Below, in pieces: positions 1-64,000 of a stretch of DNA of 64,000 bases. Source of the DNA: Candidatus Woesearchaeota archaeon (GTDB lineage: Archaea; Nanobdellota; Nanobdellia; Pacearchaeales; GW2011-AR1); contig CAYIHY010000001.1 in assembly GCA_964363345.1 (NCBI GenBank), positions 7,483 to 71,482 on the forward strand. The letters run 5' to 3'. The notes beneath the pieces were generated by a model. That model was not told the DNA's origin, ran no database searches, and saw only the letters and a program-made list of their open reading frames with translations. How positions within the stretch are numbered: the first letter of the stretch is position 1; the number at the start of each line of letters is the position of its first letter. The position numbers and the translations under genes were made by a program.

Positions 1-136
1 CTTCCTGGAGCTAAGGGAATTACCAAAGAAAATTTCATAATTAAAAAATAAGAAGTTTTGTCTTTAAAAATTCATTTATTCTCTAAAGATATCTTCAATA
101 CATTAGTTTTAAAAATTTATTTTATCTCTCTTATTA

Positions 137-1654
137 ATGAATGCACGAGAAAACTCTTTTAACATAAGAGATCAAATAATAAAAAATAGTTTTTGGAATG
201 TTATAAACAGCGGGATAAATCGGGTTGGGAGTTTCATATTAGTAATCTTGCTTTCAAGAATATTGATGCCCGAAGGATTTGGAAGATATTCTTTAGCCCT
301 AACTGTTGCTCTTTTTTTTATGACCTTTTCAGATATGGGGATTAATCAAACGTTGATAAGATATGCTTCTATGGGGATAAATAAAAAAAATGGAAAATCT
401 TCATCTTATTTTCGATATCTTTTAAAAATTAAATTCTTCCTTACTCTTTTTTTATCGGGAATTCTGCTTATTCTCTCATATCCTCTTTCTTTTTATATTT
501 TTCAGGATTCAGAATTATTTATCCCCCTTTTAATTCTTAGCTTTTATGTATTCCTAACTTCATTAACCGGATTTTTCGAATCATTGTTCTTTATTAAAAA
601 AAATGTAAGGTATATATCCTTCAAAGAATCTGCTCTTTTAGTTCTGAAGTTAATTGCAATTTCTTTAATCGGTTATTTAATCATTATTCAGGCAAGATTA
701 GTTTGGATTTTTCTTTCTTTCGTGATTCTCTCCATGTTAACTTTCTTCTTTGATTTTTATTTTTCTAAACGGGCGTATCCCAATCTTTTCCAAAAAACAA
801 AAGAAGAAATAGACAAAAAAGAAATTAGGAAGTTTATTCTTTCTTTAAACGTGCAGAATATCGCATTAACTATTCTTGCCCAAGCGGGCATTCTTTTTTT
901 AGGAATTTTTCTACCTGCAAAATATGTTGGATATTATAACTCTTCTTTGATTATTGTGGCAAGTTTAGCTAATTTATTTCTTTTCTCTTCAGTATTTTTA
1001 CCGATATTAACAAATATGAAAGAAGATAAGTTCAGGAATTTTATTAAAAAAATATTCAGATTATTTTTTCTTATTCTTCTCCCTCTTTCCTTTGGATTAT
1101 CTATCTTATCTAGGTTTTTTATTTTTGCAATATATGGAGAAGACTACCTTCCAGCATGGATTTCCTTAAGCGTGCTAGCATTTTTAATTCCCTGCATAGT
1201 CGGGGTAGATTTATCTTTAGTTTCTTTTTCATCCAAGAATAAATTAAAATCATTTTCCCGACTTATGTTACTCTCAACTTTAATTTTCATTTTTTTAAAT
1301 TATATCTTCTTAAAAATATTTTTAAACTTTTCCCCTGAAGCAGTTTTGGTTGGAGCATCAATTGCTGCACTAATAACATGGTTATTTTGTTTTATTTTTT
1401 CAGTTTTCCTTTTAAAAAAAGAATTAAACTTGCAGGTTATTTCTTCATGGATATTTAAGCCGATTCTTTCCTGCATAATTATGTCAGGATTTTTATTATT
1501 GTTTTTAAGATTTGGAGAAATGACTATATTAAAAGGAATTTTTTCAATTGTTCTTGGAGCCTTGATATATTTAATTTGCCTATTTTTAGTAAAAGGAATA
1601 AAAAAAGAAGAGATTGCTTCAATATTAAAAATAATTTTATCCAGAAAAAATTAA
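137..1654 (+). CDS. Polysaccharide biosynthesis flippase (Wzx-like, MOP/MATE superfamily); polytopic membrane protein
   Basis: 505 aa with ~12-14 hydrophobic segments. The N-terminus (NSFWNVINSGINRVGSFILVILLSRILMPEGFGRYSLA) is typical of Wzx/PST-family exporters. It converges on the sugar-biosynthesis operon. Confidence 0.55.
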   Translation: MNARENSFNIRDQIIKNSFWNVINSGINRVGSFILVILLSRILMPEGFGRYSLALTVALFFMTFSDMGINQTLIRYASMGINKKNGKSSSYFRYLLKIKFFLTLFLSGILLILSYPLSFYIFQDSELFIPLLILSFYVFLTSLTGFFESLFFIKKNVRYISFKESALLVLKLIAISLIGYLIIIQARLVWIFLSFVILSMLTFFFDFYFSKRAYPNLFQKTKEEIDKKEIRKFILSLNVQNIALTILAQAGILFLGIFLPAKYVGYYNSSLIIVASLANLFLFSSVFLPILTNMKEDKFRNFIKKIFRLFFLILLPLSFGLSILSRFFIFAIYGEDYLPAWISLSVLAFLIPCIVGVDLSLVSFSSKNKLKSFSRLMLLSTLIFIFLNYIFLKIFLNFSPEAVLVGASIAALITWLFCFIFSVFLLKKELNLQVISSWIFKPILSCIIMSGFLLLFLRFGEMTILKGIFSIVLGALIYLICLFLVKGIKKEEIASILKIILSRKN

Positions 1655-2769
1655 TCCTTTAAAATTTCTTTTAAAGAAGTGCAAACATATTTCATCTCCT
1701 CTTCACTTAAATTGCTTGAACTGGGTAAATAAAATCCTCTTAAGCCTATTCTATCTGAAACAGGATAGTCTCCAGAACAATCAGGAGCATTTTCAACAGT
1801 TTTGTTGAGATATGCTGGTTGCTGGTGCATTGGAATAAAAAAACTTCTTGTTTCAATTCCCTTTTCCTTTAATTTTTCTTTTACTTCATCCCTTAATAAT
1901 TTTACGCTTTCATCTAAAACTACTGCATACATCCAGTAAACATTTTTCATTTCTGGTTTTTCTTTTGGTAAAATAAGTCCTTTGGTTCCGTTTAAAAGAA
2001 CATTATATCTTAATCCAATATTTCTTCTAGCTTCAACTAACATTTTAGCATTTTCTACTTGAGCACATCCTATTGCTGCTTGGATATTCGTTAATCTGTA
2101 GTTGAAACCAACTTCGGTATGAGTAAATCTTGGAACATCAAAAGCATGATTTCTTAATTTTTTCATTTCATCGGCGAGAGCTTTATTATTAGTAATACAC
2201 ATTCCTCCCTCGCCGGTTGTTAAAATTTTATTTGCATAAAAACTAAAACACCCAATGTCACTCATTGCTCCGCACATCTTCCAGTGGTATTCTGCCCCGT
2301 GCGCTTCAGCTGCATCCTCTATCACATAAAGATTATATTTTTTCGCTAACTCATTAATCTCGTCCATGTCACAGGGATGTCCATAAATATGAACAGGCAT
2401 TATTGCTTTTGTATTTGGAGTAATTTTTTCTTCTATTTTTTTAACATCAATGCAATAAGTTTCTTTGTCGCAATCAACAAGAACGGGTTTTGCCCCGGTG
2501 AATATAACTGCATTTATCGAAGCGGCCATAGTGAATGTTGGAACAATAACCTCATCCCCTTTTTTTAAACCTAATGCCGCACAGGCTAAATGTAACGCAG
2601 CTAAACCGCTGGTGCAACAAACCCCATAATCTGCCCCACAGAATTTAGCAAAATCTTCTTCAAATTTTTCAATATATTTCCCACCGCTGCTTATCCAATT
2701 AGTATCAATCGCATCATCTACATATTTTTTTTCATTTCCAGGAAGCCAAGGTTTGCATACAGGAATCAT
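1651..2769 (-). CDS. DegT/DnrJ/EryC1/StrS-family PLP-dependent sugar aminotransferase
   Basis: 372 aa. The N-terminal region (GGKYIEKFEEDFAKFCGADYGVCCTSGLAALHLAC) and overall length match nucleotide-sugar 3-/4-aminotransferases. Confidence 0.85.
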   Translation of the reverse strand: MIPVCKPWLPGNEKKYVDDAIDTNWISSGGKYIEKFEEDFAKFCGADYGVCCTSGLAALHLACAALGLKKGDEVIVPTFTMAASINAVIFTGAKPVLVDCDKETYCIDVKKIEEKITPNTKAIMPVHIYGHPCDMDEINELAKKYNLYVIEDAAEAHGAEYHWKMCGAMSDIGCFSFYANKILTTGEGGMCITNNKALADEMKKLRNHAFDVPRFTHTEVGFNYRLTNIQAAIGCAQVENAKMLVEARRNIGLRYNVLLNGTKGLILPKEKPEMKNVYWMYAVVLDESVKLLRDEVKEKLKEKGIETRSFFIPMHQQPAYLNKTVENAPDCSGDYPVSDRIGLRGFYLPSSSNLSEEEMKYVCTSLKEILKD

Positions 2770-3173
2770 TTTATATATTCTTTCTCTCCTTCTCTGTAAG
2801 GTCCCTGCTTTATCGCTATATATTTTGTTCCTTTTTCTAAACTTTTTAATTCATGTCCCGAATTTAATATTATAAACTCTCCTGGGTTAAGAGTTCTTTC
2901 TGTAAATTTTTCATCTTTTTTAGAATAAATACCAACACTTATTTTTCCCTGAATAACATATATGAATTCTTGAGCAGCTAAAAAATTTAAATTTTCAAAA
3001 GGAGGATGTTTATGCGGGGCCCAGTAATCTTCTTGATTAGAATTTTGTACAACAAGCTGAATGCCAAATTCATTAGGAGTAATGAAGTTAGATTTCCCCC
3101 CTATTTCTTTAGTTTTTCCAACTATCGCTAATATTTTATCTTTATCTAAAATCTGCTCAATATTTTTGGACAT
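2766..3173 (-). CDS. Small cupin-fold protein (possible WxcM/FdtA-like sugar ketoisomerase or epimerase)
   Basis: 135 aa; the His-rich beta-barrel segment (WAPHKHPPFE ... FIILNSGHELKS) fits a cupin metal site. It is translationally coupled (4-nt overlap) to the DegT gene. Confidence 0.35.
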   Translation of the reverse strand: MSKNIEQILDKDKILAIVGKTKEIGGKSNFITPNEFGIQLVVQNSNQEDYWAPHKHPPFENLNFLAAQEFIYVIQGKISVGIYSKKDEKFTERTLNPGEFIILNSGHELKSLEKGTKYIAIKQGPYREGEKEYIK

Positions 3174-3188
3174 TTTTATTATTTTTTC

Positions 3189-3566
3189 TTAAATATTTAC
3201 TCTCACCACATCATCTTCATAACCTGTTCCTGCTCTAGACAAGCTTATCATATCAATCATATCTGAATCTTCTAATGCCTTAAAAACATGCACAATATTT
3301 GAATTTATTGTAATCATTTCTCCAGCATTCAATATGAAAGTTTCCCTTTCTTCAAGATTATCTGGATTAGCAACAGTAACTTCAAATTTACCTTTTAAAA
3401 TATAACTATATTGTATAGACTGTTTGTGGTAATGCTTTGCCCTTACAACCCCTTTTTTAGTTACTATAAATCCTACATGGCTAACTTCTTTATTTAAAAT
3501 ATCAGTTATTGTCCCTCTTTCATCAATATGCACCGGACTTATTTTTTCAACTGTTACTCCTTCCAT
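3189..3566 (-). CDS. Cupin protein, WxcM-like / FdtA-type NDP-4-keto-6-deoxy-sugar 3,4-ketoisomerase candidate
   Basis: 125 aa; HYHKQSIQYSYILKGKFEV ... NIVHVFKALED resembles the WxcM C-terminal cupin (FdtA family). It sits between the aminotransferase and the C-methyltransferase. Confidence 0.45.
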   Translation of the reverse strand: MEGVTVEKISPVHIDERGTITDILNKEVSHVGFIVTKKGVVRAKHYHKQSIQYSYILKGKFEVTVANPDNLEERETFILNAGEMITINSNIVHVFKALEDSDMIDMISLSRAGTGYEDDVVRVNI

Positions 3567-3567
3567 T

Positions 3568-4848
3568 TTATTTTTTTATCCCCTTATCTATGTTAATATA
3601 ACTTCTTATTTCTATACCTTGGGGAGTGATGGGATTTATAAATCTTCCTCCGTTGTCAGAAAATTTTTTATTATTTCTAATAATCTCCTCAGCAAAATTC
3701 CATGCAAAGATTATCCCATAATCTGGTTTATCCTCTAAAATTTTATTTTCATCGACAATTGGAATATGCATTCCGGGGGTGTAATTTCCTAATTTTATTA
3801 TTGATTTTTCTGTAGAATAATCAATAAGATTACTATCAATCTTGCAATAATTCAAAAGGGTATTTCCTTTCGCAGGGGCGCTGATTCCAATAATCTTATT
3901 GCCTTGCTTTTTTAATTCCCTCAGCAATTCAACAAACTGTTTTTTATGATTTTTTACTCTATCCGAAAAATTGTTCAATATTTCTTTTTTGTAAATTCCT
4001 TTTTCATTTTCTAAATCCAAAAACTTTTTTACATTTTCTTCAATCTTTCTTTTTCCATTCCAACAGACAAATACTCTTATTGAAGTTCCATGTATACTGT
4101 ATTTTTCAACATCAAATACATCCATCCCCCATTTGTTAAAAAAGTTAACTAAAGGTTTTACCGAGGTATATTCCAAATGGTCAATGTAAATTGTGTCATA
4201 TTCTAAATTATCAATTAAATCAACTAGATATGGTGCTTCAATTATAAAAACTCCTTCATCATCAAGCATAATCTTCAAGCTTTCCATTAATGATCCCTTG
4301 TTATCTATATGTGCAAAAACATTTGTTCCCGTTATAACTTTTGCTTTTCCCTTAAGTGAAACTATTCTTTCTGCCACTTTTTGATTGATGAATTCTTGCC
4401 AGGTTTCAATTCCGTTTTCATTTGCAATTTTTGCAATTTTAGGTGCAGGGTCAATTCCAAGAATTCTCATTCCATTTTTTTTGAATCCTTCAAGTAAAAC
4501 TCCGACATTGCTTCCTATATCAACTGCGAGGGAATTTTTTTCAAGATTAAGTTTTTTGCAGACTAAATCTGCCATCTCCCAAAAATGTTCCCTTCCCGTT
4601 TTGGTAATTGAAGATTCATACAGATATTTTTTTCCATATAATATCTCGGGATTTGGAGCATAGGTTAATTGGGTTAATCCACAATTTGAGCATTGACAAA
4701 CTTTCAGCGGAAAAAATATTTCTGGTTCATTAATTTCTTCAGAGGAAAGAATTCCATCTGCGGGGGGCATGAATCCCAAATCCAAAAAATTATACAAATT
4801 TTCAGAACCGCACATTCTGCAATTTGTTATTTTTCTTCCAAATTCCAT
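3568..4848 (-). CDS. NDP-sugar C-methyltransferase-like enzyme (N-terminal Zn-ribbon + class I SAM MTase + C-terminal C-MTase domain)
   Basis: 426 aa; N-terminal CRMCGS...C..C.NCG zinc ribbon; central VDIGSNVGVLLE (SAM-binding GxGxG-like); same architecture as the TylC3/NovU-type C-methyltransferases. Confidence 0.6.
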   Translation of the reverse strand: MEFGRKITNCRMCGSENLYNFLDLGFMPPADGILSSEEINEPEIFFPLKVCQCSNCGLTQLTYAPNPEILYGKKYLYESSITKTGREHFWEMADLVCKKLNLEKNSLAVDIGSNVGVLLEGFKKNGMRILGIDPAPKIAKIANENGIETWQEFINQKVAERIVSLKGKAKVITGTNVFAHIDNKGSLMESLKIMLDDEGVFIIEAPYLVDLIDNLEYDTIYIDHLEYTSVKPLVNFFNKWGMDVFDVEKYSIHGTSIRVFVCWNGKRKIEENVKKFLDLENEKGIYKKEILNNFSDRVKNHKKQFVELLRELKKQGNKIIGISAPAKGNTLLNYCKIDSNLIDYSTEKSIIKLGNYTPGMHIPIVDENKILEDKPDYGIIFAWNFAEEIIRNNKKFSDNGGRFINPITPQGIEIRSYINIDKGIKK

Positions 4849-6014
4849 TAGTTATCCTCTTCGTGTAATTTAATCCCATATTTTTCTGCAAATTCTAAAA
4901 GAGGTTTTATTGCAGAACTTATTTTTTCCCCGATTTCTTTTTCTCTGCCTAAAATATAAGCCTCTTTTCTAACTAAATCTAAATCATGCTCAGACATCTT
5001 TCTTACGAGTTCCTTAAATTTTGTTTTTGGTTCCCAACCTAATTTTGTTTTTGCTTTAGAAGGATTTGCGCATAAAAGTTCTACTTCTGCAGGTCTGAAA
5101 TATTTTGGATCAATTTTTACTATTATTTTTCCATTTTCATCTAAGTATTCTTCTTCAATTCCTTTTTTTCCATTTGAATGAATCTTAATCCCTAAAACTT
5201 TTGCAACCTCTTCTAAAAATTCTCTTACCGAATGAGTTTCGCCAGTTCCGATCACATAATCCCCCGGTTCATCCTGTTGCAGCATCAACCACATTGCTTC
5301 GACAAAATCCTCAGAATGTCCCCAATCTCTTTTAGCCTCCAAATTTCCCAGAGAAAAATTTTCTATCAATCCTAGTTTTATTTGAGCCAAGGACTTAGTT
5401 ATCTTTCTTGTAACAAAATTTTCCCCCCTTCTTTCTGATTCGTGATTAAATAAGATTCCATTAGATGCATGTATCCCATAAGATTCTCGATAATTTACGG
5501 TTATCCAATAAGAATAAACTTTTGAACATCCATATGGGCTTCTCGGATAAAATGGGGTTTTTTCTGATTGAGGAACTTCTGCAACTTTTCCAAACATTTC
5601 TGAAGAAGAGGCCTGATAAAATTTTGCTTTTGGACAGAGGTCCTTTATAGCTTCTAATAATCTGAGTGAACCTAACCCCGTAATTTCGGATGTGTTTTCT
5701 GGAATATCAAAACTAATCCTCACGTGGCTCTGGGCTCCCAAATTATAAATCTCGTCGGGCATAACTTCTTTTATTATTTTTTTTAGAGAAGAAGAATCTG
5801 TCAAGTCCCCATAATGAAGCACAATTCCTTCTGAATCTTCAAAGAATCTTTTTCCTTTGCTAAGATGTTCAATTCTTTCCGTATTAAAACTACTCGATCT
5901 TCTGACAATGCCATGGACTTCATACCCTTTTTTTAATAAAAATTCTGCAAGATAACTCCCATCTTGCCCGGTGATTCCAGTAATCAGAGCCTTCTTTTTT
6001 AATTCCATATTCAA
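4848..6014 (-). CDS. gmd: GDP-mannose 4,6-dehydratase
   Basis: [43 protein letters not shown] is the canonical Gmd N-terminus; Y..K catalytic dyad present; 388 aa with a C-terminal extension. Confidence 0.85.
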
Positions 6015-6123
6015 TTTTCATTGGGATACCTTAAATACTTTATTGAAGACAAATATATATCAAAAAAAGCAATATAACTCAGATAATTTATTTTTTGAAG
6101 AGTTTTTTTTATTAATTTAGAGA

Positions 6124-7002
6124 TTAATAAAAATCTTCTTGGATTATACTTTCTAATGCACCTAATGTGGAAAAAATAATCTCTGATTTTTCTCGCATCT
6201 TTTCTTCTTTTATCATCCTTTGCAAAGAGGGATAATTTTTAATAGAAATAAATTTTTTATGTTCTCTTTCTTTAACATTCTTTTTCCACGCTTCTGAGAG
6301 AAAATAAAACTGAGGGATATTGATTTTTACCAAATAACAAAAGTCTAAGTCATCTCCATTCATTTTTGGGTCTGAAAAAAGACCTAAAATTTTTAAATCA
6401 GCTATTTCTTCCAGAGAAATTCCAACTTCTTCATTAATTTCTCTTATCATTTCTTTTTTTAAACTAATCATAGAAGGATTTTCTTGATAGTCAACATTAC
6501 CTGCAATTCCTTGAAGTAATCCGTCATATATATCTTTTTGAACTTGCCTTTCTCCGACTATAATCCTTCTATCCGAAGTTAGAATAATTCCCGTTACTCC
6601 GAGATTTCTTCCAAAAAATGCATAGGGGTCATTAAAGTACCTTTTTCCCAATCTTGTTAATTTCTGTGTCTCATCTCGAGTTCTTTTTTTCTTTTCTATA
6701 ACATCTAAAAAAGTAATGTGACCAAGTTTAATAGTAAGTTTAGAATTAGAAAATGATGATGAATCATATCTCATCTTTCTATCATCATAAGGGCTATTTG
6801 AGCCGTCGCTTATTTTTCCTTCTTTTATCATCGGATTGAGAATATTTTCATCATACCAAGAGATATCTCTCCTATTTAACGGGCTTTTATAATCTGCCCT
6901 ACATAAACCGGGAAGGATAGAAATCTCCTTTAAACTACTGCAATTTTCCCTAGATATTTCAATTCCTTCTACACTTTTTTCTATCTCATATTTGGAGTTC
7001 AT
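6124..7002 (-). CDS. Nudix hydrolase domain protein (C-terminal Nudix domain with N-terminal extension)
   Basis: A Nudix-box-like element GIAGNVDYQENP....EMIREINEEVGI (G-x5-E-x7-REUxEExGU pattern) in the C-terminal half; 292 aa. Confidence 0.45.
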   Translation of the reverse strand: MNSKYEIEKSVEGIEISRENCSSLKEISILPGLCRADYKSPLNRRDISWYDENILNPMIKEGKISDGSNSPYDDRKMRYDSSSFSNSKLTIKLGHITFLDVIEKKKRTRDETQKLTRLGKRYFNDPYAFFGRNLGVTGIILTSDRRIIVGERQVQKDIYDGLLQGIAGNVDYQENPSMISLKKEMIREINEEVGISLEEIADLKILGLFSDPKMNGDDLDFCYLVKINIPQFYFLSEAWKKNVKEREHKKFISIKNYPSLQRMIKEEKMREKSEIIFSTLGALESIIQEDFY

Positions 7003-7024
7003 TTCCTCCCCAAAAAAAAGAACT

Positions 7025-8206
7025 CTATAAACTTTTCTGTTTAGAGTTTTCCCATTCTTTTAAAAGTTCAGAACTTGAGCGTATTTTTCCTCCGCCCACG
7101 TTAAAAATCACCTGACATCCTATTTTTTTACAAGCTTCAATTTCCTTTTCGGAAAATTGACTTAAACTGATCACATCCCCCCCTTTAGCGATAATATTTG
7201 GTTTTATTTTTAATATAACCTCACTAATCTCGGTTTTATCACTTTCTAAGGTTACGACTTCATCTACACAGTTTAATTCTTCAATTATTGCCTTTCTATC
7301 TTCTGCAGGCATAAATACTTTGCCCTTCTTATTCCGGATATAACTATCCCCATCTATAACTACAATTAATTTACCCCCAAGTTTTTTTGCTTCTTTAAAA
7401 TGGGTTAAATGCCCTAAATGGAGAGGGTCAAATCCCCCACTAACCATAATAATTTTATCTTCCTTTTTTTGTCCGATTAAAATCATATTCCAATCTTTTT
7501 CACTTAGTTCTTTATTTATTTCGAAAGAAGGACATTGTTGAATTAATTCTATTCCTTCATCTTCGGCATACTTCCTTAATTCTTGAGGAAAGAAAAATCT
7601 TACTTTATGTTTTTCTTCATAACTATCAATTAAATTTCCATCCTCAAAAACACTGATGTCAAATCTGATATCTACAGAATGATGCGCGTAATCTATAATA
7701 GGAAAACTTTTTCTAACAATTTTTAATCTTTCAACTTCCATAATTTTTTCCCGAGAAGAAGGGGGTTCATGAATCACCCCCAGACCATTCCAGCAGTCAA
7801 TTAGGAGCAATCCATTTTCATTCAAATGTTTTCTGGCAGTCTTAAAGAAATTTTCTATTTGTTTATTTTCAGTTAAATATCCTATCGCCGAAAACATGCA
7901 AATTATACAATCAAATTTTTCATTTATATCAAAATTAGACATGTCCCCCACAAGAAAATTCATGCCTGGATTCTTCTCTTTTGCTATTTGAATCATCTTT
8001 GGAGAAAGATCCAACCCAGTAATGTTATATCCTCTCTTTGCTAATTCTGCATCATGGATTCCGGTTCCACAGCCCAGATCCAAAATTTTTTTAATCGGTA
8101 AAACAGATTTTTTAAAAACCCCATCTAAAAAATCACATTCTTTACTATAATCCTTTCCCCGATTAAATAAATCATAATACTCTGCATAATTTTTATTGAA
8201 ACTCAT
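7025..8206 (-). CDS. Fusion protein: class I SAM-dependent methyltransferase (N-term) + cytidylyltransferase-like nucleotidyltransferase (C-term, RfaE-II/TagD-like)
   Basis: N-term LDLGCGTGIHDAELAKRGYNITGLDLSPKMI (SAM motif I); C-term IIMVSGGFDPLHLGHLTHFKEAKKLGGKLIVVIDGDSY (the (H/T)xGH motif of the cytidylyltransferase family). Confidence 0.65.
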   Translation of the reverse strand: MSFNKNYAEYYDLFNRGKDYSKECDFLDGVFKKSVLPIKKILDLGCGTGIHDAELAKRGYNITGLDLSPKMIQIAKEKNPGMNFLVGDMSNFDINEKFDCIICMFSAIGYLTENKQIENFFKTARKHLNENGLLLIDCWNGLGVIHEPPSSREKIMEVERLKIVRKSFPIIDYAHHSVDIRFDISVFEDGNLIDSYEEKHKVRFFFPQELRKYAEDEGIELIQQCPSFEINKELSEKDWNMILIGQKKEDKIIMVSGGFDPLHLGHLTHFKEAKKLGGKLIVVIDGDSYIRNKKGKVFMPAEDRKAIIEELNCVDEVVTLESDKTEISEVILKIKPNIIAKGGDVISLSQFSEKEIEACKKIGCQVIFNVGGGKIRSSSELLKEWENSKQKSL

Positions 8207-8207
8207 T

Positions 8208-9353
8208 TTAATTTTCTTCCAGAATTTTTTTTAATCTTTTGATAAAATTTTTTTCTGAAAAAAATTCTGCTCTTTTTGAGAATTTATTCGGGTTTAATTT
8301 CCCTTCCTCTATCTTTGAAATTATCTCTTTTAATTTTTCTGCTCCTTCTTGAACATCATTAAAACCATAACCATATTTCCCTTTGTCAAGTACTTCAAGA
8401 TAAGCACCGCTTTCTTTTTGCACCAAGATAATGCTCCCCGTAGCTAAAGCTTCAACAGAAGTTAAAGTCATGCTAACTTTTTTTTGAGAATCAATTAATA
8501 CGCTCGATTCTAAAAGGAGTCTTTTTACTTCTTCAAATAACGGGCTTTCAATTATTTTCACTCTATCTGATATCCCCAATTTATGGATAACCTTATTCAA
8601 ATATTCTGTATAAGTTTTCGTATCCGCAGTTCCTCCCCCAAAAATAACTAAATTGTATTCGGGGAAATTTTTTGTTCCAATAGCAAAGATGCGGATTGAA
8701 TCTTCAATGGACTTATTGGGGGTAATTCTTCCAAATACTGAAACTTGTTTTTTCTTTTTTCTTTTTTCATCCAGAAAAGTATCAATTTTTATCTCGGGAT
8801 ATAAAAATATATCCTGACAATTTATTCCCCATAATTTTAATTCCTCTTTAGTCCAATTATCAACGACATAAACTTTGTGATTTTTGCTGGGGATGCAATT
8901 TTTTGAGCCAAGTAAAATTTTAATAAATTCTTTTGTATTCCTGGAAAAACTATTCTTAACCCATGGTCTCTTTAATCCGATGCAGGAAAATCTCCAAATT
9001 ATATATTTTTTATCAAAATTTTTAGGAAGATATTTATGAACAATTCCCCCATCGATATCAATAATTAAATCTACTTCTTTTGCCATCTCAAGAAACTCTT
9101 TTTTCATAAATCTCCTTGGTAAAAAATTTCCCTTGCAGACAAAAGATTTAATTTTTCCGGGATAATAAATTTTTTTTACTTTAATTTTCCCAAAAAGACT
9201 TTCTATTTTTTTATAATCTAACTTAAAAGGAGTGAGAAGATATACTTCCCTATCTAATTTGTTTAATGCACTAATAAAATCAACTAATACTTTTGGGGCC
9301 CCCCCCGCAGAAGAGATATCAAACATCACAACTAATCCTATTTTTTTATTCAT
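8208..9353 (-). CDS. Glycosyltransferase, GT4-like (GT1 clan / GT-B fold)
   Basis: 381 aa; C-terminal SVEALATGSIILVQKESGAYLEV matches the E-x7-E region of retaining GT4 enzymes. Confidence 0.65.
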   Translation of the reverse strand: MNKKIGLVVMFDISSAGGAPKVLVDFISALNKLDREVYLLTPFKLDYKKIESLFGKIKVKKIYYPGKIKSFVCKGNFLPRRFMKKEFLEMAKEVDLIIDIDGGIVHKYLPKNFDKKYIIWRFSCIGLKRPWVKNSFSRNTKEFIKILLGSKNCIPSKNHKVYVVDNWTKEELKLWGINCQDIFLYPEIKIDTFLDEKRKKKKQVSVFGRITPNKSIEDSIRIFAIGTKNFPEYNLVIFGGGTADTKTYTEYLNKVIHKLGISDRVKIIESPLFEEVKRLLLESSVLIDSQKKVSMTLTSVEALATGSIILVQKESGAYLEVLDKGKYGYGFNDVQEGAEKLKEIISKIEEGKLNPNKFSKRAEFFSEKNFIKRLKKILEEN

Positions 9354-9365
9354 TTTAGATAATAT

Positions 9366-11162
9366 TTATTCTTTTGATTTAATTGCTGCCCTTATAATTT
9401 TTTCTTCCAAGTCTTTCCATTTAGGATCATCAGTTAAGTTATACAATGCTTCTGAAGTCGCAAATAAATTAGCTAATGTAACAAAATTTCTTGATAATTC
9501 TGATTTCTTAGTAATCTCTCTAAGTTTTTCAACTGCTTTTGGTAAATGTAAAAGGGCCTCAATTGAAGCGGTGCGCATTAAAGAATCATTTACTAAAGTT
9601 ATCTCTGGATGAGGAAAGATTATATTTAATTTTGGAACAACTATCTCTTCGCCGATATAATCGTAACCTGATTGTTTATTGTGAAACATTACTTTATCCT
9701 TGAATAATTCCTGCTGATAGGGGAATGTTCTTTTTACTTCATAAATTCCATCCCCCCAAATATCTGTTCCCGGGAGAGGAGTTAAAAATAAAGTTGCAGC
9801 TCCGTCGACATTCATTTCCCCGATATTATAACAGATGCCTAAGGCACTTTCATAAAAAGTTTCTGCGGTTGTAGCAGGAGTATATAAAATATAATTTTCT
9901 GCAGCCTTAAGTCCGTTATCTACAATAATCTTAATTGCTTCTGAATTTTTTTCAGGAGAAGTTTTTTTCCTCATATATTCTAATTCTTTAAGAGAATAAC
10001 TCTCAGAACCTACAGATACCACTTCAAATCCCGCTTCTTTTAAGAGTCTGCATATATCTGGATTTGATACAATATTGTCTGTCCTTGCTCTGCATTGAAA
10101 TTTTAAATTTTTTCTTATCTTACCAGATTTTTTTCTTTCTATAATCATTCCTAGAGTTTCTATCGCCCTTTGGGGATGAACAAGAAAATTTTCATCATCG
10201 ATATAAATGTCCATTGCAGGATATGTAGTCGAAACAGCTTCAATTATCGTCAATATATTTTCTGCATTGATATAACGCACAGGAGAAGTCTTAGTTCCCA
10301 TTGTTCCAGAAAAAAGTATAGAACTCTGGCAGAAAATGCATTTGTATGGGCAATGGTCGCTCGAAACAAAACGAAAATAACTATCTTTTTTTCCGCCAAA
10401 TATCAATCTGCTGAGTTCCCAATATTTCCCGATTGGAGAAAGATCCAAATGTTTTGCAAAGGCATTAAGGCTTATCTCTTGATAAAATTCTGGACTTATT
10501 CTTTCTTTGACAATTGCCAAAGGTTTAGTTTGATTCTCTTCTAAAATAGACATCCCTGAAATTTCATTTATTTTAGTTTCTTCTTTCAAATAATCTAAAA
10601 ATTTTTTCTTTTCTATTTTTTTGTTATTAGAAAATTTATCATAAATCTGAATTAATTTTTGCAAGGGTAATTCCCCCTCCCCCCGAATAATTATATCAAT
10701 TAAACCCCCAAGTTTCCCCCATTGAGGATTAAGTGAGGCTTCAAATCCCCCCGCAATTATAATTGATTCTGGAGAAATCTCAAGAACATGATTTATATTT
10801 TCTAAATCTCGACGCATACTATCATAATATGGACTAAACGCTATAAAGGGGGGATGATATTTGTCGATTCCTTCCCATAATTTTTTGAGATTATCCACAT
10901 CGCAATTGAACATGACTGATTTAATTCCCATTTCCTGCAAAAATGCATGTATTCTAAAAAGACCGTTATGAAGATTTGGAATAAAATAGGGGTCATTGTC
11001 GGTTCTTTTTCCCATATCGGGGGTGATTAAAATTATTTCAGTGTCTGATTCTATTTTTGTATCATACTGAACTAAACTCTCTGGGACATTATAATTTTCT
11101 TTAATCCCTCCGCTGCCCATATCCACAGAGATATGTAAATTTTTTTGGACTGATTCTTCCAT
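9366..11162 (-). CDS. Cobalamin-binding radical SAM protein (class B-like)
   Basis: 598 aa; CxxxCxxC motif DHCPYKCIFCQSS; N-terminal Rossmann-like B12-binding-type region; C-terminal extension. Confidence 0.65.
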   Translation of the reverse strand: MEESVQKNLHISVDMGSGGIKENYNVPESLVQYDTKIESDTEIILITPDMGKRTDNDPYFIPNLHNGLFRIHAFLQEMGIKSVMFNCDVDNLKKLWEGIDKYHPPFIAFSPYYDSMRRDLENINHVLEISPESIIIAGGFEASLNPQWGKLGGLIDIIIRGEGELPLQKLIQIYDKFSNNKKIEKKKFLDYLKEETKINEISGMSILEENQTKPLAIVKERISPEFYQEISLNAFAKHLDLSPIGKYWELSRLIFGGKKDSYFRFVSSDHCPYKCIFCQSSILFSGTMGTKTSPVRYINAENILTIIEAVSTTYPAMDIYIDDENFLVHPQRAIETLGMIIERKKSGKIRKNLKFQCRARTDNIVSNPDICRLLKEAGFEVVSVGSESYSLKELEYMRKKTSPEKNSEAIKIIVDNGLKAAENYILYTPATTAETFYESALGICYNIGEMNVDGAATLFLTPLPGTDIWGDGIYEVKRTFPYQQELFKDKVMFHNKQSGYDYIGEEIVVPKLNIIFPHPEITLVNDSLMRTASIEALLHLPKAVEKLREITKKSELSRNFVTLANLFATSEALYNLTDDPKWKDLEEKIIRAAIKSKE

Positions 11163-11216
11163 TATATTTCTTTTGATTTATCTTTTTTATAACTTACGTA
11201 TTTAAAATAATTGGTA

Positions 11217-12101
11217 TTACGAATTTTTATTTTTTAAATTACTTCTCAAAACTTCTTTATTTCTTTCACTTTCACGATCAAATAAAAAACCTTCCCAAAA
11301 ACCAGTTATATTAGCAATATGAATTAAAGGGGCAATTAATATTAAATAAATTGGGAATAAATGGGGATATTTTCTAAATGGGAACCTGCAGATAATTGAA
11401 ATAAATCCGAATATAGGAATAGATCTTAATATCCTATGCCAAAATCCCCCCTCATTTTCTCCGTAAGAGATGAGGGCATTCGCATGTCTTCTGACTAATT
11501 TCCCATTTCCTTCAGAATAAATTTTTAACTTATCTATCACTCCACGAAAACTTTTTTGTTTGTGCAGATGAAGCACTTTCACATTAGCGCGTGCAAATTT
11601 ACCCCTTTTTTTTAGTTTCATGCTTAGGTCAGCTTCAAGTCCAATTATCTTTGGATCTTCACTAATCAATCCTACCTCCATCAAATCTTTTTTTCTATAT
11701 GCACACGCTCTCATGTCCATGGTGGGATATTGTATATTTCTCTCATTTATCGTAGCTAATCGAAGCATAAATGGATATTTTTTCCAATATTTTTCAGGCA
11801 AGAATAAATCTGAAACTGTTGCAACAATTTTTTTATCTTCTAGCGGTTTGATTAATTTTTCAAGCCAAAATTCGTTTTCTGGGATACAGTCCTGAGCTAA
11901 GATAATGATTATCTCTCCCTTTGCTTCCTTTATTCCCAAATTCATTGAGACCGCTTCGGGATTATTCCATTTTTCAACAATCTCTGCTTTTATTGTCTGT
12001 TTTTTTAACATTTCTTTTACCCTTTCAAAAACTTCTTTTTCTGGCCTGTAAATCGGAATTACCACACTTACTTTTTTTTTGGCAGAACCTTTATTTTTCA
12101 T
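11217..12101 (-). CDS. Glycosyltransferase family 2
   Basis: VSVVIPIYRPEK at the N-terminus (the GT2 hallmark); DxD-type region (AQDCIPE); C-terminal hydrophobic helices. Confidence 0.7.
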   Translation of the reverse strand: MKNKGSAKKKVSVVIPIYRPEKEVFERVKEMLKKQTIKAEIVEKWNNPEAVSMNLGIKEAKGEIIIILAQDCIPENEFWLEKLIKPLEDKKIVATVSDLFLPEKYWKKYPFMLRLATINERNIQYPTMDMRACAYRKKDLMEVGLISEDPKIIGLEADLSMKLKKRGKFARANVKVLHLHKQKSFRGVIDKLKIYSEGNGKLVRRHANALISYGENEGGFWHRILRSIPIFGFISIICRFPFRKYPHLFPIYLILIAPLIHIANITGFWEGFLFDRESERNKEVLRSNLKNKNS

Positions 12102-12177
12102 CTTATCACTCAGAGAGATATCTGTTTTTAAAATTAATTGTAATTAAGTAATAGTTAGATTTTGGAAAGCAAGAACA

Positions 12178-12187
12178 TTTTTAAATA
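12178..12187 (+). promoter_or_regulatory. Archaeal TATA-like box TTTTTAAATA upstream of the 12209/12218 start
   Basis: 31-40 bp upstream of the ATG at 12218; this is the head of the co-directional 12.2-18.4 kb operon. Confidence 0.3.
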
Positions 12188-12217
12188 TTCTAACTTTATT
12201 AATAAATATTGGCGACC

Positions 12218-12901
12218 ATGAAAAAAAGAGCAAAATTTGATATAAAAAAATGTTGTTATAAGGAGAACACGGTATATTTAGCTAAAATAGCTGATCCTTA
12301 CACTGCAAAAATAGCACAATTTGTCTACAATACTTTCGGAATCTCTGCTAATATGATGACTTTGATAACTTTCTTAATAGGTATCGCGAGTCTATCAGTT
12401 TTATTTTTTGTAAGAAGTTATACGGGGTTAATTCTCGCAGCAATTCTCATTTTTATAAGAAATTTAACTGATACTCTTGACGGTAAAATTGCAAGAGGTA
12501 CAGGAAAAACAAGTTCAATGGGGGGATTTAGCGATATAGTCAGTGATTGGGTTTTTTTCCATGCTGCATTTTTTGTAATAATTGGCTATTTGACTAATAA
12601 TATTATCATTGGATTTTTATGTGTAACTGGATATATGAGCAGAGAATTTACAAGAAGAAAATTCACAGAAAAATATGGAGTCAAAATAACTGAAACCTCT
12701 GAAGCAAAAAAAATGCCATTCCTTGTTTCAATTGTAAGGAAATATAATCTCGGAGAAGTTACAATCCTTTCTCCATTGATAATTTTAATTAACCCCGTAT
12801 GGATAATTTATTTTGTGGCCTTTATGGAATATTTCCTTTTATTTGCAGAACTTGCATTTGATTACCTCTGCTTTTTCAAGGAAGAGAAAAATAAAAAATA
12901 G
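12218..12901 (+). CDS. CDP-alcohol phosphatidyltransferase family membrane protein (the track starts at a TTG at 12209; the ATG at 12218 is the more likely start)
   Basis: The motif DTLDGKIARGTGKTSSMGGFSDIVSD fits D-G-x2-A-R-x8-G-x3-D-x3-D; several TM helices. Confidence 0.65.
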   Translation: MKKRAKFDIKKCCYKENTVYLAKIADPYTAKIAQFVYNTFGISANMMTLITFLIGIASLSVLFFVRSYTGLILAAILIFIRNLTDTLDGKIARGTGKTSSMGGFSDIVSDWVFFHAAFFVIIGYLTNNIIIGFLCVTGYMSREFTRRKFTEKYGVKITETSEAKKMPFLVSIVRKYNLGEVTILSPLIILINPVWIIYFVAFMEYFLLFAELAFDYLCFFKEEKNKK

Positions 12902-12949
12902 CTATCTTTACTAAGAAAATTTTATAAATCAATTTCTGGAGGTTATAAA

Positions 12950-13687
12950 ATGAAAGCATTAATTCTTGCAGCAGGAGTTGGAAAAAGATTGCATCCTTTT
13001 ACAGAAGACATCCCAAAATGCCTATTAAAAGTTGGTGAAAAAAGCATATTAGAACATTTGTTGGACAGCATCTCTTCTTCGAAAATTAAAGAGGTAATAT
13101 TAGTTGTTGGATTTAAGAAAGAATTAATATACAAAAAAATTGGAGATTCTTATCAGGGGATGATTATAAACTATGCAACAAATAACTTTTTTGACCAGAC
13201 AAATAATCTATATTCTTTATGGTGCGCTCGACACTTAATTGATGACGCATTTGTCCAATTTAATGGGGATTTAATTGTAAACAGGGAAATAATTAAAAAA
13301 GTTTTCAATTCTCATTTAGAAGATGCAGTTGTAATTGACAGCAGCCCAAATAATTTTGTAGAAGACGCAAATCGAATAAGACTTGAAAAGGGCAGGGTTA
13401 TTTTGTTAAACAAAACAATTTCTAAAGAAGAATCTGCAGGGAGAGCATTTGGAATTTATAAATTTTCTAAAGAGAATGCACAGGAATATTGTAAATCTAT
13501 AGAATTAAATATCTATAAATTTAAAGATGGTTTTGAAACTGGATTAAGACCTTTACTGGGAAATTTTTTTTTCCAGATAATTGATATAAATGGATTACCT
13601 TATGCTGAAATCGATGATATGAATGATTTAGACTCCGCGAGAAAAAAAATTGATTATATAATAAATTATGGAAATTTTAAATCTTGA
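12950..13687 (+). CDS. Sugar/alcohol-phosphate nucleotidyltransferase (NTP_transferase family; IPCT/LicC-like cytidylyltransferase candidate)
   Basis: MKALILAAGVGKRLHPFTEDIPKCLL is the G-x-G-x-R-L signature of small nucleotidyltransferases; 245 aa. Confidence 0.7.
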   Translation: MKALILAAGVGKRLHPFTEDIPKCLLKVGEKSILEHLLDSISSSKIKEVILVVGFKKELIYKKIGDSYQGMIINYATNNFFDQTNNLYSLWCARHLIDDAFVQFNGDLIVNREIIKKVFNSHLEDAVVIDSSPNNFVEDANRIRLEKGRVILLNKTISKEESAGRAFGIYKFSKENAQEYCKSIELNIYKFKDGFETGLRPLLGNFFFQIIDINGLPYAEIDDMNDLDSARKKIDYIINYGNFKS

Positions 13688-15002
13688 AGAAATAGGAACC
13701 ACCCCCCTAAGAAGAAGTGCCTTAGAAATATTGGCTGCAGGGGTTGAAAGTGTTATGCCCGAAAGAGTATTATCCCAATATGTTAATTATATTGACGGAA
13801 AATTAAAAATTAAAAATGATGAATTTGAAATTGGTGATGTCTATGTTCTTGGTTGCGGCAAAGCTGTGGGATTAATGGCCTATGCTCTAGAAAAAATTAT
13901 TCCCTTAGAAAAAATAAAAGCAGGAATAGTTAATTCAATAAAAAATTTTCCAACAAAAAAGATTATAATCAATGTAGCAAATCATCCAATTCCCGACGAG
14001 AGGGGGCTTTATGGGGTTGAAAAAATGTTAGAACTAATTAAACAGATAAAACCCGAAGATACAGTAATCGGTTTATTTTCTGGAGGGGGTTCTGCTTTGC
14101 TTCCTGATCTTCCCCCCGGAATTGAATTGGGGGATATACAAAGATTAACTGAATTATTTATTAAATCAGGAGCAGAAACTTATGAAATGAACATTGTTCG
14201 GAAACATGTCTCTACATTAAAAGGAGGAAATCTTGCGAAAATTTTACAACCTTCCAGAATCATCTCATTAATGATTTCCGATGATTTAGACGGGAGAGAA
14301 GATATCGCTTCAAGGCCGACAACTTATGAAGATTCTACATTTCAAGAGGCATATGATTTGGTGAGAAAATATCATATTCTAGAAAAAATTCCAAAAAATA
14401 TAAGAATTTTCTTGGAAAAGGGATTGAGAAACGAAATTCCCGAAAATCCAAAAAAAGGGGAATCTTTTTTTGAGAATGTTTATAATTATATTTTAGCTGA
14501 CAATAAAACTGCTTTAGAGTCAATGAGAAAAAAAGCAGATTCATTAGGCTTTAATTCCTTTATTTTAGCAGAAACCCTTAAGGGAGAAACAAAAATATCT
14601 GCAAGAAATATGGGAAAACTATTTAGCGAAAAATATTCTTTAACAAAAACTCCTTTAGCTATTTTATATTCTGCGGAAACAATTGTTAAAGTTAAAGGAA
14701 ATGGAAAGGGGGGAAGAGCTCAGGAATTTACCGCTTCATTAATTCCGGAAATATCCGGGAAAAAAAATTCAGTTTTTGCTGCAATTGGTTCCGATGGAAT
14801 AGATTTTATTCCAGGAATTGGAGGAGCAATAATTGATGATACTACTCTTAGTCAATGTGCTGAAAAAGGATTAGAACTACCTAAATTTTTAAAAGAAAAT
14901 GATACCTATAATTTACATAAATATTTGGGGAATTTAATCCTAATGAATTCAACAAATACCAATGTGGGAGATTTGCATGTTTATCTTCAAAAAGATTATT
15001 AA
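13668..15002 (+). CDS. MOFRL-family kinase (glycerate 2-kinase-like, GckA/TtuD family)
   Basis: VLGCGKAVGLMAYALEKI (the GxGKA motif) and LFSGGGSALLPDLPPG (the SGGGSALL motif) are both characteristic of MOFRL glycerate kinases; 20-nt overlap with the upstream gene. Confidence 0.55.
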   Translation: MEILNLEEIGTTPLRRSALEILAAGVESVMPERVLSQYVNYIDGKLKIKNDEFEIGDVYVLGCGKAVGLMAYALEKIIPLEKIKAGIVNSIKNFPTKKIIINVANHPIPDERGLYGVEKMLELIKQIKPEDTVIGLFSGGGSALLPDLPPGIELGDIQRLTELFIKSGAETYEMNIVRKHVSTLKGGNLAKILQPSRIISLMISDDLDGREDIASRPTTYEDSTFQEAYDLVRKYHILEKIPKNIRIFLEKGLRNEIPENPKKGESFFENVYNYILADNKTALESMRKKADSLGFNSFILAETLKGETKISARNMGKLFSEKYSLTKTPLAILYSAETIVKVKGNGKGGRAQEFTASLIPEISGKKNSVFAAIGSDGIDFIPGIGGAIIDDTTLSQCAEKGLELPKFLKENDTYNLHKYLGNLILMNSTNTNVGDLHVYLQKDY

Positions 15003-15010
15003 AAATAAAA

Positions 15011-15772
15011 ATGGAAAATGTTAAATTTAATTTTGAAGGAAAAACAGTTGTAATAACTGGAGCATCCAGAGGAATCGGGTTGGCAATAGCAAACGCATTT
15101 TTAGAAAGTGGCGCATCAGTGATAAATATCTCAAAATCTAACTCAGAAGTAAATTTAGAAAAACCTAATTATATTTTCTTGCAGGAAGATATCTCTAATC
15201 TCCCCTCAATTGAAAAATGGATAAATGAATTCTACAACAGGGGCAAGAAAATAGATTTTTGGATAAACAATGCAGGAATTTATTTTGGTTCACCGCTGAT
15301 TAATGTCTCTGAAGAACATTGGGATGAAATTTTTTCTGTAAATTTAAAATCTCTTTTTTTCCTTTCTAAATTTGTTGCACAACACATGAAAGAAAATGGG
15401 GGGGGAATAATTCTAAATGCTTCTTCTTTTGCTGCAAAAATTCCTTCAATTAATCGAGGGATATATGCGGCTTCTAAATCTGCAGTGGTGAGCTTAACAA
15501 GATCTATGGCCGCCGAATGGGCCCAATATAAAATCAGGGTAAATAGTTATTGCCCCGGAGTTATCTTAACAGATATGACTAAAGATTTAACTGAGAAAAA
15601 AAATGATGAATTAATTTCAAATATAGCCTTGCATCGATATGGTTCCCCCGAAGAAGTTGCAAAGGTTATTCTATTCCTTTGCTCCGACTCTTCGGAGTAC
15701 ATCACAGGAGAAATAATAGAAATAAGTGGAGGAAAATTTCTTGTGCAAAACCAGAAAGACATCATCTTATGA
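15011..15772 (+). CDS. Short-chain dehydrogenase/reductase (classical SDR)
   Basis: VVITGASRGIGLAIANAF (TGxxxGxG); NNAG; YAASKSAV (YxxxK). Confidence 0.85.
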   Translation: MENVKFNFEGKTVVITGASRGIGLAIANAFLESGASVINISKSNSEVNLEKPNYIFLQEDISNLPSIEKWINEFYNRGKKIDFWINNAGIYFGSPLINVSEEHWDEIFSVNLKSLFFLSKFVAQHMKENGGGIILNASSFAAKIPSINRGIYAASKSAVVSLTRSMAAEWAQYKIRVNSYCPGVILTDMTKDLTEKKNDELISNIALHRYGSPEEVAKVILFLCSDSSEYITGEIIEISGGKFLVQNQKDIIL

Positions 15773-17349
15773 TAAAAACTATTTCTACCTCTTATAGTAA
15801 AGAAGATACCATTGATTTTATAATTGAAGATGATGCTGAATTTGATTGGGTTTCAAAATTTGATGATTCTAAATTTGATCGTCTTTTTGTAGTTGTAGAT
15901 AAAAATGTAAATAAATTATGGGGGGATAAGATTTTTTCTCAGTTAAAAAAACATAATAAAGAGATATTTTTATTTGATGTAGAAGCAATCGAAGAGAGTA
16001 AGTCGATAAATTTTTACCCAAAATTAATAGATTTTTTTGAATCTAATCGATGTGGATTATCTGATCTGGTAATTGGTATAGGGGGGGGAATAATAATCGA
16101 TTTAGTAACCTTTACCTGTTCAACATATATGAGAGGACTCCCAGTTTATCTAATTGCAACTACTTTAATCGGACAGATTGATGCTTCAAGCGCAGGCAAG
16201 ACTTGTTTAAATACCCAAAATGCAAAAAATGTTTTGGGAACATTTTATTATCCATTAAAAGTATATAATAATATTAATTTTTTAAAAACATGTTCAGATT
16301 ATCACGCACGCCAGGGCTGGTCCGAGATTTTTAAATACGGGCTTTTGGATTCTAAAGAATTATTGGATATGATTTCGGATTATTTTAAAAATAAGACTGA
16401 TAAAAAATTAATGGATATAATTGAATCCGCGATTAGCGTAAGAATTAAAATAAGAAATAAAAATCCTTTAGCAAGCAATTTAGGGCATACCTTTGGACAT
16501 GCCATAGAAAAAATATCAAACTTTAAAATTCTCCATGGAGATGCTATAGCCGTCGGAACAATCATCTCATTATATTTTTCTAAAAAAATAGGAATAATTG
16601 AAGAAGAAGAATTAAATGAGATAGTTTTAAGGATGAAAGAACTAAATTTGAATATTCTTTTAGACAAAGAGATAGAACCCAATTTAATGGTTGAATTAAT
16701 GATGCATGATAAAAAATCTTCAAGTAAGAATCTCAATCTTGTTTTAATAAAAGGAATTGCTAAACCCTACGAAGAGAAGGGATATTATTTCTACAAAACA
16801 AATCCCGAATTTGTGAAAGAATTCATCAAAGAGTTTCTTGTATCATATCCGTATACCCTCTCTGAATGTTCAAAAGTCATAACCTCCGATGAAATAAATT
16901 ATAATATCATAACTTCCATAAATCATCTAAGCTTTACTGTAAGTGATGCTGAAAAATCAGCAATATTTTATGAAAAAATATTAGGTTTAAAATTAGTAAA
17001 TATCTCAGAACGAGACCAAGTTTTTTCAGAAAAAGTTACAGGTATAAAAAATGCCCACCTAAAAATAGCCTACTTAAGCGGCAATAACTGTTCCATTGAA
17101 TTGATCCAATATCTTTCTCCTCAAGGAGAAAAAATAGATACGAAGACATGTAATGTCGGAAGTGCGCATATTTGTTTTAATGTTAAAAATTTTTCAGAAT
17201 TTATTGAAAATTTAAAAAATAAAAATGTTTTTTTTATAAATTCCCCCCAGATAATTCCCGACGGACCAAATAAAGGAAAAATGGTAGTATATTCTGAAGA
17301 CCCTGATTCAAATAAACTGGAATTTATCTCTGAAGAAAGAATAGAGTAG
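15769..17349 (+). CDS. Fusion: 3-dehydroquinate-synthase-like sugar phosphate cyclase (N-term) + VOC/glyoxalase-like domain (C-term)
   Basis: GIGGGIIIDLVTFTCSTYMRGLPVYLIATTLIGQIDASSAGKTCLN and GHTFGHAIEK....HGDAIAVG closely follow DHQS/EEVS/DOIS family motifs. The C-terminal INHLSFTVSDAEKSAIFYEKILGLK ... GSAHICFNV is a VOC module. The probable start ATG at 15769 overlaps the SDR stop (ATGA); the track ORF starts upstream at 15679. Confidence 0.7.
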   Translation: MIKTISTSYSKEDTIDFIIEDDAEFDWVSKFDDSKFDRLFVVVDKNVNKLWGDKIFSQLKKHNKEIFLFDVEAIEESKSINFYPKLIDFFESNRCGLSDLVIGIGGGIIIDLVTFTCSTYMRGLPVYLIATTLIGQIDASSAGKTCLNTQNAKNVLGTFYYPLKVYNNINFLKTCSDYHARQGWSEIFKYGLLDSKELLDMISDYFKNKTDKKLMDIIESAISVRIKIRNKNPLASNLGHTFGHAIEKISNFKILHGDAIAVGTIISLYFSKKIGIIEEEELNEIVLRMKELNLNILLDKEIEPNLMVELMMHDKKSSSKNLNLVLIKGIAKPYEEKGYYFYKTNPEFVKEFIKEFLVSYPYTLSECSKVITSDEINYNIITSINHLSFTVSDAEKSAIFYEKILGLKLVNISERDQVFSEKVTGIKNAHLKIAYLSGNNCSIELIQYLSPQGEKIDTKTCNVGSAHICFNVKNFSEFIENLKNKNVFFINSPQIIPDGPNKGKMVVYSEDPDSNKLEFISEERIE

Positions 17350-17365
17350 CACTGTTACATAATCT

Positions 17366-17375
17366 TTTTAAATAA
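17366..17375 (+). promoter_or_regulatory. Archaeal TATA-like box TTTTTAAATA 19-28 bp upstream of the ATG at 17394
   Basis: Suggests the GAPDH-like gene also has its own internal promoter. Confidence 0.3.
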
Positions 17376-17393
17376 TTTTTTGCAATTTTTTAG

Positions 17394-18431
17394 ATGGTGA
17401 AAAAACAATTCGGTATAAATGGTTTTGGAAGAATTGGCAGAGCAATCTTCAGAAAAGCTTTAGAAAATGGAACTTTTGATATCCCCCTAATAAACGATCT
17501 TAATCCAGATAATAATAATTTAGCTTATCAATTAAAATATGATTCTATTTACGGAACTCTTCCTTTTGAAATAAGGGGAAATGAAAAAGGTATAACAATT
17601 GAGGGAAAACAGTATGAGATTTCTCATGAGAGAGAGATAAATAAAGTTAATTGGAAAAATCTTGAATGTGTTGTTGATTCGTCGGGGGTAAAAGAAAATG
17701 TTGTCCTTGCAAGAAAATTAGTAGAACAAAATGTTAAGTATGTGATTGTAACCCATTCCCCTGAGGAAAAATTATTGGATAGAAGTGTAATAATGGGAGT
17801 TAATGAAAATGAAATTGATTTTAATAAAGATAGAATTATCTCTAGCAGTATCTGTGATGCAACGGCATTTGCTCCAGTAGTGCAACTTCTTGACTCTGCA
17901 TATGGGGTTGAACACGGATTCTTGACGACAATTCATCCTTGGCTTCAGCATCAACATCTTTTAGACGGTCCATCAACTTCTTGGTCAAAACCCGGACAAA
18001 TCTATCCCGGATACGAGGAAGGAAGAGCGAGCACTGTTTCATTATTGCCCAAACCAACTTCCTGTGTTAGTGCCACTTGCAAAGTGATTAAATCTCTTGA
18101 AGGAAAATTTGACTCTTTTTCTTACCGAGCTCCGACGGCAATTGTTTCAACCGCAAATATCAATCTTAAGCTAAATAAAAATCCTTCAAAAGAAGAAATT
18201 ATCTCATTATTCCTTGAAGCAGAAAAAAATCAAAAATGGAAGATATTTTCAAATAATTTCGAACCTTTAGTGTCAATAGATTTTAAAGGAAATGAACATT
18301 CTGTTTCTGTTGACCATAGATGGACCGCGATAAATAAATTTGGTTATGCTCGGTTGGTTCTTTGGTATGATAATGAACAAGGCTATGGGAGCAGAGTTTT
18401 AGATTTAGCTGATTATTTATTATCTCATTAA
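17394..18431 (+). CDS. Type I (bacterial/eukaryotic-type) glyceraldehyde-3-phosphate dehydrogenase-like dehydrogenase with a divergent active-site region
   Basis: FGINGFGRIGR, YDSIYG and LWYDNEQGYGSRVLDL are GAPDH/E4PDH signatures. The catalytic segment is SSICDATAFAP instead of the canonical ASCTTNCLAP. Confidence 0.65.
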   Translation: MVKKQFGINGFGRIGRAIFRKALENGTFDIPLINDLNPDNNNLAYQLKYDSIYGTLPFEIRGNEKGITIEGKQYEISHEREINKVNWKNLECVVDSSGVKENVVLARKLVEQNVKYVIVTHSPEEKLLDRSVIMGVNENEIDFNKDRIISSSICDATAFAPVVQLLDSAYGVEHGFLTTIHPWLQHQHLLDGPSTSWSKPGQIYPGYEEGRASTVSLLPKPTSCVSATCKVIKSLEGKFDSFSYRAPTAIVSTANINLKLNKNPSKEEIISLFLEAEKNQKWKIFSNNFEPLVSIDFKGNEHSVSVDHRWTAINKFGYARLVLWYDNEQGYGSRVLDLADYLLSH

Positions 18432-20296
18432 ATGTAATCATTAATTAAAAAAGAAGGTTTTTTTCTTGAATCATTCTCGAGAAATAATTTTTTCCATAAT
18501 TCTATATTCATCAAAAACAAAAGTTGTCTAAATGAATTATCTTTAGTTTTTCTTTGCTCTTCCATAAAATTTCCTTCTCTAATCTGTCTTATGAGTTTTT
18601 TTATCCGAGGGATATTATAATATTCTTTTTCTAATTCAGAGTTGGAGAAAATTGTTTCAGAAAAATAAAGAAGCTCTTTTTTAAAATATTCTGATAATGG
18701 CGTAACCATTGGCAATTTTTTTCTGTAAACAATCTCTTTTGGGAGTAATGGTAATGCTAATTTTTGGAGAATTATTTTTTTGTCTGCTCCATAAAATTTA
18801 TATTTTGCAGGAATTGTCATGGCAAATTCAACAACATTATGGTCTAAATAAGGAACTCTTACTTCGTGTGAATGAGCCATGCTGTTCTTATCTAGCTTAT
18901 TGCAATGAAAATAAGGAATTTCTGTTTTTAATTCGTAGAGTAGAGCTTTATTTAATTGGCTTCCGTCGTCATTTTTACAATTTTTTATTGTTTTACCAAA
19001 GGTATTCATAACATCAAGATCTTCAGGTATATTCAAAATACTTTTTTTAAAAAATTCTTCCTTGTCTTTGTCAAACACGCTGGAGGAAATATATTCTACT
19101 TTTTCTTTGAAAGGCATATTTATTTTATTTTTTAAATTTTCATAATTTTCTCTATTCAGTTCATTCTTCATTGGGGGAAGTTCAGTATACACATCATATC
19201 GGTTATACCCCCCAAATAATTCATCAGAACCCTCCCCACAAAGACTTACTTTTACACTTTTGCTTATGCCTTTGTATAAATCATATACCGAAACCATTGC
19301 AGGTCTGGAAAATGGAAATTCCATATGCCATAATGTTTTAATTAAATCCGTAACATAATCTTTTGAACTTAAATGCAACTCGGTGTGATCTGTCTGACAG
19401 TGTTCTGCAACCAACCTTGCAGCAGAATATTCATCTTCCGGAATATCAAATCCCGCAGTAAAAGTTTTTATCGATTCTTTAAATTTACTTGCTAAAGCAA
19501 CTATAACACTGGAATCAATTCCTCCAGACAAAGAAATTCCAACTGGAACGTCACTTATTAACATTCTTTTTACAGAAGAAGAAAGGAGCTCACTCAATTT
19601 TTTTATATAAAATTGTTCATTATTGCAAGTTTCATTTGATTCCAAATTCCAATATCTAAAAGAATCTATTTTATCGTCTTTTAGCACCATATAATGTGCA
19701 GGTTCCAACTGAAAGATTTTTTCTATTAATGTTTCTCCTCTAATTGGGTACTCATAGTAAACAATTTGTTTAAGGCAATTTTCATTCAAATCTCTTTTTA
19801 CTTCATCGGAGGCTAAAATAGATTTTATTTCTGATGCAAATATAAATTTAGAATCTTTGTAATAATAATAAAGAGGTTTTATCCCCATCCGATCTCTAGC
19901 TAAAAATAATATTTTTTTATTTGAATCCCAAATTGCAAATGCAAACATTCCATTAAACAAGTTCAAGCAATCAAATCCATATTCTTCATAAGCGTGGATG
20001 ATTACTTCCGTATCTGAACCTGAGTTAAACCTATGCCCCCTTTTTTCAAGTTCAGGCTTAATCTCCTGAAAATTATATATCTCTCCATTAAAAGCTATAA
20101 TAATGCTTCCGTCTTCATTAGACATAGGCTGTTTTCCCCTCTCACTCAAATCAATTATGCTTAATCTTTTATGCCCGAAAGAGACTGATTTATCCACATA
20201 ATATCCATCTTGGTCAGGGCCCCTATGAGAAATTGAACGAGCCATCTTTTTTATAAGTTCTTCATCCCCCCAGTTAAAACCACATATTCCACACAT
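18428..20296 (-). CDS. Asparagine synthetase B-type glutamine amidotransferase (a WbpS-like sugar amidotransferase is possible)
   Basis: N-terminal MCGICGF (Ntn Cys2); PP-loop SLSGGIDSS; 622 aa. Confidence 0.85.
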   Translation of the reverse strand: MCGICGFNWGDEELIKKMARSISHRGPDQDGYYVDKSVSFGHKRLSIIDLSERGKQPMSNEDGSIIIAFNGEIYNFQEIKPELEKRGHRFNSGSDTEVIIHAYEEYGFDCLNLFNGMFAFAIWDSNKKILFLARDRMGIKPLYYYYKDSKFIFASEIKSILASDEVKRDLNENCLKQIVYYEYPIRGETLIEKIFQLEPAHYMVLKDDKIDSFRYWNLESNETCNNEQFYIKKLSELLSSSVKRMLISDVPVGISLSGGIDSSVIVALASKFKESIKTFTAGFDIPEDEYSAARLVAEHCQTDHTELHLSSKDYVTDLIKTLWHMEFPFSRPAMVSVYDLYKGISKSVKVSLCGEGSDELFGGYNRYDVYTELPPMKNELNRENYENLKNKINMPFKEKVEYISSSVFDKDKEEFFKKSILNIPEDLDVMNTFGKTIKNCKNDDGSQLNKALLYELKTEIPYFHCNKLDKNSMAHSHEVRVPYLDHNVVEFAMTIPAKYKFYGADKKIILQKLALPLLPKEIVYRKKLPMVTPLSEYFKKELLYFSETIFSNSELEKEYYNIPRIKKLIRQIREGNFMEEQRKTKDNSFRQLLFLMNIELWKKLFLENDSRKKPSFLINDYI

Positions 20297-20345
20297 AATA
20301 ATCTATTATAAAAAAAGGTTTAAAGATTTTCGGTATGAATAATAT

Positions 20346-21038
20346 TTACAACTTGACAACCAACACTTGGCTTGCACATAATTCAATAAAAACTTCGGGC
20401 TTATCCCCAAAAAATTCTGCAAATGCTTTTGTAACTCCAATTGAATTTACATAGTCATGAGATATTATTATCCCTCCTTTACTCATTCGCGGATAAAAAA
20501 ATTTAAGACACTCTAATGTAGATTCATATAAATCTGCGTCAAGATGAACAAAAGAAAATTTTTTATTAACAATGGGTTCTGAAGTTGCAGGAAATATGCC
20601 CCTATAAAAATAAACATTTGGAAATTTTCCTAAATATCTTTTTACTTTATCCAATGGAGCAGAAAAATCTCCTTTTTCAAAATGTTTTTCCTCACTTGCT
20701 CCAGGCAATCCCTCAAAAGTATCAAATAAGTACAGACTTCTATTCCCCTTCATTTCACAAATTACCCTACCAGAAGCTCCTTTATAGACTCCAACTTCTG
20801 CAATATCCCCCTTTATTTTCTCTGTTCTTTTTGTGATAGAATAAATTTGATACATCTCGTCGTCGTCAAGAGTTGTTCCTATCTCCTTTTTTATTTGATT
20901 AATTAATTTGAATGCATTTATCCGATCTTCAGAACCATTATAAAAAGTCATTACCCCATTTTCTACAGAAATTCCTTTTTTTATTATCTCCCTCACAATT
21001 CTTGCAGGAATTCTCACTATTTTTGGTATCTTATTCAT
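20346..21038 (-). CDS. TylF/MycF-family SAM-dependent (sugar) O-methyltransferase
   Basis: DTFEGLPG and HLDADLYEST motifs are typical of macrocin-O-methyltransferase-family enzymes; 230 aa. Confidence 0.6.
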   Translation of the reverse strand: MNKIPKIVRIPARIVREIIKKGISVENGVMTFYNGSEDRINAFKLINQIKKEIGTTLDDDEMYQIYSITKRTEKIKGDIAEVGVYKGASGRVICEMKGNRSLYLFDTFEGLPGASEEKHFEKGDFSAPLDKVKRYLGKFPNVYFYRGIFPATSEPIVNKKFSFVHLDADLYESTLECLKFFYPRMSKGGIIISHDYVNSIGVTKAFAEFFGDKPEVFIELCASQVLVVKL

Positions 21039-21061
21039 TTTTAATAATAGAATCTGGGTTT

Positions 21062-23683
21062 TTAATATCTAATGTTTGTTGTTTTAGTTATTTTGTTAAA
21101 TACTTCTTCTCCTTTTTCTTTTCCAAGTCTATCTATTACACAATCATGATATCTAGCCATTGACAACATTTTACTCGTCTCGGAATTAAAATCAGTTTCT
21201 AAAGCCGCTCTTAACCATTTTTCATCGATAGGATTTTCTGTTAAATAATTTTTCCCTTCATTTGACAAAGCGTCCATCCACCTTTCATCAAGTTCTCCTT
21301 TTACATATAATGTTCCGAACTTGCAGATATTCCTTAATCTATTTTCTATCTCTTTAGGAAAACTAATCCCCCCAATTCCTGTATTTGTATCTCCAGAACA
21401 ACTATCATTAATTTGAAATCCTCTTTCCTTTGCTGTTTGTTCCACGTGGGTGTGGGGATAAATTTGCAAAGGGTAAAGAGAAATAATACTTCCTTTTCCA
21501 ATTCTTTTCATTCCTTCTAAGGTTTCTAGAGCATCTTCAACAGGATCAGATATCGGAAGTCCGACAATTGCCTGTAAATTAACCAGATAGCCAAATGAAA
21601 CGAGTCTATCATAAGCCTTTTTTATTTGTTCTTCATTATCCCATTGCCGATTAAATAATTTTAATGATTCTGAACGTATTGCCTGAACTCCAAGCCCGAC
21701 GCAATTAACTATATTTCTTAATTTTTTTAATATTTCATCTGAAGCTTTCAAAACGCTAACCGAAGTTGTTGAAACATACATGGGGATATTTATTTCTTTT
21801 TTCCAAACATCAACAAATTCAGAGAGCCATTCTTCTGCATTTTTACCGGCAAACAAATCATCGTCTACCCATTCAATATCATCAGTGGGATATTTTTTTA
21901 TTATCTTTGCTTCTTCTATAACTGTTTTAATATCCCTTCTTCCCAAAAAATAATTTGCCTGGGCATCATTTCCAAACAATTCTCTTCGATGCAAACTTGA
22001 AGAACTGCAGTAAGTACAAGCATAAGGACATCCAAGCATAGAGAGTATAACTTTCCTGTAACGCTGTCCCATTCTAGGAATATCTTCATAACATTTTTCT
22101 CTTGCGGGCATTGGTAAATCATTTGGATTTCCAGGGATTGTTGTGATTATCCCCCTTTCTCCGTTAAGAAATCTTTCAACTGAGCCATTAACAGGTCCGC
22201 GAACAACAACATCAACATTATTTAACTTTGAGATATCTGGAGAAGCAGTTGCATGGTGTCCCCCGAAAATAGAAATTATTCTAGGATTTTTCTCTTTAAT
22301 TTGATTTAAAATTCCGTACGCCTGCGGGAAAAAAGTAGTCATAGGAGAAAATAAAACATAATCCGGATTCCAATTTAAAATTTTTTCAGCAACTTTTTCA
22401 TCTCCTTCTGCATCAAAGAATTTTATTTCCTGATTAAATTTTTGTAACTCTCCCCCAACATAATATAAACCATATGACTCTTCATTACCAAAACATACCA
22501 ATGCGTGCTTCATTTTACTGCTTACTTTAGACAAAGTTTTTTGTTCATAAAATTCTTTTATTTTAGCGCAGACGTACTTAACATCTTTTTTGCTTACTGC
22601 AGGATTAATTGGCAAATAAAGATATCTCTCGTGGAGATAATCCATATTTGGACAAGGGCTCTTAAATTTTTTAAATATCTCAAATAAATCATTACGTAAG
22701 TGAATCATATTAACATCAACACCATTATTCAGAAGAAATTCTGCCAATTCATCTCTATATTCAGACAAAATTCCAAATAACCAATAAGAACCTCCAGCGA
22801 TAGGAATTACTTCTCTCGGTAATTCTTTTAGATAATCTAATGCTAAAGATTTCCTATACTCCATAATTAAATCTAAATAAGGAAGTGATGCTAATCCAAA
22901 ACAAGCATCAATGTCTGTCGGCTGATATTTATACCCCGCCTCTTCAATATCAAAAGTCATTTCTCTCCGTTCCCATGCCTGATAATTTTTTTTAGCTTTT
23001 AATTCTCTATCAATACCAAACCATCGCAATAATTTAGCCCTATCATAATCTTTTTTATTTTTTAAAACAAGTATTCCCCCATCGGCAGTAGTAATATGCT
23101 TAATTGCTTGAAGAGAATAACAAATGTAATTCCCCTCTAAATTTTTAGGTACATGGTGTTGTGATGCATCTACTATCACAGGGAGATTTTTTTCTTTAGC
23201 TAATTCAAATATTTTAGGATTTACTTCTATTCCTCCGAGATGAACTGCAACAATCGCCTTTGTCTTTTCAGTTATTTTTTTCCTTGCATCAATTGGGTCT
23301 ATATTTAACGTATCTTTTTCAATGTCTGCAAAAACAATTTGTGCTCCGCGTCTCACAAGCCCCATTTGTCCTGCAGTACAGTCCAAAATAGGCACTATAA
23401 CTTCGTCATCTTTTTTAATGTCTAATAAATGATAAGCAATTTCAAGTGCAGCAGTTCCAGAATTCATAAATAAAACATATTCATATCCAAATTTTTTAGC
23501 GAATTCTTTTTCAAATTTTTCTACTTTCGGACCCTGCCCCAACCATCTTCCCTCTAATGTTTCTTCTATTTCCTTTAATATCTCCTGTTTTGGAATAAAC
23601 GGCCAGAAAAGAGGAATCTTTGATTTTTTTGTATCCTGAAAAATTTCTTTCAGAGTTTTATCTTCGTCAATCTCTTTTATCAT
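21062..23683 (-). CDS. Tri-domain fusion: DegT-like PLP aminotransferase (N-term) + B12-binding domain + radical SAM domain (C-term)
   Basis: N-term LFMNSGTAALEIAYHLLDIKKDDEVIVPILD (DegT fold); middle ALVCFGNEESYGLYYVGG (Rossmann/B12-type); CxxxCxxC at MLGCPYACTYCSSS; 873 aa. Confidence 0.7.
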   Translation of the reverse strand: MIKEIDEDKTLKEIFQDTKKSKIPLFWPFIPKQEILKEIEETLEGRWLGQGPKVEKFEKEFAKKFGYEYVLFMNSGTAALEIAYHLLDIKKDDEVIVPILDCTAGQMGLVRRGAQIVFADIEKDTLNIDPIDARKKITEKTKAIVAVHLGGIEVNPKIFELAKEKNLPVIVDASQHHVPKNLEGNYICYSLQAIKHITTADGGILVLKNKKDYDRAKLLRWFGIDRELKAKKNYQAWERREMTFDIEEAGYKYQPTDIDACFGLASLPYLDLIMEYRKSLALDYLKELPREVIPIAGGSYWLFGILSEYRDELAEFLLNNGVDVNMIHLRNDLFEIFKKFKSPCPNMDYLHERYLYLPINPAVSKKDVKYVCAKIKEFYEQKTLSKVSSKMKHALVCFGNEESYGLYYVGGELQKFNQEIKFFDAEGDEKVAEKILNWNPDYVLFSPMTTFFPQAYGILNQIKEKNPRIISIFGGHHATASPDISKLNNVDVVVRGPVNGSVERFLNGERGIITTIPGNPNDLPMPAREKCYEDIPRMGQRYRKVILSMLGCPYACTYCSSSSLHRRELFGNDAQANYFLGRRDIKTVIEEAKIIKKYPTDDIEWVDDDLFAGKNAEEWLSEFVDVWKKEINIPMYVSTTSVSVLKASDEILKKLRNIVNCVGLGVQAIRSESLKLFNRQWDNEEQIKKAYDRLVSFGYLVNLQAIVGLPISDPVEDALETLEGMKRIGKGSIISLYPLQIYPHTHVEQTAKERGFQINDSCSGDTNTGIGGISFPKEIENRLRNICKFGTLYVKGELDERWMDALSNEGKNYLTENPIDEKWLRAALETDFNSETSKMLSMARYHDCVIDRLGKEKGEEVFNKITKTTNIRY

Positions 23684-23884
23684 ATTTTAATTTTAATTTT
23701 ATTATTTAAAAATATTAATGTCTTTTATAATATATTGAATTATGGCTATTTTTTCTTTTTAACTCTTATTGATTATTCATCTATATCTTTTCTTCTTATA
23801 AAAAAAGAATAAATCTTGAGAGATCGAGCAATCTTTATGAAGGGAAATCAGCATATTTAAAAGCGATTAAAATTCTTTATTAAC

Positions 23885-24361
23885 ATGCCAAAAAATCTGG
23901 AAGAAAAGATATCAGAGAAAAAATTAAAAAAATTTTCATTGAGAAAATTTGGTACTGATACTTTTGCAATGGTAAGTTTTTCTTTTGTGGTGGAAGGGAC
24001 AAGAGAATTAATAGTGGGGATGTCTCCAGAACAAACATTATATTCTCGACTTGCAGGAGTCCCAATTGATTTGGTTATTGGAAGACCTTATGGAAAATAT
24101 CTAGATTATCTGCAATCCAAATTTAAGATAACTGAAAAAAGTCCCTTCATAAAAAAAACTGCAGTTGATATCGGTGCATTTGTAAGCGCAATGATGCCGA
24201 TTTATGCAGGAATACTTTATTCAATTGGAGTGGATAAAGAAACAATTGCGGTCTCATGTGCTTCAGCAGCATTATTACAAACAGCTTATGGAAGGCCTTA
24301 TGGATTATATGTTGATTTTTTAAGGAAAAAATTTGGAAAGAAAAATATACCGATTATATAA
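23885..24361 (+). CDS. AlaE-like small membrane exporter (L-alanine exporter family)
   Basis: DTFAMVSFSFVVEGTRELIVGMSPEQTLYSRLAGVPIDLVIGRPYGKYLDYL parallels E. coli AlaE (DTFAMV..GMS.EQS.YSRL..P....I.WPYG.YRD). Confidence 0.5.
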   Translation: MPKNLEEKISEKKLKKFSLRKFGTDTFAMVSFSFVVEGTRELIVGMSPEQTLYSRLAGVPIDLVIGRPYGKYLDYLQSKFKITEKSPFIKKTAVDIGAFVSAMMPIYAGILYSIGVDKETIAVSCASAALLQTAYGRPYGLYVDFLRKKFGKKNIPII

Positions 24362-24459
24362 TTAATTCTCTAGGTATTAATTCAAGTCATCAAGATGAAT
24401 TATTCCTTGAGGAACTTCTATTATTGAATAATCTTTCCTACATATTTGTAATATTAAGA

Positions 24460-25098
24460 TTATTCTTCTCTAAAAGTTTTCTCATAAAGGATTTTTCTGC
24501 ATGTACAATAATTTCCAAGCTGACAAATAGCAATTCTTGAAGCAGTTAATCTCTTCGGAGTACCCCATTGTTTTTTAAGAACCCCATCTCCAATTGTTAT
24601 ATGTGGATTAAATTTTTCATAACTTGACTTTTTTAAAAAATTTTGAATATATTGAAACATCCAAGGGGTATCCTTAGCATCTATTTCAATGGAAGCGTAC
24701 ATCATCCTCTCATTAATTTCTCCCTCTAATAAAAATTCTTTTAAATTTTCTACTACAGACTTATGAATTTTAAATAATAGAGAATTTTTTTTAAGAGAAA
24801 TTCCACTTATGTAAACTTCTTTATCTTTAGTTGGAAGAGTTTCTAGCTCGATATTATTAATGTTTAATTTTGGGGGATTAAATTTAGAAGCAAGATAATC
24901 TAACTTTTTAGCTATCCCTTCTAATTGACTTTCGTCAATCACTCCCATTAACAATGAAATATGTGGAAAGCAATTTTCTTCATTTAAATAAATTTTTGCG
25001 GGAGAATAATCTCTTTTTAATGAATGATTAATTTTAATTAATTTCTTTTCCAAATTTGCAGGAAATAACAAAGCAACATCTACTACTATTTTAGTCAT
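24460..25098 (-). CDS. 2H phosphoesterase superfamily protein (LigT/cyclic phosphodiesterase-like)
   Basis: Two H-x-[ST]-x motifs (FPHISLLMG and NPHITIGDG) separated by ~110 aa. Confidence 0.45.
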   Translation of the reverse strand: MTKIVVDVALLFPANLEKKLIKINHSLKRDYSPAKIYLNEENCFPHISLLMGVIDESQLEGIAKKLDYLASKFNPPKLNINNIELETLPTKDKEVYISGISLKKNSLLFKIHKSVVENLKEFLLEGEINERMMYASIEIDAKDTPWMFQYIQNFLKKSSYEKFNPHITIGDGVLKKQWGTPKRLTASRIAICQLGNYCTCRKILYEKTFREE

Positions 25099-25232
25099 AT
25101 CAAAATTTACTTTATGCTATTTAAATAACCAATCATTTCCTTTGCTAATTCGGGAGAAGTCAGTTTAGTGCGGATTTGAAATAATTACCTAATTAAATTT
25201 ATCGAAGAATTTTTATTTTATTGGCGAGAGAA

Positions 25233-25670
25233 CTAATCGACATATTGAACATTAAGTTTTGTAAATCTTCGATGAGGGTTTATCCCAATCTTTTCAAGTT
25301 TGCCTGTTATTACATCTTCATCATTCTCTGGTCCCTGTAAATAAGCAGTATAAAAAGGAGTAATTTCTCTTGCCTTTGCATTTCCAAAATCTCCTTGAAT
25401 TCCGCTAAATATAACATTATTAACTCTAATTCCATACCCTTTTAGTAAAGAGATTATTCCTCCTCTCTTATATTCTGCCTCGCTTGGACAACGTATGAAA
25501 AATCCAGGTCTTAATAGGGTTAATGCATTTTTTTCAAAAAAATCTCTTAATTCAGATAAATTTATTCCCCATAAATCTTCCCCTCTTAAATCTGGGTGTT
25601 CTTCTAAAAGGTGAACTACTTCTCTTTTCTTTAACTTTGTTCCTTTAATTCCACGACATACTGATTCCAT
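25233..25670 (-). CDS. Hypothetical protein
   Basis: 145-aa ORF with good coding periodicity; no convincing motif. Confidence 0.3.
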   Translation of the reverse strand: MESVCRGIKGTKLKKREVVHLLEEHPDLRGEDLWGINLSELRDFFEKNALTLLRPGFFIRCPSEAEYKRGGIISLLKGYGIRVNNVIFSGIQGDFGNAKAREITPFYTAYLQGPENDEDVITGKLEKIGINPHRRFTKLNVQYVD

Positions 25671-25805
25671 CTAATTGGATGAGTATAGAGATTTATAAAT
25701 GTTTCTTTTTTACTACTCGAAAATTACAATCTGTTATCAGAAATTTTACTAGTCCTCTTTCCATCATGAATTATCTATTAAAAAAAATTTGTCTATTTTA
25801 GCTAC

Positions 25806-25830
25806 TGTTAAGTAAACCTGTAACTTAACA
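25806..25830. promoter_or_regulatory. Operator-like palindrome TGTTAAGT-N9-ACTTAACA
   Basis: Perfect 8-bp inverted repeat read directly from the sequence, inside a 330-bp intergenic region upstream of 26003..26887. Confidence 0.4.
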
Positions 25831-25840
25831 TGAATTTACA

Positions 25841-25867
25841 TTTGGAAAACAGGTATAGGTTTCCAAA
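25841..25867. promoter_or_regulatory. Inverted repeat TTTGGAAA-N11-TTTCCAAA
   Basis: Perfect 8-bp inverted repeat immediately downstream of the first palindrome. Together with ACCTGT/ACAGGT it could form a nested hairpin. Confidence 0.3.
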
Positions 25868-25935
25868 TCTGAGTATTTTAAGGGCTAAAGGCAGTAATTG
25901 TCCAAAAATCGTCAAGGTAAAAAAAAGTGTTAAGA

Positions 25936-25961
25936 TGTTAAGTTTGATTATGCACTTAACA
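25936..25961. promoter_or_regulatory. Second copy of the operator-like palindrome TGTTAAGT-N10-ACTTAACA (plus an extra half-site TGTTAAG at 25928..25934)
   Basis: Same 8-bp arms as the 25806 site; located ~10 bp upstream of the TTTTTAAAAA box of gene 26003. Confidence 0.4.
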
Positions 25962-25970
25962 GCTACGTAA

Positions 25971-25980
25971 TTTTTAAAAA
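25971..25980 (+). promoter_or_regulatory. Archaeal TATA-box-like element (TTTTTAAAAA) ~23-32 bp upstream of the ATG at 26003
   Basis: A/T box at the position expected for a leaderless archaeal promoter. Confidence 0.3.
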
Positions 25981-26002
25981 GGATTGTTTAATTTTTAATA
26001 AA

Positions 26003-26887
26003 ATGAATCTTACCCAAATTACAAGTATCGGAATTGAAGCATTAAGAAATGCTTATTCTATACAGAAAAAACTTTCCGAGGAAGGAATAATAAATGAGTT
26101 TTCTTACAAAGGAAATGGAACAGATAAGGCCTTGAAAGGAGATTGGGAATCAGAAGAGGTTGTGATTGAAACTTTCAAGCAAACAAAATTTCCAGTAAGA
26201 ATAATCTCAGAAGAACACGGACAAATTGACATAGTAAGAAACCCATTGTATCTTGCAGTTTTAGACGGGTTTGACGGAAGCAGTGGTTTGAAAATGAATC
26301 TAAGAGCAAGAGGAGGAACAATGTTGTCTATAGCAACAAATCTCAATCCAAATTATTCCGACTTTATATTAGGAGGATTAACTGAATTTTGCCAAGATAA
26401 AATTTTATATGCAATAAAAAATCAAGGAGCATTTTTAATTGATACTAAAAATGAATCAACCGAAGAAGTTGAAATTAAAAAAAGAGAATCTTTTAGAAAT
26501 AAAAGTCCAATCCATTTAGATGACCCTTCTCTTTATGAATATGCAAAAGGAATAACTTCTGGATTAGATGAAATTGGAAAATGCGTTAATGACACATTTA
26601 CAAAACCTCTCCAAAGAAGAAATTTTACAAATTTATATGCATTAAATTCAAGTTCTGCAATGTGCTTTGATTTAATTATTGGAAATGTTGATGCTGTTTG
26701 CGGAGTAATTGCTAAAGGAGTTTTTGAACCTCCTGCTGAATATGTTTTGTTAAGAGAAATTGATGGAAGTGCTTACGGAAAAGTTAATGGAAAATGGGAA
26801 GAAATTGGAAATAAAAAATGGAGTGGGTATGGGCGTCCTTTAGCTCCATTAATTCGTGTTGCTAATCTGAAATTGGAAATGAATTAA
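26003..26887 (+). CDS. Inositol-monophosphatase / FBPase-superfamily phosphatase-like protein
   Basis: ISEEHG (metal-binding EE), LDGFDGSSG (compare DPIDGT) and a C-terminal DLIIGNVDAVCG segment (compare WDxAAG). Confidence 0.4.
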   Translation: MNLTQITSIGIEALRNAYSIQKKLSEEGIINEFSYKGNGTDKALKGDWESEEVVIETFKQTKFPVRIISEEHGQIDIVRNPLYLAVLDGFDGSSGLKMNLRARGGTMLSIATNLNPNYSDFILGGLTEFCQDKILYAIKNQGAFLIDTKNESTEEVEIKKRESFRNKSPIHLDDPSLYEYAKGITSGLDEIGKCVNDTFTKPLQRRNFTNLYALNSSSAMCFDLIIGNVDAVCGVIAKGVFEPPAEYVLLREIDGSAYGKVNGKWEEIGNKKWSGYGRPLAPLIRVANLKLEMN

Positions 26888-26952
26888 TTAGTATATTTCA
26901 GATACATAAAGTTTAAAATACATTATAAGGAACTATTACCTTAATAACTAAA

Positions 26953-27942
26953 ATGAAAGTTGAAATTTATGATTTGTTAGGCAGAGAATTAACAATTAAT
27001 CCTACTAAAAGACCATTTAGATTTAATGGAGAAGTAGAAGGATTTGCTAGAACAAATTGGCTAGAGAAAAGAGCAAAATGGAATGACGCTATTGTTCCTG
27101 CTGGGAAATCAATTGTTTATACTCGCGATGGTGGAGTCACAATTTCAGCAGATGTTTCTAATTATAGTCAACATCTTGGAGCTATAGAATCAATAAGAGA
27201 AGGGAAAGACTTTGCTCCAAAAAGAGGGGTAAATGGTTTAGGAGTAACTTGTTATGTTGTTTCAAGTGATGATAAAATTATTCTTAAGAGGAGACCAAGA
27301 AATAATCCACATGCCCCAAGTTTTTACGACAGCATAGGTGGGGGTTGGATGACCTCTGCAAATATTGTTGGTTTGAATAAACTTTGCACTGATATGACAT
27401 TAGGGATGGCAGAAGCTCTTTATGAACCCCTTTGGCAGGCAGAAAGTGAGTATGAAGAAGAATCCCATTTGAAGCCAGTTTCATTTGAGTTAGATAATAA
27501 ACCTAGTTTTATTTGTAGGGGATTAAACGATGGATTAAACTTAGGCATTAGTTATATTGGAAAAGCTACTGTAAAAGCAGATGATATTATTGATGCAATT
27601 CAGGGATACGATAGAAAAGGTGAAGTCATAGAGCATGAAAGGGCTTTTGTTGCAGTGGATATAAGCAACTTGGCAAAATTATTGGAGACACAAGCAGAAT
27701 TGCAAAAAATTCCAAGGGAAGAACTAAGAGATTATGTTGTTAATCCTGACGGCACAGATGCTCCAATGGTGGATGAATATTTTGGAGGATTTTGGGCAGC
27801 ATATAAAAAATTAACAGGACGTCCCCTTCCACAATCTTTATCTCTCGACAGCCTTGCTAAACAGGGAATTGAAATAGATTTATTCCCCAGAGACGGAGAA
27901 AATCTAAAAGATGTAGAATACTCTTTTTTTGTAAATGAATAG
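26953..27942 (+). CDS. Hypothetical protein
   Basis: 329-aa ORF, no recognised motif. Confidence 0.3.
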   Translation: MKVEIYDLLGRELTINPTKRPFRFNGEVEGFARTNWLEKRAKWNDAIVPAGKSIVYTRDGGVTISADVSNYSQHLGAIESIREGKDFAPKRGVNGLGVTCYVVSSDDKIILKRRPRNNPHAPSFYDSIGGGWMTSANIVGLNKLCTDMTLGMAEALYEPLWQAESEYEEESHLKPVSFELDNKPSFICRGLNDGLNLGISYIGKATVKADDIIDAIQGYDRKGEVIEHERAFVAVDISNLAKLLETQAELQKIPREELRDYVVNPDGTDAPMVDEYFGGFWAAYKKLTGRPLPQSLSLDSLAKQGIEIDLFPRDGENLKDVEYSFFVNE

Positions 27943-27983
27943 TTATCAGTTTCAAACTTCCTTTTAATTTTTTATAATTAATT

Positions 27984-28955
27984 TTATCTTAATTCAGCAA
28001 GATTTATCTTTCCTTGTTTTAATCTAATTATCTTGTACCCTTTCTTTTTTATAATCTTTAATGCTTGCTTGTATGCTTTTTCTCCTTCAATGTGTCTTAA
28101 TGCCCCAAGTATTGTTCCAAAAGCATCCTCAACAATCATAAAACCTCCTGTTTCTGGATTTACTTCAGGAACATTGCCATAAATGTCTGGTTTTATTTTT
28201 CTTATTTTTCCGTCATTGCCAATAGATTTTAATATTTCAGGCAAGTCTTTCAATTGATAGCATAAGAATTCTTTGCCTTTTGTTCTTTTCATAACCTCTT
28301 CTGCTTTTAAGCTAATCTTAGCATATCCATTAAATAAAGAGGCTAAGCTGACTTCAAATCCTTTGCAGAAACCCGTGTAAAAGATTTTTCCAATCTCTTC
28401 TCTTTTTAAATTTAAATGCCTGATTAAATTCCATTTAGGAAATCCATTCATATCAAAAATATCTTTAATTAATAATGGCTGTTTTTTTCTTGCTTCTTTA
28501 AAGTATATCTCTGCGTTCTGTCCTGCAGTAGGAATGTCATAAAAACCAGCTCCATGCTGAGTTTTCTCCGGAGTCCTTTTCTCTATAAAAAAACATCTGT
28601 CCGAAGTGATAGGCATTATTTCAGTGGCTAACCCATTAATTAATTCAAGCGGTATCTTGTGGGTTTCTTTTGCTATTTTTACCATCCCAAGCAAATGCTT
28701 ATATTCTGTTTTCCCGCAATGTAAAACCATTGCCTCTTTTTTGCAATCGACTTGTATAACATTTGGGATAACTGAACTAGTCCACCCTTTATTTTCTAAT
28801 TCCCATTTGGGATTAGAATAGTCTTTAAATTTCTGACTAAGAATAAGCACACTATCATTTAAAGCACAAACTTTCCCCTCCGCAAGTGGAGTTTTTGATT
28901 GATAAAGATAAATCTCTTTTCTCGGGAATTTATTTTTCATCTTCTTTGAGGACAA
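27984..28955 (-). CDS. Hypothetical protein
   Basis: 323-aa ORF, no recognised motif; immediately downstream of rmlA. Confidence 0.3.
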   Translation of the reverse strand: MSSKKMKNKFPRKEIYLYQSKTPLAEGKVCALNDSVLILSQKFKDYSNPKWELENKGWTSSVIPNVIQVDCKKEAMVLHCGKTEYKHLLGMVKIAKETHKIPLELINGLATEIMPITSDRCFFIEKRTPEKTQHGAGFYDIPTAGQNAEIYFKEARKKQPLLIKDIFDMNGFPKWNLIRHLNLKREEIGKIFYTGFCKGFEVSLASLFNGYAKISLKAEEVMKRTKGKEFLCYQLKDLPEILKSIGNDGKIRKIKPDIYGNVPEVNPETGGFMIVEDAFGTILGALRHIEGEKAYKQALKIIKKKGYKIIRLKQGKINLAELR

Positions 28956-28998
28956 AATTACTTTTTAAATTTGATGTATCTAAAATAGAAGATATAAT

Positions 28999-29898
28999 TT
29001 ATTTCTTCCTCAAATAATCTAATACTTCTGCTTGTTTCTTAGTTATCTGAGAAAGTTTTTCAATAATTGTTTCCTGATCGTCTCCCTTTGACGGGAACTT
29101 AAATGTTTCTGCAAAATCATCTGTATCCAGCCAGAAATTATCTTCTTTAAGTTCTTTGTCTCTAACTAAATTACTAGCTCGACTTAATGATTCTATTGTT
29201 CCTGCATCTGACCAATATCCTTTAACCGGATTATAAAAACATTCTCCTCTTTGAACATAAATCGCAATAGAGTCAGTTATTTCTAATTCCCCTCTTGCAG
29301 AGCGTTTTTGTGTTTTGATTATGTCAAATATTTTGGAATCAAACATATACAATCCAGTCATAGCCAAATTTGATTTTGGATTTTCTGGTTTTTCTTCTAC
29401 CTGCACCACTTTTTCATTTTCAATAATTGCAACACCAAATCTTCTTGCTGCCTTTAGTCCCACTTCCTTCAAGAAAATTCCCGCGCCTCTTCCAGTTTCA
29501 GCAAGTTTTTTTTCAAAGTTTTGAACATAAGCAGACATATTATCTTCAAATATATTATCTCCAAGAATAACAGTTATCGAATCTTTATTTGCAAAATCTC
29601 CTGCAAGTGCCAATGCTTCAGCAATTCCTCCAGCTCCCTCTTGAACCTTGTAAGTTAATTTTATTCCAAAATCAATTCCAGAACCAAGCAGATTTGCAAA
29701 ATCTCCTGCATATTCTCTTCCAGAGATAATTAAGATGTCTTTAATTCCAGCATTAATCAAAGTAAATAAAGGATAGTAAATCATTGGCTTGTTATAGACC
29801 GGGAGCAAATGTTTATTTGTAACTTTTGTGCAGGGCATTAATCTTGAACCTGTTCCTCCTGCTAAAATAATCCCCTTCATTTTAAAATCCTCCACCAA
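28999..29898 (-). CDS. rmlA: Glucose-1-phosphate thymidylyltransferase-like sugar nucleotidyltransferase (long archaeal-type form)
   Basis: MKGIILAGGTGSRLMPCTKVTNKHLLPVYNKPMIYYPL is the RmlA/G1P-nucleotidyltransferase signature; 299 aa with a C-terminal extension. Confidence 0.8.
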   Translation of the reverse strand: MVEDFKMKGIILAGGTGSRLMPCTKVTNKHLLPVYNKPMIYYPLFTLINAGIKDILIISGREYAGDFANLLGSGIDFGIKLTYKVQEGAGGIAEALALAGDFANKDSITVILGDNIFEDNMSAYVQNFEKKLAETGRGAGIFLKEVGLKAARRFGVAIIENEKVVQVEEKPENPKSNLAMTGLYMFDSKIFDIIKTQKRSARGELEITDSIAIYVQRGECFYNPVKGYWSDAGTIESLSRASNLVRDKELKEDNFWLDTDDFAETFKFPSKGDDQETIIEKLSQITKKQAEVLDYLRKK

Positions 29899-30866
29899 TT
29901 TGTATTATTCTTATACCAAGAAACAAGTTCTTTAATTTCTTTTTCTAAATCTTTATGTAGATATTTAAAACCTAAATTTTTTAATTTTTCTCCCGAAATT
30001 GCATATCTAAAATCATGCCCCTTTCTATGCAGAACTTTTTCTATCATTTCTTCTCCAAGTCCAAAATTTTGAAGAAGTAATTTTGTCATTTGAATATTTG
30101 TTCTTTCATTTTCTCCGGGAATATTATAGGCTTCCCCAATCTTTCCATTTTGCGAGATAAACCAAATAGCTCTACAATTATCTTCTACATGAAGCCAATC
30201 CCTCACATTTAATCCCGGATTTTCTTCGGACCACATTAAAGGGACTTTTTTTCCTTCAATAAGATTAGTAATAAATAAAGGCAATAATTTTTCTGGAAAT
30301 TGGTATTCCCCATAATTATTTGCACTTCTAGTTATAATAACTGGGAAATTGTGTGTCTTGAAATAGGACAATGCAGTTATCTCGGCAGAAGCTTTTGTTG
30401 CAGAATAAGGACTAGAAGGATTTAGTTGAGCATTTTCAGAAAAAAATCCTTCATTGAGACTCCCATAAACTTCATCTGTTGAAATTTGTATAAATTTTTT
30501 TACTCCTCTCTCCATTGAGATTTTAAAAAGGTTGCACGCTCCAAGAAAATTTGATTTTTCAAAATCATCAGAATTAAAAATGCTTCTATCTACATGACTT
30601 TCTGCTGCAAAATTAAAAACAATTTCTGGTTTTTCTTCATCAAAGACTTTATCTATAATATCTTTATCACTAATATCCGCTAATATAAATTTGTAATTTT
30701 TATTTTCTGAAATCCCCATGTGAGAAATATTTTTTCCTTTTCCGGCATATGTCTTTTTGTCTACATTTACAACGTTAACCTCTTCTTTAACTTCTGGATT
30801 GGTAAGCAAATATCTTATAAAATTACTTCCAATAAATCCGCATCCTCCAGTTACTAGTATTTTCAT
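29877..30866 (-). CDS. rmlB: dTDP-glucose 4,6-dehydratase
   Basis: MKILVTGGCGFIGSNFIRYLL; YSATKASAE (YxxxK); 329 aa; overlaps rmlA by 22 nt. Confidence 0.85.
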   Translation of the reverse strand: MKILVTGGCGFIGSNFIRYLLTNPEVKEEVNVVNVDKKTYAGKGKNISHMGISENKNYKFILADISDKDIIDKVFDEEKPEIVFNFAAESHVDRSIFNSDDFEKSNFLGACNLFKISMERGVKKFIQISTDEVYGSLNEGFFSENAQLNPSSPYSATKASAEITALSYFKTHNFPVIITRSANNYGEYQFPEKLLPLFITNLIEGKKVPLMWSEENPGLNVRDWLHVEDNCRAIWFISQNGKIGEAYNIPGENERTNIQMTKLLLQNFGLGEEMIEKVLHRKGHDFRYAISGEKLKNLGFKYLHKDLEKEIKELVSWYKNNTNWWRILK

Positions 30867-30958
30867 TTTAATCTCTTTAATCTTATTTATTTAAATATCC
30901 TTATAATAAAAAATACATATTTGTAATATATAGAAAATAATATTTCATCTACATAATT

Positions 30959-30968
30959 CTTATAAATA
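30959..30968 (+). promoter_or_regulatory. Archaeal TATA-like box CTTATAAATA ~20-29 bp upstream of the ATG at 30988
   Basis: Match to TTTAWATA at leaderless-promoter distance. Confidence 0.3.
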
Positions 30969-30987
30969 TTCACTTTTCAACATTATT

Positions 30988-32190
30988 ATGAAAATTGCCC
31001 ACGTAAATATGTTTTTTCTTCCAACATTCGGCGGAGTTGAACAGGTGATATATGAATTAGCCACAAGGCAGGTTAAAGATGGACACGAAGTTCATGTTTT
31101 TTGCTGCGATTCTGACAAAAATAACAGAATAGAAATTAAAGAAGAAATAATTGAAGGAATCCACGTTCACCGAATACCTTATTGGTTCAGACTTTCTTTG
31201 AATACTTTTGTATGGCTGTCATTCTTATGGAAATTTAAGGGGAAATTTGATATTGTTCACAGCCACGTTTCAGGGCATGATTACATTTTATTTGCCGGAT
31301 GGTTATCTAAACTGAAAGGAGCAAAATATATCCACACAACACATTGCCCGTGGACAGATGCTTCATTCAGGCCGAAAATTATTCGCCCATTTTTATTTTT
31401 GAATGATATTTTCATGAACAAATTTTCGTACAAATTTATTGATAAAATAATTGCAATCACCCCCTGGGAATTGGAAACTTTGGAAAAATATTCAGAAAAA
31501 GAAAAAATTGAAATTATCCCAAATGGAGTCGATAAAATTTTATTTAAAGAAGTTAGAAATAAGCAGTTCAAAAAAAATAATAATATCAAAGAAAAATTTT
31601 TGGTTTTATTTTTCGGAAGATTGAATCCGACAAAAGGTCCGGAGATGCTTGCTAAAGCAGCAATAAATATAATAAAAAAAAGAAAAGACATCGCATTTGT
31701 CTGGGTTGGTCCCGATGAAGGAAAAGCCGAGGAAGTTAAGGAATTAATTAAGAATTTTAAAAATATGAAATATCTCGGTCCGATAAAAGGAAAAGAAAAA
31801 ATTGCAGATATGTATCAATCTGCTGATGTTTATGTTCTTCCAAGTTATCGCGAAGGATTGCCCTTAACTTTATTTGAAGCAATGGCCTCGAGACTTCCTA
31901 TCGTTGCTTCGCCTGTCAACGGAGTGCCCTTTGAAATGAAAGAAAATGAAAACGGCTTTTTTTCAAATTACGGAGACATTGATTCTCTGGAAAAAAATAT
32001 AATTAAATTAATTGATAACCCAAAACTTGCAAAAAAAATCTCAGAAAATAACTTTAAAAAATCAAAAAATTATAACTGGGATGACATATACAAAAAATAC
32101 ATGAATGAATATAAAAAACTTTTAATCAGCCGTGAGCAGTATATCAGCGGGAAAATGAGTGTAAAGAAACCGGAGGTGTCGTTCAGGTGA
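30988..32190 (+). CDS. Glycosyltransferase, GT4 family (GT-B)
   Basis: C-terminal EGLPLTLFEAMASRLPIVAS (the EX7E region); 400 aa. Confidence 0.75.
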   Translation: MKIAHVNMFFLPTFGGVEQVIYELATRQVKDGHEVHVFCCDSDKNNRIEIKEEIIEGIHVHRIPYWFRLSLNTFVWLSFLWKFKGKFDIVHSHVSGHDYILFAGWLSKLKGAKYIHTTHCPWTDASFRPKIIRPFLFLNDIFMNKFSYKFIDKIIAITPWELETLEKYSEKEKIEIIPNGVDKILFKEVRNKQFKKNNNIKEKFLVLFFGRLNPTKGPEMLAKAAINIIKKRKDIAFVWVGPDEGKAEEVKELIKNFKNMKYLGPIKGKEKIADMYQSADVYVLPSYREGLPLTLFEAMASRLPIVASPVNGVPFEMKENENGFFSNYGDIDSLEKNIIKLIDNPKLAKKISENNFKKSKNYNWDDIYKKYMNEYKKLLISREQYISGKMSVKKPEVSFR

Positions 32191-33725
32191 AAGTAACACT
32201 AATCTCAACTTCAACTTACCCCTCTGATCAAGGAATAAGAACAATCTCAAGCATTTTAAAAAAAGAAGGGCATGATGTAAAAATAGTTTTCATGTCTCTC
32301 AGCGAAGATTATTCCGAAAATTATTCTTTGTCCGAACTTTATCAATTGCTTAATTTATGCAAGGGAAGTGGATTAATAGGAATAAATTCATTCGCTTCAA
32401 CTTCTCAAAGAGCATCAAGAATAATTTCTTTCCTTAAAAAAAAGCTTAATGTTCCTATTGTTTACGGGGGAGTCCATGCAACAATCTCTCCCGAAGATTG
32501 CATAAAAGTTTCTGACCTCGTCTGTATCGGAGAAGCAGAGGAAGCAATTATTGATTTAGTGAATGCAGCTGAAAAAAGAAAAAGTTTTGATAAAATAAAA
32601 AATCTCTGGATAAAAAAAGACGATAAAATAATAAAAAATCCAGTAAGATCTTTAGTTGACAATTTGGATTCAATTCCTCTCCCAGATTACAACATAGGAA
32701 CTCATTATGTGCTTAACAAAGGAAAAATAAGAAAATTCCGAGATGAAGATTTGGCAGGACAGGTATTCTTTTTAACAGGGAGAGGCTGTCCTTATGGATG
32801 TGACTATTGCAGCAACTCTTTTTTTAACAAGCTCTATGAGGGAAAAAGAAAAGCAATTTTGAGATGGCATTCCCCCGAGTATATAATTAAAGGAATTTTA
32901 GAATTAAAAAAGAAATTTCCAACCTCGTTAGGATTTTTTGATATAAGGGACGATACTTTTTCTCTGAGACCTTTGGAGGATATAAAAAAATTCTGCAAAT
33001 TGTATAAAGAAAATGTAAAAATGCGTTTCAAATGCCTGGCTGATCCGCATACGGTTACTGATGAAAAAATAAAATTGCTTATTGATGCAGGGTGCACTGA
33101 TATTATAATCGGAATTCAGGGAAGTGAAAAAACAAACCAGGAAATCTATCATCGCCATCAAAAAGATGAAGATGTTATTAGAACTGCTAAAATTCTAAAT
33201 AAGTATAAAAATAAACTTGCGGTAATGTACGATGTAATAACCTGCAATCCTTATGAAAAACCAGAACATATTTTGAGTTTAATCAATCTTCTGCAAAAAC
33301 TTCCAAAGCCGTATTATCTTTCAGTAAACAATTTAGTTTTTTTCCCGGGCTCACAATTATTCCGTAGAGCAACAGAGGATAAAATCCTGGAAAAAGAAAG
33401 AAATGCCTCTTACAAATTAAATTATTGGGATAGAGCAAAGCATATTCGCCTAAAGAAAAAAAATGCCTATCTGGTTTTAATTTTAAATTTAATGAGGGGA
33501 AGCGTTACAGAAACAAGATTCGGATTTATGCCATCATTCTTATTGAACGGGCTTCTTGTTCCAAAAAGAGTTAAGAAAAATTTAAGAAATCCATTTCCAA
33601 CTTATTTAATTTTAAACTTAGTAAGTATAGTTGATTTAATGAGAGAGAAAGTAGCAAAGCCGTTTTATCGCTCTCTGCCTGTTGATTTCAAGGTTTGGTA
33701 TGACAAAATAAGATATAGAGTTTAG
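32187..33725 (+). CDS. Cobalamin-binding radical SAM protein (class B)
   Basis: N-terminal MKVTLISTST...GHDVKIVFMS (B12-binding Rossmann); CxxxCxxC at GRGCPYGCDYCSNS; 512 aa; overlaps the upstream GT4 gene by 4 nt. Confidence 0.7.
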   Translation: MKVTLISTSTYPSDQGIRTISSILKKEGHDVKIVFMSLSEDYSENYSLSELYQLLNLCKGSGLIGINSFASTSQRASRIISFLKKKLNVPIVYGGVHATISPEDCIKVSDLVCIGEAEEAIIDLVNAAEKRKSFDKIKNLWIKKDDKIIKNPVRSLVDNLDSIPLPDYNIGTHYVLNKGKIRKFRDEDLAGQVFFLTGRGCPYGCDYCSNSFFNKLYEGKRKAILRWHSPEYIIKGILELKKKFPTSLGFFDIRDDTFSLRPLEDIKKFCKLYKENVKMRFKCLADPHTVTDEKIKLLIDAGCTDIIIGIQGSEKTNQEIYHRHQKDEDVIRTAKILNKYKNKLAVMYDVITCNPYEKPEHILSLINLLQKLPKPYYLSVNNLVFFPGSQLFRRATEDKILEKERNASYKLNYWDRAKHIRLKKKNAYLVLILNLMRGSVTETRFGFMPSFLLNGLLVPKRVKKNLRNPFPTYLILNLVSIVDLMREKVAKPFYRSLPVDFKVWYDKIRYRV

Positions 33726-34435
33726 TTAGCTAATCTAAAATCCTTCATATTTTCTTTATAATCGGTAGGATCTTTTACATCTGCCCAATAAAATCCTTCT
33801 TGTCTCAATCTGCATGCAAGGCAATAACCGCAGTGTTTTCCACGAATGCTTCTGTGACAACTGAAAGTTTCCTTAAAATTAATTTTTAATTTTTCTCCAA
33901 TTTTTACAATCTCTTCTTTGTCTTTTTTTATCAATGGGGCAATTATTTTAAAGTTCTTGTAACATCCTATTCGGCTTAATTTGTTCATTTGTTCAATAAA
34001 TGCCGGAGTCGTGTCAGGGTAATATTCTTTTCCTTCGTTTTTGAAACCAGTAAATAAATCGTATTTCTCTTTCTTTTTAATATAAAGAGATTCTGCAAGA
34101 GCAAGAGAATAAACAAGAAAAACAATATTTCTGCAGGGGACATATAATCTTTCAGATTCCTTAGAGCTATCCTTTAACTCTTTTCTTGTAACTTTTTTCG
34201 GTTTGTTGTCTAAAGAATTTGTAATATTCCCGAGCCATTTTAAGTCCACTTCAATAAATTCCGCAGAAATGTCATTCGCACACTTTTTAGAACAAGCCCT
34301 TTCCGAAGCAAGACTTTTTTGATTATAATTAAAGAAAACAATTTTGATATACTCATAATTTAACTTTTTTTTGACATAATGCGCAGTTACAACACTATCC
34401 AATCCTCCAGAGCACAATACTATCGCATTTTTCAT
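33722..34435 (-). CDS. QueC-like PP-loop ATPase (7-cyano-7-deazaguanine synthase family)
   Basis: IVLCSGGLDSVV (SGGxDS); YNQK; VPCRNIVFL; a C-terminal zinc cluster CHRSIRGKHCGYCLACRLR that parallels the QueC Cys4 site. Confidence 0.6.
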   Translation of the reverse strand: MKNAIVLCSGGLDSVVTAHYVKKKLNYEYIKIVFFNYNQKSLASERACSKKCANDISAEFIEVDLKWLGNITNSLDNKPKKVTRKELKDSSKESERLYVPCRNIVFLVYSLALAESLYIKKKEKYDLFTGFKNEGKEYYPDTTPAFIEQMNKLSRIGCYKNFKIIAPLIKKDKEEIVKIGEKLKINFKETFSCHRSIRGKHCGYCLACRLRQEGFYWADVKDPTDYKENMKDFRLAN

Positions 34436-34456
34436 AACTATTTGATTTAGATAATC

Positions 34457-34465
34457 TTTATAAAT
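34457..34465 (+). promoter_or_regulatory. Archaeal TATA-like box TTTATAAAT ~21-29 bp upstream of the ATG at 34486
   Basis: A/T box at leaderless-promoter spacing. Confidence 0.25.
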
Positions 34466-34485
34466 TTGTTTTATAAGGATAGTTT

Positions 34486-34680
34486 ATGAAAAAATTAGCA
34501 AACCAATTAAAAAAAGGGGATAAAATAATTTTAGCCTCTCAAGAGTATTCTATTGAAGAGCTGGAAATATCAGATATAGGGAAACATGGAATGAGAAAAG
34601 TAAGAATTGTTGCAGTATCTCCAAAACAAGAAAAAATTATTCTAATCCGTCCTGAAGATTATCCTTTTGAATCAAAATGA
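34486..34680 (+). CDS. Small hypothetical protein (64 aa, basic, possible SH3/KOW-like beta fold)
   Basis: ORF with an upstream TATA-like box; 4-nt overlap with the downstream GT2 gene suggests co-translation. No confident family. Confidence 0.25.
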   Translation: MKKLANQLKKGDKIILASQEYSIEELEISDIGKHGMRKVRIVAVSPKQEKIILIRPEDYPFESK

Positions 34681-35579
34681 TAGATGTAATAATAACCTCT
34701 TACAATGAACCAAACTCCACACTAAAAGCGGCACAGATATTTTTAAAGCAATATTCGGGGGAAGATTTGAGATTAATCGTCGTTGATCCCTTCGAAGAAG
34801 TAGGCGAATTTCTGAAGAAAAATATAAATGATAAAAGATTTATTTTTTATCTGGATCCGGGAGAAGGAAAATCATACGCGCTGAATTTATTATTCCAGGA
34901 GTTTCCAGGAACAGATAAAGATATCTTTATTTTAACTGACGGAGATGTTTATGTTTCTGAGAATACACTCCACGAAATATTGGGTACTTTTCAAAATCCA
35001 AAGATTGGTTGCATAACCGCAAAGCCAGTTTCAGTAGACTCGAAGGAGACCAAATTTGGCTACTGGTCTCATCTGCTTTTTTCTGGAGCTAATAAGGTCA
35101 GAAAAAAATTATCCCAAAAAGAGAAATTTTTTGAATGTTCGGGTTATCTATTTGCAATTCGTAAGGGAGTCATTATGGATTTTCCTTTAGATGCTTCGGA
35201 AGATTCTGTTATCCCATATTTATTTTGGAAAAAAGGATACAAGATAAAATATCTTTCAAATGTTGAAGTTTATGTAAAAAATCCAGATAATATTAAAGAC
35301 TGGAAGAATCAAAAAATCAGGAACATAAAAGGACATGAAAATTTAAATAAGTTATTCCCCGAAATGCCAAGAACAAAATCTTTCCTTAATGAAATAAAAT
35401 TTGGGCTTTTTCACTCTTTGTTCTATCCAAGAAACTTAAAAGAATTGAATTGGACAGCAGAGTTATTTGGTGCAAGATATTCTATTTACAAAAAAGCTTT
35501 TAATGATATAAAACAGAAAACAAATTATTCTGATGGGTGGAGAGAAACAGAGATAGAATCAACAAAGCCCTTAGACTAA
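34677..35579 (+). CDS. Glycosyltransferase family 2
   Basis: IDVIITSYNEPNS N-terminus; ILTDGD (DxD); 300 aa. Confidence 0.65.
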   Translation: MIDVIITSYNEPNSTLKAAQIFLKQYSGEDLRLIVVDPFEEVGEFLKKNINDKRFIFYLDPGEGKSYALNLLFQEFPGTDKDIFILTDGDVYVSENTLHEILGTFQNPKIGCITAKPVSVDSKETKFGYWSHLLFSGANKVRKKLSQKEKFFECSGYLFAIRKGVIMDFPLDASEDSVIPYLFWKKGYKIKYLSNVEVYVKNPDNIKDWKNQKIRNIKGHENLNKLFPEMPRTKSFLNEIKFGLFHSLFYPRNLKELNWTAELFGARYSIYKKAFNDIKQKTNYSDGWRETEIESTKPLD

Positions 35580-36268
35580 TTTTTATTTCTATACATTACC
35601 AGTCGATTAAGATAAATAAAAGGAATATCAACTATTCCGACAAGCCACTTTATCATTAAAGTTCCTATAATCAAAGGCAAAAGTGGCTGAATCCCATAAA
35701 ACGCGATTGTTATAAAAATAATCGTGTCTACTGCCATTGAAGGAATTGAAGAAAAAATATTCCTCATCCATAAATGTCTCCCATTGGTTCTTTTCTTAAA
35801 CCAAGAGAAGAGATAGGCATCTATATTTTCGCTGATTAAAAATGCAATCCATGAAGCAAGCATTATCCTTGGAGCAAACCCCAGTATTTTAGTAAAGATT
35901 TCTTGATCGGTCCAAAAAGGGGCAGGCTCTAATGAGATTGCTATAAAAATAAAGAGGGCAGTAGAAATCTGAGTAAGAAATGCAATAAAAATCATCTTTT
36001 GTGTTTCTCTTCTGCCAAATTTCTCATTCACAATATCTGTTAAGAGAAAAGTTACAGAAAAAATTAAAGTTGCAGATGTTGCAAAAAAGGTAACAGATCC
36101 AAAGTCGAAGCTAACTATCTTATAAGCGATTATATTGCTGATTAAAATAAAAGCAATGTATAAACCAATAAGCGCATCAGGCTTATTATATCTCCGAACA
36201 TACCACGAACCAAATAATGAAAATGCGGTCGTTAACACAATCCATAGAATAATTAGTAATAACTCCAT
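35576..36268 (-). CDS. YhhQ/DUF165 (VUT-family) queuosine-precursor transporter-like membrane protein
   Basis: FLLTDIVNEKFG and IDAYLFSWFKKRTNGRHLWMRNIFSSIPSMAVDTIIFITIAF align with E. coli YhhQ blocks (FLATDLTVRIFG; LDVHVFNRLRQ..RWWLAPTASTLFGNVSDTLAFFFIAF). Confidence 0.7.
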   Translation of the reverse strand: MELLLIILWIVLTTAFSLFGSWYVRRYNKPDALIGLYIAFILISNIIAYKIVSFDFGSVTFFATSATLIFSVTFLLTDIVNEKFGRRETQKMIFIAFLTQISTALFIFIAISLEPAPFWTDQEIFTKILGFAPRIMLASWIAFLISENIDAYLFSWFKKRTNGRHLWMRNIFSSIPSMAVDTIIFITIAFYGIQPLLPLIIGTLMIKWLVGIVDIPFIYLNRLVMYRNKN

Positions 36269-36269
36269 T

Positions 36270-36710
36270 TTATTTAATCAAATTATTACCCGGAGTTTTA
36301 TCAGTATCTTTAAATTTCTTTAATTTCTTTTTTAGGTCTTCAAATGTTTTAACGATATCTACAGAATGTATTACTATCGCACTTAAATTTTCAAGAGCAT
36401 CTTCAATCGGTTCATCTTCTTTAATCCCGAGTATTGGAATTCCTTTTGCATAAGCATATCCCAATTCCCATGCAGTTCCAGCCCCAACATGCAATCCGTT
36501 CAGATTAGCAATTACTAAAGAAACATTTTCAAATCCTTGAATTATATCTTCTTTGAATATCCTTTCTACATCATCCATGCACTCCACTAAGCCCGCATCT
36601 CGATGAGGTAAATAAGTCTCAAAACCAATATCTTCTGCTAGTTTTGCTAATTTCTCTAAAAATTCCCTTTCACTTTCTGCACACAATTTTCCCGCAATAT
36701 ATACTTTCAT
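36270..36710 (-). CDS. Nucleoside 2-deoxyribosyltransferase-like (PF05014-like) Rossmann protein
   Basis: MKVYIAGKL at the N-terminus and GTAWELGYAYAKGIPILGI; 146 aa. Confidence 0.45.
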   Translation of the reverse strand: MKVYIAGKLCAESEREFLEKLAKLAEDIGFETYLPHRDAGLVECMDDVERIFKEDIIQGFENVSLVIANLNGLHVGAGTAWELGYAYAKGIPILGIKEDEPIEDALENLSAIVIHSVDIVKTFEDLKKKLKKFKDTDKTPGNNLIK

Positions 36711-36801
36711 AAGTTAAACTTTTTTCACAAGTTTAAAAATTCTTCTTTTCTTTAATTTAAAGAATTTATGGACTTAAATTATATATCTAAACATCTTAAT
36801 C

Positions 36802-36811
36802 TTTATAAATA
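36802..36811 (+). promoter_or_regulatory. Archaeal TATA-like box TTTATAAATA ~27-36 bp upstream of the ATG at 36838
   Basis: Strong match to TTTAWATA. Confidence 0.3.
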
Positions 36812-36837
36812 AACTGACCTGCCCTAGTTTAATCAAA

Positions 36838-38805
36838 ATGATGTATAATTGGAAAAGAAATTGCAGGTATTTTAAAGGGACAACTCCTTGCGATATGGTT
36901 CTTGAAAATCAAGTTGATAATTGTGAGGGATGTTCTTTTTGTGAACCAATTAAAAAAATATTAATTATTAAATATGGTGCTGCAGGAGACATTCTTCGGA
37001 CAACACCGATACTTTCTGCAATAAAAAAGAAATTCGGAGAGAATACTCAAATTTATTGGATTACTAATGAAAGAGATATAATGTTAATTAAAGATAATCC
37101 CGAGATAGATTACAAACTTGTTTTTAATCATCAAAATATCAGGAGATTAAATTTAATAAATTTTCATGCATTATTTAGTTTAGAGGCGGATAAAGAAATT
37201 TTAGCAGTTGCTAATTCAATAAATGCTGAAAAAAAATATGGATTTTTTTTAGACGAAGGAGATAACCCTGCATGTTTTAACAAAGGGGCAGAAGGTTACT
37301 TAGAAAAAATATGGTCTAATAGATTAAATAAAGGAAATAGAAGAACTTACCAAGAATTTCTGTTTGAAATATGCGAATTAGAATATCATAAAGAAGATTA
37401 TTCTTTTTATCTTGATAATTATGAAAAAAAATTATCAGAACAATTAAAAAAAGAAAACTCTCCGATCATCGGAGTGAGTATTGCAGTAGGAAGTAAATGG
37501 CCTTCAAAGCATATTTCAAATGAAAAAAAAATTGAATTGATAGAAAAACTACACAAACTGAATTTAGGAAAAATAATGATTATAAGTGGAATTCAGGAAA
37601 AAGAACTTAAAGAAAATATTCTAAACAAATTAAAGGAAAAGGGAATAAATGATATAATTTCTTGGGAAGGAAATACAACTGCGGATCATATAGCAGAAGT
37701 TGAATCTTGTGATACAGTTATTTGTGGAGACAGTTTATCTATGCATATCGCTCTTGCATTAAAAAAGAAAGTAATCGGATTATTCTTATGCACCCCCCCA
37801 TGGGAAATAGAAGATTATGGGAGGATGACCAAAATTACAAGCCCATTACTAGATAAGTATTTTTTTACAGATCAGTATGAAGAAGAATTAGTGAATAGTA
37901 TAAGTGTAGAAGAAATAATAAATGAATTAGAACTAAAAAAAATTTTTAGAAATATAAATGAAATTAAGGACTTGATAACTAATCTTGAAAAGAAAGGAAA
38001 AAAAGTAATGATAACAAATGGGTGTTTTGATTTGCTTCATGCAGGGCATATAACCTTTCTCGAATATGCAAAGAAACAATGTGATGTTTTGATTGTTGCT
38101 ATTAACTCAGATAAATCTGTGCGAGCATACAAAGGACAAAATCGTCCAATAAATAACGAAGATTTCAGAGCATATCTGCTTTCAAAAATTAAAGATGTAG
38201 ATTATGTCTATATATTTGATGAAACAAAATTTGAAGGAACGCTTAGAGAATTAAAACCAAAATTATATGCAAAAGGAAGAGATTATACTTTGGAAACAAT
38301 AGAACAAACCGAAAGAGAAATAATTGAAAGTTATGGAGGAAAAATAATTATTGTTAAACATCCTATCGAAATTACGACTTCAGAAATTATAAAAAAAATG
38401 AATGAACCTGAAGTTAGAGTGGTTAATGCAATAATAAAAAATCCTTTGAATGAGACTGTTCTTGTTATAAAAAGAAAAAATGAGAGTATCCATGAAGGAA
38501 AATGGGCTTTTCCCGGAGGAATTGTTAAAGAGGGAGAATCAAATGAAATCGCATTAAAAAGAGAAATTCAAGAAGAAGTTGGATTAAAAATAAATAAAAT
38601 TATTAAAAAAATTTCAGAATATACCTACACGCGACCTGACGGAAAATTCACTTTAGGGATTTCTTATTTAGTTGAAGCGGAAGGATATGTCATTATAGAT
38701 AAAAATGAAGTTTCAGATAGCAAATGGGTTACAGTTGAAGAATTTGAAAATTTAGACCACATTGAAGGATTAGAAAAAGAAATATTCGATGCATTTTATT
38801 TGTAA
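36838..38805 (+). CDS. Tri-domain fusion: GT9 heptosyltransferase-like + RfaE-domain-II-like cytidylyltransferase (heptose-1-P adenylyltransferase-like) + Nudix hydrolase
   Basis: GT9: KILIIKYGAAGDILRTTPILSAI ... VICGDSLSMHIALALKKKVIGLF. Adenylyltransferase: KVMITNGCFDLLHAGHITFLEYAKKQCDVLIVAINSDKSVRAYKGQNRP. Nudix: GKWAFPGGIVKEGESNEIALKREIQEEVGL. Confidence 0.7.
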   Translation: MMYNWKRNCRYFKGTTPCDMVLENQVDNCEGCSFCEPIKKILIIKYGAAGDILRTTPILSAIKKKFGENTQIYWITNERDIMLIKDNPEIDYKLVFNHQNIRRLNLINFHALFSLEADKEILAVANSINAEKKYGFFLDEGDNPACFNKGAEGYLEKIWSNRLNKGNRRTYQEFLFEICELEYHKEDYSFYLDNYEKKLSEQLKKENSPIIGVSIAVGSKWPSKHISNEKKIELIEKLHKLNLGKIMIISGIQEKELKENILNKLKEKGINDIISWEGNTTADHIAEVESCDTVICGDSLSMHIALALKKKVIGLFLCTPPWEIEDYGRMTKITSPLLDKYFFTDQYEEELVNSISVEEIINELELKKIFRNINEIKDLITNLEKKGKKVMITNGCFDLLHAGHITFLEYAKKQCDVLIVAINSDKSVRAYKGQNRPINNEDFRAYLLSKIKDVDYVYIFDETKFEGTLRELKPKLYAKGRDYTLETIEQTEREIIESYGGKIIIVKHPIEITTSEIIKKMNEPEVRVVNAIIKNPLNETVLVIKRKNESIHEGKWAFPGGIVKEGESNEIALKREIQEEVGLKINKIIKKISEYTYTRPDGKFTLGISYLVEAEGYVIIDKNEVSDSKWVTVEEFENLDHIEGLEKEIFDAFYL

Positions 38806-38861
38806 TACAAATTTAACCTTCATAATCTTTTTATATTCATTTTTAAATAATTTAAGTACAG

Positions 38862-39731
38862 ATGATAAAAATAGTTTTTTGTGATATAGATGGATGTATG
38901 GGAGATTTTGTAAAGCCAGAGTATCCTCTAAAACAGGATTTGTATGAAAATAGAGAACAATTAGAAGAAATACAAAAAAAAGCTTATCAGATTTCTCTTG
39001 TAGAACCAGAAATTTTATTTGGGGTTTGTACAGGTAGGTCATTTTATCAAGCAGACCATATCATGAAGAAAACAGGATGTCAAGGACCATCTATTTTTGA
39101 AATGGGAAATGTTATTTTTGATCCAAAAGAAGGAGTTTATAACTTGTTTGAAAAATATGACCGATTTAAAGCAAATATCGAATTGCTAAATGCCTTTATT
39201 CAATGGAAAAATAAAATGAAAGGAAGTGAAGAACAACTAAAAAGGAAGTTTCCAAACTCAGGATTAAGACAGATGAAAGATAGAACATGTATGCTGACTT
39301 ACGAATTTGAAGAAAAAATAGGGGAAGAGTTATACCAACATATTTTAGAGATTATACCATCTCAATTTAAAGAAGCGATAGATATGTCTCTTTTAAGAGT
39401 TTCTTTGTCTAAAAATGCAATAGACATACTTCCCAATATTACAAAAGGGGATGCAGTTACTTATTTGATTAATCTCTATGGGATATCTAAAGAAGAAGTT
39501 TTAGCGATAGGAGATTCAAGTCATAGCGATTTGGATTTACTTAAATCTGCCGGGCTGGTTGCTTGTCCTGATAACGCAGATTTAGAGTTAAAGAAGTATG
39601 TTTTTGAACATAATGGATTTGTTGTTCCAAACAGTTCAAATAAAGGGCTGATAAATATTCTTGACTTAGTCGAGAATCTTATTAAATTTACCAACTTAAA
39701 AAATGAATCTAAACTTGTTAGACAGATTTAA
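38862..39731 (+). CDS. HAD-superfamily phosphatase, subfamily IIB-like (Cof/MPGP-like)
   Basis: IVFCDIDGCMGDF (motif I DxD) and C-terminal AIGDSSHSDLDLLKSAG (motif IV); 289 aa. Confidence 0.5.
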   Translation: MIKIVFCDIDGCMGDFVKPEYPLKQDLYENREQLEEIQKKAYQISLVEPEILFGVCTGRSFYQADHIMKKTGCQGPSIFEMGNVIFDPKEGVYNLFEKYDRFKANIELLNAFIQWKNKMKGSEEQLKRKFPNSGLRQMKDRTCMLTYEFEEKIGEELYQHILEIIPSQFKEAIDMSLLRVSLSKNAIDILPNITKGDAVTYLINLYGISKEEVLAIGDSSHSDLDLLKSAGLVACPDNADLELKKYVFEHNGFVVPNSSNKGLINILDLVENLIKFTNLKNESKLVRQI

Positions 39732-40698
39732 AGAAAGAAAAATTTTAGTAGTGGGAGATTATTGTATTGACAAATTTTATTTTGGAGAACCAAGAGGAAT
39801 TTCTCCTGAAGCACCAATCTTAAGAAATGTGGGGAGCAGGAATGATATAAAAATAAATCCAGGAATGGCGGGAAATATCGCTGCTGGAGTTAATGCTCTT
39901 GGAGCAAAATGTTATGTGGTGGGGGTTATTGGAGGTGATGGAGACAGTGCGAGTAGAGAAATGATAAATATTTTTAACAAAATGGGAGTAAATACAGGAG
40001 GAATGATTTTACAAAAAGATAGGACTACTCCAGAATTTATTCGCATAGTTTCAGGAGGTATAAAATACCCTTCTCAACAGATAATCAGACACGACGTAGA
40101 AAATACTGCTCCAATAACTAAGTCAACAATAAAAAAACTAGAATCTTTTATTTATAATCAAATAAATGAAATTGGGGGATTTGATGCAATAATTGTGGGG
40201 GACTATAACGAATTTGGAGAAGGGATAATTACAAATTATTTGCTCAATAAACTAATAGAAATTTCTAGCGATAAAAGAATATTTTCTATCGGAGATTCAA
40301 GAAAAAATTTTAAATCTTTTCATGATTTTACTTGCATAAAACCAAATCTTAACGAAGCAAGACAATTAGAAAAAACAAAAGGTATGTCTTTAGATAATCT
40401 TGCCCTTAAAATTACCAAGGATTTAAAATTAAAGGCAGTTTTGATTACTAAAGATAAAGAAGGAATGTATCTCCTAACAAATTCTGGAATAAAAAAAGAT
40501 TTTCCTGCTTATGCTAAGGAAGTAGTAGATGTTACGGGAGCAGGAGATAGTGTAACAAGTGCATTTACACTTGCATTAACTTCAGGATTTGGTTATGAAC
40601 AATCTGCACAATTAGCAAGTTATGCCGCAGCGATCTCTGTATCCAAGCCAGGAGTTAGCGTTGTTTCATTGGAAGAATTAAAAAAATTTACACTTTAA
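39703..40698 (+). CDS. PfkB-family sugar kinase, RfaE domain I-like (D-glycero-beta-D-manno-heptose 7-phosphate kinase candidate)
   Basis: ILVVGDYCIDKFYFGE (compare RfaE ILVVGDVMLDRYW.G) and VDVTGAGDSVTSAF (the PfkB DxTGAGD signature). Confidence 0.75.
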   Translation: MNLNLLDRFKERKILVVGDYCIDKFYFGEPRGISPEAPILRNVGSRNDIKINPGMAGNIAAGVNALGAKCYVVGVIGGDGDSASREMINIFNKMGVNTGGMILQKDRTTPEFIRIVSGGIKYPSQQIIRHDVENTAPITKSTIKKLESFIYNQINEIGGFDAIIVGDYNEFGEGIITNYLLNKLIEISSDKRIFSIGDSRKNFKSFHDFTCIKPNLNEARQLEKTKGMSLDNLALKITKDLKLKAVLITKDKEGMYLLTNSGIKKDFPAYAKEVVDVTGAGDSVTSAFTLALTSGFGYEQSAQLASYAAAISVSKPGVSVVSLEELKKFTL

Positions 40699-40706
40699 AA
40701 AAGAAA

Positions 40707-41201
40707 ATGAGAGATAAAATAAGAACATTAGATGAATTAAAAGAAATAACTTCTAAGTATAAACAAGAATCCAAAAAAATAGGAACAACAAATGGTTATT
40801 TTGATTTGCTTCATATAGGCCACATTTATATGCTTGAGAGTGCTAAATCTTTAACCGACATATTAATTGTTTTAATAAATAGCGATGATTCTACAAAGAA
40901 ATTAAAGGGTTCAAAAAGACCAATAGTCCCAGAAAAAGAAAGAGCAGAGATGCTTTCTTCATTAGAATGTGTAGATTATGTTACAATATTTGATGGAGAT
41001 AACCCTTTAGATTACATACGAGAATTAAAACCTGATATCCACATAAAAGGAGGAATTTTTGAACAGGACAGGATAAAAACAGAAAGAGATTTAATCGAAT
41101 CCTGGGGTGGAAGACATATAACTCTCCCCTTAGTTGAAGGATATTCTACAACCAATCTTATAGATAAAATAATTAAGGCTTATGAAAACAATTCATCATA
41201 A
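40707..41201 (+). CDS. Cytidylyltransferase-family protein, RfaE domain II-like (heptose 1-phosphate adenylyltransferase candidate)
   Basis: IGTTNGYFDLLHIGHIYMLESAKSLTDILIVLINSDDSTKKLKGSKRP; 164 aa. Confidence 0.8.
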   Translation: MRDKIRTLDELKEITSKYKQESKKIGTTNGYFDLLHIGHIYMLESAKSLTDILIVLINSDDSTKKLKGSKRPIVPEKERAEMLSSLECVDYVTIFDGDNPLDYIRELKPDIHIKGGIFEQDRIKTERDLIESWGGRHITLPLVEGYSTTNLIDKIIKAYENNSS

Positions 41202-41214
41202 AAACAAATAAAAA
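41195..41214 (+). repeat. 20-bp motif ATCATAAAAACAAATAAAAA, copy 1, immediately upstream of the ATG at 41215
   Basis: Identical 20-mer recurs at 42310..42329. Confidence 0.4.
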
Positions 41215-42255
41215 ATGGAAAATAAAAAAAATTTATTTGATAAAACAGAATTAAAAACTATTCCCCTTAGTTTAAGAGAAAGCAAATCTTCAATAGAAAA
41301 TATAGTTGTTAATCCAAATTCAAAATTATATCCTGCCTCAGATGACAGGATAGAACATATTGCTGAACAAATAATTTCTGCAAGAAAAAAAAATAAACCT
41401 GTAATATTAACTTATGGAGCACATTTAATAAAAAATGGACTAGGGTTAGTTTTAAGGAAAATGATTGAAGAAAATATAGTTACTCATCTGGCAACAAATG
41501 GTGCAGGCTCTATCCACGACTGGGAATTTGCCTTTCAGGGTAAGACTGAAGAAGATGTTAAAAAAGCAATTTCCGTAGGGCAATTTGGTTTAGGGGAAGA
41601 AACTGGAAAATATATCAACTTAGCTCTTATTTCTGGAGCAGAAAGAGGAATTGGATATGGAGAATCAATTTGTGAAATGATTCATAATGAAAAATTAATT
41701 CTCTCCGGTATAAAAAATGATAAATTAGAAAGGCTATCAATAAAAAGAGAAGATGTTTCTTTGTTGCATCCTTACAAACATTATTCTGTCCAAGAGGCTT
41801 CATTCGGAAAAATTCCCTTAACAATTCATCCCTGTTTCGGTCAGGACATAATTTACACACACCAATTAAGTGATGGTGCATCAATTGGAAAATGCGCAGA
41901 AATAGATTTTTTAAAATTTGTTGATAGTGTAAGTAAACTAGAAAACGGGGGGGTTTATCTTTCTGTGGGTTCTGCAATAATGTCTCCGATGATTTTTGAA
42001 AAATCTTTATCTATGGCGAGAAATATTGCGATTCAAAAAGGAAAAACCATTGAAGATTTTATGATTGTTGTGAATGATATTCAGGAAGGGAAATGGGACT
42101 GGAGTAAAGGGGAACCTCCAAAAGATAACCCTGCTTATTATCTACGTTTTTGCAAAACTTTTAATCGTATGGGTGCAAGAGAACTGCATTATATTCAAGT
42201 GGATAATAGAAATTTCATTTTATCCCTTTACCAATCTATAAAAAATAAAAAATGA
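41215..42255 (+). CDS. Hypothetical Rossmann-like protein (weak resemblance to deoxyhypusine-synthase-like fold); a candidate for the missing isomerase step
   Basis: 346 aa; YGAHLIKNGLGLVLRKMIEENIVTHLATNGAGSIHDWEF. The family assignment is uncertain. Confidence 0.3.
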   Translation: MENKKNLFDKTELKTIPLSLRESKSSIENIVVNPNSKLYPASDDRIEHIAEQIISARKKNKPVILTYGAHLIKNGLGLVLRKMIEENIVTHLATNGAGSIHDWEFAFQGKTEEDVKKAISVGQFGLGEETGKYINLALISGAERGIGYGESICEMIHNEKLILSGIKNDKLERLSIKREDVSLLHPYKHYSVQEASFGKIPLTIHPCFGQDIIYTHQLSDGASIGKCAEIDFLKFVDSVSKLENGGVYLSVGSAIMSPMIFEKSLSMARNIAIQKGKTIEDFMIVVNDIQEGKWDWSKGEPPKDNPAYYLRFCKTFNRMGARELHYIQVDNRNFILSLYQSIKNKK

Positions 42256-42309
42256 ATCCCCCGATGCAAATTTCTTAGCATATGACCTGCTTCATGCAAG
42301 TTATTTTAT

Positions 42310-42329
42310 ATCATAAAAACAAATAAAAA
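42310..42329 (+). repeat. 20-bp motif ATCATAAAAACAAATAAAAA, copy 2, 21 bp upstream of the ATG at 42351
   Basis: Exact repeat of 41195..41214. Confidence 0.4.
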
Positions 42330-42350
42330 CCCTCGATTAATCAATTATTT

Positions 42351-44084
42351 ATGGAAGAAATAAGCGGGGAAATTAAGCCTTCTGCTAATGAAAAAGAGAT
42401 TGAAAAAGGAAAATCAAAAATAAAAAATTTCTTTTTGGGTTGGGTAAAAGATAATTATGATAAAATTTTCATTGGGATTCTAATTCTTGCTTTTATAATT
42501 CGTCTTTGGATTTTTTTCAAAACAATGAATCAGCCATTCTGGTGGGATGAAGCAGATTATCTTTCTGCCGCTAAAAATTGGGGATTAGGATTGGACATTC
42601 GCGATGTTTGGTATTACCGAAGAGGCTTTTTATTCCCTTTAATTGGAGCATTGATATTCCGATTGGGGCTGGGAGAGATTGGAATGAGATTTTTAGTTGT
42701 TCTTTTCTCAACAGGGATAGTTGCAGTTTCATATTTTATAATTTCAAAGATGTTCAATAAAAAACTCGCTTTGATTACAAGCCTAGTTCTAAGTTTATCT
42801 TGGATATTATTATTTTTTACAGGAAGAGTTCTGACTGATATTCCTGCCGCATTTTTTGCCTTATTGTCTCTTTTGTTTTTCTGGAAAGGCTATGTATTAA
42901 AAGAAGGAAATAAATTTCTTTACCTATTCGGTTTATTTCTGGCACTCGCAGTATTAACAAGAATGCAGTCTTTTATGTTCATTCCCCCATTTTTAATTTT
43001 TATTTTAATTCGAGAAAAATCAAAAATATTCAAAAATAAACATCTGTGGATTACGTTAGGAATATTTTTATTATTACTTGTTCCCCAATTTGTTTTATAT
43101 TCTATGCATTATGGTAATGCTTTTAACGATTTAGCTGCCCATTATCTAGGAATCGGCGCCTCATCTAATTCAACTTATGCTGGAGACCAAAGAGCATTTT
43201 CCTTAGCAACTTTTAATTATTTTGCAAATCTCCCTTACATGCTTTCCACAATCATTTTTGGCCTATTAATAATCGGGGCGATATATTTCTTTACAGATTT
43301 ATTCATCGGCATTGATAAAATTTTCAAAAATGAAATCCTCCAAAAAAAATTATTTGTCTTAATGTGGGTTCTTTCCTTATTTTTAATTATGGGTTATATC
43401 GGTTCAGTTTCTTATGTAGAACAGAGGTATATCACTGCAGGATTGCCATTTTTATTCATGATTGCAGTTTTCCCAATTATTTTTGTTAGTGACTTTTTAA
43501 TGAAACAGAATAAACTAAAAAAAATAATTCCCGGAATTCTTTTTATTGTTTTGATTGCTTTGATGATTCCGAATTTGATATTATCAAATTCTCTTTTGAA
43601 TCAGCAGGCAGACTCATATTCGCAGGTTAAAAAAGTTGGGGAGCTTATGAAATCAGATTCTAATACTCGGGATATAATTATGTCGACCTCTCTTCCCCAA
43701 ATAACTTATTATTCTGAACGTTCAACGTATCCCTATGATATCCAACATGATGGTGTCGCTAAAGGGGATAAGTCCCTATTAAACTATAGCGATGGACAGA
43801 AAGGATTTGAAGAATTCTTGAAGAATAAACAACCTAAGTATTTGATGGCTTCTGTTTTTGAAACTGATCCAGACTGGATTTTAAAAAAAGGTACTTATAA
43901 CGAGGATAACTATATTATCTTACCCTTTTTTAATTCATCAATGTCTTATAACTCCCAAGGACAGATAACTTCGTTAGACTTAAATCAAGAAGTAAAAAAA
44001 GATGGTATGACTCTAACCTTATTCTATCCTAAGACTTCCGGGCAGATTAATGGAATATTTATTTACAAAGTGGAATATTCTTAA
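42351..44084 (+). CDS. GT-C-fold membrane glycosyltransferase of the GT39/GT83 type (PMT/ArnT-like dolichyl- or undecaprenyl-phosphate-sugar-dependent transferase) with a C-terminal soluble domain
   Basis: N-terminal FWWDEADYLSAAKNWGLGLDIR (the extracytoplasmic D-E loop motif of PMT/ArnT); GRVLTDIPAAFFALLSLLFFWKGY; >10 TM helices; 577 aa. Confidence 0.55.
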   Translation: MEEISGEIKPSANEKEIEKGKSKIKNFFLGWVKDNYDKIFIGILILAFIIRLWIFFKTMNQPFWWDEADYLSAAKNWGLGLDIRDVWYYRRGFLFPLIGALIFRLGLGEIGMRFLVVLFSTGIVAVSYFIISKMFNKKLALITSLVLSLSWILLFFTGRVLTDIPAAFFALLSLLFFWKGYVLKEGNKFLYLFGLFLALAVLTRMQSFMFIPPFLIFILIREKSKIFKNKHLWITLGIFLLLLVPQFVLYSMHYGNAFNDLAAHYLGIGASSNSTYAGDQRAFSLATFNYFANLPYMLSTIIFGLLIIGAIYFFTDLFIGIDKIFKNEILQKKLFVLMWVLSLFLIMGYIGSVSYVEQRYITAGLPFLFMIAVFPIIFVSDFLMKQNKLKKIIPGILFIVLIALMIPNLILSNSLLNQQADSYSQVKKVGELMKSDSNTRDIIMSTSLPQITYYSERSTYPYDIQHDGVAKGDKSLLNYSDGQKGFEEFLKNKQPKYLMASVFETDPDWILKKGTYNEDNYIILPFFNSSMSYNSQGQITSLDLNQEVKKDGMTLTLFYPKTSGQINGIFIYKVEYS

Positions 44085-44610
44085 TCTTTTTTGGTCCAAG
44101 TAAAAATATTTTTGTGACTGTAAAAAAATTAACTTTCTTTTTTACCTCAAAATTTTCTTTTAAGATTTTTAGAATGTCTTCATAAGAAGTTATGTGCTCT
44201 TTAGGAACTTCTGTTTTCCCGACGAGTTTTCTCACTTTTCTTGAAATAAAATTTCCGGTAGGAATTGAAACAACTAACTGGAAGTTATCATTCATTTCCT
44301 TAAAATTGTTTATAGTCCTCCTTATCTCTGAAGGGAGAATATGTTCAAATACATCAAGACAGAAAATTTTAGTGGGTTTTAATGTTCTGTAATCTTTAAT
44401 AAAAGTTTTATCTGGATTTATATCATATCCGATTATGTTAAATCCCTTAAGTTTTTTTTCAAGCCATCCTGCTCCGCAGCCAAAATCAAGAATTATATCT
44501 TCTTTTTTTAAATTAGCGATTTTTATGGAAGCATCAATCTTTCTTTTAAAATAAGTTCGTGTCAAAAAATTCTTGTTTTCATATGTATTTTCTAAAAGAT
44601 TATTTTCCAT
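44059..44610 (-). CDS. Class I SAM-dependent methyltransferase
   Basis: ILDFGCGAGWLEKKL (motif I); 183 aa. Confidence 0.6.
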   Translation of the reverse strand: MENNLLENTYENKNFLTRTYFKRKIDASIKIANLKKEDIILDFGCGAGWLEKKLKGFNIIGYDINPDKTFIKDYRTLKPTKIFCLDVFEHILPSEIRRTINNFKEMNDNFQLVVSIPTGNFISRKVRKLVGKTEVPKEHITSYEDILKILKENFEVKKKVNFFTVTKIFLLGPKKIKNIPLCK

Positions 44611-45481
44611 TTTCGTTTTTCTTATTTTTTATTTCTAAAAATATTTTATGCAACTCTTCAACTTTAAGATTCTTTTTAATTCCTTCTCTGTTTAATAAAT
44701 AAATCGCTTTCATTTCTTTGTCTTTCCCGTCATATCCATGCATGGCTTTGACAGGATTTTTCCCCTGCCAATAATTGGGGAGTATTAAGACCCCAGAATT
44801 TGCGAGAAAAATATGCTCCCCATACTTTTTATCTTTCCATTCAATCCATTTTCCGTCTCTGGAATCAAATTGTGGTTTTTGTCCCCAATACCTTGCCATA
44901 TCCGAATCAATAAAACAATTATCTGTTTTTGGGACAGAAATATTTTTTTTAATGTCTATCATCCCATGGTCAGAAAGGATTATATCAAACTTCATCCTTA
45001 AAATCTTTTCATCAACTTTTTTTATTGCGGATATTATTTCTTTGCTTTTCGTCCCATATTTGTGCCCGACAATATCTAAGTCCTGAATATAAAAATATTC
45101 AACTCCTTTAATTTTGTAAAATGGCTCATTAACTGAAAAATCAAATTTCCACAATTCTTTCAGAGGGATATTCTCGGTTCTGAATAATTCATATCTTCTG
45201 ACAAATCGAGGGAAATTAATCATGGAATCAACAATAAATCTTCCAACCTTTCCAAATTTTTCCAGAAATAAAAAATGTTTAATAAATTTTAAAGAAGAAT
45301 TTTCCTTCTTGTAAATCAAAGCAAGTTTGTCTGAACTTCCTTTAAAAAAAATTTCCATTCCCCCTTCATGCCCCGTTGGCATTTCCAGTTCCCCCCATTG
45401 GAATTTTTTTGTCAACGAAGAAAGATAAGGTGCATACTCAAGATATTCTGGCTTGAATGCATCTATCATGACTACCTTCAT
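44600..45481 (-). CDS. Alkaline-phosphatase-superfamily metalloenzyme (nucleotide pyrophosphatase/phosphodiesterase- or phosphomutase-like)
   Basis: N-terminal MKVVMIDAFKPEYLEY (compare the V.IDALRPDYL of AP-superfamily enzymes) and ILSDHGM (DHG metal motif). Confidence 0.4.
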   Translation of the reverse strand: MKVVMIDAFKPEYLEYAPYLSSLTKKFQWGELEMPTGHEGGMEIFFKGSSDKLALIYKKENSSLKFIKHFLFLEKFGKVGRFIVDSMINFPRFVRRYELFRTENIPLKELWKFDFSVNEPFYKIKGVEYFYIQDLDIVGHKYGTKSKEIISAIKKVDEKILRMKFDIILSDHGMIDIKKNISVPKTDNCFIDSDMARYWGQKPQFDSRDGKWIEWKDKKYGEHIFLANSGVLILPNYWQGKNPVKAMHGYDGKDKEMKAIYLLNREGIKKNLKVEELHKIFLEIKNKKNENGK

Positions 45482-45484
45482 TTT

Positions 45485-46927
45485 TTACTTAAATTTTTCA
45501 AGATTATATTTATTTACCGTAAATCTGAATGCATTGTCTATCTCTAAGTCATATTTTCTTTTGTAATAAGCAAAAAATAACCCCAGATCAAACAAGAACC
45601 TAAACGGATTCATTTTTAATCCCTCAAATAGAACTTTTTTTATCTGATAAATTCTGACTTTATTTACCACTTTCTTTATATCTTTCATCTTTACATATTT
45701 TGTTCTGGAAACAGGGGAAGTGAACATAAGATGAGAATCTTTGAAACCTTTCCCCTCAATTAAATTTTCTTTTTCACAGATTTCTTTTATTTCTGTTGCG
45801 GGGAGAGGCATTAATATTGGGAAAAGTGTATAGTTTGCATTTATCTTCATAGCCATTTTGTAACTTTCATTCATTGTTTTCGTAGTTTCATAAGGGGCTC
45901 CGACGATAAATTGCACTCTTAAATGCAAGCCGTATTTTTTTATTATTTTAACCGCATTGTAAATTTGTTCTTCGCTCATTTCTCTTTTGTACAGCTTATT
46001 TCTGATTTCATCATTTCCCGCTTCAACCCCCATACGGACTTCATAACATCCTGCATCTTTCATAGCCTTTATTATTTCATCTGTAACTAAATTTGCTCTT
46101 ACATTAACATTCCATCTTAATTTTTTGTCAAATCCCTTTTCTTTAAATCTTTTGCAGAAATCAAGGGCAAATTTTTTGTCAAGAATAAAAGTATCATCAT
46201 AAAAAAATAAATATCTCATTCCAATAGGATAATATTGTTTTATTCTTAATTCTATTTCTTTTATAATGCTTTCAACACTTCTGATTCGAACATATTTTCC
46301 CTCAAGTTTTTTCCTTATTGCATGATTGCTGCAATAAGTGCAGTTGTAGGGGCATCCTCTCGAGCCCATAATTGGAAGATGATCATTGTTTATTAAAAAA
46401 TATTTTTTTAAATCGTAATCTTCAAAATCAGGAAAAGGAAGCTCATCTAGTTCTTCAATCAATCTTAAATTTGGATTTTTGATAATTTCTCCATTTCCTT
46501 TTTTATACCAAATCCCCCTTACTTTTTTGCAATCTAATTTTTTATCAAGCAAATCTTTCAATACATATTCTCCTTCGCAGGTGCAGACAATATCAACCTC
46601 TTTATTTTTTATTGTTTCTTCGGGCATTAATATTGCATGTACTCCGCCGAAAATTATTTTTATATTATAATGTTTTTTTATAAATTGCGCCATTTTTAAT
46701 GCCTGACTGTAATCAAAACTCATCACAGAAAATCCAATCAAATCTGGTTTAAATTTTTCTATCTTCCTCTTGAGATACATTTCCCAATCTTTTTTATGGA
46801 AAATAAAATCAGCTATCTCTGCTTTATGTTCGGTTTTATTATTTACAAAAGATTTCAAAGTAGCTAAAGCCATGCTGGGCATTAAAGCATACCCTTCTAT
46901 GTTTGGTTCTACTAATAATACTTTCAT
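45485..46927 (-). CDS. Cobalamin-binding radical SAM protein (class B)
   Basis: MKVLLVEPNIEGYALMPSMALATLKSF B12-type N-terminal domain; GSRGCPYNCTYCSN CxxxCxxC; 480 aa. Confidence 0.7.
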   Translation of the reverse strand: MKVLLVEPNIEGYALMPSMALATLKSFVNNKTEHKAEIADFIFHKKDWEMYLKRKIEKFKPDLIGFSVMSFDYSQALKMAQFIKKHYNIKIIFGGVHAILMPEETIKNKEVDIVCTCEGEYVLKDLLDKKLDCKKVRGIWYKKGNGEIIKNPNLRLIEELDELPFPDFEDYDLKKYFLINNDHLPIMGSRGCPYNCTYCSNHAIRKKLEGKYVRIRSVESIIKEIELRIKQYYPIGMRYLFFYDDTFILDKKFALDFCKRFKEKGFDKKLRWNVNVRANLVTDEIIKAMKDAGCYEVRMGVEAGNDEIRNKLYKREMSEEQIYNAVKIIKKYGLHLRVQFIVGAPYETTKTMNESYKMAMKINANYTLFPILMPLPATEIKEICEKENLIEGKGFKDSHLMFTSPVSRTKYVKMKDIKKVVNKVRIYQIKKVLFEGLKMNPFRFLFDLGLFFAYYKRKYDLEIDNAFRFTVNKYNLEKFK

Positions 46928-48318
46928 TTTTTGTCTAATCCCAAAAAAGCAATCCCCGCATTTAGATATATTTTAAATTTTTCAAGGTCTTTAATATTTT
47001 TCAATGCCTTAAGAATTATTTTTGGTCTGAAATAAAATTCCCGATAAGCTTTTTTTTGCATTTCCAAAAGCATTTTTCCGTCAAGATTTCCATGCTTGAA
47101 TATCACATGCCCATAAGCGATATAATCTCGGTAACTTTTTGGGTATATTTCTCCCTCTTCTTTTATTATTTTCCAATAATCTGTATTCGGAAAAGGAATT
47201 GTTATATGAAATGTTGCAGTATCCAAATCAAGGGATTTTGCAAAATTTATTGTGTCTTTCATAGTTTTTTCATCTTCCCCAAAATTTCCAAACATAAATA
47301 ATCCTCGCGTTTCAATTCCCGCTTCTTTGCACCATTTTACCGCAGTTCTGACTTTTTCTAAATCAATACTCTTCTTCATTTTTTTCAAAATCTCTTCATT
47401 TCCGGATTCTATTCCCAAGGAGACCATGTAGCATCCCGCATTTTTCATTTTTCTAAGTAATTCAGGATTTATTCGGTCTACTCTTATTCCGTTAGAGCAC
47501 CTCCAGCTCATTTTTTTGTTTAATCCTTTTTCTATCATCAAATTGCAGAATTTTTCAACACGGTCTATAAAAAGAGTAAAATTGTCGTCGACAAAATCCC
47601 AGTCTCTTGCACCTCTTTTGTAAATTTCTTCAACTTCTGCAATAATACTTTCCGGGCTTCTGAATCGGAATTTTCTGCCGTGAACTAAATGGTCTGCGCA
47701 GAAAAGACATTGATACGGACATCCCCTTGAGCTTAAAATATAATCACTCGGTTTTTGTTTTGAACCCGCACTAAAATATTTATCCATTGGCAATAATTCT
47801 CTTGCAGGAAAAGGAAGTTCATCCAATTTTTCATTTAGTTCTCTTTCTGTATTGTGAACTATTTTTCCATTTTTTCTGTAAGATAAACCTTTAATCTTTG
47901 AAATATTTTCTCCAAGAACAAATTCTAACATCGCAAATTCCCCCTCTCCTCTTACAAGATAATCAAATCTTTCAAATTTTTCTAAAGTTTCCTGGGGCAT
48001 AGAACTTGCATGAATCCCCCCGATAATAACTTTAATTTCTTTTTTGCACAGCCTTGCCAGTTCATGCGCTTCTTCGATCAGAGAAGTAGTTGAAGTAATA
48101 CCAACAATATTCGGAGAATAATTTTCAATTTCTTTTTCTATCTGAGAATGAGTTAAATCAAGTGCATTCGCTTCTAATATTTTAACTTCGACATTATTTT
48201 TTTTCAAAACTGCTGCAATATATGCTAGCCCGAGGGGGGGAAAAATTGGAGTTATTTCCTTTTTCTTGGCATAAGCATAAATTCTCCGATAATTCGGCTG
48301 TATCAATAATACTTTCAT
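46924..48318 (-). CDS. Cobalamin-binding radical SAM protein (class B), in tandem with 45485..46927
   Basis: MKVLLIQPN...PPLGLAYIAAVLKKNNVEVKILEANAL; SSRGCPYQCLFCAD; 464 aa; 4-nt overlap with the downstream paralog. Confidence 0.7.
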   Translation of the reverse strand: MKVLLIQPNYRRIYAYAKKKEITPIFPPLGLAYIAAVLKKNNVEVKILEANALDLTHSQIEKEIENYSPNIVGITSTTSLIEEAHELARLCKKEIKVIIGGIHASSMPQETLEKFERFDYLVRGEGEFAMLEFVLGENISKIKGLSYRKNGKIVHNTERELNEKLDELPFPARELLPMDKYFSAGSKQKPSDYILSSRGCPYQCLFCADHLVHGRKFRFRSPESIIAEVEEIYKRGARDWDFVDDNFTLFIDRVEKFCNLMIEKGLNKKMSWRCSNGIRVDRINPELLRKMKNAGCYMVSLGIESGNEEILKKMKKSIDLEKVRTAVKWCKEAGIETRGLFMFGNFGEDEKTMKDTINFAKSLDLDTATFHITIPFPNTDYWKIIKEEGEIYPKSYRDYIAYGHVIFKHGNLDGKMLLEMQKKAYREFYFRPKIILKALKNIKDLEKFKIYLNAGIAFLGLDKK

Positions 48319-48367
48319 TTTACCTTAGAAATCTCTAAATAATGACATTAATAAATATTATCCTTGT

Positions 48368-49528
48368 TCAAACCAGCTTTTGCAGGTAATATATAGAATA
48401 CAATTTGAGTATTCTGTCTTTTAGAGGCTTTATTTTGTTGGTTAATTTTTTTAGATATTTTAAGGATTCCTCTTCTTCCCCCAAGGAATAAAGAATCAGG
48501 GATAGTGCAATAGTTATTCCAGCATCTCTCCATCTCATCAGACTCTTCAGCAAAAATTCTTTTTTTCTCAATCCTTCTAAAAAAAATCGAATATTCAAAT
48601 AATATTGCGCAGGAAAGAAAAATTTGCCCCCAAGATAATCATTAAAATAAACATAAGGCAATTTTTTGTAAGTTTCTCTGCATATAATCTTCCAGTCATC
48701 TGATTTTATCTCGAGCTGTTCTTTAAGGATTTTTTTCAATCCCCATTCAACCCATTTTTTTGATTCATTAAAAAAAGAGTCAACATTTTTTATTATGTAT
48801 CCATCATACAATTTTGCTTTTGTAGCTTCACTTAGAAATTTTTTTAATTCTTCGGGAAAATCAAGAGAGTAGAAAACTTTTTCTCTTTCTTCTGCTTTTG
48901 ATAAATACTTCCCCCCAAGAATAAGCAATGCAGAGCATAAATCAACAAAACCCTTGATTGCATAAATTGATTTAATTTTTTCTGAATTTCCCTCGGCAAT
49001 TGCAAAATGGTCAAATTTGTTAAATAATAATCGTATTGCATCAGATTTTGAAATCTTTGTAGGGGGGATTTTTTCTAGAATATTTTCATCTCCATAAATT
49101 ACTAAACTTGTTCTTAAATCAAAAGTTCTCTGGGTGGGATATAATTTACCCAACTCATTGCTAAGAATGCAGTGCAGGTCAACATGAAAAAATTTATTTT
49201 CATCATAAGTTTTTTCGAAATTTTCAACAATTTCAAGTCCGCCTCTCCCAATTGCAGCAGAGCATTTCTCTCCAAGTTTTTCTAACAATCGTCCGCTTGC
49301 TTTTTTTTTTGTTATCAAATAAAGATCATAATCATTTAATGGAGTTATTTTCCCTTTAATTTTTTTAAAGCTCCCATTTCCGTGCCCAAATCCTCCAAAA
49401 AAAACTATTGCAATCGGATTAATCTCTTTCAAAACTATTTTCTTTATAATTTCTAAATCTCTTTCAATTTTTTTATCAGCTTCTTTTGATGTGGTGTATT
49501 TCATTTTTTTTATCCAATAAAATAACAA
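48368..49528 (-). CDS. Predicted nucleotidyltransferase (Pol-beta-superfamily minimal NTase fold) with a C-terminal helical domain
   Basis: FFGGFGHGNGSF-x12-NDYDLYLI fits hG[GS]-x9-13-DhD; the start is probably the internal Met (MKYTTSK). Confidence 0.35.
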   Translation of the reverse strand: MLFYWIKKMKYTTSKEADKKIERDLEIIKKIVLKEINPIAIVFFGGFGHGNGSFKKIKGKITPLNDYDLYLITKKKASGRLLEKLGEKCSAAIGRGGLEIVENFEKTYDENKFFHVDLHCILSNELGKLYPTQRTFDLRTSLVIYGDENILEKIPPTKISKSDAIRLLFNKFDHFAIAEGNSEKIKSIYAIKGFVDLCSALLILGGKYLSKAEEREKVFYSLDFPEELKKFLSEATKAKLYDGYIIKNVDSFFNESKKWVEWGLKKILKEQLEIKSDDWKIICRETYKKLPYVYFNDYLGGKFFFPAQYYLNIRFFLEGLRKKEFLLKSLMRWRDAGITIALSLILYSLGEEEESLKYLKKLTNKIKPLKDRILKLYSIYYLQKLV

Positions 49529-50450
49529 TTATCGCGATTATCGAAGGAATTACACTTGCAATAATTATGCTCAAAATTGACATTGAAAATACCTTTGTTG
49601 CCCCAATTCCCAGTACTCCAAATAGTCCAATCAAAGTTAATTCCCTTGTTCCAAAGCCGTTTATGGTTATTGGAATTTGGGCAATTAATGTTGCTATCGG
49701 CAATATTATAAGGAAATATTTGAAACTTATATTTATTCCTAAAGCTAAACCAATAAGATAGATATTAACATAATTAACAACCCAAGTCATCAAATTAACG
49801 ATGAGAGCCATGAATAAAAACGGCACAGAAGGAAGGTCTTCATAAAATGAATTAAATAAAATTCTGCTTTTTTCTTTTAATCTTTGAGGAATAAATTTTT
49901 TATATACAAATCCCAGCAAAAATCTGCTGCTGTCTTTATTGTAAAAAACAATAAATAATAACATTAACAAAATAAATGTTCCAATTAAAATATACCATTC
50001 TCCGTTGGGAATTATTTTTTTATATATTGTAAATCCAAATACAATCAACAGGATGAATAATGAACAAAAATCAAGAACTTTATCTATAACAAAATTGCTT
50101 ACCCCCTTTCCTGTTTCTGCTCCTTTCTTTTTTAGATAATCTGTCCGGATAATTGTTCCTATTTTTCCAGGAGTCACAAACCCATAAAAATTTGAAATAA
50201 AATTTATCTTAAAAGCTTCGTTGAATGAGATGTTTATTTTTTGCCTTTTCGCAAGGATAAACCATTTTAATGTCTGGAAAATTAAAAAAATTAAAACAAA
50301 AACAAAAGAAAGAGCAATATAACTCCAATTTAGATTATTAAACTCTGAAAATATTTTTGTAACATCTAATTTTACAAGAAGGTAAATAAATATAGCAACT
50401 CCGACGATTGGAAGATATTTTTTAATTGTTCCCCATTTCATAAAAATCAA
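49476..50450 (-). CDS. Integral membrane protein, UPF0104 / LPG-synthase-TM-like (flippase-like domain often paired with GT2 in archaeal and bacterial glycan loci)
   Basis: 324 aa, ~8 TM helices, short loops, GxxxG-rich; located next to the radical SAM and GT2 genes. Confidence 0.4.
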   Translation of the reverse strand: MIFMKWGTIKKYLPIVGVAIFIYLLVKLDVTKIFSEFNNLNWSYIALSFVFVLIFLIFQTLKWFILAKRQKINISFNEAFKINFISNFYGFVTPGKIGTIIRTDYLKKKGAETGKGVSNFVIDKVLDFCSLFILLIVFGFTIYKKIIPNGEWYILIGTFILLMLLFIVFYNKDSSRFLLGFVYKKFIPQRLKEKSRILFNSFYEDLPSVPFLFMALIVNLMTWVVNYVNIYLIGLALGINISFKYFLIILPIATLIAQIPITINGFGTRELTLIGLFGVLGIGATKVFSMSILSIIIASVIPSIIAIIVILLDKKNEIHHIKRS

Positions 50451-50485
50451 TGATTTTTTGTCAATAAAAACCTTTTGTATTATTC

Positions 50486-51943
50486 TTACTTCTTCACAAA
50501 ATCTTTCAAATGGCCGAAAACGGCTTTGACTCCTCTCAAATTAAATTTGAAATCATTCCAGGTTCTGATATTTTTCATTCTTTGAAAAATATAATTTGGA
50601 GTTAAAAAAATTGTATAAATTTTTCCGCAGATTCCTGCAATTTCCTGGGCATTTCCGTTTTCAATTTTCAAAACCGGTTCTCTCATGTCATATCTTTCAT
50701 ATTCAAGAGGATTAAACAAAAACCAATTATTTTCTTTTGCTTCTTTCCATAACGGAGTTCCAGGATATGGAACAAGAACTGTTGCCTGAAGTAAATCCGC
50801 TTTTCCGCTTTGCATTAATTTTCTTGCAAGTTTAAAAGTGTACATAGCATCTTCTTTTGTTTCCCAGGGGTAGCCAACAATCATAGTAAGATGAACTGTA
50901 AGTCCTGCCTTTTTTGCCATTCTGCATCCGTTTAAAATATCTTCAACCTTTATCCCCTTGTTTAATCTGTCAAGTGTTTTTTGATTCGCACTTTCTAATC
51001 CGAATTTTAATAATCTAAACCCTGCCTTTTTCATCAAAATAAATTCTTCTTGATTCAGAGCCCCGAAACGCATGTTGCATGAATATTTTATTTTTTTGTT
51101 GTATCCTCGTTTAATTAATCCTTCGCATAAATCTTTCAGCCATTTTCCCGTCATCAAAGTTCCGGAGTCATCAAAAATTTCCTTAACCTTATATTTTTCA
51201 ATTAGCATTCCTATTTCATTTAAAACATTTTCAACACTTCTTACTCTAAATCTCGGAAACAGCGTTGGCCACGCGCAGAATTTGCATTTTCCCCACCAGC
51301 AGTCTCGGCCAGACATTATATAAAAAAATGGATTTCCCTGAAGGTTATACTCTTTTTCATAAAGCTTCCATTTAGTTAATTCTCTGTCAATAAATGGAGC
51401 TTCATCAAGTCCGTGCCTCAAAGCAAATTCCCCCGAATTGATTATTTTTCTATTTTTTTTGTAATAAACTCCTGCAGGACATTTTTTTATTTTTCCAGAA
51501 ATCCAATCACATAATTCCATCAAACTAAAATCAAAATCTCCACCCCTTATAACAAAATCAGCTTCAGAATTTTTCAAGCTTTCTTCTGGAAATGAAGTAA
51601 CATGATCCCCCAAAAGAGCAATTTTCATTTCAGGAAATTTTTTCTTTAGTTCGTTGATAATTTTCCAATGCTGTTTTATTACCGGAGTTTTTGTTTCAAA
51701 TGCAAATAAATTAGGTTTTTCATTTTCTATCTTTTTGATAAATTCATTCCACTGAATTTTTTCTGCAATTGAATCGACCCAGAAAACTTCATGCCCCTCT
51801 TTTTTCAATAAAGTCGCTGCACTTCCAAGAATAACAGGAAATAAATAACTTGGATTTGAAAACCACTGAAATTGCCTGTTTTGGCTCAGCAACGCAATTC
51901 CCTTTTCAGAGTTTGTCGGAGGATAACCAATAAATATCTTCAT
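50486..51943 (-). CDS. Cobalamin-binding radical SAM-like protein with an atypical CX4CX2C cluster motif
   Basis: N-terminal B12-type Rossmann region; SGRDCWWGKCKFCAW (C-x4-C-x2-C rather than C-x3-C-x2-C); 485 aa. Confidence 0.55.
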   Translation of the reverse strand: MKIFIGYPPTNSEKGIALLSQNRQFQWFSNPSYLFPVILGSAATLLKKEGHEVFWVDSIAEKIQWNEFIKKIENEKPNLFAFETKTPVIKQHWKIINELKKKFPEMKIALLGDHVTSFPEESLKNSEADFVIRGGDFDFSLMELCDWISGKIKKCPAGVYYKKNRKIINSGEFALRHGLDEAPFIDRELTKWKLYEKEYNLQGNPFFYIMSGRDCWWGKCKFCAWPTLFPRFRVRSVENVLNEIGMLIEKYKVKEIFDDSGTLMTGKWLKDLCEGLIKRGYNKKIKYSCNMRFGALNQEEFILMKKAGFRLLKFGLESANQKTLDRLNKGIKVEDILNGCRMAKKAGLTVHLTMIVGYPWETKEDAMYTFKLARKLMQSGKADLLQATVLVPYPGTPLWKEAKENNWFLFNPLEYERYDMREPVLKIENGNAQEIAGICGKIYTIFLTPNYIFQRMKNIRTWNDFKFNLRGVKAVFGHLKDFVKK

Positions 51944-51984
51944 AAAGTTAGTGGATTTTCAGGTTATTTAAATTTTATTAAGCT

Positions 51985-52767
51985 CTACTTAATTTTAAGT
52001 TGTTGTGGAAGTTTTCTATAAAATCTTACAAAAAAATTGAAAGGAGAGTGAATTAGTCTAAGTCTTATCGCAGACAGAAACATCATTATTGGGGTTTTTT
52101 TAAGATTGACTTTTGAGCCAACCTCGTCGTGCCAGACTGTCGGGATAGATTTTATTTTTGCATGACTTTCTTTTTTAAGACAATACAACAACGCAATGTC
52201 AAATCCCCAATTGCTTGTAGCGAGTTTAGATATATTTTTTTCAAGAACTTCTCTTTTGAAAACTTTTGCTCCGCATTGAGTATCTCTGTAAGGAAATAAA
52301 AAAAGGCTTCTCACAATCCAATTATATCCTCTGCTGACGAATCTCCTAAACCCGCTTTGTTTCGGAGTTATAACGCTTCTTTTATTCCATCTGTCTGCAA
52401 TTGTTCCATCATACGCATTTATTTTCCTGATTAAATCATAATAAGCTTCTGGCGGAGTTGACATGTCTCCGTCGACAAAACCAATAAGTTTATTCTTCTC
52501 ATTTTTTAAAGCATCTTTAAATCCCTCGGTTATTGCAAAACCCTTCCCTCCTTTTTCAAATCGGATAAACCTAATTTCAGAATACTTCTTTGCAAATTTT
52601 TTAACCACTTCTTCAGTGTTATCTTTGGTATTATTTATAACAATTAAAATTTCAAAATCGCTAATTTCCCGACCCTTCTTTTTCTTTTCAAAAAAGGCCC
52701 CATAATTTTCCAAAATTTTGCCTATCCTTTTTTCTTCATTATACGCAGGAATTACTATCGAAATCAC
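51985..52767 (-). CDS. GT2 glycosyltransferase, Dpm1/GtrB-like (dolichyl-phosphate sugar synthase candidate)
   Basis: MISIVIPAYNEEKRIGKIL N-terminus; FVDGDMS (DxD); 260 aa with a C-terminal hydrophobic tail. Confidence 0.7.
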   Translation of the reverse strand: MISIVIPAYNEEKRIGKILENYGAFFEKKKKGREISDFEILIVINNTKDNTEEVVKKFAKKYSEIRFIRFEKGGKGFAITEGFKDALKNEKNKLIGFVDGDMSTPPEAYYDLIRKINAYDGTIADRWNKRSVITPKQSGFRRFVSRGYNWIVRSLFLFPYRDTQCGAKVFKREVLEKNISKLATSNWGFDIALLYCLKKESHAKIKSIPTVWHDEVGSKVNLKKTPIMMFLSAIRLRLIHSPFNFFVRFYRKLPQQLKIK

Positions 52768-52825
52768 AATTTAACTCCACTTATTCTGCTTAAAAGATTA
52801 ATTATTTCAGAATATATACATATTT

Positions 52826-53851
52826 TTAGAAATTGGGGATAGTTTGAAGCCCAATTAATTCTTTCCAGAAAATAACTAGCCCCAATATTATTATTAAAAT
52901 CTGGAACGCGTTAATCAAGTAAACCACATCTGTTTCATGAACTTTTTTAGTTGGTCTTATTTTTTTAAGAATTAAAATAGATAAATGTTCAAGCCCGTAA
53001 ATTTTGTCATAGGGAATTTCCAGGCTTCCATCTTGATTTACTTTAGCAAAACTTTGTTTTTTTAATTTCCCTCTTGATTTCAAAATTGTTTCAATTATAT
53101 ACGGAATAAAAAAGAAAATTGCTATTTTCTCTAGATTCCCTATTATTGCAATTGTTGCAATTAGTGCTCCAACAGAATACGTCAAAATATTTCCTGGAAA
53201 AACTTTTGCAGGATATTTATTAAATATATAAAAAGGAACCAGCGAAGCAACCATGCATAAGCAGATAATACTGAGCCATTTATTTCCCATAAAAAAAGTT
53301 ATTCCCGCAAGAGAAGAAAGAAGTATTATTCCCTGACTTGATTCTAACCCATTATATCCAGCGAGAAAATTAAAAGTTGCAGATGCTCCAACGATTCCAA
53401 TTGGAATTAAAAGAATTGGGTACAGCAATCCGAAATTTATTCCCAAAACATTTGATTCTCCCGCATTTATTACAATCAAAGGAATTGACGCAAAAAAAAG
53501 CAAAATCAATCTTGATCGAATAGATAACCCCCCTTTTTTCCACCCCAGTAAGTCATCAAGAATCCCAATAAATGCAATTACCAATACGACACTTAATAAT
53601 GCAAAAATTGCTATGATATTATCCTGAGATCTGAAATAAAATGTTTTTATCGCAATATAAGTAAATGTTCCGACGATAAAAGCTAAAAATACTGCGACTC
53701 CTCCAGAACCCGCAACTTCTTTGGGATGCTCTGGCTTGTTCATATCTTCCCAAATCAATCCGATCTCTTTTGCTTTTCTAATCCAAAAAGGAATTAAAAA
53801 CAAACACACAAAAAAACTGAGCAGCAATGGAAGAATTAAAATCAGATTCAT
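52826..53851 (-). CDS. aglH: Polyprenyl-phosphate HexNAc-1-phosphate transferase (MraY/WecA/AglH family, glycosyltransferase family 4)
   Basis: ILDDLLGWKKGGLSIRSRL (DDxxG loop); NFLAGYNGLESSQG (the NxxDGxDGL-like motif); ~10 TM helices. Confidence 0.7.
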   Translation of the reverse strand: MNLILILPLLLSFFVCLFLIPFWIRKAKEIGLIWEDMNKPEHPKEVAGSGGVAVFLAFIVGTFTYIAIKTFYFRSQDNIIAIFALLSVVLVIAFIGILDDLLGWKKGGLSIRSRLILLFFASIPLIVINAGESNVLGINFGLLYPILLIPIGIVGASATFNFLAGYNGLESSQGIILLSSLAGITFFMGNKWLSIICLCMVASLVPFYIFNKYPAKVFPGNILTYSVGALIATIAIIGNLEKIAIFFFIPYIIETILKSRGKLKKQSFAKVNQDGSLEIPYDKIYGLEHLSILILKKIRPTKKVHETDVVYLINAFQILIIILGLVIFWKELIGLQTIPNF

Positions 53852-56653
53852 CTAATACACTCCAGGGTTTACGGTTTCTAATTCAGCAGGATATTCTGTA
53901 TCAAGATAAGTTTGATTAAGTTTAATCTCTGTTGGATAAGATATCTCCCAGATTTTAATTGGACCTTGTACTCCCTGGTAATAAACAAAATCTTCAACAT
54001 TCATCCCCTGTTGTTTTAAACTATCCATCAATAAATTTCCTTCGGTATGAACTAATTTAAAATAATTTGAGGGTTCATTAAATAAATATAGTTTTACTAA
54101 TTCTGAATTAACTGTTCTCTCACTCAAATAAAATGCCGCTCCGATTGGATTAATCTTCGTTTTTCCGTCTGAAGATGGACTAATCGATGGGAATATATAA
54201 ATCCCCCCCTCAAATCCCGAATCAAAATTATACAATTTTCCATTTATGTAAATATGTTTCAATGGAAGTTGATGCTGATTCCCATTGTAACTTATGAAAA
54301 CTTTTGGTTGAGAGATTTCATTATTTTTGTTTTCTGAAAAAATAACCCCCATGATTATCGCTTTCCTTTGAGGAAGAAGAATTTCTTTTCCATTATCCAG
54401 AAAAATAAAATCCTGATCAATTGGGGTTCCAACAGGATATACATAATTTGTTCCATTATTTGTTTCACTAATCTGTGTTTCATCTAAGAATATTGTTGGG
54501 ATCCATGAATATCTATCATAGCTTCCATTTGAACCAATACTTGAAAATGCACCATATTTTCCAATATCCGTTGAATCAATTAAAAGATGAGTTCCCTTGT
54601 GGGTATAAAGGAAATCCAAGGCTTCTCTTTCGTTAGTTCCGGTTAAAACGTTTCTCCCCATAAAATAATCCCAGTATCCAATTGCATTTCCGCCATCTAA
54701 TATAGTCGCTCTTTCGCCTATTGATTGCACCCAGTATCCATAATCCCACCAGTGTGCGAATACCGCGGTCGTCGGAGTATTATCTCGTACCCAGGCCATT
54801 GTTTTTTGCCATTGCCATTGATACAATCCGGGAACATAATTTTCCGCAGTATTTTTATCTGTTTGATAATATGTCCAAATAGTAAAAATCGCAGACATTA
54901 AAATCAGAAGAACTAAAATTCCCCCAATCAATTTTTTAAAATCTTCTTTTTCAGAAAGATAATTTTTTATTGTTTTAACTATTAAAAATCCAATAACTAT
55001 CGGACTTACCGCCCCGAGAACCATGATAAGTCTTACTGCGCCTCTCGCCGCCATGATTGTTATTGTTAAGATGATTAAATAAAATATATAAGCAAAATTT
55101 AATTCTGAAAATTCAGCAACTTTTCCTTCTTTATTTTTTTTGTAATACAGCCTAACCAAAGTCCCGATAAAAAATAAAGCCCCCCCAAAATAAACTAGCA
55201 AACTTAGCAGATTATCCCCATTAAGGATACTGCTCGAAGAATATTTGCTGAATATTAAACTACTTAAAAAAATCAGGTAACTTATTATTAAAATTCTTTT
55301 CTCTTTTTTCTCCAAATATTTTACTGCATAGCTAAAAAGAAATACTGCCCCCGCAAAAAATAACCAAAAATAAAGAGGGATATTAAATGCAGAAGGACCA
55401 AAAGAATCCGCCCAATCATTCATAAAATAAGATTGTTTGTTTTCTGCAACGGTTATACTGAATCTCCCTTGACTTATCGGATTGATTGTACTGGAAATAA
55501 CATCTTCAACCATTCTTGGAACAAATGAGATTCCAACTGTAACAGAAGCCAATATCACTAATAATAATCCTCCTAAGATAACCGAACTTATTTGGTGAGG
55601 TAATTTTATCTTGTTGAATTTTTGTTTAATCTTCGAGTCTTTTCCGAATATGATTAAGTCAATTAGTAAGATAAAAAAGACAATAAAACATAATGCCGTT
55701 GAAGTGGATTTAATTAGGTCTATAATATTATATCTTTCTGAGAAAGGAGTTGTGAATGCAATAAACCCGACAATCCAGACCGAAAAATAATAAAATTTAT
55801 TTCTATCGATTCTTCCAAGAATAAATTCTATAAAAACAGTTCCCGCAATAATCACAAATACCAAGTCTCCAAATCCGGAAATTAAACTTAAGATTCCTGT
55901 TGAAATCCCGGCAAGGGTCCCGAATATAAGCCCTCTTTTTAATTTATCTGAAGTAAAGGCTTCAAGGAAAAAATAAAATGCAATGAATATAAAAAAGAAA
56001 GCCGCGGATTCTTTTTCAGGAATTCCTGCAATTGCTCTTGGCAAAAGTGAAGGGACTAAAACGAAAAAAGCAGTTGATATCAATGCGATTACATTAGCTG
56101 TTTTTTTATCTTCTTTATAGAATAATTTCCTTGCAAAAATAAAAAATGCAATTCCAGTCAGAACTGCCATAACTACTGGGAAAATAATTGCAGCATATGT
56201 AACGCTGGCGTTGCTGTTAAAAATAGAAATTAAATGATAAAACCAGCTTATCATATAAGGAAGAAGAATTGTTTCCCCCGAAGGGTCAACCGGAGAACAG
56301 GATGCTCCTGAACAAATCTGCGCTGTTGGGACATATCTCATCAAATCTAATACGAATAATTTTCCGTGTTCTGCAATATATTTTGCCCATCGTAAAAATA
56401 AAAAAGGATCCAAGTCTGGCCCCAAAGTCCAGTTATTTGTGGCAATATCCCACAACCCCGGTTTTCCCGTTGAGGGATTTATTTTCATTGGCAAGATTCT
56501 GATATAAACACTAACAGAAAGTATTACCGCAAGTATAGCATAAATTACTAAATTTGTTTTTTCTTTAAAAAAATGAATTAGATTTTTTTTTCTGTTTTCT
56601 ATCTCTTTGCCGATAGAATCTTCTTTTGAATTATTCATCACTTCCATCCTCAA
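53852..56653 (-). CDS. aglB: Archaeal oligosaccharyltransferase AglB (STT3 family)
   Basis: The WWDYGYW signature (AHWWDYGYWVQSIGERATILDGGNA); 13-TM N-terminal domain with the DxD-type loop (LGPDLDPFLFLRWAKY); large C-terminal periplasmic-type domain; 933 aa. Confidence 0.85.
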   Translation of the reverse strand: MRMEVMNNSKEDSIGKEIENRKKNLIHFFKEKTNLVIYAILAVILSVSVYIRILPMKINPSTGKPGLWDIATNNWTLGPDLDPFLFLRWAKYIAEHGKLFVLDLMRYVPTAQICSGASCSPVDPSGETILLPYMISWFYHLISIFNSNASVTYAAIIFPVVMAVLTGIAFFIFARKLFYKEDKKTANVIALISTAFFVLVPSLLPRAIAGIPEKESAAFFFIFIAFYFFLEAFTSDKLKRGLIFGTLAGISTGILSLISGFGDLVFVIIAGTVFIEFILGRIDRNKFYYFSVWIVGFIAFTTPFSERYNIIDLIKSTSTALCFIVFFILLIDLIIFGKDSKIKQKFNKIKLPHQISSVILGGLLLVILASVTVGISFVPRMVEDVISSTINPISQGRFSITVAENKQSYFMNDWADSFGPSAFNIPLYFWLFFAGAVFLFSYAVKYLEKKEKRILIISYLIFLSSLIFSKYSSSSILNGDNLLSLLVYFGGALFFIGTLVRLYYKKNKEGKVAEFSELNFAYIFYLIILTITIMAARGAVRLIMVLGAVSPIVIGFLIVKTIKNYLSEKEDFKKLIGGILVLLILMSAIFTIWTYYQTDKNTAENYVPGLYQWQWQKTMAWVRDNTPTTAVFAHWWDYGYWVQSIGERATILDGGNAIGYWDYFMGRNVLTGTNEREALDFLYTHKGTHLLIDSTDIGKYGAFSSIGSNGSYDRYSWIPTIFLDETQISETNNGTNYVYPVGTPIDQDFIFLDNGKEILLPQRKAIIMGVIFSENKNNEISQPKVFISYNGNQHQLPLKHIYINGKLYNFDSGFEGGIYIFPSISPSSDGKTKINPIGAAFYLSERTVNSELVKLYLFNEPSNYFKLVHTEGNLLMDSLKQQGMNVEDFVYYQGVQGPIKIWEISYPTEIKLNQTYLDTEYPAELETVNPGVY

Positions 56654-56688
56654 AAATTGGAGTAAAAAACCTATTTAAACATTATGTA

Positions 56689-57549
56689 TTATTTGAACAG
56701 AAGCGGAGTAAAATAAACTTCTATAACTGCTGCACCGACTAAGATTATTGACGCAATTAAGATTAATGCGATTACATTAAGAACAACTTTGACGAATTTT
56801 TTATTTCCAATTCCGTGTCTTATTACTCCGACCCCCAAAATTCCGCCTGCAAGCGCAGTAATGAAATAAGCTGCAATTTCAGGGAATCCATGAATCATAT
56901 ATCTAACTAATCCTAATGGAATCTCGCTGATTTTATAACTTGTGAATATTCCTATCGCCGCAGAGATAACACTTGCATTCCACGCTAAAACAAAAATTGC
57001 TCCTGCTCCGAAAATCAATGAAAAAATTAAAGTAAATATCATCACTCCGAAATTATTTTCTATTATAGAAAAAAATCTTGCCCCATTATTTAATGCGTTT
57101 GTTGATACTACTTGACTAGTGAAAGAATATTGTGCAATGCAATTTTCAACTGCTCCGGGATTATTTATATTGCAATAAGTTTCTATCTGCGCATTTAATA
57201 AATTGGGATCCTGAAGAACCGCATATCCGACGGAAAATGCGACTATAAAACCAAGGAAAAGCCAGAGGAATGCATAAATTGCATCTTTGTGCATTTTCCA
57301 AACTCCTAAAAATCCCTCTGTTTCTTCGTCTTCCATTTCTTCCTGCCTGAAAATAAAATACATAAATGGAATTGAAAACATCACACAAAATAAAACAACC
57401 ATCAGTCCAGAAAATTTCGCAAGGATTGTATCACTCTTAAAAAGAAAATGAACTAACAAAAGTGAAAGCGATGCATACAAAAAACCAATGAAAAACATTT
57501 TCCATGGTCCCTTCTCAGCTCTTTTTGGATTAATCAAAGACTCTAACAT
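56689..57549 (-). CDS. Hypothetical integral membrane protein
   Basis: 286 aa, 6-7 TM helices; immediately upstream of aglB on the same strand. Confidence 0.3.
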   Translation of the reverse strand: MLESLINPKRAEKGPWKMFFIGFLYASLSLLLVHFLFKSDTILAKFSGLMVVLFCVMFSIPFMYFIFRQEEMEDEETEGFLGVWKMHKDAIYAFLWLFLGFIVAFSVGYAVLQDPNLLNAQIETYCNINNPGAVENCIAQYSFTSQVVSTNALNNGARFFSIIENNFGVMIFTLIFSLIFGAGAIFVLAWNASVISAAIGIFTSYKISEIPLGLVRYMIHGFPEIAAYFITALAGGILGVGVIRHGIGNKKFVKVVLNVIALILIASIILVGAAVIEVYFTPLLFK

Positions 57550-57599
57550 ACAATCTTATAGAAAAGAGATTTTTTAAACTTTCATATCTTATTTTCTTA

Positions 57600-58424
57600 A
57601 TGGGCAACAAAAAAAGATTTGATAAAATAGTTAGTGATATAAAATCTGTAAAAATTCAGGGTGCAAGAAATATTGCAAAGGCCGCTTTTTTTGCTTATTC
57701 TTTAATTCCTACAAAAAATTCTATTAAAAAGCTTCTCTCTCTCCGCCCGACAGAGCCAATGGTTGAGAAAGTTTTATCTCTCGTCGGTAAAATGTCCGAC
57801 AAAAAAATTATTGAGCATTTTGATTCCGCGCAAAATCAGATTAACAAATATGTTTTGAAATTAATAAAGCCAAATGACAGAATTTTCACTCATTGTCATT
57901 CAACAAATGTTTCTAATGCTTTGATTTTCGCAAAAAAATCCTGGGCTAAGTTTGAAGTTTACAATACTGAAACACGCCCATTATTTCAGGGAAGAAAAAC
58001 TGCAAATGAATTGAGAAAGGCAGGAATAAAAGTTACAATGTTTGTTGATTCTGCGATGGCAACTGCAATTGAAAAAGGAAATTCAAAAGATAAAGTGTTT
58101 GTTGATAAAGTTTTTCTCGGCGCTGATGCTTTGCTTACAAACGGCGTAATAAATAAAATAGGAAGCGGAATGCTCGCAGAGCTCGCATATAATCACAAAA
58201 TTCCGTTTTATGTAATTGCAGATTCATGGAAATTTTCAAAAAAGAAAGTTCCAATAGAAAACCGTAGTTTGAATGAGGTTTGGAATCGTGCGCCAAAAAA
58301 TGTTAAAATAAAAAATCCTGCTTTTGAATTTGTTCCAGAAAAATATATTTCAGGAATTGTAACTGAATTAGGAATTATGAAATATAGGGATTTTGTAAAG
58401 AAGATGAGAAAGGAGAAAAAGTAA
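57600..58424 (+). CDS. eIF-2B alpha/beta/delta-like (e2b2) family protein (aIF-2BI / ribose-1,5-bisphosphate isomerase / MtnA-like)
   Basis: LGADALLTNGVINKIGS matches the conserved GAD.(I/L).NG...NKIGT block of the family; 274 aa. Confidence 0.6.
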   Translation: MGNKKRFDKIVSDIKSVKIQGARNIAKAAFFAYSLIPTKNSIKKLLSLRPTEPMVEKVLSLVGKMSDKKIIEHFDSAQNQINKYVLKLIKPNDRIFTHCHSTNVSNALIFAKKSWAKFEVYNTETRPLFQGRKTANELRKAGIKVTMFVDSAMATAIEKGNSKDKVFVDKVFLGADALLTNGVINKIGSGMLAELAYNHKIPFYVIADSWKFSKKKVPIENRSLNEVWNRAPKNVKIKNPAFEFVPEKYISGIVTELGIMKYRDFVKKMRKEKK

Positions 58425-58425
58425 A

Positions 58426-58962
58426 ATGCCACAAGCAGTTACTCATTTTTTAATTCCTGTAATTTTGCTTGAATTATTCAGAGAACTTTTTATTATGAAG
58501 AAAAAATCTTTCCCAGTTCATTATATTTTCATCGGCGGATTAGCCGGATTAATTCCCGATTTGGACATTGCAGTTTATTATTTTCTGAGTTTTTTTGGAT
58601 TTACAATTAAGGAAGTTCACAGAACTTTTTCCCATAATTTATTTGTTCCCTTGATTTTTGTTCTTCTTGGATTATTTTTCTCAAAATTTAAGAATAAAGA
58701 ATTGGGAGAGCATCATTTAAAATTAAGCAAAATATTTTTTGTAATTGCATTTGGAATTTTTATCCATCTGCTTCTTGACGCAACAATTTCAGGAATGATA
58801 ATGCCGTTCTATCCATTTTCAACTTTGACAATCGGATTAAATTTAGTAAACCTTCTTCCCCATCCTTGGCAGTCTACAATTTTGCCTACTCTCGACGCTA
58901 TTATGCTGATTTTATGGATGATTTATTTAGAAGTAAAGCACAAAATTTCTCAGTTTATTTAA
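58426..58962 (+). CDS. Membrane-bound metal-dependent hydrolase (DUF457/YdjM-like)
   Basis: N-terminal VTHFLIPVIL (His near the N-terminus) and HRTFSHNL; 4-5 TM helices; 178 aa. Confidence 0.4.
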   Translation: MPQAVTHFLIPVILLELFRELFIMKKKSFPVHYIFIGGLAGLIPDLDIAVYYFLSFFGFTIKEVHRTFSHNLFVPLIFVLLGLFFSKFKNKELGEHHLKLSKIFFVIAFGIFIHLLLDATISGMIMPFYPFSTLTIGLNLVNLLPHPWQSTILPTLDAIMLILWMIYLEVKHKISQFI

Positions 58963-59002
58963 AATAAGGAAAGTTTAAAAATAGAGTATTTGTGATAAAT
59001 TT

Positions 59003-59380
59003 ATGAATAAATTGCAAAAAATTATTGGTATCGGAGTGACGGTTTTAGGTTTGGCAAGCTGTATGCCTCCGAAACTTGAATATTCTGGAAATATTGAGGG
59101 AGAACAAGTTGCATATTTTGAACATTTGATTTACGATGGAGATTTTTGTACTTATGATGGATTTAGCCAATATGAAATAGACATAACAAAAAAAGATGGA
59201 ACTCAAATTAAATATTTTTGTAGAAGTTCAAAAGGAGAATTAATTCTTTTTGAAAAACAAATTAATAATGGCGAAACAACACGAACTTATAACCGAGGAG
59301 AGGTACTTCATACAAATGAGATAAAATCTGGACAGAGTGAAGTTAATAATTATATAAATAAAATTAGAGAATTTAAATAA
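59003..59380 (+). CDS. Putative secreted lipoprotein (lipobox-like LASC)
   Basis: N-terminal hydrophobic signal IGIGVTVLGLASCMPPK with Cys after the signal; 125 aa. Confidence 0.4.
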   Translation: MNKLQKIIGIGVTVLGLASCMPPKLEYSGNIEGEQVAYFEHLIYDGDFCTYDGFSQYEIDITKKDGTQIKYFCRSSKGELILFEKQINNGETTRTYNRGEVLHTNEIKSGQSEVNNYINKIREFK

Positions 59381-59386
59381 AAAATT

Positions 59387-60259
59387 ATGATAAAAGCAGA
59401 CTTAAAACATTGGGGAGGACGAAGAGGAGTAAACGGACCATATGAAATAGATTATGGAAGATTTGTTCAACAAGCCCGTAATAGGTTAGGAGATGGGGGA
59501 GTTGTAGGAATTCCAAATGCACGAGGACCAGATAATTTACTAGGTGCAGAATACAGATTTGAAGAACTTTATGATCTTGCAAAAAAATCAAATTCAATTA
59601 CTCCTTTAGGAGACGGAAGAGTTTTTCATGATAATGAATATAATATCTGGTTTGTTAAGTCTCAAGAAATCAATAGTAAATTTAATGAAAGAAAGTTAAC
59701 TTATTTAGCTTTTAATGTTCCTTTTGGAAAAAATTTCAAAGAATGGAATGACGAAGCTCTTTATAATGCAGAAGCAATAAATGTCTTAACTCTTCCATCT
59801 TGCATAGAACAAATAAAAACAGATACTCTGACATCTTTTCTAATGGAATATTTTGCCGGAGTCATTGTTCATTCAAGCAGTGCAGCGATTTTAAATGGAG
59901 TAAACAAACAAGCTGAAGAATCTTATAACCAATTTGTTAGGGGGAAAATCTTTGATGGGAGAAAAGGAACAATTCACCAAATCGGAGCAATTGTTGTGAG
60001 TGGAGGACATAGAACCCCTAAAGAAGGCTTACTTCAAAAAATTATTTCTCCAATTTCAATAGCTTCAAGTTATACTCCTCTTCCAGAATTTGAAGGAGAA
60101 ACTTTAGATGACTTTAACTATTGGTTAAAAACTTCAATAGAGGATTCTCAAGATACAGACAAACTTGTTAAGGGAAGTAGCATAAGAGAAATGGCTTTTC
60201 AGCATCTTCCCAGAATGATTCAAGGAGTATTAACCAGAGAAAGGAAAGCAATTAGATAA
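59387..60259 (+). CDS. Hypothetical protein
   Basis: 290-aa ORF, no recognised motif. Confidence 0.3.
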   Translation: MIKADLKHWGGRRGVNGPYEIDYGRFVQQARNRLGDGGVVGIPNARGPDNLLGAEYRFEELYDLAKKSNSITPLGDGRVFHDNEYNIWFVKSQEINSKFNERKLTYLAFNVPFGKNFKEWNDEALYNAEAINVLTLPSCIEQIKTDTLTSFLMEYFAGVIVHSSSAAILNGVNKQAEESYNQFVRGKIFDGRKGTIHQIGAIVVSGGHRTPKEGLLQKIISPISIASSYTPLPEFEGETLDDFNYWLKTSIEDSQDTDKLVKGSSIREMAFQHLPRMIQGVLTRERKAIR

Positions 60260-60277
60260 TTAACATTAATAAAAATT

Positions 60278-61198
60278 TTATGCAGCTCTCTCATATTGTC
60301 TTTGCTGAACATGACGATTTTCTTGCTTTTCCCAATCTTTATTAAACAATTTGTTCAACACAATCATCAAGACGTGATGAAAAATTCTGTAAATTGGAAT
60401 TGGGTGGTAATGAGTTTCAAAATTATTTTCTCTGACTTGATTATTTATTGAATCTCTAAATACTCTTTCAGAAGAATATTTTAATGATTCTGATTTGAAT
60501 ATATTGTAGCACTTTCCTATATCTTTTGGATGATGTCCATCCGCATCTGTGATTAATGGAATATTATATTTTTTAGAATATTTAATTACTTTATAATCCG
60601 CAAATGAAAATGGGAGGTAAAAATTTCCATTTCTTTCTAAAGCATCGACTTTATCAGATATTTCTTTAGGATTTTTTGATTTGGCCATAACTCCATTCTG
60701 TCCTCTTATTCCGCAAAATGGATGGTCTGCAATTTTTAATTCGCCGTCATTTGATTCTTTAAGAGTTTCATCTAATGATTTCCCATCAGAAAATTTTTTT
60801 CCTCTTTTTATTCCTGCAAAAAGCATATGCCCTTGTTCTGTTGGAACCTCTTCAGATTTTCCAATTGCTTTAACTTTCCCATCTTTTTTAACAAATGTAA
60901 AGTAATCTCCTTGTTCTATTTGATAACCCGCAAGTTTTGCAATTTCTAATTGTTCTTTTGAAGTCCAATTTTCATATCTTGAATCAGAAAAATTAGTGAC
61001 ATATAAAACATCTAGGTCTGATTTATACAATCCATTCAAAAGCTGAGACAAATTCTCAAAACCTTCAGATAAAAATAATCCTTTGATCTTATTTTTCAAT
61101 CCTTTTTGTTTTTGTCTGAATACGCTTCCAGTCTGTCCGTGATTATGAAAATCAATTCTAATTTCTTTATTTTTTGCTAATTCTTCTAATAATGTCAT
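60278..61198 (-). CDS. Hypothetical protein, possible PHP-like phosphoesterase
   Basis: N-terminal IRIDFHNHGQTGS resembles the PHP-domain HxH start; weak. Confidence 0.25.
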   Translation of the reverse strand: MTLLEELAKNKEIRIDFHNHGQTGSVFRQKQKGLKNKIKGLFLSEGFENLSQLLNGLYKSDLDVLYVTNFSDSRYENWTSKEQLEIAKLAGYQIEQGDYFTFVKKDGKVKAIGKSEEVPTEQGHMLFAGIKRGKKFSDGKSLDETLKESNDGELKIADHPFCGIRGQNGVMAKSKNPKEISDKVDALERNGNFYLPFSFADYKVIKYSKKYNIPLITDADGHHPKDIGKCYNIFKSESLKYSSERVFRDSINNQVRENNFETHYHPIPIYRIFHHVLMIVLNKLFNKDWEKQENRHVQQRQYERAA

Positions 61199-61232
61199 TA
61201 CTACAGAATTAAGAAATATCTTATAAATGTTT

Positions 61233-61955
61233 CTACATATAATCTTCCGAGTTTGATTTTGGCAAATATCCCAAGACTTTTTCTAAATGAGATAAATCAA
61301 TAAATTTCTCAGAATTATCTGAAACACAAACAATATCTGCATTTTCTTCGAAGTTAATTGCTCTTTTTACTATTTCAATTAAATCTTCGTGGCTTAACCA
61401 GGTTGAAAAATCAAAAGGATAATTTGTATAAGGTTTATCTTCTGAACTAACTCCCCCCAGTCTTAAGTTTAAATATTTTATTCCAAATCCTTCACTATAA
61501 TTTTTTAATAAATTTTCACACATTATTTTTGAGATAGAATACATCCCTCTTCCTGTTCCGTCTTTCCATTCTTTAACATTTGGTTTTAGCGGAGTGTCTT
61601 TAGTGATTTTCTTTCCTTCTCGGTATAAATTATCGAAATCATAAACATGAATTGAACTTGAGAAAATAATTCTTTTAACCTCACCTGAAACACTTGCATT
61701 AAGCACATTCCACATCATTAAAACATTTTCTTCTGCTTTTTCAAAATCAATATAAGGCTGAGGATTTGCAGCTAAATGTATTGCTAAATTTGCCCCCTTA
61801 AAATATCCGGAGAGATCATCTTTTAAGATATCAATCCCAAGCTTCTTGTCAATTAAAATAAGTTCATGCTCCAACAAAGCTTTTTTAACCACTTGTCCAA
61901 CAGTTCCTTCAGAATCTGTAATTAATATTTTCATTCTTCTTTCCCATTTTCGCAC
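61233..61955 (-). CDS. Short NAD-dependent epimerase/dehydratase-like (extended-SDR-related) protein
   Basis: MKILITDSEGTVGQVV (Gly-rich NAD motif variant); YSISKIMCE (YxxxK); 240 aa. Confidence 0.45.
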   Translation of the reverse strand: MRKWERRMKILITDSEGTVGQVVKKALLEHELILIDKKLGIDILKDDLSGYFKGANLAIHLAANPQPYIDFEKAEENVLMMWNVLNASVSGEVKRIIFSSSIHVYDFDNLYREGKKITKDTPLKPNVKEWKDGTGRGMYSISKIMCENLLKNYSEGFGIKYLNLRLGGVSSEDKPYTNYPFDFSTWLSHEDLIEIVKRAINFEENADIVCVSDNSEKFIDLSHLEKVLGYLPKSNSEDYM

Positions 61956-62380
61956 TCACATTCTCCTTCTCCGCAATGTTGACATTCGTGTGGTTGAGTT
62001 TGTTCCATCGTTCTGTTGATTTCTTTTCCCAATTCATCAAGATTATTCTCTAATTCAGTTTTTATTCCTTCTAATTTTTTAATCTGTTCTAAAATTAATT
62101 TTTTTGTATCAGGAATATTTTTCGTTACAAGATTTCCGTTTCCGATATCAACATTAAGTTCTTCAGAAATTAATTTAGCCTTTACAAAAATTCCTTTTCC
62201 TAACGGAGCATAAATTTCCTTTCCCGTATTTCCAACAAGTTCGTCCATCGCAAAATTAAGAGAAGTCAAATCAACAATTCCATTTTCAACCGCTTCAATC
62301 TGCTGCTGCATTTCTCTTATTTGTTTTTCATACATTGCAAACTTAAAATAAAGTTCCTGCTGTTCTTGTTCATTTTCCAT
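61931..62380 (-). CDS. Prefoldin alpha-subunit-like coiled-coil protein with an acidic Cys/His-rich C-terminal tail
   Basis: Coiled coil - beta hairpins (IYAPLGKGIFVKAKL; VDIGNGNLVTKN) - coiled coil, i.e. the prefoldin alpha layout; tail HECQHCGEGECECENGKEE. Confidence 0.5.
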   Translation of the reverse strand: MENEQEQQELYFKFAMYEKQIREMQQQIEAVENGIVDLTSLNFAMDELVGNTGKEIYAPLGKGIFVKAKLISEELNVDIGNGNLVTKNIPDTKKLILEQIKKLEGIKTELENNLDELGKEINRTMEQTQPHECQHCGEGECECENGKEE

Positions 62381-62414
62381 GGGAATTAGATTTAGTTTTG
62401 GCTTTTAAAAGTTA

Positions 62415-62873
62415 CTATTTTGAATTCTTAAAAAGAATTTTCATATTGTTAAATAAAACCCCTAAAACAAAGAAAATAATTATTATTAAAGAAAGTAAAA
62501 AATATACTATTCCAATATTAAAGAAAAAATAAGAATAAAAGGCAATTATTAAAAACAAAATAATTTCTCCCATCCAAGCAGTTCTAGAAAAAAATGTTTT
62601 ATCCAATTGTTTTTTCATCTTTACTTCATCTATCTTCTCCATTAATGTTATTTGAATCCTTTTCTTAGTTCCGCAACCTAAGATTGCTAAAACCGAATAA
62701 ATAAGGCAAATAAATCCAAAATACAAACTTAAAATTTTAAAAGTAAAGTTATATAAAAAAGGTTCTCCATATGAAAGATAAATTATTGCTAAAGATATTA
62801 ACACTCCTGTAGAAAAGATAGTCCAAATCTGCTTTTCATATTCTATAATGTCCGTCATAATTAACCTGTTCAA
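62415..62873 (-). CDS. Hypothetical small membrane protein
   Basis: 152 aa, 4 TM helices. Confidence 0.3.
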   Translation of the reverse strand: MNRLIMTDIIEYEKQIWTIFSTGVLISLAIIYLSYGEPFLYNFTFKILSLYFGFICLIYSVLAILGCGTKKRIQITLMEKIDEVKMKKQLDKTFFSRTAWMGEIILFLIIAFYSYFFFNIGIVYFLLSLIIIIFFVLGVLFNNMKILFKNSK

Positions 62874-62899
62874 GGTAACTTTAAATCATTTATCTTCTT

Positions 62900-63451
62900 T
62901 TAAACAACCTTCATATACTTTCTAAGAAATCCACTGAATACAATCGTGAAGATAAAATAAAACCAGAACCAGCTCAAAAATCCAAAGAATATTGGATCTC
63001 CCATTGCAGTGAAAACATCAGTGAACCATCTGAAGAATAAAACAAACGGAATACCTGTAAATAAAATTGCTCTGCTGGTAAGTCTAAAAGTTCTTGGAAG
63101 AAATTCCATTTGTTTCTTCGACAATTCAGCAACTTTTTCAGGGTGGTCTTTGAATTTTTTCATTTCTTCCTGAAGAATTTTCTGTTCTGCTCTAAGTTCT
63201 TTCAATGCTTTTTGGTCTGTCGCATATTTCTGAATCAAAGTTGTTATTAATGAAATAATCAAAACAATAAGCATCATTCCCCAAGTAACATTCCAGTTTA
63301 GCAACGCTCCTGCGCTTGGATTAAGAACCGCATGAACAGAATCTTTTATAATTGGAATCTTGTCCCAATAACCTGCAATAACTAAAGAAGCAATCATTAC
63401 AATAATTATCGGAAGAAAACTTCCTTTCTTATTTTGATTTAAATTTTCCAT
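62900..63451 (-). CDS. DUF106-family membrane protein (archaeal EMC3/TMCO1/YidC-like insertase homolog)
   Basis: TM1 - long basic coiled-coil (LKELRAEQKILQEEMKKFKDHPEKVAELSKKQMEFL) - TM2/TM3, the characteristic DUF106 layout; adjacent to secY. Confidence 0.5.
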   Translation of the reverse strand: MENLNQNKKGSFLPIIIVMIASLVIAGYWDKIPIIKDSVHAVLNPSAGALLNWNVTWGMMLIVLIISLITTLIQKYATDQKALKELRAEQKILQEEMKKFKDHPEKVAELSKKQMEFLPRTFRLTSRAILFTGIPFVLFFRWFTDVFTAMGDPIFFGFLSWFWFYFIFTIVFSGFLRKYMKVV

Positions 63452-63487
63452 TTTATATATTTGAAGATGGTATTTTGATTTTTAAAT

Positions 63488-64000
63488 TTACGTCTTCATG
63501 AACTTTCTGAATGCGGGATTCATATCTGTCTGATGCTGCTGAACAATGTTCTGATAGAACTGGAAGAATATCATGATTACCAAAAGAATCGCTGTTCCGG
63601 AAACTAACGCGCCCATAAGGTTTGTCACCGACGCCAAAAGCCCAATTGCAATTCCACCCATCACTGTTAACGGCATTACATATCTTTCAAGTATGCTTTC
63701 TAAAACTCTTTCATCCTGTCTGAATCCTGCGATTTGCAATCCGGATGCTGTAATTTTGTGCGCCTGCGCTTTAGCATCCATTCCAGAAGTTTTAACCCAG
63801 AAGACAGCGAATACCGTCGACAAAACAACATAAATAAATGTGTGAGTCAATCCCTGAAGAAGATATTTAGGCAAAAGTCCGCCTCTGATTATTAATTCTA
63901 AAAGATTGCTTGAACCCATCCAGAATGATAATCCTGAAACTGGCTGTCCGTTTATGAAGTGTCCTAAAAATCCAAAGTATGATGCAAATTTAGCGACGCC
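63488..64000 (-). CDS. secY: Preprotein translocase SecY, C-terminal part (the gene continues beyond the window end)
   Basis: The reading frame stays open through base 64000 (...GVAKFASYFGFLGHFINGQPVSGLSFWMGSSNLLELIIRGG...); C-terminal TM8-TM10 region ends ...MNPAFRKFMKT. Confidence 0.8.
   Translation of the reverse strand, partial: GVAKFASYFGFLGHFINGQPVSGLSFWMGSSNLLELIIRGGLLPKYLLQGLTHTFIYVVLSTVFAVFWVKTSGMDAKAQAHKITASGLQIAGFRQDERVLESILERYVMPLTVMGGIAIGLLASVTNLMGALVSGTAILLVIMIFFQFYQNIVQQHQTDMNPAFRKFMKT

Follow-up and report, generated by a model that had tools for sequence, protein, structure and literature searches.

An 873-aa open reading frame on the minus strand of the 64,000-nucleotide stretch of DNA analysed here (hereafter the window) raises the question of whether a sugar aminotransferase and a B12-type radical SAM enzyme have really been joined in one polypeptide and, if so, which sugar they act on and what the radical step does to it. 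The frame starts with ATG, its length is divisible by 3, and it contains neither internal stops nor N bases. From N to C terminus it encodes a DegT-type PLP aminotransferase, a linker of 12 residues, a Rossmann domain of the B12-binding type and the core of a radical SAM enzyme (Table 1). The architecture given in the initial annotation was thus recovered with Pfam (DegT_DnrJ_EryC1, B12-binding and Radical_SAM, with CPYACTYC at residues 552-559).

Table 1. Features of the fused gene and of its neighbours, in window coordinates.
Feature	Position	Strand	Remarks
Whole fused ORF	21062..23683	(-)	873 aa + stop; identical to NCBI MEK6827511.1 (Nanoarchaeota archaeon MAG)
DegT/DnrJ/EryC1-type PLP sugar aminotransferase domain, aa 32-375	22559..23590	(-)	Pfam; C-4 aminotransferase matches
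PLP-lysine codon K195 (AAG), motif SLQAIKH	23099..23101	(-)	aligned to 4zwv
Codon 379 (Tyr379)	22547-22549	(-)	TAT in window, TAA in contig L001
Linker, aa 379-390 (YEQKTLSKVSSK)	22514..22549	(-)	disordered in AlphaFold model
Internal ATG (M391)	22511..22513	(-)	start of 483-aa stand-alone radical SAM protein in split variant and split relatives
B12-binding-type Rossmann domain, aa 402-503	22175..22480	(-)	Pfam 49.6 bits, cutoff 32.1
Radical SAM core, aa 549-718	21530..22039	(-)	partial TIM barrel; Pfam 47.2 bits, cutoff 29.5 (PF04055)
C552-x3-C556-x2-C559 [4Fe-4S] motif	22007..22030	(-)	invariant in 36 family members
C-terminal region, conserved, mainly helical, aa 719-873	21065..21529	(-)	invariant GDTN; RY[HY][DE]C..DRL
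TylF-type (Methyltransf_24) methyltransferase	20346..21038	(-)	23 nt downstream of fusion; downstream of fusion in L003 too
Asparagine-synthase-type glutamine amidotransferase	18428..20296	(-)	gene after methyltransferase; near fusion in L002 and L004 too
Glucose-1-phosphate thymidylyltransferase (RmlA) homologue	28999..29898	(-)	
dTDP-glucose 4,6-dehydratase (RmlB) homologue	29877..30866	(-)	358.6 bits, equivalog cutoff 365.1
GT2 glycosyltransferase	11217..12101	(-)	59% identical to GT2 directly after DegT/radical SAM pair in relatives

The two halves and their family

The DegT half was matched by DegT_DnrJ_EryC1 (PF01041) over profile positions 4-359 of 360 (E 4.8e-62, 210.7 bits versus a cutoff of 19.8). 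K195 in SLQAIKH aligns to the KH of the solved aminotransferase 4zwv, so that the PLP lysine, whose absence would have spoken against the original reading, is present; D172 lies within DASQ. We take K195 to be the Schiff-base lysine and D172 to be the Asp partner of the pyridinium nitrogen. The dehydratase branch of the family (ColD/E1) has a His in place of the Schiff-base lysine. The best named matches were all C-4 aminotransferases, namely PseC, WecE-like proteins (dTDP-4-amino-4,6-dideoxygalactose transaminase family), ArnB and AtmS13 (4zwv, E 5.5e-38), and the match to DesI (86 bits) was weaker than those to PseC, WecE and ArnB. AtmS13, ArnB, PseC and WecE, which are nucleotide-sugar C-4 aminotransferases, align end to end with the DegT half and share the PLP Lys and Asp, but are stand-alone proteins of ~370-390 aa. 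No NCBIfam equivalog cutoff was reached by this half, the best being PseC (158.7 bits versus 423.5).

Kin within the same DegT clade (64% identity; P0012-P0016, 592-618 aa) also have a tailoring enzyme fused C-terminally at the same point, beyond the final DegT helix, but there the partner is a class I SAM methyltransferase. They were considered as partners of stand-alone radical SAM homologues and rejected, their loci having no radical SAM gene and the order being DegT, then methyltransferase. One of them, P0013, is named Patescibacteria by its source.

In the second half, a B12-binding-type Rossmann domain N-terminal to the radical SAM core was recognised by both sequence and structure. It has S446-P-M at the end of strand 3 and G474-G475-H-H at the end of strand 4, and these S...GG-H positions align with those of the cobalamin-binding enzyme TokK; its sequence matches are likewise cobalamin-binding enzymes. 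By structure comparison the core fold matches radical SAM structures. A second cysteine cluster motif is absent, and in the C-terminal motif RY[HY][DE]C..DRL the Y, C, D, R and L are invariant.

Comparison with named radical SAM families gave little. A single-sequence search found zero PDB relatives, and the family profile gave marginal PDB matches only, the best being the B12 region of TokK (E 0.0012). No curated NCBIfam cutoff was reached; the best model was TIGR04013 (MJ_1487 B12/radical SAM family; 58.2 bits versus 251); HpnR TIGR04367 (41.4 bits versus 650) and KedN5 NF033712 (20.2 bits versus 700) matched mostly over the B12 domain. The MgmA model TIGR04014 did not match this half. MgmA itself (PDB 9ccb), which C-methylates a glutamine of methyl-coenzyme M reductase in a cobalamin-dependent reaction, differs in having this protein glutamine as its substrate and shares 15% sequence identity.

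The radical SAM half instead belongs to a highly conserved uncharacterised family of ~460 aa, with homologues across phyla that are 53-62% identical to this half. The family was defined by a minimum of 45% identity along all 483 aa, by shared motifs (invariant GDTN; conserved CP..C.YCSSS, EIEWVDDD, NR.WDNE and RY..C..DRL) and by an adjacent DegT gene, and the 873-aa protein falls within this definition. A DegT gene lies within 1.7 kb of the radical SAM gene in 15 of 15 flanked genome loci, the two genes frequently being 1 nt apart or overlapping by 4 nt, in taxa that run from Nanoarchaeota to Desulfuromonadales, Nitrospira, Omnitrophota and Kiritimatiellae; Geomobilimonas luticola JCM 17780 is a cultured carrier. 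At every locus examined, DegT and the radical SAM gene adjoin, which ties the two halves together in function. Most lineages carry the pair as two proteins. Since the radical SAM family adjoins DegT at all 15 loci, the polypeptide is a rare fusion of a widespread gene pair. The DegT partner has been swapped during evolution: there are relatives that share 72-77% identity in the radical SAM half but no more than 40% in the DegT half.

Among the best 150 matches to the full protein (phmmer, 1.84 billion cluster representatives) there was no other fused representative; the long matches, considered as further fusions, proved by Pfam to be DegT with inteins, DegT-GNAT or DegT-DegT. A word-indexed search yielded only three fused relatives, to which a genome scan added a fourth, L012. 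The architecture had been recognised from no characterised pathway, and neither the literature searched nor a 2026 review of B12-radical SAM enzymes (PMC12931638) provided a characterised DegT + B12-radical SAM fusion pathway.

Substrate and candidate chemistry

RmlB and RmlA homologues are present in the window and adjacent in the archaeal loci, and they stand directly upstream of the fusion in L012; the RmlB of L005 scores above the equivalog cutoff. A keto-sugar nucleotide substrate, as first proposed, is therefore very probable, and the nearby RmlA and RmlB genes point to dTDP-4-keto-6-deoxyglucose as the entry substrate. That the enzyme acts on a dTDP-4-keto/4-amino-6-deoxyhexose is likely. 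The TylF-type methyltransferase gene is probably co-transcribed with the fusion. In five relatives (L002, L004, L005, L026, L028) a GT2 gene directly follows the pair, and a compact archaeal operon, RmlB-RmlA-DegT-rSAM-GT2, contains neither a reductase nor a second aminotransferase that could handle a keto product. The window as a whole is a 64-kb glycosylation island in which six radical SAM genes are of the B12 type; scanning it for tRNA genes and Rfam families gave no matches.

From homology and context, RmlA and RmlB would supply dTDP-4-keto-6-deoxy-D-glucose. The DegT domain, with PLP on Lys195, would transaminate C-4 to give a dTDP-4-amino-4,6-dideoxyhexose, a step suggested by the strong family match and the intact catalytic residues. 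The [4Fe-4S] cluster at C552/C556/C559 would then cleave SAM to a 5'-deoxyadenosyl radical, which would abstract hydrogen at an unactivated carbon of that sugar. Most likely, methylcobalamin bound by the Rossmann domain would then supply a methyl group, in the manner of class B radical SAM C-methylation. The result would be an amino sugar with a C-methyl branch or an extended chain, which, judging from gene context, the TylF-type methyltransferase, the amidotransferase, the GT2 enzyme and other transferases of the island may tailor and install. The order of transamination and radical step given here is tentative.

Cobalamin-dependent C-methylation seems the likeliest course for the radical step, short of being probable, on several grounds. 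Every B12-radical SAM group with a characterised member includes C-methyltransferases (PMC12931638), the same DegT clade is elsewhere fused to a class I methyltransferase, and the compact operon has no reductase or second aminotransferase. There is also a characterised precedent in the gentamicin X2 pathway, where, through GenS2, GenN and GenD1, an amine is introduced by transamination before cobalamin/radical SAM chemistry C-methylates the carbon beside it (PMC4340712). There, as is proposed here, a PLP transaminase aminates the sugar and a cobalamin-dependent radical SAM enzyme then C-methylates the neighbouring unactivated carbon; a class I methyltransferase is involved as well, and in the present system methyltransferases are neighbours or, in relatives, fusion partners of the same DegT clade. 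The gentamicin enzymes nevertheless are separate proteins of actinomycete secondary metabolism and use a pseudotrisaccharide rather than a nucleotide sugar, and the likeness drawn here between GenD1 and the radical SAM half is one of reaction logic. The placing of the methyl group next to the amino group, suggested in the initial annotation, is a reasonable guess.

The main competing view is that the radical enzyme does not methylate, the Rossmann domain being structural and devoid of cobalamin. It could be a 1,2-diol dehydratase like AprD4, whose deoxy-keto sugar product would go on to be aminated by the DegT domain, or a deaminase like DesII, stripping the amine installed by DegT and so deoxygenating C-4; the fusion would in that case help to trap an unstable keto-sugar nucleotide. 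AprD4 (PDB 6fd2) is the second-best structural neighbour of the radical SAM half; it binds no cobalamin and works with a reductase, AprD3, rather than with an aminotransferase. The NCBIfam AprD4 model (NF033070, cutoff 500 bits) gave no match even at E <= 1, either with the radical SAM half or with two homologues. In dTDP-desosamine synthesis, DesI is a DegT-type C-4 aminotransferase that acts on dTDP-4-keto-6-deoxyglucose, the very entry substrate suggested here, and the radical SAM enzyme DesII follows on the amino sugar. However, the two are unfused, DesII has no B12-type domain and deaminates instead of methylating, and its 3-keto product needs a further aminotransferase, DesV. Several observations weigh against this view: the Rossmann domain keeps the S...GG-H signature common to TokK and matches cobalamin-binding enzymes; RmlB already supplies the 4-keto group, so that a C-4 aminotransferase can be served without any radical dehydration; nothing in the compact operon would process a keto product; and in loci with two DegT genes the second is explained by an FdtA 3,4-ketoisomerase. 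A non-methylating enzyme is rather unlikely.

If C-methylation or a related functionalisation is the reaction, the DegT-linked family would be the first of cobalamin-dependent radical SAM enzymes to work at the nucleotide-sugar level, on an unactivated carbon of dTDP-4-amino-4,6-dideoxyhexose, a proposal that we make tentatively. In the literature searched, no B12-radical SAM enzyme acting on a nucleotide sugar was found, and to our knowledge none has been shown to do so.

Reality of the fusion and the question of channelling

The single polypeptide could still be an artefact, the true genes encoding a 378-aa DegT protein and a 483-aa radical SAM protein, and the TAT at codon 379 stemming from a mistake in sequencing or assembly or from a rare allele that is read through. 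Such a split does exist: contig L001 (run ERR3654040; 2,033 nt) is identical to the window at 2032 of 2033 positions, and the one difference places a TAA at exactly codon 379, with an in-frame ATG 33 nt past it, giving two genes. More distant archaeal relatives also have split genes. Against this single short contig, the exact fused protein (MEK6827511.1) occurs on four contigs from three sources (NCBI, Logan and ENA), and four fused relatives from independent samples (L002, L003, L004 and L012; 78-89% identity) all keep the Tyr at codon 379, in a conserved KEFY(E/K)QK. Moreover, the internal Met is missing from L003 and L004, which leaves their second half without a start codon for separate translation. 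Taken together, these three observations indicate that the fusion is genuine and ancestral in the clade, and make an artefact very improbable. The one uninterrupted frame initially described thus withstands the refuting condition named with it, a split by frameshift or sequencing error. We regard it as very probably a real fusion of a functionally linked pair. Its origin is an in-frame fusion of two adjacent genes that are translationally coupled in other lineages.

A different matter is whether the fusion implies substrate channelling, as had been claimed. The full-length AlphaFold model has two confident modules of undefined mutual orientation (pTM 0.56), joined by a linker with pLDDT below 50, and a search of this model for an inter-domain channel or a defined interface found none. 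The predicted structure shows two modules on a flexible tether. This, the exchange of the DegT partner in evolution, the use of two proteins by most lineages and the one-base variant that splits a near-identical contig all argue against the claim; the fusion keeps the two activities close together in a fixed 1:1 stoichiometry, which falls short of demonstrating a channel. The two halves might also be imagined to build a joint active site in which PLP assists a radical 1,2-amino shift on the sugar, in the manner of lysine 2,3-aminomutase (radical SAM + PLP) or of lysine 5,6-aminomutase and ornithine 4,5-aminomutase (adenosylcobalamin + PLP). Such an arrangement would be hard to reconcile with a DegT half that is a complete, ordinary fold-type I aminotransferase, with family members that are mostly separate proteins, with a DegT partner that is interchangeable (40% identity versus 72-77% for the radical SAM half) and with the lack of a predicted interface, and is most improbable.

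Implications for surface-glycan biology

As a whole, the observations are best explained, with somewhat more confidence than doubt, by a genuine bifunctional enzyme of a dTDP-6-deoxyhexose pathway, encoded in a surface-glycan island of a Nanoarchaeota (DPANN) archaeon. A single base decides between the fused and the split form, which makes the locus a clear case from nature of neighbouring pathway genes turning into a multidomain enzyme.

B12-type radical SAM enzymes form more than 100 sequence groups, most of them without known function (PMC12931638). For one such group, spread over several phyla, the fusion and the invariable DegT adjacency act as a Rosetta stone, placing it in nucleotide-amino-sugar tailoring; the fusion connects the family with the synthesis of an unusual amino sugar of the cell surface, and a concrete, purchasable starting substrate can be named (dTDP-glucose plus RmlB). 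If the proposed reaction is true, a previously unknown branched amino sugar would be present in the surface glycans of DPANN archaea and of many anaerobic bacteria (Desulfuromonadales, Nitrospira, Omnitrophota, Kiritimatiellae).

For the archaeon itself, the island means that a genome-reduced DPANN organism invests heavily in radical SAM sugar chemistry. DPANN archaea would need to scavenge cobalamin, and six B12-type radical SAM genes imply that it is scavenged from the host and that the surface glycan is unusually elaborate, which is relevant to host attachment by these episymbionts.

The fused reading frame and its split allele

The 873-aa polypeptide is encoded by a single ORF with a length divisible by three and zero N. 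The initial annotation had described a complete DegT-type PLP fold followed by a B12-binding domain and a CPYACTYC radical SAM core, and Pfam recovered all three domains, with the motif in place (see table). Solved sugar aminotransferases aligned end to end with the first 380 residues, the closest being 4zwv/4xau (E 5.5e-38), followed by ArnB, TlmJ, QdtB, CalS13 and WecE. The PLP lysine expected of such a fold is present, as K195 (SLQAIKH) aligns with the KH-pair lysine of 4zwv/4xau, and the DASQ of the DegT half contains D172. By family profiles, the protein belongs to DegT and to the radical SAM enzymes with a B12-type domain, and both halves lie in known superfamilies; it falls outside the AprD4, MJ_1487, HpnR and KedN5 families.

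Features of the fused protein and of the surrounding island (nt, window positions; aa, residues of the fused protein)
Feature	Position	Strand	Details
Second DegT aminotransferase	nt 1651-2769	-	31% identical to fused DegT
TylC3-type class I NDP-hexose C-methyltransferase	nt 3568-4848	-	Methyltransf_13 and Methyltransf_14 domains
GDP-mannose 4,6-dehydratase	nt 4848-6014	-	
Class I methyltransferase + cytidylyltransferase, multidomain fusion	nt 7025-8206	-	393 aa
B12-binding + radical SAM gene	nt 9366-11162	-	
3-dehydroquinate-synthase-like (sugar-phosphate cyclase type) + C-terminal glyoxalase/VOC domain	nt 15679-17349	+	556 aa
Asparagine-synthase-type amidotransferase	next after TylF-type methyltransferase	-	
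TylF-type methyltransferase	23 nt downstream of fused gene	-	
Fused ORF (B12-binding + radical SAM gene)	nt 21062-23683	-	start ATG, stop TAA
DegT_DnrJ_EryC1	aa 32-375		Pfam, E 4.8e-62, profile positions 4-359 of 360
B12-binding	aa 402-503		Pfam, 49.6 bits vs gathering score 32.1
Radical_SAM	aa 549-718		Pfam, 47.2 bits vs gathering score 29.5
CPYACTYC motif	aa 552-559		
L-alanine exporter AlaE homologue	nt 23885-24361	+	PF06610, E 2.9e-33; divergent from fused gene
Three ORFs	nt 26003-28955		~300-330 aa
Glucose-1-phosphate thymidylyltransferase (RmlA) homologue	nt 28999-29898		5 kb from fused gene
dTDP-glucose 4,6-dehydratase (RmlB) homologue	nt 29877-30866		358.6 bits vs equivalog cutoff 365.1
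B12-binding + radical SAM gene	nt 32187-33725	+	
GT9 (heptosyltransferase-like) + cytidylyltransferase + NUDIX, multidomain fusion	nt 36838-38805	+	655 aa
B12-binding + radical SAM gene	nt 45485-46927	-	
B12-binding + radical SAM gene	nt 46924-48318	-	
B12-binding + radical SAM gene	nt 50486-51943	-	

A frameshift or sequencing error splitting the ORF would speak against the fusion, and one split version was found. This is L001, a 2,033-nt contig that was assembled independently (run ERR3654040) and departs from the window at a single position (2032 of 2033 identical), in codon 379 (window 22547-22549; L001 445-447), which is TAT in the window and TAA in L001. The L001 DegT protein ends ...KIKEF, and 33 nt on, in frame, a second gene encodes a 483-aa radical SAM protein whose ATG corresponds to M391 of the fused protein. 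One base thus switches the protein between fused and split forms in two otherwise identical assemblies.

The fusion nevertheless stands. The fused form is carried by four contigs (NCBI, Logan, ENA) and the split form by one short contig; the exact 873-aa sequence is public as MEK6827511.1, under an NCBI name ('aminotransferase class V-fold PLP-dependent enzyme [Nanoarchaeota archaeon]') that leaves out the radical SAM half. Four fused relatives from other samples, L003 (P0001, 89% identity), L012 (87-89%), L002 (P0002, 79%) and L004 (P0003, 78%), all keep the Tyr in a conserved KEFY(E/K)QK, and the internal Met is absent from L003 (IKKHALV) and L004 (KFKHALV), so that their second half cannot be produced separately. 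Given the four contigs, the fused relatives and the lost Met, the fused form is genuine, TAA in L001 is itself an error or else a derived nonsense allele, and the fusion is ancestral within the small clade of fused relatives. The TAT/TAA difference may reflect true variation in the population or a mistake in assembly.

A search for the same architecture yielded five fused sequences in total, that of the window and those of the four relatives. When the whole fused protein was compared exhaustively, by phmmer, with 1.84 billion cluster representatives, no other fused protein was among the best 150 matches; these were single-domain proteins or had other architectures, the long ones being intein-interrupted DegT, DegT-GNAT or tandem DegT. 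The fusion is real, and the DegT plus B12-type radical SAM architecture is rare. An unrelated fusion of reverse order was seen in P0084-P0086 (716 aa), where a MoaA-like radical SAM domain (CNYNCTFC) without a B12 domain precedes a C-terminal DegT. Inteins carrying LAGLIDADG homing endonucleases interrupt many DegT homologues of the clade of the fused DegT (P0017-P0021, P0278, P0297, P0304, P0314, P0322), at more than one site in the DegT domain.

The gene pair behind the fusion

The radical SAM half alone retrieved a large, strongly conserved family (~460 aa, 53-62% identity), with members assigned by source name or record title to Deltaproteobacteria, Desulfuromonadaceae, Omnitrophica, Auribacterota, Desulfocapsaceae, Geoanaerobacter, Desulfobacterales, Nitrospira and Kiritimatiellae, and including one cultured carrier, Geomobilimonas luticola JCM 17780. 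A DegT homologue adjoins the radical SAM gene, on either side, in all 15 genome loci with flanking sequence and on every contig fetched via the protein index; the two genes are often 1 nt apart or overlap by 4 nt, with a maximum distance of 1.7 kb (L013). In three archaeal relatives where the pair is split (L005, L026, L028), the operon is RmlB-RmlA-DegT-rSAM-GT2. Therefore, the window polypeptide is a Rosetta-stone fusion of a widespread uncharacterised gene pair.

The DegT partner is not always of one lineage. In these split archaeal relatives, the DegT protein is ~40% identical to the fused one and the radical SAM protein 72-77%; the nearest DegT (64%) has a class I methyltransferase fused to it at the same C-terminal position, at loci without the radical SAM gene.

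In Desulfuromonadales-type loci (L007, L010, L011, L015, L020, L021), a flippase gene and two more radical SAM genes, encoding a SPASM-domain protein of ~355 aa and a protein of ~380 aa, come before the B12-type radical SAM gene; L010, L011 and L015 have, in addition, two DegT genes and an FdtA ketoisomerase gene after it. The bacterial version of the pathway is therefore more elaborate. In the island of the fused relative L002 (14009-16418), a further, unfused B12-radical SAM gene of 423 aa overlaps a DegT gene whose 382-aa product shares 28% identity with the fused DegT, so that the pairing recurs in more than one family.

The glycosylation island and the probable sugar substrate

The window is a glycosylation island, with a flippase, GT1, GT2, GT4 and GT9 genes, a PMT_2 family gene, an STT3/AglB-like oligosaccharyltransferase and a GT4-family phosphosugar transferase. 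Thymidylyltransferase and dehydratase homologues lie directly upstream of the fusion in L012, and the L005 dehydratase scores above the dTDP-glucose 4,6-dehydratase equivalog cutoff. All the named families that the DegT half matched best are C-4 aminotransferases (PseC, ArnB, LegC, WecE and the dTDP-4-amino-4,6-dideoxygalactose transaminase family), and it reached none of their equivalog cutoffs. The route would run from dTDP-glucose through dTDP-4-keto-6-deoxyglucose to dTDP-4-amino-4,6-dideoxyhexose, and the radical step would act on this same sugar.

AlaE is a bacterial family that one would not expect in an archaeon; alanine might arise as an amino-donor by-product. None of the three ORFs between the fused gene and RmlA/RmlB matched Pfam at E <= 0.001; for one of them (26003-26887), NCBIfam gave only a weak hit, below the cutoff, to a fructose-bisphosphatase/inositol-phosphatase family. 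Similar-sized ORFs occupy the same position in L002, L003, L004 and L012 (21-67% identity among some), one of those in L004 having a weak FBPase match.

This 64-kb island, from a Nanoarchaeota archaeon with a small genome, contains six genes with both B12-binding and radical SAM domains; so much radical SAM sugar or lipid chemistry in one place is unusual and implies cobalamin scavenging. The other five are just 21-28% identical to the fused one where alignable; several such genes are likewise found in the islands of L002, L003, L005 and L028. A second, conventional amino-sugar pathway (1651-6014) places a class I route to modified amino sugars beside the putative radical route. The cyclase-type ORF at 15679-17349 and its neighbours (SDR, glycerate-kinase-like DUF4147/MOFRL, nucleotidyltransferase and CDP-alcohol phosphatidyltransferase genes) might form a pathway to a cyclitol or polyol-phosphate head group.

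The radical step and the single chain

The radical SAM half reached no curated family (best TIGR04013, 58 bits vs 251). A single-sequence search returned no PDB relative for it, and the family profile gave only a marginal match in the PDB, to the B12 region of TokK. Its best structural neighbours were MgmA, a cobalamin-dependent glutamine C-methyltransferase (24.2), and AprD4, a radical SAM diol dehydratase (22.9), followed by CysS (20.4), RimO (20.2), MiaB (19.6), TsrM (19.2), TokK (16.2) and OxsB (14.4). AprD4 has a B12-like Rossmann domain yet binds no cobalamin (PMC12931638), an important caveat to the cobalamin reading. Cobalamin binding is favoured by the above-threshold Pfam match, by matches of the N-terminal region of this half to the B12 regions of BchE, HpnR, ApyD, HpnJ and KedN5, by S446 and G474-G475-H476, which are invariant, lie where strands 3 and 4 end and align with the corresponding S...GG-H of TokK, and by the AprD4 family model, which gave no match even at E <= 1.

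A redox-neutral modification, such as methylation, is favoured over a keto-forming reaction, because neither a reductase nor a second aminotransferase for a keto product is encoded in the compact archaeal operon, and RmlB already provides the 4-keto group for the aminotransferase. C-methyltransferases are present in every B12-radical SAM group with a characterised member, and no structural feature distinguishes methylating from non-methylating members (PMC12931638). Cobalamin-dependent C-methylation is our tentative assignment for the radical step. An AprD4- or DesII-like dehydration or deamination, to which the rank of AprD4 and its cobalamin-free Rossmann domain lend some weight, is the main alternative and appears less likely in view of the unmatched AprD4 model, the composition of the compact operon and the 4-keto group from RmlB. 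Other radical chemistry takes the probability left by these two readings.

For transamination followed by C-methylation, a characterised precedent exists in gentamicin biosynthesis, where transamination by GenS2 and N-methylation by GenN are joined by C-methylation of the adjacent carbon by GenD1, a cobalamin-dependent radical SAM enzyme (PMC4340712). In its likely working the fused protein most resembles GenS2/GenD1, or alternatively DesI/DesII. Unlike either pair, it is a single chain, probably has a nucleotide sugar as its substrate and is encoded by an archaeon, in a primary surface-glycan island. The architecture had not been recognised from any characterised pathway, and our literature search likewise returned no report of it, nor any B12-type radical SAM enzyme acting on a nucleotide sugar, with incomplete coverage of subscription journals, so that absence is no proof.

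The initial annotation took the fusion to imply substrate channelling, which is not borne out. In the full-length model the domains are confident (mean pLDDT 84.5), pTM is only 0.56 and pLDDT falls below 50 in the linker (residues 385-388) that follows the final DegT helix. This model, the occurrence of two separate proteins in most lineages, the one-base split and the evolutionary exchange of the DegT partner argue for functional coupling and co-stoichiometry rather than a structural channel. The main value of the fusion is as a functional lead for an uncharacterised radical SAM family spread over many phyla.

What the first reader, a model, noticed from the sequence alone, without database searches (positions are those of the whole stretch)
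33722..36710. QueC-like enzyme, YhhQ preQ0/preQ1-type transporter and a nucleoside deoxyribosyltransferase-like protein interleaved with glycosyltransferases
A QueC-family PP-loop/Zn protein (33722..34435), a YhhQ-family transporter (35576..36268) and a PF05014-like nucleoside-processing protein (36270..36710) lie within 3 kb. They are separated only by a GT2 gene and a 64-aa ORF. This may be a 7-deazaguanine (archaeosine precursor) salvage unit that happens to sit in the island. Alternatively the QueC homolog (chemistry: acid to amide to nitrile) and the AsnB homolog at 18428 could act on sugar carboxylates such as uronic acids to give amidated or nitrile-bearing sugars. Either explanation is of interest in a genome that appears reduced.
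Basis: inference. Interest (0 to 1): 0.6.

Follow-up and report, generated by a model that had tools for sequence, protein, structure and literature searches.

The report
Conserved archaeal QueC–mini-IF5A–glycosyltransferase gene module
The three genes are real, but two of them belong to a five-gene module, undescribed in the literature I could search and conserved across hundreds of tiny symbiotic (DPANN) archaea, that pairs a QueC-type enzyme with a 64-residue copy of the translation factor aIF5A that keeps its modifiable lysine, so the module may be a new protein- or nucleobase-modification system rather than simple vitamin-like salvage.

Summary
All ORFs and family calls in the finding are confirmed. 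The functional unit is different from the one proposed.

Across 77 distinct related loci (QueC 39-80% identical, Woese-/Pacearchaeota-type DPANN archaea) the order GT9 | NDT-like | GT2 - 64-aa ORF | QueC-like is nearly invariant:
- the 64-aa ORF is adjacent in 64/64 loci
- GT2 in 48/49
- NDT-like in 39/43
- GT9 in 31/33

Its hypusine-position lysine is invariant. It shares a conserved 50-nt bidirectional TATA promoter with the QueC-like gene.

YhhQ is a bona fide, widespread housekeeping transporter of these archaea. It sits in the module in only 3 lineages, at two positions, each time directly downstream of the NDT-like or QueC-like gene.

The QueC-like protein forms its own subfamily. It falls below the TIGR00364 cut-off, lacks the His of YxQxHxxE and has YPDT instead of YPDC. 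No queD, queE or tgt gene lies nearby in the window; in the related loci a QueD-motif scan found nothing and the few with Pfam-annotated genes show none of them.

Best reading (inferred, about 0.4): a cytoplasmic 7-deazaguanine-linked modification system acting on the mini-aIF5A lysine. Rival readings remain open: salvage plus coincidence, tRNA modification, and a glycan or small-molecule pathway. The function is untested.

The parts
33722..34435 (-). QueC-family PP-loop/Zn ATPase of a distinct DPANN subfamily. Its signature is SGGxDS, YxQ(x)5E without His, VPCRN, GFKxEGxExYPDTT and C-x8-CGxCLxCRLR, plus a conserved C-terminal FYW...DPTxY extension.
   Evidence: AlphaFold2 model pLDDT 88; Foldseek gives QueC 3BL5 at 1.8e-11 and Cap9 9NTO at 1.4e-10.
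34436..34485 (.). 50-nt divergent intergenic spacer. A palindromic TATA element (TTTATAAA, 34457-34464) lies about 25 nt from both start codons. Inferred to be a bidirectional archaeal promoter producing near-leaderless transcripts.
   Evidence: Of 63 distinct homologous spacers the median length is 50 nt and all carry the TATA-like core. The consensus is AAAcTTATAAAGtTTAT. Promoter function is inferred, not tested.
34486..34680 (+). Mini-aIF5A: a 64-aa stand-alone homologue of the aIF5A/eIF5A N-terminal (EF-P domain I-like) beta-barrel. Lys33 is invariant at the hypusine position, in the loop S-D-I-G-K-[HQ]-G-x-x-K-x-R.
   Evidence: Profile against PDB: aIF5A 1BKB at E=2e-7, with K33 aligned to the hypusine Lys. 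AlphaFold2 pLDDT 91. Foldseek top 50 hits are all eIF5A/aIF5A/EF-P domain I, TM 0.73-0.92. 923 homologues, all about 64 aa among the 120 listed. Adjacent to QueC-like in 64/64 loci.
34677..35579 (+). Soluble GT2 (GT-A) glycosyltransferase with no TM segment. Its start overlaps the mini-aIF5A stop (ATGA).
   Evidence: Present next to the mini-aIF5A in 48/49 loci. No PDB sequence match.
35576..36268 (-). YhhQ/COG1738 queuosine-precursor (preQ0/preQ1-type) transporter. A lineage-specific insertion into the module, co-directional with the NDT-like gene and 1 nt downstream of it.
   Evidence: TIGR00697 at 146 bits against a cut-off of 51. 861 DPANN homologues at 70-84% identity. In the module only in the window/L086, L053 and L009. 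Elsewhere it lies in unrelated contexts.
36270..36710 (-). Nucleoside 2-deoxyribosyltransferase-superfamily (PF05014) protein. The Glu at the position that aligns with the NDT catalytic Glu is invariant (E82, in G-A-G-T-A-W-E). The position that is Asp in the NDT motif (IDAG in 7M5H) is Gly.
   Evidence: In the module in 39/43 loci.
36838..38805 (+). GT9 (heptosyltransferase-like, GT-B) fused to an HldE-domain-II-like adenylyltransferase and a NUDIX domain, with an N-terminal Cys cluster. The GT9 part is the conserved module member.
   Evidence: GT9 present in 31/33 loci. The fusion partners vary between loci.
38862..41201 (+). Accessory sugar-activation genes: an HAD-IIB phosphatase, a PfkB kinase (HldE domain I-like, 239 bits) and an adenylyltransferase (HldE domain II-like, 171 bits). 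Together they form an ADP-heptose-type donor pathway.
   Evidence: Present in some but not all loci.
42351..44084 (+). PMT_2 / GT-C membrane glycosyltransferase. It often follows GT9 in related loci.
32187..33725 (+). B12-binding radical SAM enzyme convergent with QueC-like (stops overlap). It is a frequent but not constant neighbour: 17 of 44 loci, with a GT4 in its place in 17 others.

Best explanation
**Shown**
- The QueC-like and NDT-like genes belong to a deeply conserved, co-regulated cytoplasmic module: QueC-like <-> mini-aIF5A-GT2, then NDT-like, then GT9. It is found in Woese-/Pacearchaeota-type DPANN archaea.
- YhhQ is a separate housekeeping 7-deazaguanine-precursor importer. It has occasionally been inserted directly downstream of a module gene, on the same strand.

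**Inferred mechanism**
- The mini-aIF5A is the acceptor or carrier. Its invariant loop-tip Lys33 sits at the position that is post-translationally modified in eIF5A/aIF5A, and the equivalent loop-tip residue is modified in EF-P. I propose it is modified by enzymes of the module.
- The QueC-family enzyme adenylates a 7-deazaguanine-type carboxylate (CDG). It then couples it to an amine, as Cap9 and QatC do, or makes preQ0 for the pathway.
- The NDT-like enzyme is probably an N-glycosidase acting on a nucleoside or nucleotide. It would free or recycle the base. YhhQ imports the base where it is present in the module.
- The soluble GT2 and the ADP-heptose-type GT9 add sugars.
- The biological role of the product (translation-related or envelope-related) is unknown.
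For: **Synteny**
- 77 distinct loci with QueC at 54-80% identity were compared. The mini-aIF5A is adjacent in 64/64, GT2 in 48/49, NDT-like in 39/43 and GT9 in 31/33. The other flank of QueC varies.
- The same five-gene order holds at 45-46% QueC identity (L091, L093).

**Co-regulation**
- The spacer is a conserved 50 nt with one central palindromic TATA core in 63/63 distinct spacers.
- The mini-aIF5A stop overlaps the GT2 start.

**Mini-aIF5A**
- Profile E=2e-7 to aIF5A, with invariant K33 on the hypusine Lys.
- AlphaFold2 pLDDT 91. Foldseek hits include EF-P domain I bound to EarP and IF5A bound to DHS, so this domain alone is what known modifying enzymes recognise.

**QueC-like**
- The clade keeps SGGxDS, the Zn site and the counterparts of Y35, R99, Y131 and Y189 of E. 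coli QueC. In the window protein the Y189 counterpart is His194.
- It lacks the His of YxQxHxxE and has the YxQ(x)5E spacing also seen in Cap9.
- QueC-family enzymes are now known to ligate CDG to protein amines (PMC13329287; 10.1101/2025.04.06.647259).

**Links to nucleobase metabolism**
- An independent recurrence of a PF06508 + PF05014(+PfkB) neighbourhood exists in Proteobacteria (89% of 'cluster 4').
- YhhQ has been recruited directly downstream of NDT-like (window, L053) and of QueC-like (L009).

**Cellular location**
- All five module proteins lack TM segments.
Against: - There is no direct evidence of any modification.
- Cap9 and QatC target an N-terminal glycine, not a lysine, and the mini-aIF5A starts MKK.
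- The Cap9 HMM scores this clade no better than canonical QueCs.
- The motif deviations (no His, YPDT) also occur in other QueC-like lineages of unknown function.
- The module always lies inside a large envelope-glycosylation island that contains AglB, a flippase and a GT-C enzyme. The glycosyltransferases could therefore serve glycan synthesis.
- All loci come from one archaeal clade, so part of the synteny could reflect shared descent.
- I could not establish whether a full-length aIF5A, DHS, arcTGT, QueD or QueE exist in these genomes.
Confidence: 0.4

Rival explanations
1. Salvage plus coincidence. YhhQ imports a 7-deazaguanine base. The NDT-like enzyme frees such bases from scavenged nucleosides or nucleotides. 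QueC converts CDG or ADG to preQ0 for arcTGT and archaeosine. The glycosyltransferases and the 64-aa ORF are unrelated neighbours.
For: - YhhQ is a genuine TIGR00697 member, and it is widespread and highly conserved in the clade.
- In L089 it overlaps a Trm5/TYW2-like tRNA methyltransferase gene.
- The QueC-like clade keeps the residues essential for preQ0 synthesis.
- There is no queD or queE next to it, which fits salvage of a late intermediate.
- DPANN archaea are auxotrophic symbionts (general knowledge).
Against: - It does not explain the near-invariant interleaving with mini-aIF5A-GT2 and GT9 down to 45% identity, or the shared 50-nt promoter.
- YhhQ, the one unambiguous salvage gene, is outside the module in about 96% of loci.
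- If preQ0 itself is imported, QueC is not needed.
- The QueC-like protein is below the equivalog cut-off (138 against 150 bits) and lacks the canonical His.
Confidence: 0.15
2. Nucleic-acid modification. The module builds a glycosylated 7-deazaguanine derivative in tRNA, rRNA or DNA, and the mini-aIF5A serves as the RNA-binding or targeting subunit.
For: - The aIF5A/EF-P N-domain loop contacts the tRNA CCA end on the ribosome (structures among the hits).
- Eukaryotic queuosine is glycosylated by one GT-A and one GT-B enzyme (recalled from the literature, not tested here).
- GAT-QueC-like proteins of about 500 aa share the YxQ(x)5E/no-His feature. That they act on tRNA-bound preQ0 is recalled from the literature.
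- Both QueC-like and mini-aIF5A are strongly basic, pI 9.3.
Against: - No TGT/DpdA-type transglycosylase is in the window or in the loci with Pfam-annotated genes; the other related loci were not screened for one.
- High pI is common to many proteins of this AT-rich genome.
- No tRNA or Rfam element is nearby.
Confidence: 0.15
3. Glycan or small-molecule pathway. The QueC-like enzyme amidates or nitrilates a sugar or other carboxylate, or supplies preQ0 that a glycosyltransferase N-glycosylates. The NDT-like enzyme releases a base or trims a nucleotide-sugar. The product ends up in the envelope glycan.
For: - The module is embedded in a roughly 56-kb glycosylation island with AglB, a flippase, a GT-C enzyme, AsnB and many B12-radical SAM enzymes.
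- PMT_2/GT-C usually follows GT9.
- The PF06508 superfamily already contains sugar amidotransferases (the WbpG group).
- Two precedents are recalled from the literature and were not tested here: an NDT-family hydrolase working with a glycosyltransferase (BlsM/MilB with CGA synthase), and N-glycosylated preQ0 (huimycin, dapiramicin).
Against: - It gives no role to the mini-aIF5A, which is the gene most tightly linked to QueC-like (64/64, shared promoter).
- The QueC-like protein resembles canonical QueC and Cap9, not the WbpG-type cluster.
- GT2 and GT9 are soluble and have no membrane anchor.
Confidence: 0.2
4. Anti-virus defence system of the Qat / type IV CBASS kind: a QueC-family enzyme with a partner protein and a nucleotide-degrading NDT-like effector.
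For: - QueC-family enzymes and NDT/SLOG-fold proteins occur in defence systems.
- The NUDIX domain hits a PADLOC candidate model.
Against: - PADLOC has no match for the mini-aIF5A, GT2 or NDT-like proteins.
- The QatC hit is weak (28 bits), and the Cap9 model scores canonical QueCs equally well.
- The module keeps a fixed order in one archaeal clade, and the numbers of homologues found for QueC-like, mini-aIF5A and YhhQ are of the same order (608, 923, 861; different E-value cut-offs). Defence genes are usually patchy and mobile.
Confidence: 0.05

Closest known systems
[quoted passage not shown]
   Same: - Same fold and size.
- Shares the SGGxDS PP-loop, VPxRN, an aromatic-P-D motif, the conserved Lys and the C-x8-C-x2-C-x2-C Zn site.
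- Best structural match.
   Different: - Only 25-30% identical.
- Below the TIGR00364 cut-off (138 against 150 bits).
- The His of YxQxHxxE is missing and there is one extra residue.
- YPDT instead of YPDC.
- A clade-specific basic segment (residues about 70-97) and a C-terminal FYW...DPTxY tail.
- No queD or queE neighbour seen (window and the loci with Pfam-annotated genes; a QueD-motif scan of all loci found nothing); canonical QueCs have one in about 30% of cases. Instead it is always next to the mini-aIF5A.
Cap9 (type IV CBASS) and QatC (QatABCD): QueC-family protein deazaguanylases
   Same: - A QueC-family ATP-dependent enzyme encoded next to a dedicated partner-protein gene.
- Cap9 also has YxQ(x)5E without His.
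- The Foldseek E-value to Cap9 (1.4e-10) is close to that for QueC.
   Different: - Those enzymes modify an N-terminal glycine of a CD-NTase or of QatB in bacterial defence islands.
- Here the partner is an aIF5A-like barrel starting MKK. No CD-NTase, Cap10, QatA or QatD is present.
- There is no preferential score to the Cap9 HMM.
- Ligation to a protein is not shown here.
PF06508 'cluster 4' with PfkB-PF05014 fusion proteins (Libby et al. 2026, PMC13329287)
   Same: A QueC-like gene is consistently next to an NDT-family (PF05014) protein and a PfkB kinase. This suggests a shared nucleobase- or nucleotide-level chemistry.
   Different: - It is proteobacterial and has a different Cys motif (CH-x5-CxxCxGCxK) and YGQ(x)6E.
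- No aIF5A-like gene or glycosyltransferases are reported.
- Its function is also unknown.
aIF5A/eIF5A hypusination (DHS) and EF-P loop-tip modifications (EpmA beta-lysylation, EarP rhamnosylation)
   Same: - Same beta-barrel domain, with a conserved basic loop-tip residue at the same position.
- Domain I alone is sufficient for recognition by EarP and DHS (structures hit).
- EF-P modification genes are often encoded next to efp (general knowledge).
   Different: - The mini-aIF5A lacks the C-terminal OB domain.
- Its loop flanks differ: S-D-I-G-K-[HQ]-G against S-[KS]-[TP]-G-K-H-G.
- The neighbouring enzymes (QueC-like, GT2, NDT-like, GT9) are of families never linked to IF5A or EF-P. No paper in the searchable library mentions IF5A together with QueC.
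YhhQ / COG1738 (QPTR) preQ0/preQ1 transporter
   Same: Full-length match above the equivalog cut-off, with about 6 TM segments. An archaeal preQ0-salvage role was proposed in PMC5372724.
   Different: Substrate specificity in DPANN archaea is unknown. It could be preQ0, CDG or another 7-deazaguanine.
Nucleoside 2-deoxyribosyltransferase superfamily (NDT; DNPH1/Rcl; MilB/BlsM CMP N-glycosidases)
   Same: PF05014 fold. An invariant Tyr4 and an invariant Glu82 that aligns with the Glu of the NDT motif. Profile E=1e-13 to NDT 7M5H, and a weak match to MilB 4JEN.
   Different: - The residue that is Asp in the IDAG motif of 7M5H is an invariant Gly.
- The resulting G-x-G-T-x-x-E resembles the phosphate-binding LOG motif. 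This is recalled from the literature; no PF03641 hit was found, so it was not confirmed.
- The substrate is unknown.

Membership tests
Canonical QueC (preQ0 synthase) | PP-loop SGGxDS and C-x8-C-x2-C-x2-C zinc site | tested here: met
   SGGLDS at residues 9-14. C193, C202, C205 and C208 are invariant in 25 clade members.
Canonical QueC (preQ0 synthase) | YxQxHxxE motif (Libby et al. 2026) | tested here: not met
   The sequence is Y37-N-Q-K-S-L-A-S-E45. The His is absent and the spacing is one residue longer, throughout the clade.
Canonical QueC (preQ0 synthase) | VPxRN and YPDC motifs; Tyr after the first Zn Cys | tested here: inconclusive
   VPCRN is present. YPDT replaces YPDC and is invariant in the clade. 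The residue after C193 is Tyr in over 90% of the clade but His in the window protein.
Canonical QueC (preQ0 synthase) | Score above the NCBIfam equivalog cut-off (TIGR00364) | tested here: not met
   138.4 bits against a cut-off of 150.3. The Pfam family cut-off is passed (163 against 22).
Canonical QueC (preQ0 synthase) | Genomic association with queD/queE (about 30% of canonical members) | tested here: not met
   No QueD/PTPS motif in any fetched locus. No QueD, QueE, TGT or FolE Pfam hit in the 64-kb window or in the loci with Pfam-annotated genes.
Canonical QueC (preQ0 synthase) | Converts CDG to preQ0 (complements delta-queC) | not testable with these tools
   Needs an APB-gel complementation assay or an in-vitro assay.
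QueC-family protein deazaguanylases (Cap9/QatC) | Encoded beside a dedicated substrate-protein gene | tested here: inconclusive
   A dedicated small-protein gene is adjacent in 64/64 loci with a shared promoter. That it is a substrate has not been shown.
QueC-family protein deazaguanylases (Cap9/QatC) | Substrate N-terminal glycine; association with CD-NTase/Cap10 or QatA/B/D | tested here: not met
   The mini-aIF5A starts MKK. No PADLOC hit to partners, and the QatC model scores 28 bits only.
aIF5A / eIF5A | N-terminal SH3-like barrel with the G-K-H-G hypusine loop | tested here: met
   K33 and G35 are invariant; His is replaced by Gln in many members.
aIF5A / eIF5A | C-terminal OB-fold domain (about 130 aa in total) | tested here: not met
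   The protein is 64 aa, and the 120 listed of 923 homologues are 63-75 aa. It is therefore a paralogue, not a translation factor of normal architecture.
YhhQ / COG1738 queuosine-precursor transporter | Full-length match above the TIGR00697 cut-off; polytopic membrane protein | tested here: met
   146 bits against 51; PF02592 at 164 bits; about 6 hydrophobic segments.
Nucleoside 2-deoxyribosyltransferase (PF05014) | Pfam gathering score; a Glu aligned with the Glu of the NDT motif | tested here: met
   49.7 bits against 28.8. Invariant E82 aligns with the Glu of 7M5H and 6EVS. That this Glu is the catalytic nucleophile in NDTs is recalled from the literature.
Nucleoside 2-deoxyribosyltransferase (PF05014) | Asp six residues before the Glu (said to contact the deoxyribose; role recalled from the literature) | tested here: not met
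   The position is an invariant Gly76: V-G-A-G-T-A-W-E against I-D-A-G-V-A-S-E in 7M5H.
ADP-heptose pathway (HldE) + GT9 heptosyltransferase | HldE domain I and II equivalog scores; GT9 Pfam match | tested here: inconclusive
   Domain I-like scores 239 against 345, and domain II-like 171 and 159 against 181.5 (all below cut-off). GT9 PF01075 scores 41 against 22. No GmhA-type isomerase was found in the window.

The most novel reading that the evidence does not exclude
An archaeal lysine-directed nucleobase-protein conjugation system. The QueC-family enzyme ligates 7-carboxy-7-deazaguanine to the hypusine-position Lys33 of a stand-alone aIF5A N-domain (expected +176.03 Da). The adduct or the protein is then glycosylated by the GT2 and by the ADP-heptose-type GT9. 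This would be a third route of IF5A/EF-P-type loop modification, and the first deazaguanylation found outside bacterial anti-phage defence.
Probability: 0.2. Interest if true: 0.9.

Novelty: new variant of a known kind. Interest (0 to 1): 0.7.

Why it matters
**If the module is a functional unit**
- The synteny and the shared promoter argue strongly that it is. Hundreds of DPANN genomes would then carry a QueC-family enzyme currently annotated as 'preQ0 synthase' that probably does something else, or something additional.
- They would also carry an unrecognised 64-residue aIF5A paralogue, annotated 'hypothetical'.

**Links to current questions**
- How far the QueC scaffold has been repurposed. 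Protein deazaguanylation was discovered only in 2025-26, and only in bacterial defence.
- How IF5A/EF-P-type loop residues are modified across life.
- How genome-reduced symbiotic archaea obtain and use 7-deazaguanines.

**Testability**
- The prediction can be tested directly by co-expression in E. coli followed by intact-mass MS.

**If the mundane reading is right**
- The result still corrects the picture. YhhQ, not the QueC/NDT pair, is the independent salvage gene.

Tried and rejected
1. **tRNA and Rfam scans of the window.** Nothing found, so there is no riboswitch or tRNA link.
2. **Genome-contig scan with the single QueC protein.** A genome-wide que/arcTGT inventory was therefore impossible.
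3. **The 346-aa ORF 41215-42255 as a deoxyhypusine synthase for the mini-aIF5A.**
   - The DHS similarity is marginal (19.6 bits; PDB E about 1).
   - The protein is a GSU2086-family member at 302 bits.
   - It is present in only 4 loci.
   - Not used as evidence.
4. **Special affinity of the QueC-like clade to Cap9.** Rejected: canonical QueCs score 60-108 bits on the same PADLOC model, against 78-86 bits for the clade.
5. **Motif deviations (no His, YPDT) as proof of a new function.** Weakened: other QueC-like lineages show them too.
6. **PDB sequence search for GT2 and GT9.** Uninformative.
7. **QueD-motif and small radical-SAM screens of all loci.** No candidates.
8. **Literature searches.** DPANN+archaeosine, DPANN+QueC and IF5A+QueC found no description of the module.
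9. **Defence-system reading.** Judged unlikely.

Full report
**Observation**

The ORFs named in the finding exist exactly as described.
- 33722-34435(-) is a full-length PF06508 QueC-family protein (163 bits). It has the PP-loop SGGLDS and the zinc motif C193-x8-C202-x2-C205-x2-C208.
- 35576-36268(-) is a YhhQ/COG1738 protein well above the equivalog cut-off (TIGR00697, 146 against 51 bits).
- 36270-36710(-) passes the PF05014 threshold (49.7 against 28.8 bits).
- Between them lie a GT2 (34677-35579) and a 64-aa ORF (34486-34680).
- The window has about 31% G+C and no tRNA or Rfam element.
- Positions 1 to about 56.6 kb form a large archaeal glycosylation island. It contains a flippase, aminotransferases, dehydratases, GT2, GT4, GT9 and GT-C enzymes, six B12-radical SAM enzymes, AsnB and AglB/STT3.
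- The best homologues of every gene tested are from Nanoarchaeota, Woesearchaeota and Pacearchaeota MAGs, which are DPANN archaea.

**What the unit really is**

I looked at where homologues of the QueC-like protein are encoded.
- A near-complete 652-kb contig (76% identity) and a Pacearchaeota contig (62%) show the same neighbours: a 64-aa ORF, GT2, the PF05014 protein and a GT9. Neither has YhhQ.
- A metagenome scan with a QueC-like alignment gave 80 more loci. I mapped the window's proteins onto all of them with phmmer.
- Among 77 distinct loci:
  - the 64-aa ORF is immediately upstream of, and divergent from, QueC-like in 64 of 64 loci with enough flank
  - GT2 follows in 48 of 49
  - the NDT-like gene in 39 of 43
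  - GT9 in 31 of 33
- The gene on the other side of QueC-like varies: B12-rSAM in 17 loci, GT4 in 17, others in 10.
- A toxin-antitoxin insertion in one lineage splits the cluster without dispersing it.
- Two much more distant members (45-46% identity, from the exhaustive representative search) show exactly the same five-gene order.

The conserved unit is therefore GT9 | NDT-like | GT2 - 64-aa ORF | QueC-like. A PMT_2/GT-C enzyme and ADP-heptose-type activation genes often follow.

**YhhQ**

- YhhQ has 861 close homologues in the same archaeal clade, at 70-84% identity. That is more conserved than QueC-like.
- On long contigs it lies in unrelated places. In one case it overlaps a Trm5/TYW2-like tRNA methyltransferase gene.
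- It is inside the module only in three lineages:
  - the window (and its 100%-identical copies)
  - L053
  - L009
- These three cases occupy two different positions:
  - directly downstream of and co-directional with the NDT-like gene: a 1-nt gap in the window and 72 nt in L053
  - 2 nt downstream of QueC-like in L009
- YhhQ is thus a housekeeping importer, not a core member. Two apparently independent placements directly downstream of module genes are more than I would expect by chance. My rough estimate is an expectation of 0.1-0.2 events. I read this as a hint that the module uses a YhhQ substrate, that is, a 7-deazaguanine base.

**The 64-aa ORF**

- A family alignment of 69 distinct sequences shows invariant S29, K33, G35 and K38, and near-invariant R40. 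The motif is E-x-S-D-[IV]-G-K-[HQ]-G-x-x-K-x-R.
- A profile search of the PDB finds only IF5A proteins at the top (P. aerophilum aIF5A, E=2e-7). K33 aligns with the lysine that is hypusinated.
- An AlphaFold2 model (pLDDT 91) is a small beta-barrel, with K33 in the loop between strands 19-29 and 38-44.
- All 50 best Foldseek matches are eIF5A/aIF5A N-domains or EF-P domain I (TM 0.73-0.92). They include EF-P domain I bound to the rhamnosyltransferase EarP and IF5A bound to deoxyhypusine synthase.
- The family has 923 members; the 120 listed are all about 64 aa. They are annotated 'hypothetical' or 'EF-P/IF5A'.
- It is therefore a stand-alone aIF5A N-domain paralogue that keeps the modifiable lysine and lacks the OB domain.

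**Co-regulation**

- The QueC-like and mini-aIF5A start codons are 50 nt apart. A palindromic TTTATAAA lies 25 nt from each.
- In 63 distinct homologous spacers the median length is again 50 nt, and every one carries the core AAAcTTATAAAGtTTAT.
- I infer a single bidirectional archaeal TATA promoter driving near-leaderless transcripts.
- The mini-aIF5A stop overlaps the GT2 start (ATGA).
- These features are hard to reconcile with accidental neighbourhood.

**The QueC-like enzyme**

- It is 25-30% identical to B. subtilis and Erwinia QueC. It falls just below the TIGR00364 equivalog cut-off (138 against 150 bits).
- An exhaustive search of 1.8 billion representatives finds only 22 at E<=1e-30. 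After that comes a broad plateau of canonical QueCs and roughly 500-aa fusion proteins that look like GAT-QueC, at 1e-20 to 1e-25. It is a separate subfamily.
- I compared it with the experimentally refined canonical signature (PMC13329287):
  - It keeps SGGxDS, VPxRN, the Zn site and the counterparts of the essential Y35, R99 and Y131.
  - The counterpart of Y189 is Tyr in over 90% of the clade but His in the window protein.
  - It lacks the His of YxQxHxxE, with one extra residue. That variant is also present in Cap9 and in the GAT-QueC-like proteins.
  - It has YPDT for YPDC.
  - It has clade-specific conserved segments: a basic stretch at about residues 70-97 and a C-terminal FYW...DPTxY tail.
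- These deviations occur in other lineages too, and the Cap9 HMM does not prefer this clade. They are suggestive, not decisive.
- No queD, queE, tgt or folE gene is present in the window or in the loci with Pfam-annotated genes, and a QueD-motif scan of all fetched loci found none.

**The NDT-like protein and the glycosyltransferases**

- The PF05014 family profile matches NDT 7M5H at E=1e-13. An invariant Glu82 aligns with the Glu of the NDT motif, which I recall as the catalytic nucleophile. The preceding Asp of that motif is an invariant Gly, giving G-A-G-T-A-W-E.
- From memory this resembles the phosphate-binding motif of LOG-type nucleotide N-glycosidases. There is no Pfam LOG hit, so I treat it as a lead only.
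- GT2, GT9, QueC-like, NDT-like and mini-aIF5A all lack TM segments.
- In the window, GT9 is fused to an HldE-domain-II-like adenylyltransferase and a NUDIX domain. It is followed by an HAD phosphatase, an HldE-domain-I-like kinase and a second adenylyltransferase. The likely donor is therefore an ADP-heptose-type sugar.
- Libby et al. (2026) report that another QueC-like cluster in Proteobacteria is next to a PfkB-PF05014 fusion in 89% of cases. This is an independent recurrence of the QueC-like/NDT-like pairing.

**Interpretation**

Shown:
- the conserved, co-regulated five-gene module
- the identity of its parts
- the peripheral status of YhhQ

Inferred, at about 0.4 confidence: the mini-aIF5A lysine is the acceptor or carrier for a modification made by the module.
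- The QueC-family enzyme activates a 7-deazaguanine carboxylate. It either couples it to an amine, as Cap9 and QatC do, or supplies preQ0.
- The NDT-like enzyme handles the base-sugar bond.
- The two soluble glycosyltransferases add sugars.

Rival readings:
- salvage plus coincidence (0.15)
- a glycosylated 7-deazaguanine in nucleic acid, with the mini-aIF5A as the RNA-binding subunit (0.15)
- a defence system (0.05)

Main caveats:
- All loci come from one archaeal clade.
- There is no biochemical evidence.
- I could not inspect whole genomes for arcTGT, QueD/E, DHS or a full-length aIF5A.

**Novelty**

- No paper in the searchable library links IF5A with QueC or describes QueC in DPANN cellular genomes.
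- The most recent survey of the QueC superfamily does not mention this clade.
- I rate it a new variant of known kinds of system (QueC-family repurposing; IF5A/EF-P loop modification). Interest is 0.7.

Noticed in passing
window 34436-34485 (and 63 homologous spacers in L001-L085): A 50-nt divergent spacer with a single palindromic TATA core (AAAcTTATAAAGtTTAT), equidistant at about 25 nt from both start codons. Its length and sequence are conserved across the clade. It is a candidate bidirectional archaeal promoter with leaderless transcripts.
   Followed up: yes
window 41215-42255 (+); also L005, L008, L009: A 346-aa GSU2086-family protein (NF052581, 302 bits) with only marginal similarity to deoxyhypusine synthase. 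It lies in the same cluster as the aIF5A-like mini-protein in 4 lineages. Its function is unknown, and a link to the lysine loop is tempting but unsupported.
   Followed up: partly
window 36838-38805 (+): A triple fusion of GT9, an HldE-domain-II-like adenylyltransferase and NUDIX. It has an N-terminal Cys cluster (C9, C18, C29, C32, C35) that recurs in the distant L093 GT9. The domain composition varies between lineages: GT9 alone, GT9+NUDIX, or all three.
   Followed up: partly
window 9366-11162, 21062-23683, 32187-33725, 45485-46927, 46924-48318, 50486-51943: Six B12-binding radical SAM enzymes in one glycosylation island. One is fused to a DegT-type aminotransferase (873 aa). This suggests extensive radical methylation or rearrangement of sugars.
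   Followed up: no
window 13668-18431 (+): A run of genes: a DUF4147/MOFRL protein, an SDR, a 3-dehydroquinate-synthase-like protein fused to a glyoxalase domain (possibly a sugar-phosphate cyclase), and a GAPDH-like protein. This is unusual content for a glycan island.
   Followed up: no
window 53852-56653 (-) and 57600-63919: AglB/STT3 oligosaccharyltransferase (933 aa) marks the end of the island. Beyond it lie ordinary genes of the IF-2B family, prefoldin and EMC3/TMCO1-like proteins.
   Followed up: no
window 23885-24361 (+): A homologue of the bacterial L-alanine exporter AlaE (PF06610, 115 bits) in a DPANN archaeon.
   Followed up: no
L004 7504-9077: ParE-like and HEPN/nucleotidyltransferase toxin-antitoxin pairs are inserted between the mini-aIF5A and GT2 in a Pacearchaeota contig. 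The module remains otherwise intact.
   Followed up: no
L089 7324-8690: On a 576-kb Woesearchaeota contig, YhhQ overlaps the end of a Trm5/TYW2-like methyltransferase gene and sits next to MetRS. This is a tRNA-related context for the transporter.
   Followed up: no
protein P0417: A member of the mini-aIF5A family on a 754-kb contig is labelled 'Candidatus Paceibacterota bacterium' in NCBI. This is probably a taxonomic mislabel of a Pacearchaeota genome.
   Followed up: no

What the first reader, a model, noticed from the sequence alone, without database searches (positions are those of the whole stretch)
36838..42255. Bacterial-type ADP-heptose pathway in an archaeal genome, with the isomerase step unassigned
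The locus has an HldE-domain-I-like kinase (39703..40698), three separate RfaE-II-like adenylyltransferase domains (7025..8206 C-term, 36838..38805 middle, 40707..41201), a HAD phosphatase (38862..39731) and a GT9 transferase. No SIS-domain GmhA is visible. The adjacent Rossmann-like ORF 41215..42255 has no clear family and is the positional candidate for the sedoheptulose-7-P isomerase or an alternative entry step. Heptoses are classic LPS and capsule sugars but are rarely documented in archaeal glycans.
Basis: partly seen in the sequence, partly recalled or inferred. Interest (0 to 1): 0.65.

Follow-up and report, generated by a model that had tools for sequence, protein, structure and literature searches.

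The report
Archaeal heptose-sugar operon with unknown enzyme
A DPANN archaeon carries a six-gene operon for making and transferring an activated seven-carbon sugar (ADP-heptose type), and the unassigned gene in it is probably not the missing isomerase but belongs to a widespread, uncharacterised enzyme family that travels with heptose genes in bacteria and archaea.

Summary
The gene content is real. Window 36838-44084 (+) is one tightly packed operon: a GT9-nucleotidyltransferase-NUDIX fusion, a HAD-IIB phosphatase, an HldE-domain-I-like kinase, an RfaE-II-like nucleotidyltransferase, ORF 41215-42255, and a PMT_2/GT-C transferase. It sits in an archaeal N-glycosylation region of a groundwater DPANN contig.

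No GmhA/SIS gene lies in the window or in about 18 kb of flanking contig. The third "RfaE-II" domain (7025-8206) is only a generic cytidylyltransferase.

ORF 41215-42255 does have a family: NCBIfam NF052581, "GSU2086 family", of unknown function. Its fold is deoxyhypusine-synthase/LOR-SDH-like, not SIS.

The family occurs in at least 591 species. An HldE-like kinase is adjacent in 44 of 81 loci, and a GmhA-like SIS gene lies within 6 kb in 28. Natural fusions join it to the SIS isomerase, the kinase, three kinds of phosphatase and the nucleotidyltransferase.

It therefore accompanies GmhA rather than replacing it. My best reading is a fifth, probably nucleotide-cofactor-dependent enzyme that modifies a phospho-heptose. 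This is inferred, not shown.

Archaeal NDP-heptose enzymes were already demonstrated by Tang et al. (2024). The open point is what this family does.

The parts
34677..35579 (+). GT2 glycosyltransferase upstream of the operon. It holds the same position in DPANN relatives and is possibly a polyprenyl-phosphate sugar synthase feeding the GT-C enzyme.
   Evidence: PF00535 45 bits. Same position in L091 and L093. The role is inferred.
36838..38805 (+). Three-domain fusion: GT9 heptosyltransferase-like (aa ~40-333), RfaE-II-like nucleotidyltransferase (aa 381-522, HAGH motif; the STT motif is replaced by HPIEITTS), and NUDIX hydrolase (aa 527-641, intact Nudix box). The public gene call starts 57 nt later (636 aa).
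   Evidence: GT9+NUDIX fusions occur in L005 and L091.
38862..39731 (+). HAD-IIB (Cof-type) phosphatase with a DIDG motif I. Presumed heptose-1,7-bisphosphate 7-phosphatase, standing in for GmhB.
   Evidence: PF08282 63.6 bits and TIGR00099 67.6 bits. It overlaps the kinase gene by 29 nt. Relatives carry GmhB-type HAD-IIIA at this step. Substrate is inferred.
39703..40698 (+). PfkB kinase, HldE domain-I-like (TGAGD and NxxE motifs). Presumed heptose-7-phosphate 1-kinase.
   Evidence: TIGR02198 239.2 bits, E 5.7e-71, against ribokinase 67.5 bits.
40707..41201 (+). Stand-alone RfaE-domain-II-like nucleotidyltransferase (HIGH motif, LVEGYSTT motif without the STTR5 arginine). Presumed heptose-1-phosphate adenylyltransferase.
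   Evidence: TIGR02199 170.6 bits, cutoff 181.5. Motif definition from PMC11573728.
41215..42255 (+). GSU2086-family protein (NF052581) with a deoxyhypusine-synthase/LOR-SDH-like fold. Uncharacterised conserved companion of heptose-pathway genes.
42351..44084 (+). PMT_2 / GT-C family membrane glycosyltransferase (ArnT/PMT-like). It follows the GSU2086-family gene in 7 of 8 DPANN clusters examined.
   Evidence: PF13231 56.8 bits. Synteny in L005, L006, L085, L091, L092, L093.
44059..46927 (-). Convergent trio conserved next to the operon in relatives: SAM methyltransferase (44059-44610), alkaline-phosphatase-superfamily 'Phosphodiest' protein (44600-45481), and B12-binding radical SAM enzyme (45485-46927). 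Probably glycan-tailoring enzymes.
   Evidence: Same trio in L085, L091 and L093.

Best explanation
Window 36838-44084 is an operon for making and using an ADP-heptose-type activated sugar, for a cell-surface glycan of a DPANN archaeon.

Proposed flow (inferred from family matches):
1. A heptose-7-phosphate is phosphorylated at O1 by the HldE-I-like kinase (39703-40698).
2. It is dephosphorylated at O7 by the HAD-IIB phosphatase (38862-39731).
3. It is adenylylated by the RfaE-II-like transferase (40707-41201, and/or the middle domain of 36838-38805).
4. It is transferred by the GT9 domain.
5. The GT2 and PMT_2/GT-C enzymes move sugar onto surface acceptors through a lipid carrier.

The isomerase that makes heptose-7-P from sedoheptulose-7-P is not encoded on the roughly 82 kb of contig seen. 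It is probably elsewhere in the genome, as GmhA or as the PMI-like cupin found fused to HldE in a relative.

ORF 41215-42255 is not that isomerase. It belongs to the GSU2086 family, a conserved fifth component of heptose-phosphate metabolism. Its DHS/LOR-SDH-like fold retains the two N-terminal dinucleotide-binding segments.

My most likely mechanism (inferred, about 1 in 3): it binds NAD(P)+ as a catalytic, regenerated cofactor, as deoxyhypusine synthase and ornithine cyclodeaminase do. It then epimerises or otherwise re-configures a phospho-heptose at or near the kinase step, fixing heptose stereochemistry without the SDR epimerase HldD.
For: Shown.
- Domain assignments and tight, overlapping gene spacing.
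- Synteny: the same operon in DPANN relatives carries bona fide-looking HldE, GmhA, GmhB, GT9 and PMT_2.
- Family membership at 301.9 bits, above the 250 cutoff.
- AF2 model with pLDDT 92.
- Best PDB folds are deoxyhypusine synthase, LOR/SDH 3c2q and the AgrE/ArgZ C-terminal NAD+ domain (prob 1.0, TM 0.45-0.5).
- The profile matches AgrE/3c2q over the GAH...NGAGxxHDWE segment.
- The alignment to human DHS puts GAHLIKNG on GYTSNLISSG and ATNGAG on VTTAGG. From my own knowledge of DHS, these are NAD-contacting loops.
- The family is large: at least 7668 hits, 446 50%-identity clusters at E<=1e-30, and at least 591 species across DPANN and many bacterial phyla.
- An HldE-like kinase is adjacent in 44 of 81 loci, and a GmhA-like SIS lies within 6 kb in 28 of 81.
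- Fusions exist with NT, HAD-IIIA, HAD, PfkB+HAD, SIS, PfkB, and DUF89 phosphatase+NT.
- In Geobacter the order is hldE-GSU2086-gmhA, and all three share one Tn-seq phenotype.
- Desulfovibrionaceae have [NT+kinase]-GSU2086-SIS.
- Polar residues invariant down to 34% identity: H70, H101, D102, E104, E113, E150, H205, D211, D231, K263, N270, D288, E300, R311, K314.
- No bona fide HldD sits in any archaeal cluster. The only nearby SDR scores 116 bits against a 274.6 cutoff on TIGR02197.
Against: - No biochemical data exist for any family member.
- NAD binding is inferred from fold and two loops only. The ADP-shaped pocket could instead bind ADP-heptose itself.
- Many bacterial loci lack any nucleotidyltransferase and look catabolic (ROK, LacI, AGE-like epimerase, ABC/SSF transporters, GH38/GH92). 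The common substrate may therefore not be a nucleotide sugar, and may not even be a heptose in those lineages. Their kinases score only about 120-140 bits on TIGR02198.
- The Geobacter Tn-seq phenotype could be a polar effect.
- Kinase and NT scores are below the NCBIfam equivalog cutoffs.
- No isomerase and no S7P source were seen on this contig, so a hexose-phosphate substrate is not excluded.
- D,D-heptose can be used without any epimerase.
Confidence: 0.55

Rival explanations
1. ORF 41215-42255 is a non-homologous sedoheptulose-7-phosphate isomerase, or an alternative entry enzyme, that replaces GmhA in this archaeon.
For: - No SIS/GmhA on about 82 kb of contig.
- No isomerase is adjacent in several DPANN clusters (L005, L006, L085, L092, L093).
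- The gene is always next to the kinase.
- Conserved His/Asp/Glu residues would suit sugar isomerase chemistry.
Against: - The family co-occurs with GmhA-like SIS in 28 of 81 loci, in Geobacter, in Desulfovibrionaceae and in DPANN L004.
- It is fused to SIS in P0185.
- In L091 a PMI-like cupin fused to HldE is a better isomerase candidate, and GSU2086 is still present there.
- The fold is DHS-like, with dinucleotide-binding loops, not SIS or cupin.
Confidence: 0.07
2. The GSU2086-family protein uses its NAD-shaped pocket for ADP-heptose or a heptose bisphosphate and has a non-redox role. Candidates are an anomerase/mutarotase between GmhA and the kinase, a hydrolase, a transferase, or a pathway regulator or sensor.
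For: - ADP-heptose resembles the ADP-ribose part of NAD.
- The most constant partners are SIS and kinase, which fits a step between them.
- An invariant His/Asp/Glu set is typical of acid-base catalysis.
- Basic invariants R311 and K314 could hold phosphates.
Against: - All structurally related characterised enzymes are NAD+-dependent.
- A regulator would not normally keep about 15 invariant polar residues across 34%-identity subfamilies or be fused into a kinase-phosphatase polypeptide.
- No positive evidence exists for any of these activities.
Confidence: 0.2
3. The operon activates a sugar other than a heptose, for example mannose-6-P converted through a beta-1,6-bisphosphate to ADP-mannose. 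This would explain why no S7P isomerase is needed.
For: - No isomerase on the contig.
- Kinase and NT scores are below equivalog cutoffs.
- A PMI-like cupin is fused to HldE in a relative.
- Many DPANN archaea lack a pentose phosphate pathway (my own knowledge, not tested here).
Against: - The best models by a wide margin are the heptose-specific ones.
- GT9 is the heptosyltransferase family.
- Close relatives carry GmhA and GmhB near their cutoffs.
- Archaeal HldE-type enzymes tested so far made ADP-heptose (PMC11461863).
Confidence: 0.1
4. The kinase and nucleotidyltransferases are housekeeping enzymes (ribokinase, or archaeal FAD synthetase RibL / CoA-type adenylyltransferase) with no link to glycans.
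For: - The PfkB and cytidylyltransferase-like superfamilies contain such enzymes.
- The 7025-8206 domain is indeed generic.
Against: - Ribokinase scores 67.5 bits against 239 for rfaE_dom_I. FAD_syn scores 18 bits and CoaD about 25 bits, against 170.6 for rfaE_dom_II.
- The genes form an operon with GT9, GT-C and a phosphatase, inside a glycosylation island.
- Synteny with GmhA and GmhB is conserved.
Confidence: 0.03

Closest known systems
Bacterial ADP-L-glycero-beta-D-manno-heptose pathway (GmhA, HldE or HldA/HldC, GmhB, HldD) with GT9 heptosyltransferases WaaC/WaaF
   Same: - HldE-I-like kinase.
- RfaE-II-like adenylyltransferase with HxGH and (F/L)xxGxSTT motifs.
- A phosphatase step.
- A GT9 transferase.
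- Relatives of this operon also carry GmhA and GmhB.
   Different: - Kinase and NT are split.
- A second NT is fused between GT9 and NUDIX.
- The phosphatase is HAD-IIB, not HAD-IIIA.
- No GmhA and no HldD on the contig.
- An extra GSU2086-family gene and a GT-C transferase are present.
- The host is an archaeon without LPS.
Cross-kingdom NDP-heptose biosynthetic enzymes (Tang et al., Science 2024; summarised in PMC11461863 and PMC11573728)
   Same: - Archaeal HldE-type enzymes that make ADP-heptose.
- Mono-domain and di-domain nucleotidyltransferase types.
- The same STT motif.
   Different: - The summaries read here (PMC11461863, PMC11573728) describe a four-step relay only and name no GSU2086-type gene; the Science paper itself was not read.
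- PMC11573728 says that conserved neighbouring genes still need analysis.
- The NT here lacks the STTR5 arginine.
GSU2086 of Geobacter sulfurreducens (NCBIfam NF052581)
   Same: - Family member above the cutoff.
- Located beside hldE and gmhA.
- Function unknown.
   Different: - The Geobacter context is LPS core synthesis. Here it is an archaeal surface-glycan operon with GT9-NT-NUDIX and GT-C.
Deoxyhypusine synthase and LOR/SDH-type ornithine cyclodeaminase domains (AgrE/ArgZ C-terminus, PDB 3c2q)
   Same: - Overall fold.
- The positions of the two N-terminal dinucleotide-binding loops.
- An HD-x-E motif shared with AgrE and 3c2q.
   Different: - TM-score is only 0.45-0.5 and identity 11-18%.
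- The Pfam and NCBIfam models for these families score below their cutoffs.
- The genomic context is sugar-phosphate metabolism, not polyamine or amino-acid metabolism.
- The public names 'ornithine cyclodeaminase family domain' and 'deoxyhypusine synthase family protein' are transfer annotations.
HldD (ADP-glyceromanno-heptose 6-epimerase, SDR family)
   Same: - The proposed role: cofactor-dependent, redox-neutral change of heptose configuration.
- It would be the fifth enzyme of the pathway.
   Different: - Unrelated fold.
- The substrate is probably a phospho-heptose rather than ADP-heptose, because many loci lack any NT.
- The activity is entirely untested.

Membership tests
ADP-heptose pathway (GmhA/HldE/GmhB type) | SIS-fold sedoheptulose-7-phosphate isomerase GmhA | tested here: not met
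   - No hit in the window: tblastn and GmhA HMM, best E 0.24.
- None in the flanking contig.
- The rest of the genome could not be examined.
ADP-heptose pathway (GmhA/HldE/GmhB type) | HldE domain I / HldA heptose-7-phosphate kinase | tested here: inconclusive
   TIGR02198 scores 239.2 bits over the full length. This is the best model by more than 170 bits, but it is below the 345-bit equivalog cutoff.
ADP-heptose pathway (GmhA/HldE/GmhB type) | HldE domain II / HldC heptose-1-phosphate adenylyltransferase with the (F/L)xxGxSTT motif | tested here: inconclusive
   - 40707-41201: TIGR02199 at 170.6 bits, cutoff 181.5. The HIGH and LVEGYSTT motifs are present.
- The NT domain of 36838-38805 scores 158.9 bits and lacks the STT motif.
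ADP-heptose pathway (GmhA/HldE/GmhB type) | GmhB (HAD-IIIA) heptose-1,7-bisphosphate 7-phosphatase | tested here: not met
   - GmhB HMM best E 0.11.
- The operon's phosphatase is HAD-IIB Cof-type.
- Relatives L005, L091 and L092 do carry GmhB-type genes.
ADP-heptose pathway (GmhA/HldE/GmhB type) | GT9 heptosyltransferase that uses the product | tested here: met
   PF01075 scores 41.4 bits (cutoff 22) in 36838-38805. The acceptor and donor are not testable here.
GSU2086 family (NCBIfam NF052581) | Full-length match above the curated cutoff | tested here: met
   301.9 bits against a cutoff of 250. Residues 8-340 match profile positions 2-300 of 301.
GmhA / SIS isomerases (as proposed for ORF 41215-42255) | SIS fold and SIS sequence signature | tested here: not met
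   No SIS hit in Pfam or NCBIfam. The predicted fold is DHS/LOR-SDH-like.
Deoxyhypusine synthase (PF01916 / TIGR00321) | Family model above cutoff | tested here: not met
   - PF01916 scores 19.6 bits against 27. TIGR00321 scores 19.6 bits against 304.
- The similarity is fold-level only, TM 0.45-0.5.
Deoxyhypusine synthase (PF01916 / TIGR00321) | NAD binding and a catalytic lysine forming the enzyme-imine intermediate | not testable with these tools
   - Two N-terminal NAD-loop positions align.
- No coordinates or ligand docking were available.
- K263 and K314 are invariant, but their equivalence to the DHS lysine is unknown.
LOR/SDH-type ornithine cyclodeaminase domain (PF21570 / TIGR00300) | Family model above cutoff | tested here: not met
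   - PF21570 scores 19.0 bits against 27. TIGR00300 scores 15.8 bits against 410.8.
- The profile match to AgrE and 3c2q covers only about 70 residues, E 0.01.

The most novel reading that the evidence does not exclude
The GSU2086 family is an unrecognised fifth enzyme of heptose-phosphate metabolism. It would be a DHS-fold, nucleotide-cofactor-dependent epimerase or isomerase acting on a phospho-heptose, before or independently of nucleotide activation.

It would be used both in biosynthetic clusters (DPANN archaea, Geobacter, Desulfovibrionaceae) and in a separate kinase-phosphatase-SIS module of many bacterial phyla.

If so, the textbook GmhA-HldE-GmhB(-HldD) scheme is incomplete, and new heptose stereoisomers, or an HldD-independent route to L,D-heptose, would be implied.
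Probability: 0.35. Interest if true: 0.75.

Novelty: new variant of a known kind. Interest (0 to 1): 0.55.

Why it matters
ADP-heptose is an LPS building block, an antibiotic-adjuvant target pathway and the ligand of the ALPK1 innate immune receptor. Its pathway is considered fully enumerated.

A conserved gene of unknown function that is adjacent to, or fused with, every enzyme of that pathway in hundreds of species suggests a missing step or a branch. One possibility is control of heptose stereochemistry.

For archaea, the operon links heptose activation to a GT9/GT-C glycosylation module next to AglB. This gives a concrete, testable route for heptose-containing archaeal surface glycans. PMC11573728 explicitly says that the purpose of archaeal heptose synthesis, and the genes neighbouring the pathway enzymes, remain to be analysed.

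Tried and rejected
- **GmhA or GmhB in the window.** Nothing was found.
- **Contig ends.** I extended the view past both window ends. The first look-up failed because the gene call differed. The others showed only SecDF/UGDH genes and a ribosomal-protein operon.
- **Window HAD-IIB versus the bacterial kinase-fused HAD.** They are not detectably homologous.
- **Cupin as isomerase.**
  - The PMI-like cupin fused to HldE in L091 is a real, DPANN-wide ~125-aa family.
  - Its nearest window relative, 3189-3566(-), is only 30% identical.
  - That ORF has Q in place of the metal-binding Glu.
  - It sits in a GDP-mannose dehydratase / C-methyltransferase / aminotransferase cluster, so I did not assign it.
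- **Literature.** 'deoxyhypusine synthase' + 'heptose' returned no papers. GSU2086 appears only in one Tn-seq table. The AgrE structural paper was not in the library.
- **Phages.** No homologue.
- **HldD anti-correlation.** This could only be examined locally.

Full report
**What is in the sequence**

The window has about 31% G+C. Genes 36838-38805, 38862-39731, 39703-40698, 40707-41201, 41215-42255 and 42351-44084 all lie on the + strand. The gaps between them run from -29 to +95 nt, so they form one operon.

Pfam and NCBIfam assign them as follows:
- a GT9 / RfaE-II-like nucleotidyltransferase (NT) / NUDIX triple fusion
- a Cof-type HAD-IIB phosphatase
- a PfkB kinase whose best model is rfaE_dom_I (239 bits, E 6e-71; ribokinase scores 67.5)
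- a stand-alone RfaE-II-like NT (170.6 bits, cutoff 181.5)
- a protein matching NF052581 'GSU2086 family' (301.9 bits, cutoff 250)
- a PMT_2/GT-C membrane glycosyltransferase

Sequence motifs are intact (read):
- TGAGD and NxxE in the kinase
- HIGH and HAGH in the two NTs
- DIDG in the HAD
- a full Nudix box in the fusion

The stand-alone NT has LVEGYSTT, which fits the (F/L)xxGxSTT motif but lacks the STTR5 arginine. The fused NT has HPIEITTS instead.

The surroundings are a glycosylation island. It contains AglB/STT3, GT4, several GT2 genes, five B12-radical-SAM genes, GDP-mannose dehydratase and DegT.

**Origin**

The identical protein and operon occur on Hainich groundwater metagenome contigs, in a MAG labelled Nanoarchaeota. 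The contig also carries RpoN and the archaeal ribosomal proteins S4e, L32e and L19e. The archaeal assignment holds.

**Corrections to the observation**

The C-terminal domain of 7025-8206 scores only 73.7 bits on TIGR02199, against 55.5 on the glycerol-3-phosphate cytidylyltransferase model. It is fused to a SAM methyltransferase. It is a generic family member, not a third RfaE-II.

The absence of GmhA is confirmed for the window. It also holds for 7.6 kb upstream and 10 kb downstream. The rest of the genome is unknown.

**What ORF 41215-42255 is**

It belongs to a very large, highly conserved family:
- at least 7668 hits
- 446 clusters at 50% identity with E<=1e-30
- at least 591 species in the genome collection

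Those species span DPANN archaea and many bacterial groups, including:
- Planctomycetota, Spirochaetota, Bacteroidota and Verrucomicrobiota
- Lentisphaerae, Kiritimatiellia and KSB1
- Omnitrophota, Acidobacteriota and Desulfovibrionaceae

An AlphaFold model built on 32 homologues is confident (pLDDT 92, pTM 0.91). Its best solved-structure neighbours are deoxyhypusine synthase, the LOR/SDH protein 3c2q, and the NAD+-binding ornithine-cyclodeaminase domain of AgrE/ArgZ. Similarity is modest: TM 0.45-0.5 and 11-18% identity.

A family profile matches AgrE and 3c2q over GAHxIKNG...NGAGxIHDWE. The pairwise alignment to human DHS puts GAHLIKNG on GYTSNLISSG and ATNGAG on VTTAGG. From my own knowledge of DHS, these are NAD-contacting loops.

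The DHS, LOR/SDH and SIS family models are all below cutoff or absent. The protein is therefore a distinct family with a DHS-like dinucleotide-binding fold, not a SIS isomerase.

**Genomic company of the family**

I examined 81 loci. An HldE-I-like kinase is adjacent in 44. A GmhA-like SIS gene lies within 6 kb in 28.

Three context types recur.

(A) *Archaeal and Geobacter-type biosynthetic clusters.*
- G. sulfurreducens has hldE (GSU2085), GSU2086 and gmhA (GSU2087) in a row. All three share the same electrode-growth Tn-seq defect.
- DPANN relatives show these arrangements:
  - GmhA-HldE-GSU2086 (L004)
  - GT9+NUDIX - HldE - GSU2086 - GmhB - PMT_2 (L005, L091)
  - HldE-GSU2086-GmhB-GT2-PMT_2 near AglB (L092)
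  - NT-kinase-GSU2086-PMT_2 (L085, L093)

(B) *Desulfovibrionaceae.* The order is NeuB-like - [NT+kinase] - GSU2086 - SIS - radical SAM/SPASM - split transketolase - methyltransferases.

(C) *Many bacterial phyla.* The order is (ROK)-SIS-[kinase+HAD fusion, or HAD and kinase separately]-GSU2086. Neighbours include LacI, AGE-type epimerase, ABC/SSF transporters and GH38/GH92. No NT is nearby. This layout looks catabolic or salvage-like.

Natural fusions join the family to each canonical pathway enzyme:
- NT+GSU2086 (several)
- HAD-IIIA+GSU2086 (P0063)
- HAD+GSU2086 (P0180)
- PfkB+HAD+GSU2086 (1021 aa; L081/P0133)
- GSU2086+SIS (P0185)
- GSU2086+PfkB (P0192)
- DUF89-phosphatase+NT+GSU2086 (P0136, P0227)

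A protein that sits next to GmhA, and is even fused to it, is not a general GmhA substitute.

In L091 the HldE homologue carries a C-terminal cupin with weak type-II phosphomannose-isomerase and lyxose-isomerase similarity. Homologues of this cupin are common ~125-aa stand-alone DPANN proteins. That is a more natural alternative isomerase, because heptose-7-P is the C7 homologue of mannose-6-P. GSU2086 is still present beside it.

The window has no close copy of this cupin. ORF 3189-3566 is 30% identical but belongs to a deoxy-sugar cluster. The isomerase step therefore remains unassigned for this genome, most probably because the gene lies elsewhere.

**Most likely mechanism**

*Shown:* the family is a conserved companion of the SIS / kinase / phosphatase (/NT) set. 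It has a DHS-like fold with conserved dinucleotide-loop positions. About 15 polar residues are invariant down to 34% identity: H70, H101, D102, E104, E113, E150, H205, D211, D231, K263, N270, D288, E300, R311 and K314.

*Inferred:* it is catalytic and acts on a phosphorylated heptose. It operates near the kinase step rather than on the nucleotide sugar, because type C loci lack an NT.

Its structural relatives use NAD+ as a regenerated cofactor. No bona fide HldD occurs in any archaeal cluster; the nearest SDR scores 116 bits against a 274.6 cutoff. My leading guess is therefore a redox-neutral epimerase/isomerase that sets heptose configuration.

Unusual heptose isomers are known in at least one archaeal N-glycan, from Thermoplasma (PMC11407970).

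Alternatives are that the pocket binds ADP-heptose or a bisphosphate and the enzyme is an anomerase, hydrolase or regulator, or that the operon's real substrate is a hexose phosphate. None of these can be settled computationally.

**Comparison with what is known, and novelty**

The operon is a variant of the known NDP-heptose pathway. Its presence and activity in archaea were reported in 2024, so 'bacterial-type ADP-heptose pathway in an archaeon' is not new in itself.

Four features differ from the canonical pathway:
- the GT9-NT-NUDIX fusion
- HAD-IIB in place of GmhB
- coupling to a GT-C transferase beside AglB
- the constant presence of the GSU2086-family gene

That family is already catalogued, but no function or study of it turned up in the libraries and paper collection searched here, and it is mis-named by transfer as 'deoxyhypusine synthase family' or 'ornithine cyclodeaminase family domain'.

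**Verdict**

The finding has moderate interest because it points to a widespread, untested extra component of heptose metabolism.

Noticed in passing
window 36838-38805; also L005 7144-8538, L091 3800-5182: GT9 is fused to a NUDIX hydrolase with an intact Nudix box. In the window an NT domain sits between them. Putting a nucleotide-sugar synthase, its consumer and a potential ADP-sugar/ADP pyrophosphatase in one chain is odd. It may serve product (ADP) removal or donor proofreading.
   Followed up: partly
L091 5238-7001: An HldE homologue (kinase+NT) carries a C-terminal cupin with weak type-II phosphomannose-isomerase / lyxose-isomerase similarity. Stand-alone ~125-aa homologues are common in DPANN archaea. 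It is a candidate non-SIS sedoheptulose-7-P isomerase.
   Followed up: partly
L060 6499-11125, L056, L016, L075 8076-11095, L040 7431-11092, L088 8155-11585: Bacterial operons of the form ROK - SIS - HAD - HldE-like kinase (often a 632-aa kinase+HAD fusion) - GSU2086. Neighbours include LacI, an AGE-type epimerase, ABC/SSF transporters and GH38/GH92, and there is no nucleotidyltransferase. This looks like an unknown sugar-phosphate salvage or catabolic module.
   Followed up: partly
L087, L094, L095 (Desulfovibrionaceae): A conserved cluster: NeuB-like - [NT+kinase, reversed domain order] - GSU2086 - SIS - radical SAM/SPASM - two unknown genes - split transketolase - methyltransferases - radical SAM. 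It lies next to pseudaminic-acid-type genes and GT9. It possibly makes a chain-extended or branched higher sugar.
   Followed up: no
window 9366-11162, 32187-33725, 45485-46927, 46924-48318, 50486-51943: Five B12-binding radical SAM genes lie within one glycosylation island. The one next to the operon is conserved in relatives. This suggests extensive C-methylation or similar tailoring of glycans or lipids.
   Followed up: no
window 33722-34435 (-), 35576-36268 (-), 36270-36710 (-): QueC, a Vut_1/YhhQ-type transporter and a nucleoside 2-deoxyribosyltransferase-like gene are interleaved with the glycan genes directly upstream of the operon. QueC and the deoxyribosyltransferase-like gene keep these places in L091 and L093, and QueC also in L005; the transporter was seen only on this organism's own contigs (L001-L003). 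This may be 7-deazapurine salvage.
   Followed up: no
window ~34486-34680 (+): A 64-aa ORF between QueC and the GT2 gene is called in the public records, with a weak IF5A-like N-domain hit. It is conserved in position in L091 and L093.
   Followed up: no
window 7025-8206 (-): A SAM methyltransferase is fused to a generic cytidylyltransferase-like domain (HLGH motif), next to a degenerate NUDIX-like ORF (6124-7002) and a GT1 gene. It is possibly a separate activation and methylation step for another sugar or polyol phosphate.
   Followed up: partly
P0128 (693 aa), P0144 (679 aa): Tandem duplications of the GSU2086 domain within one polypeptide. This hints that the functional unit is a dimer or higher oligomer, as in deoxyhypusine synthase.
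   Followed up: no
window 2766-3566 (-): Two small cupins (one WbuC-like, one FdtA-like with HYH...Q) sit beside a C-methyltransferase, a GDP-mannose 4,6-dehydratase and a DegT aminotransferase. This is a separate deoxy-amino-sugar pathway in the same island.
   Followed up: partly
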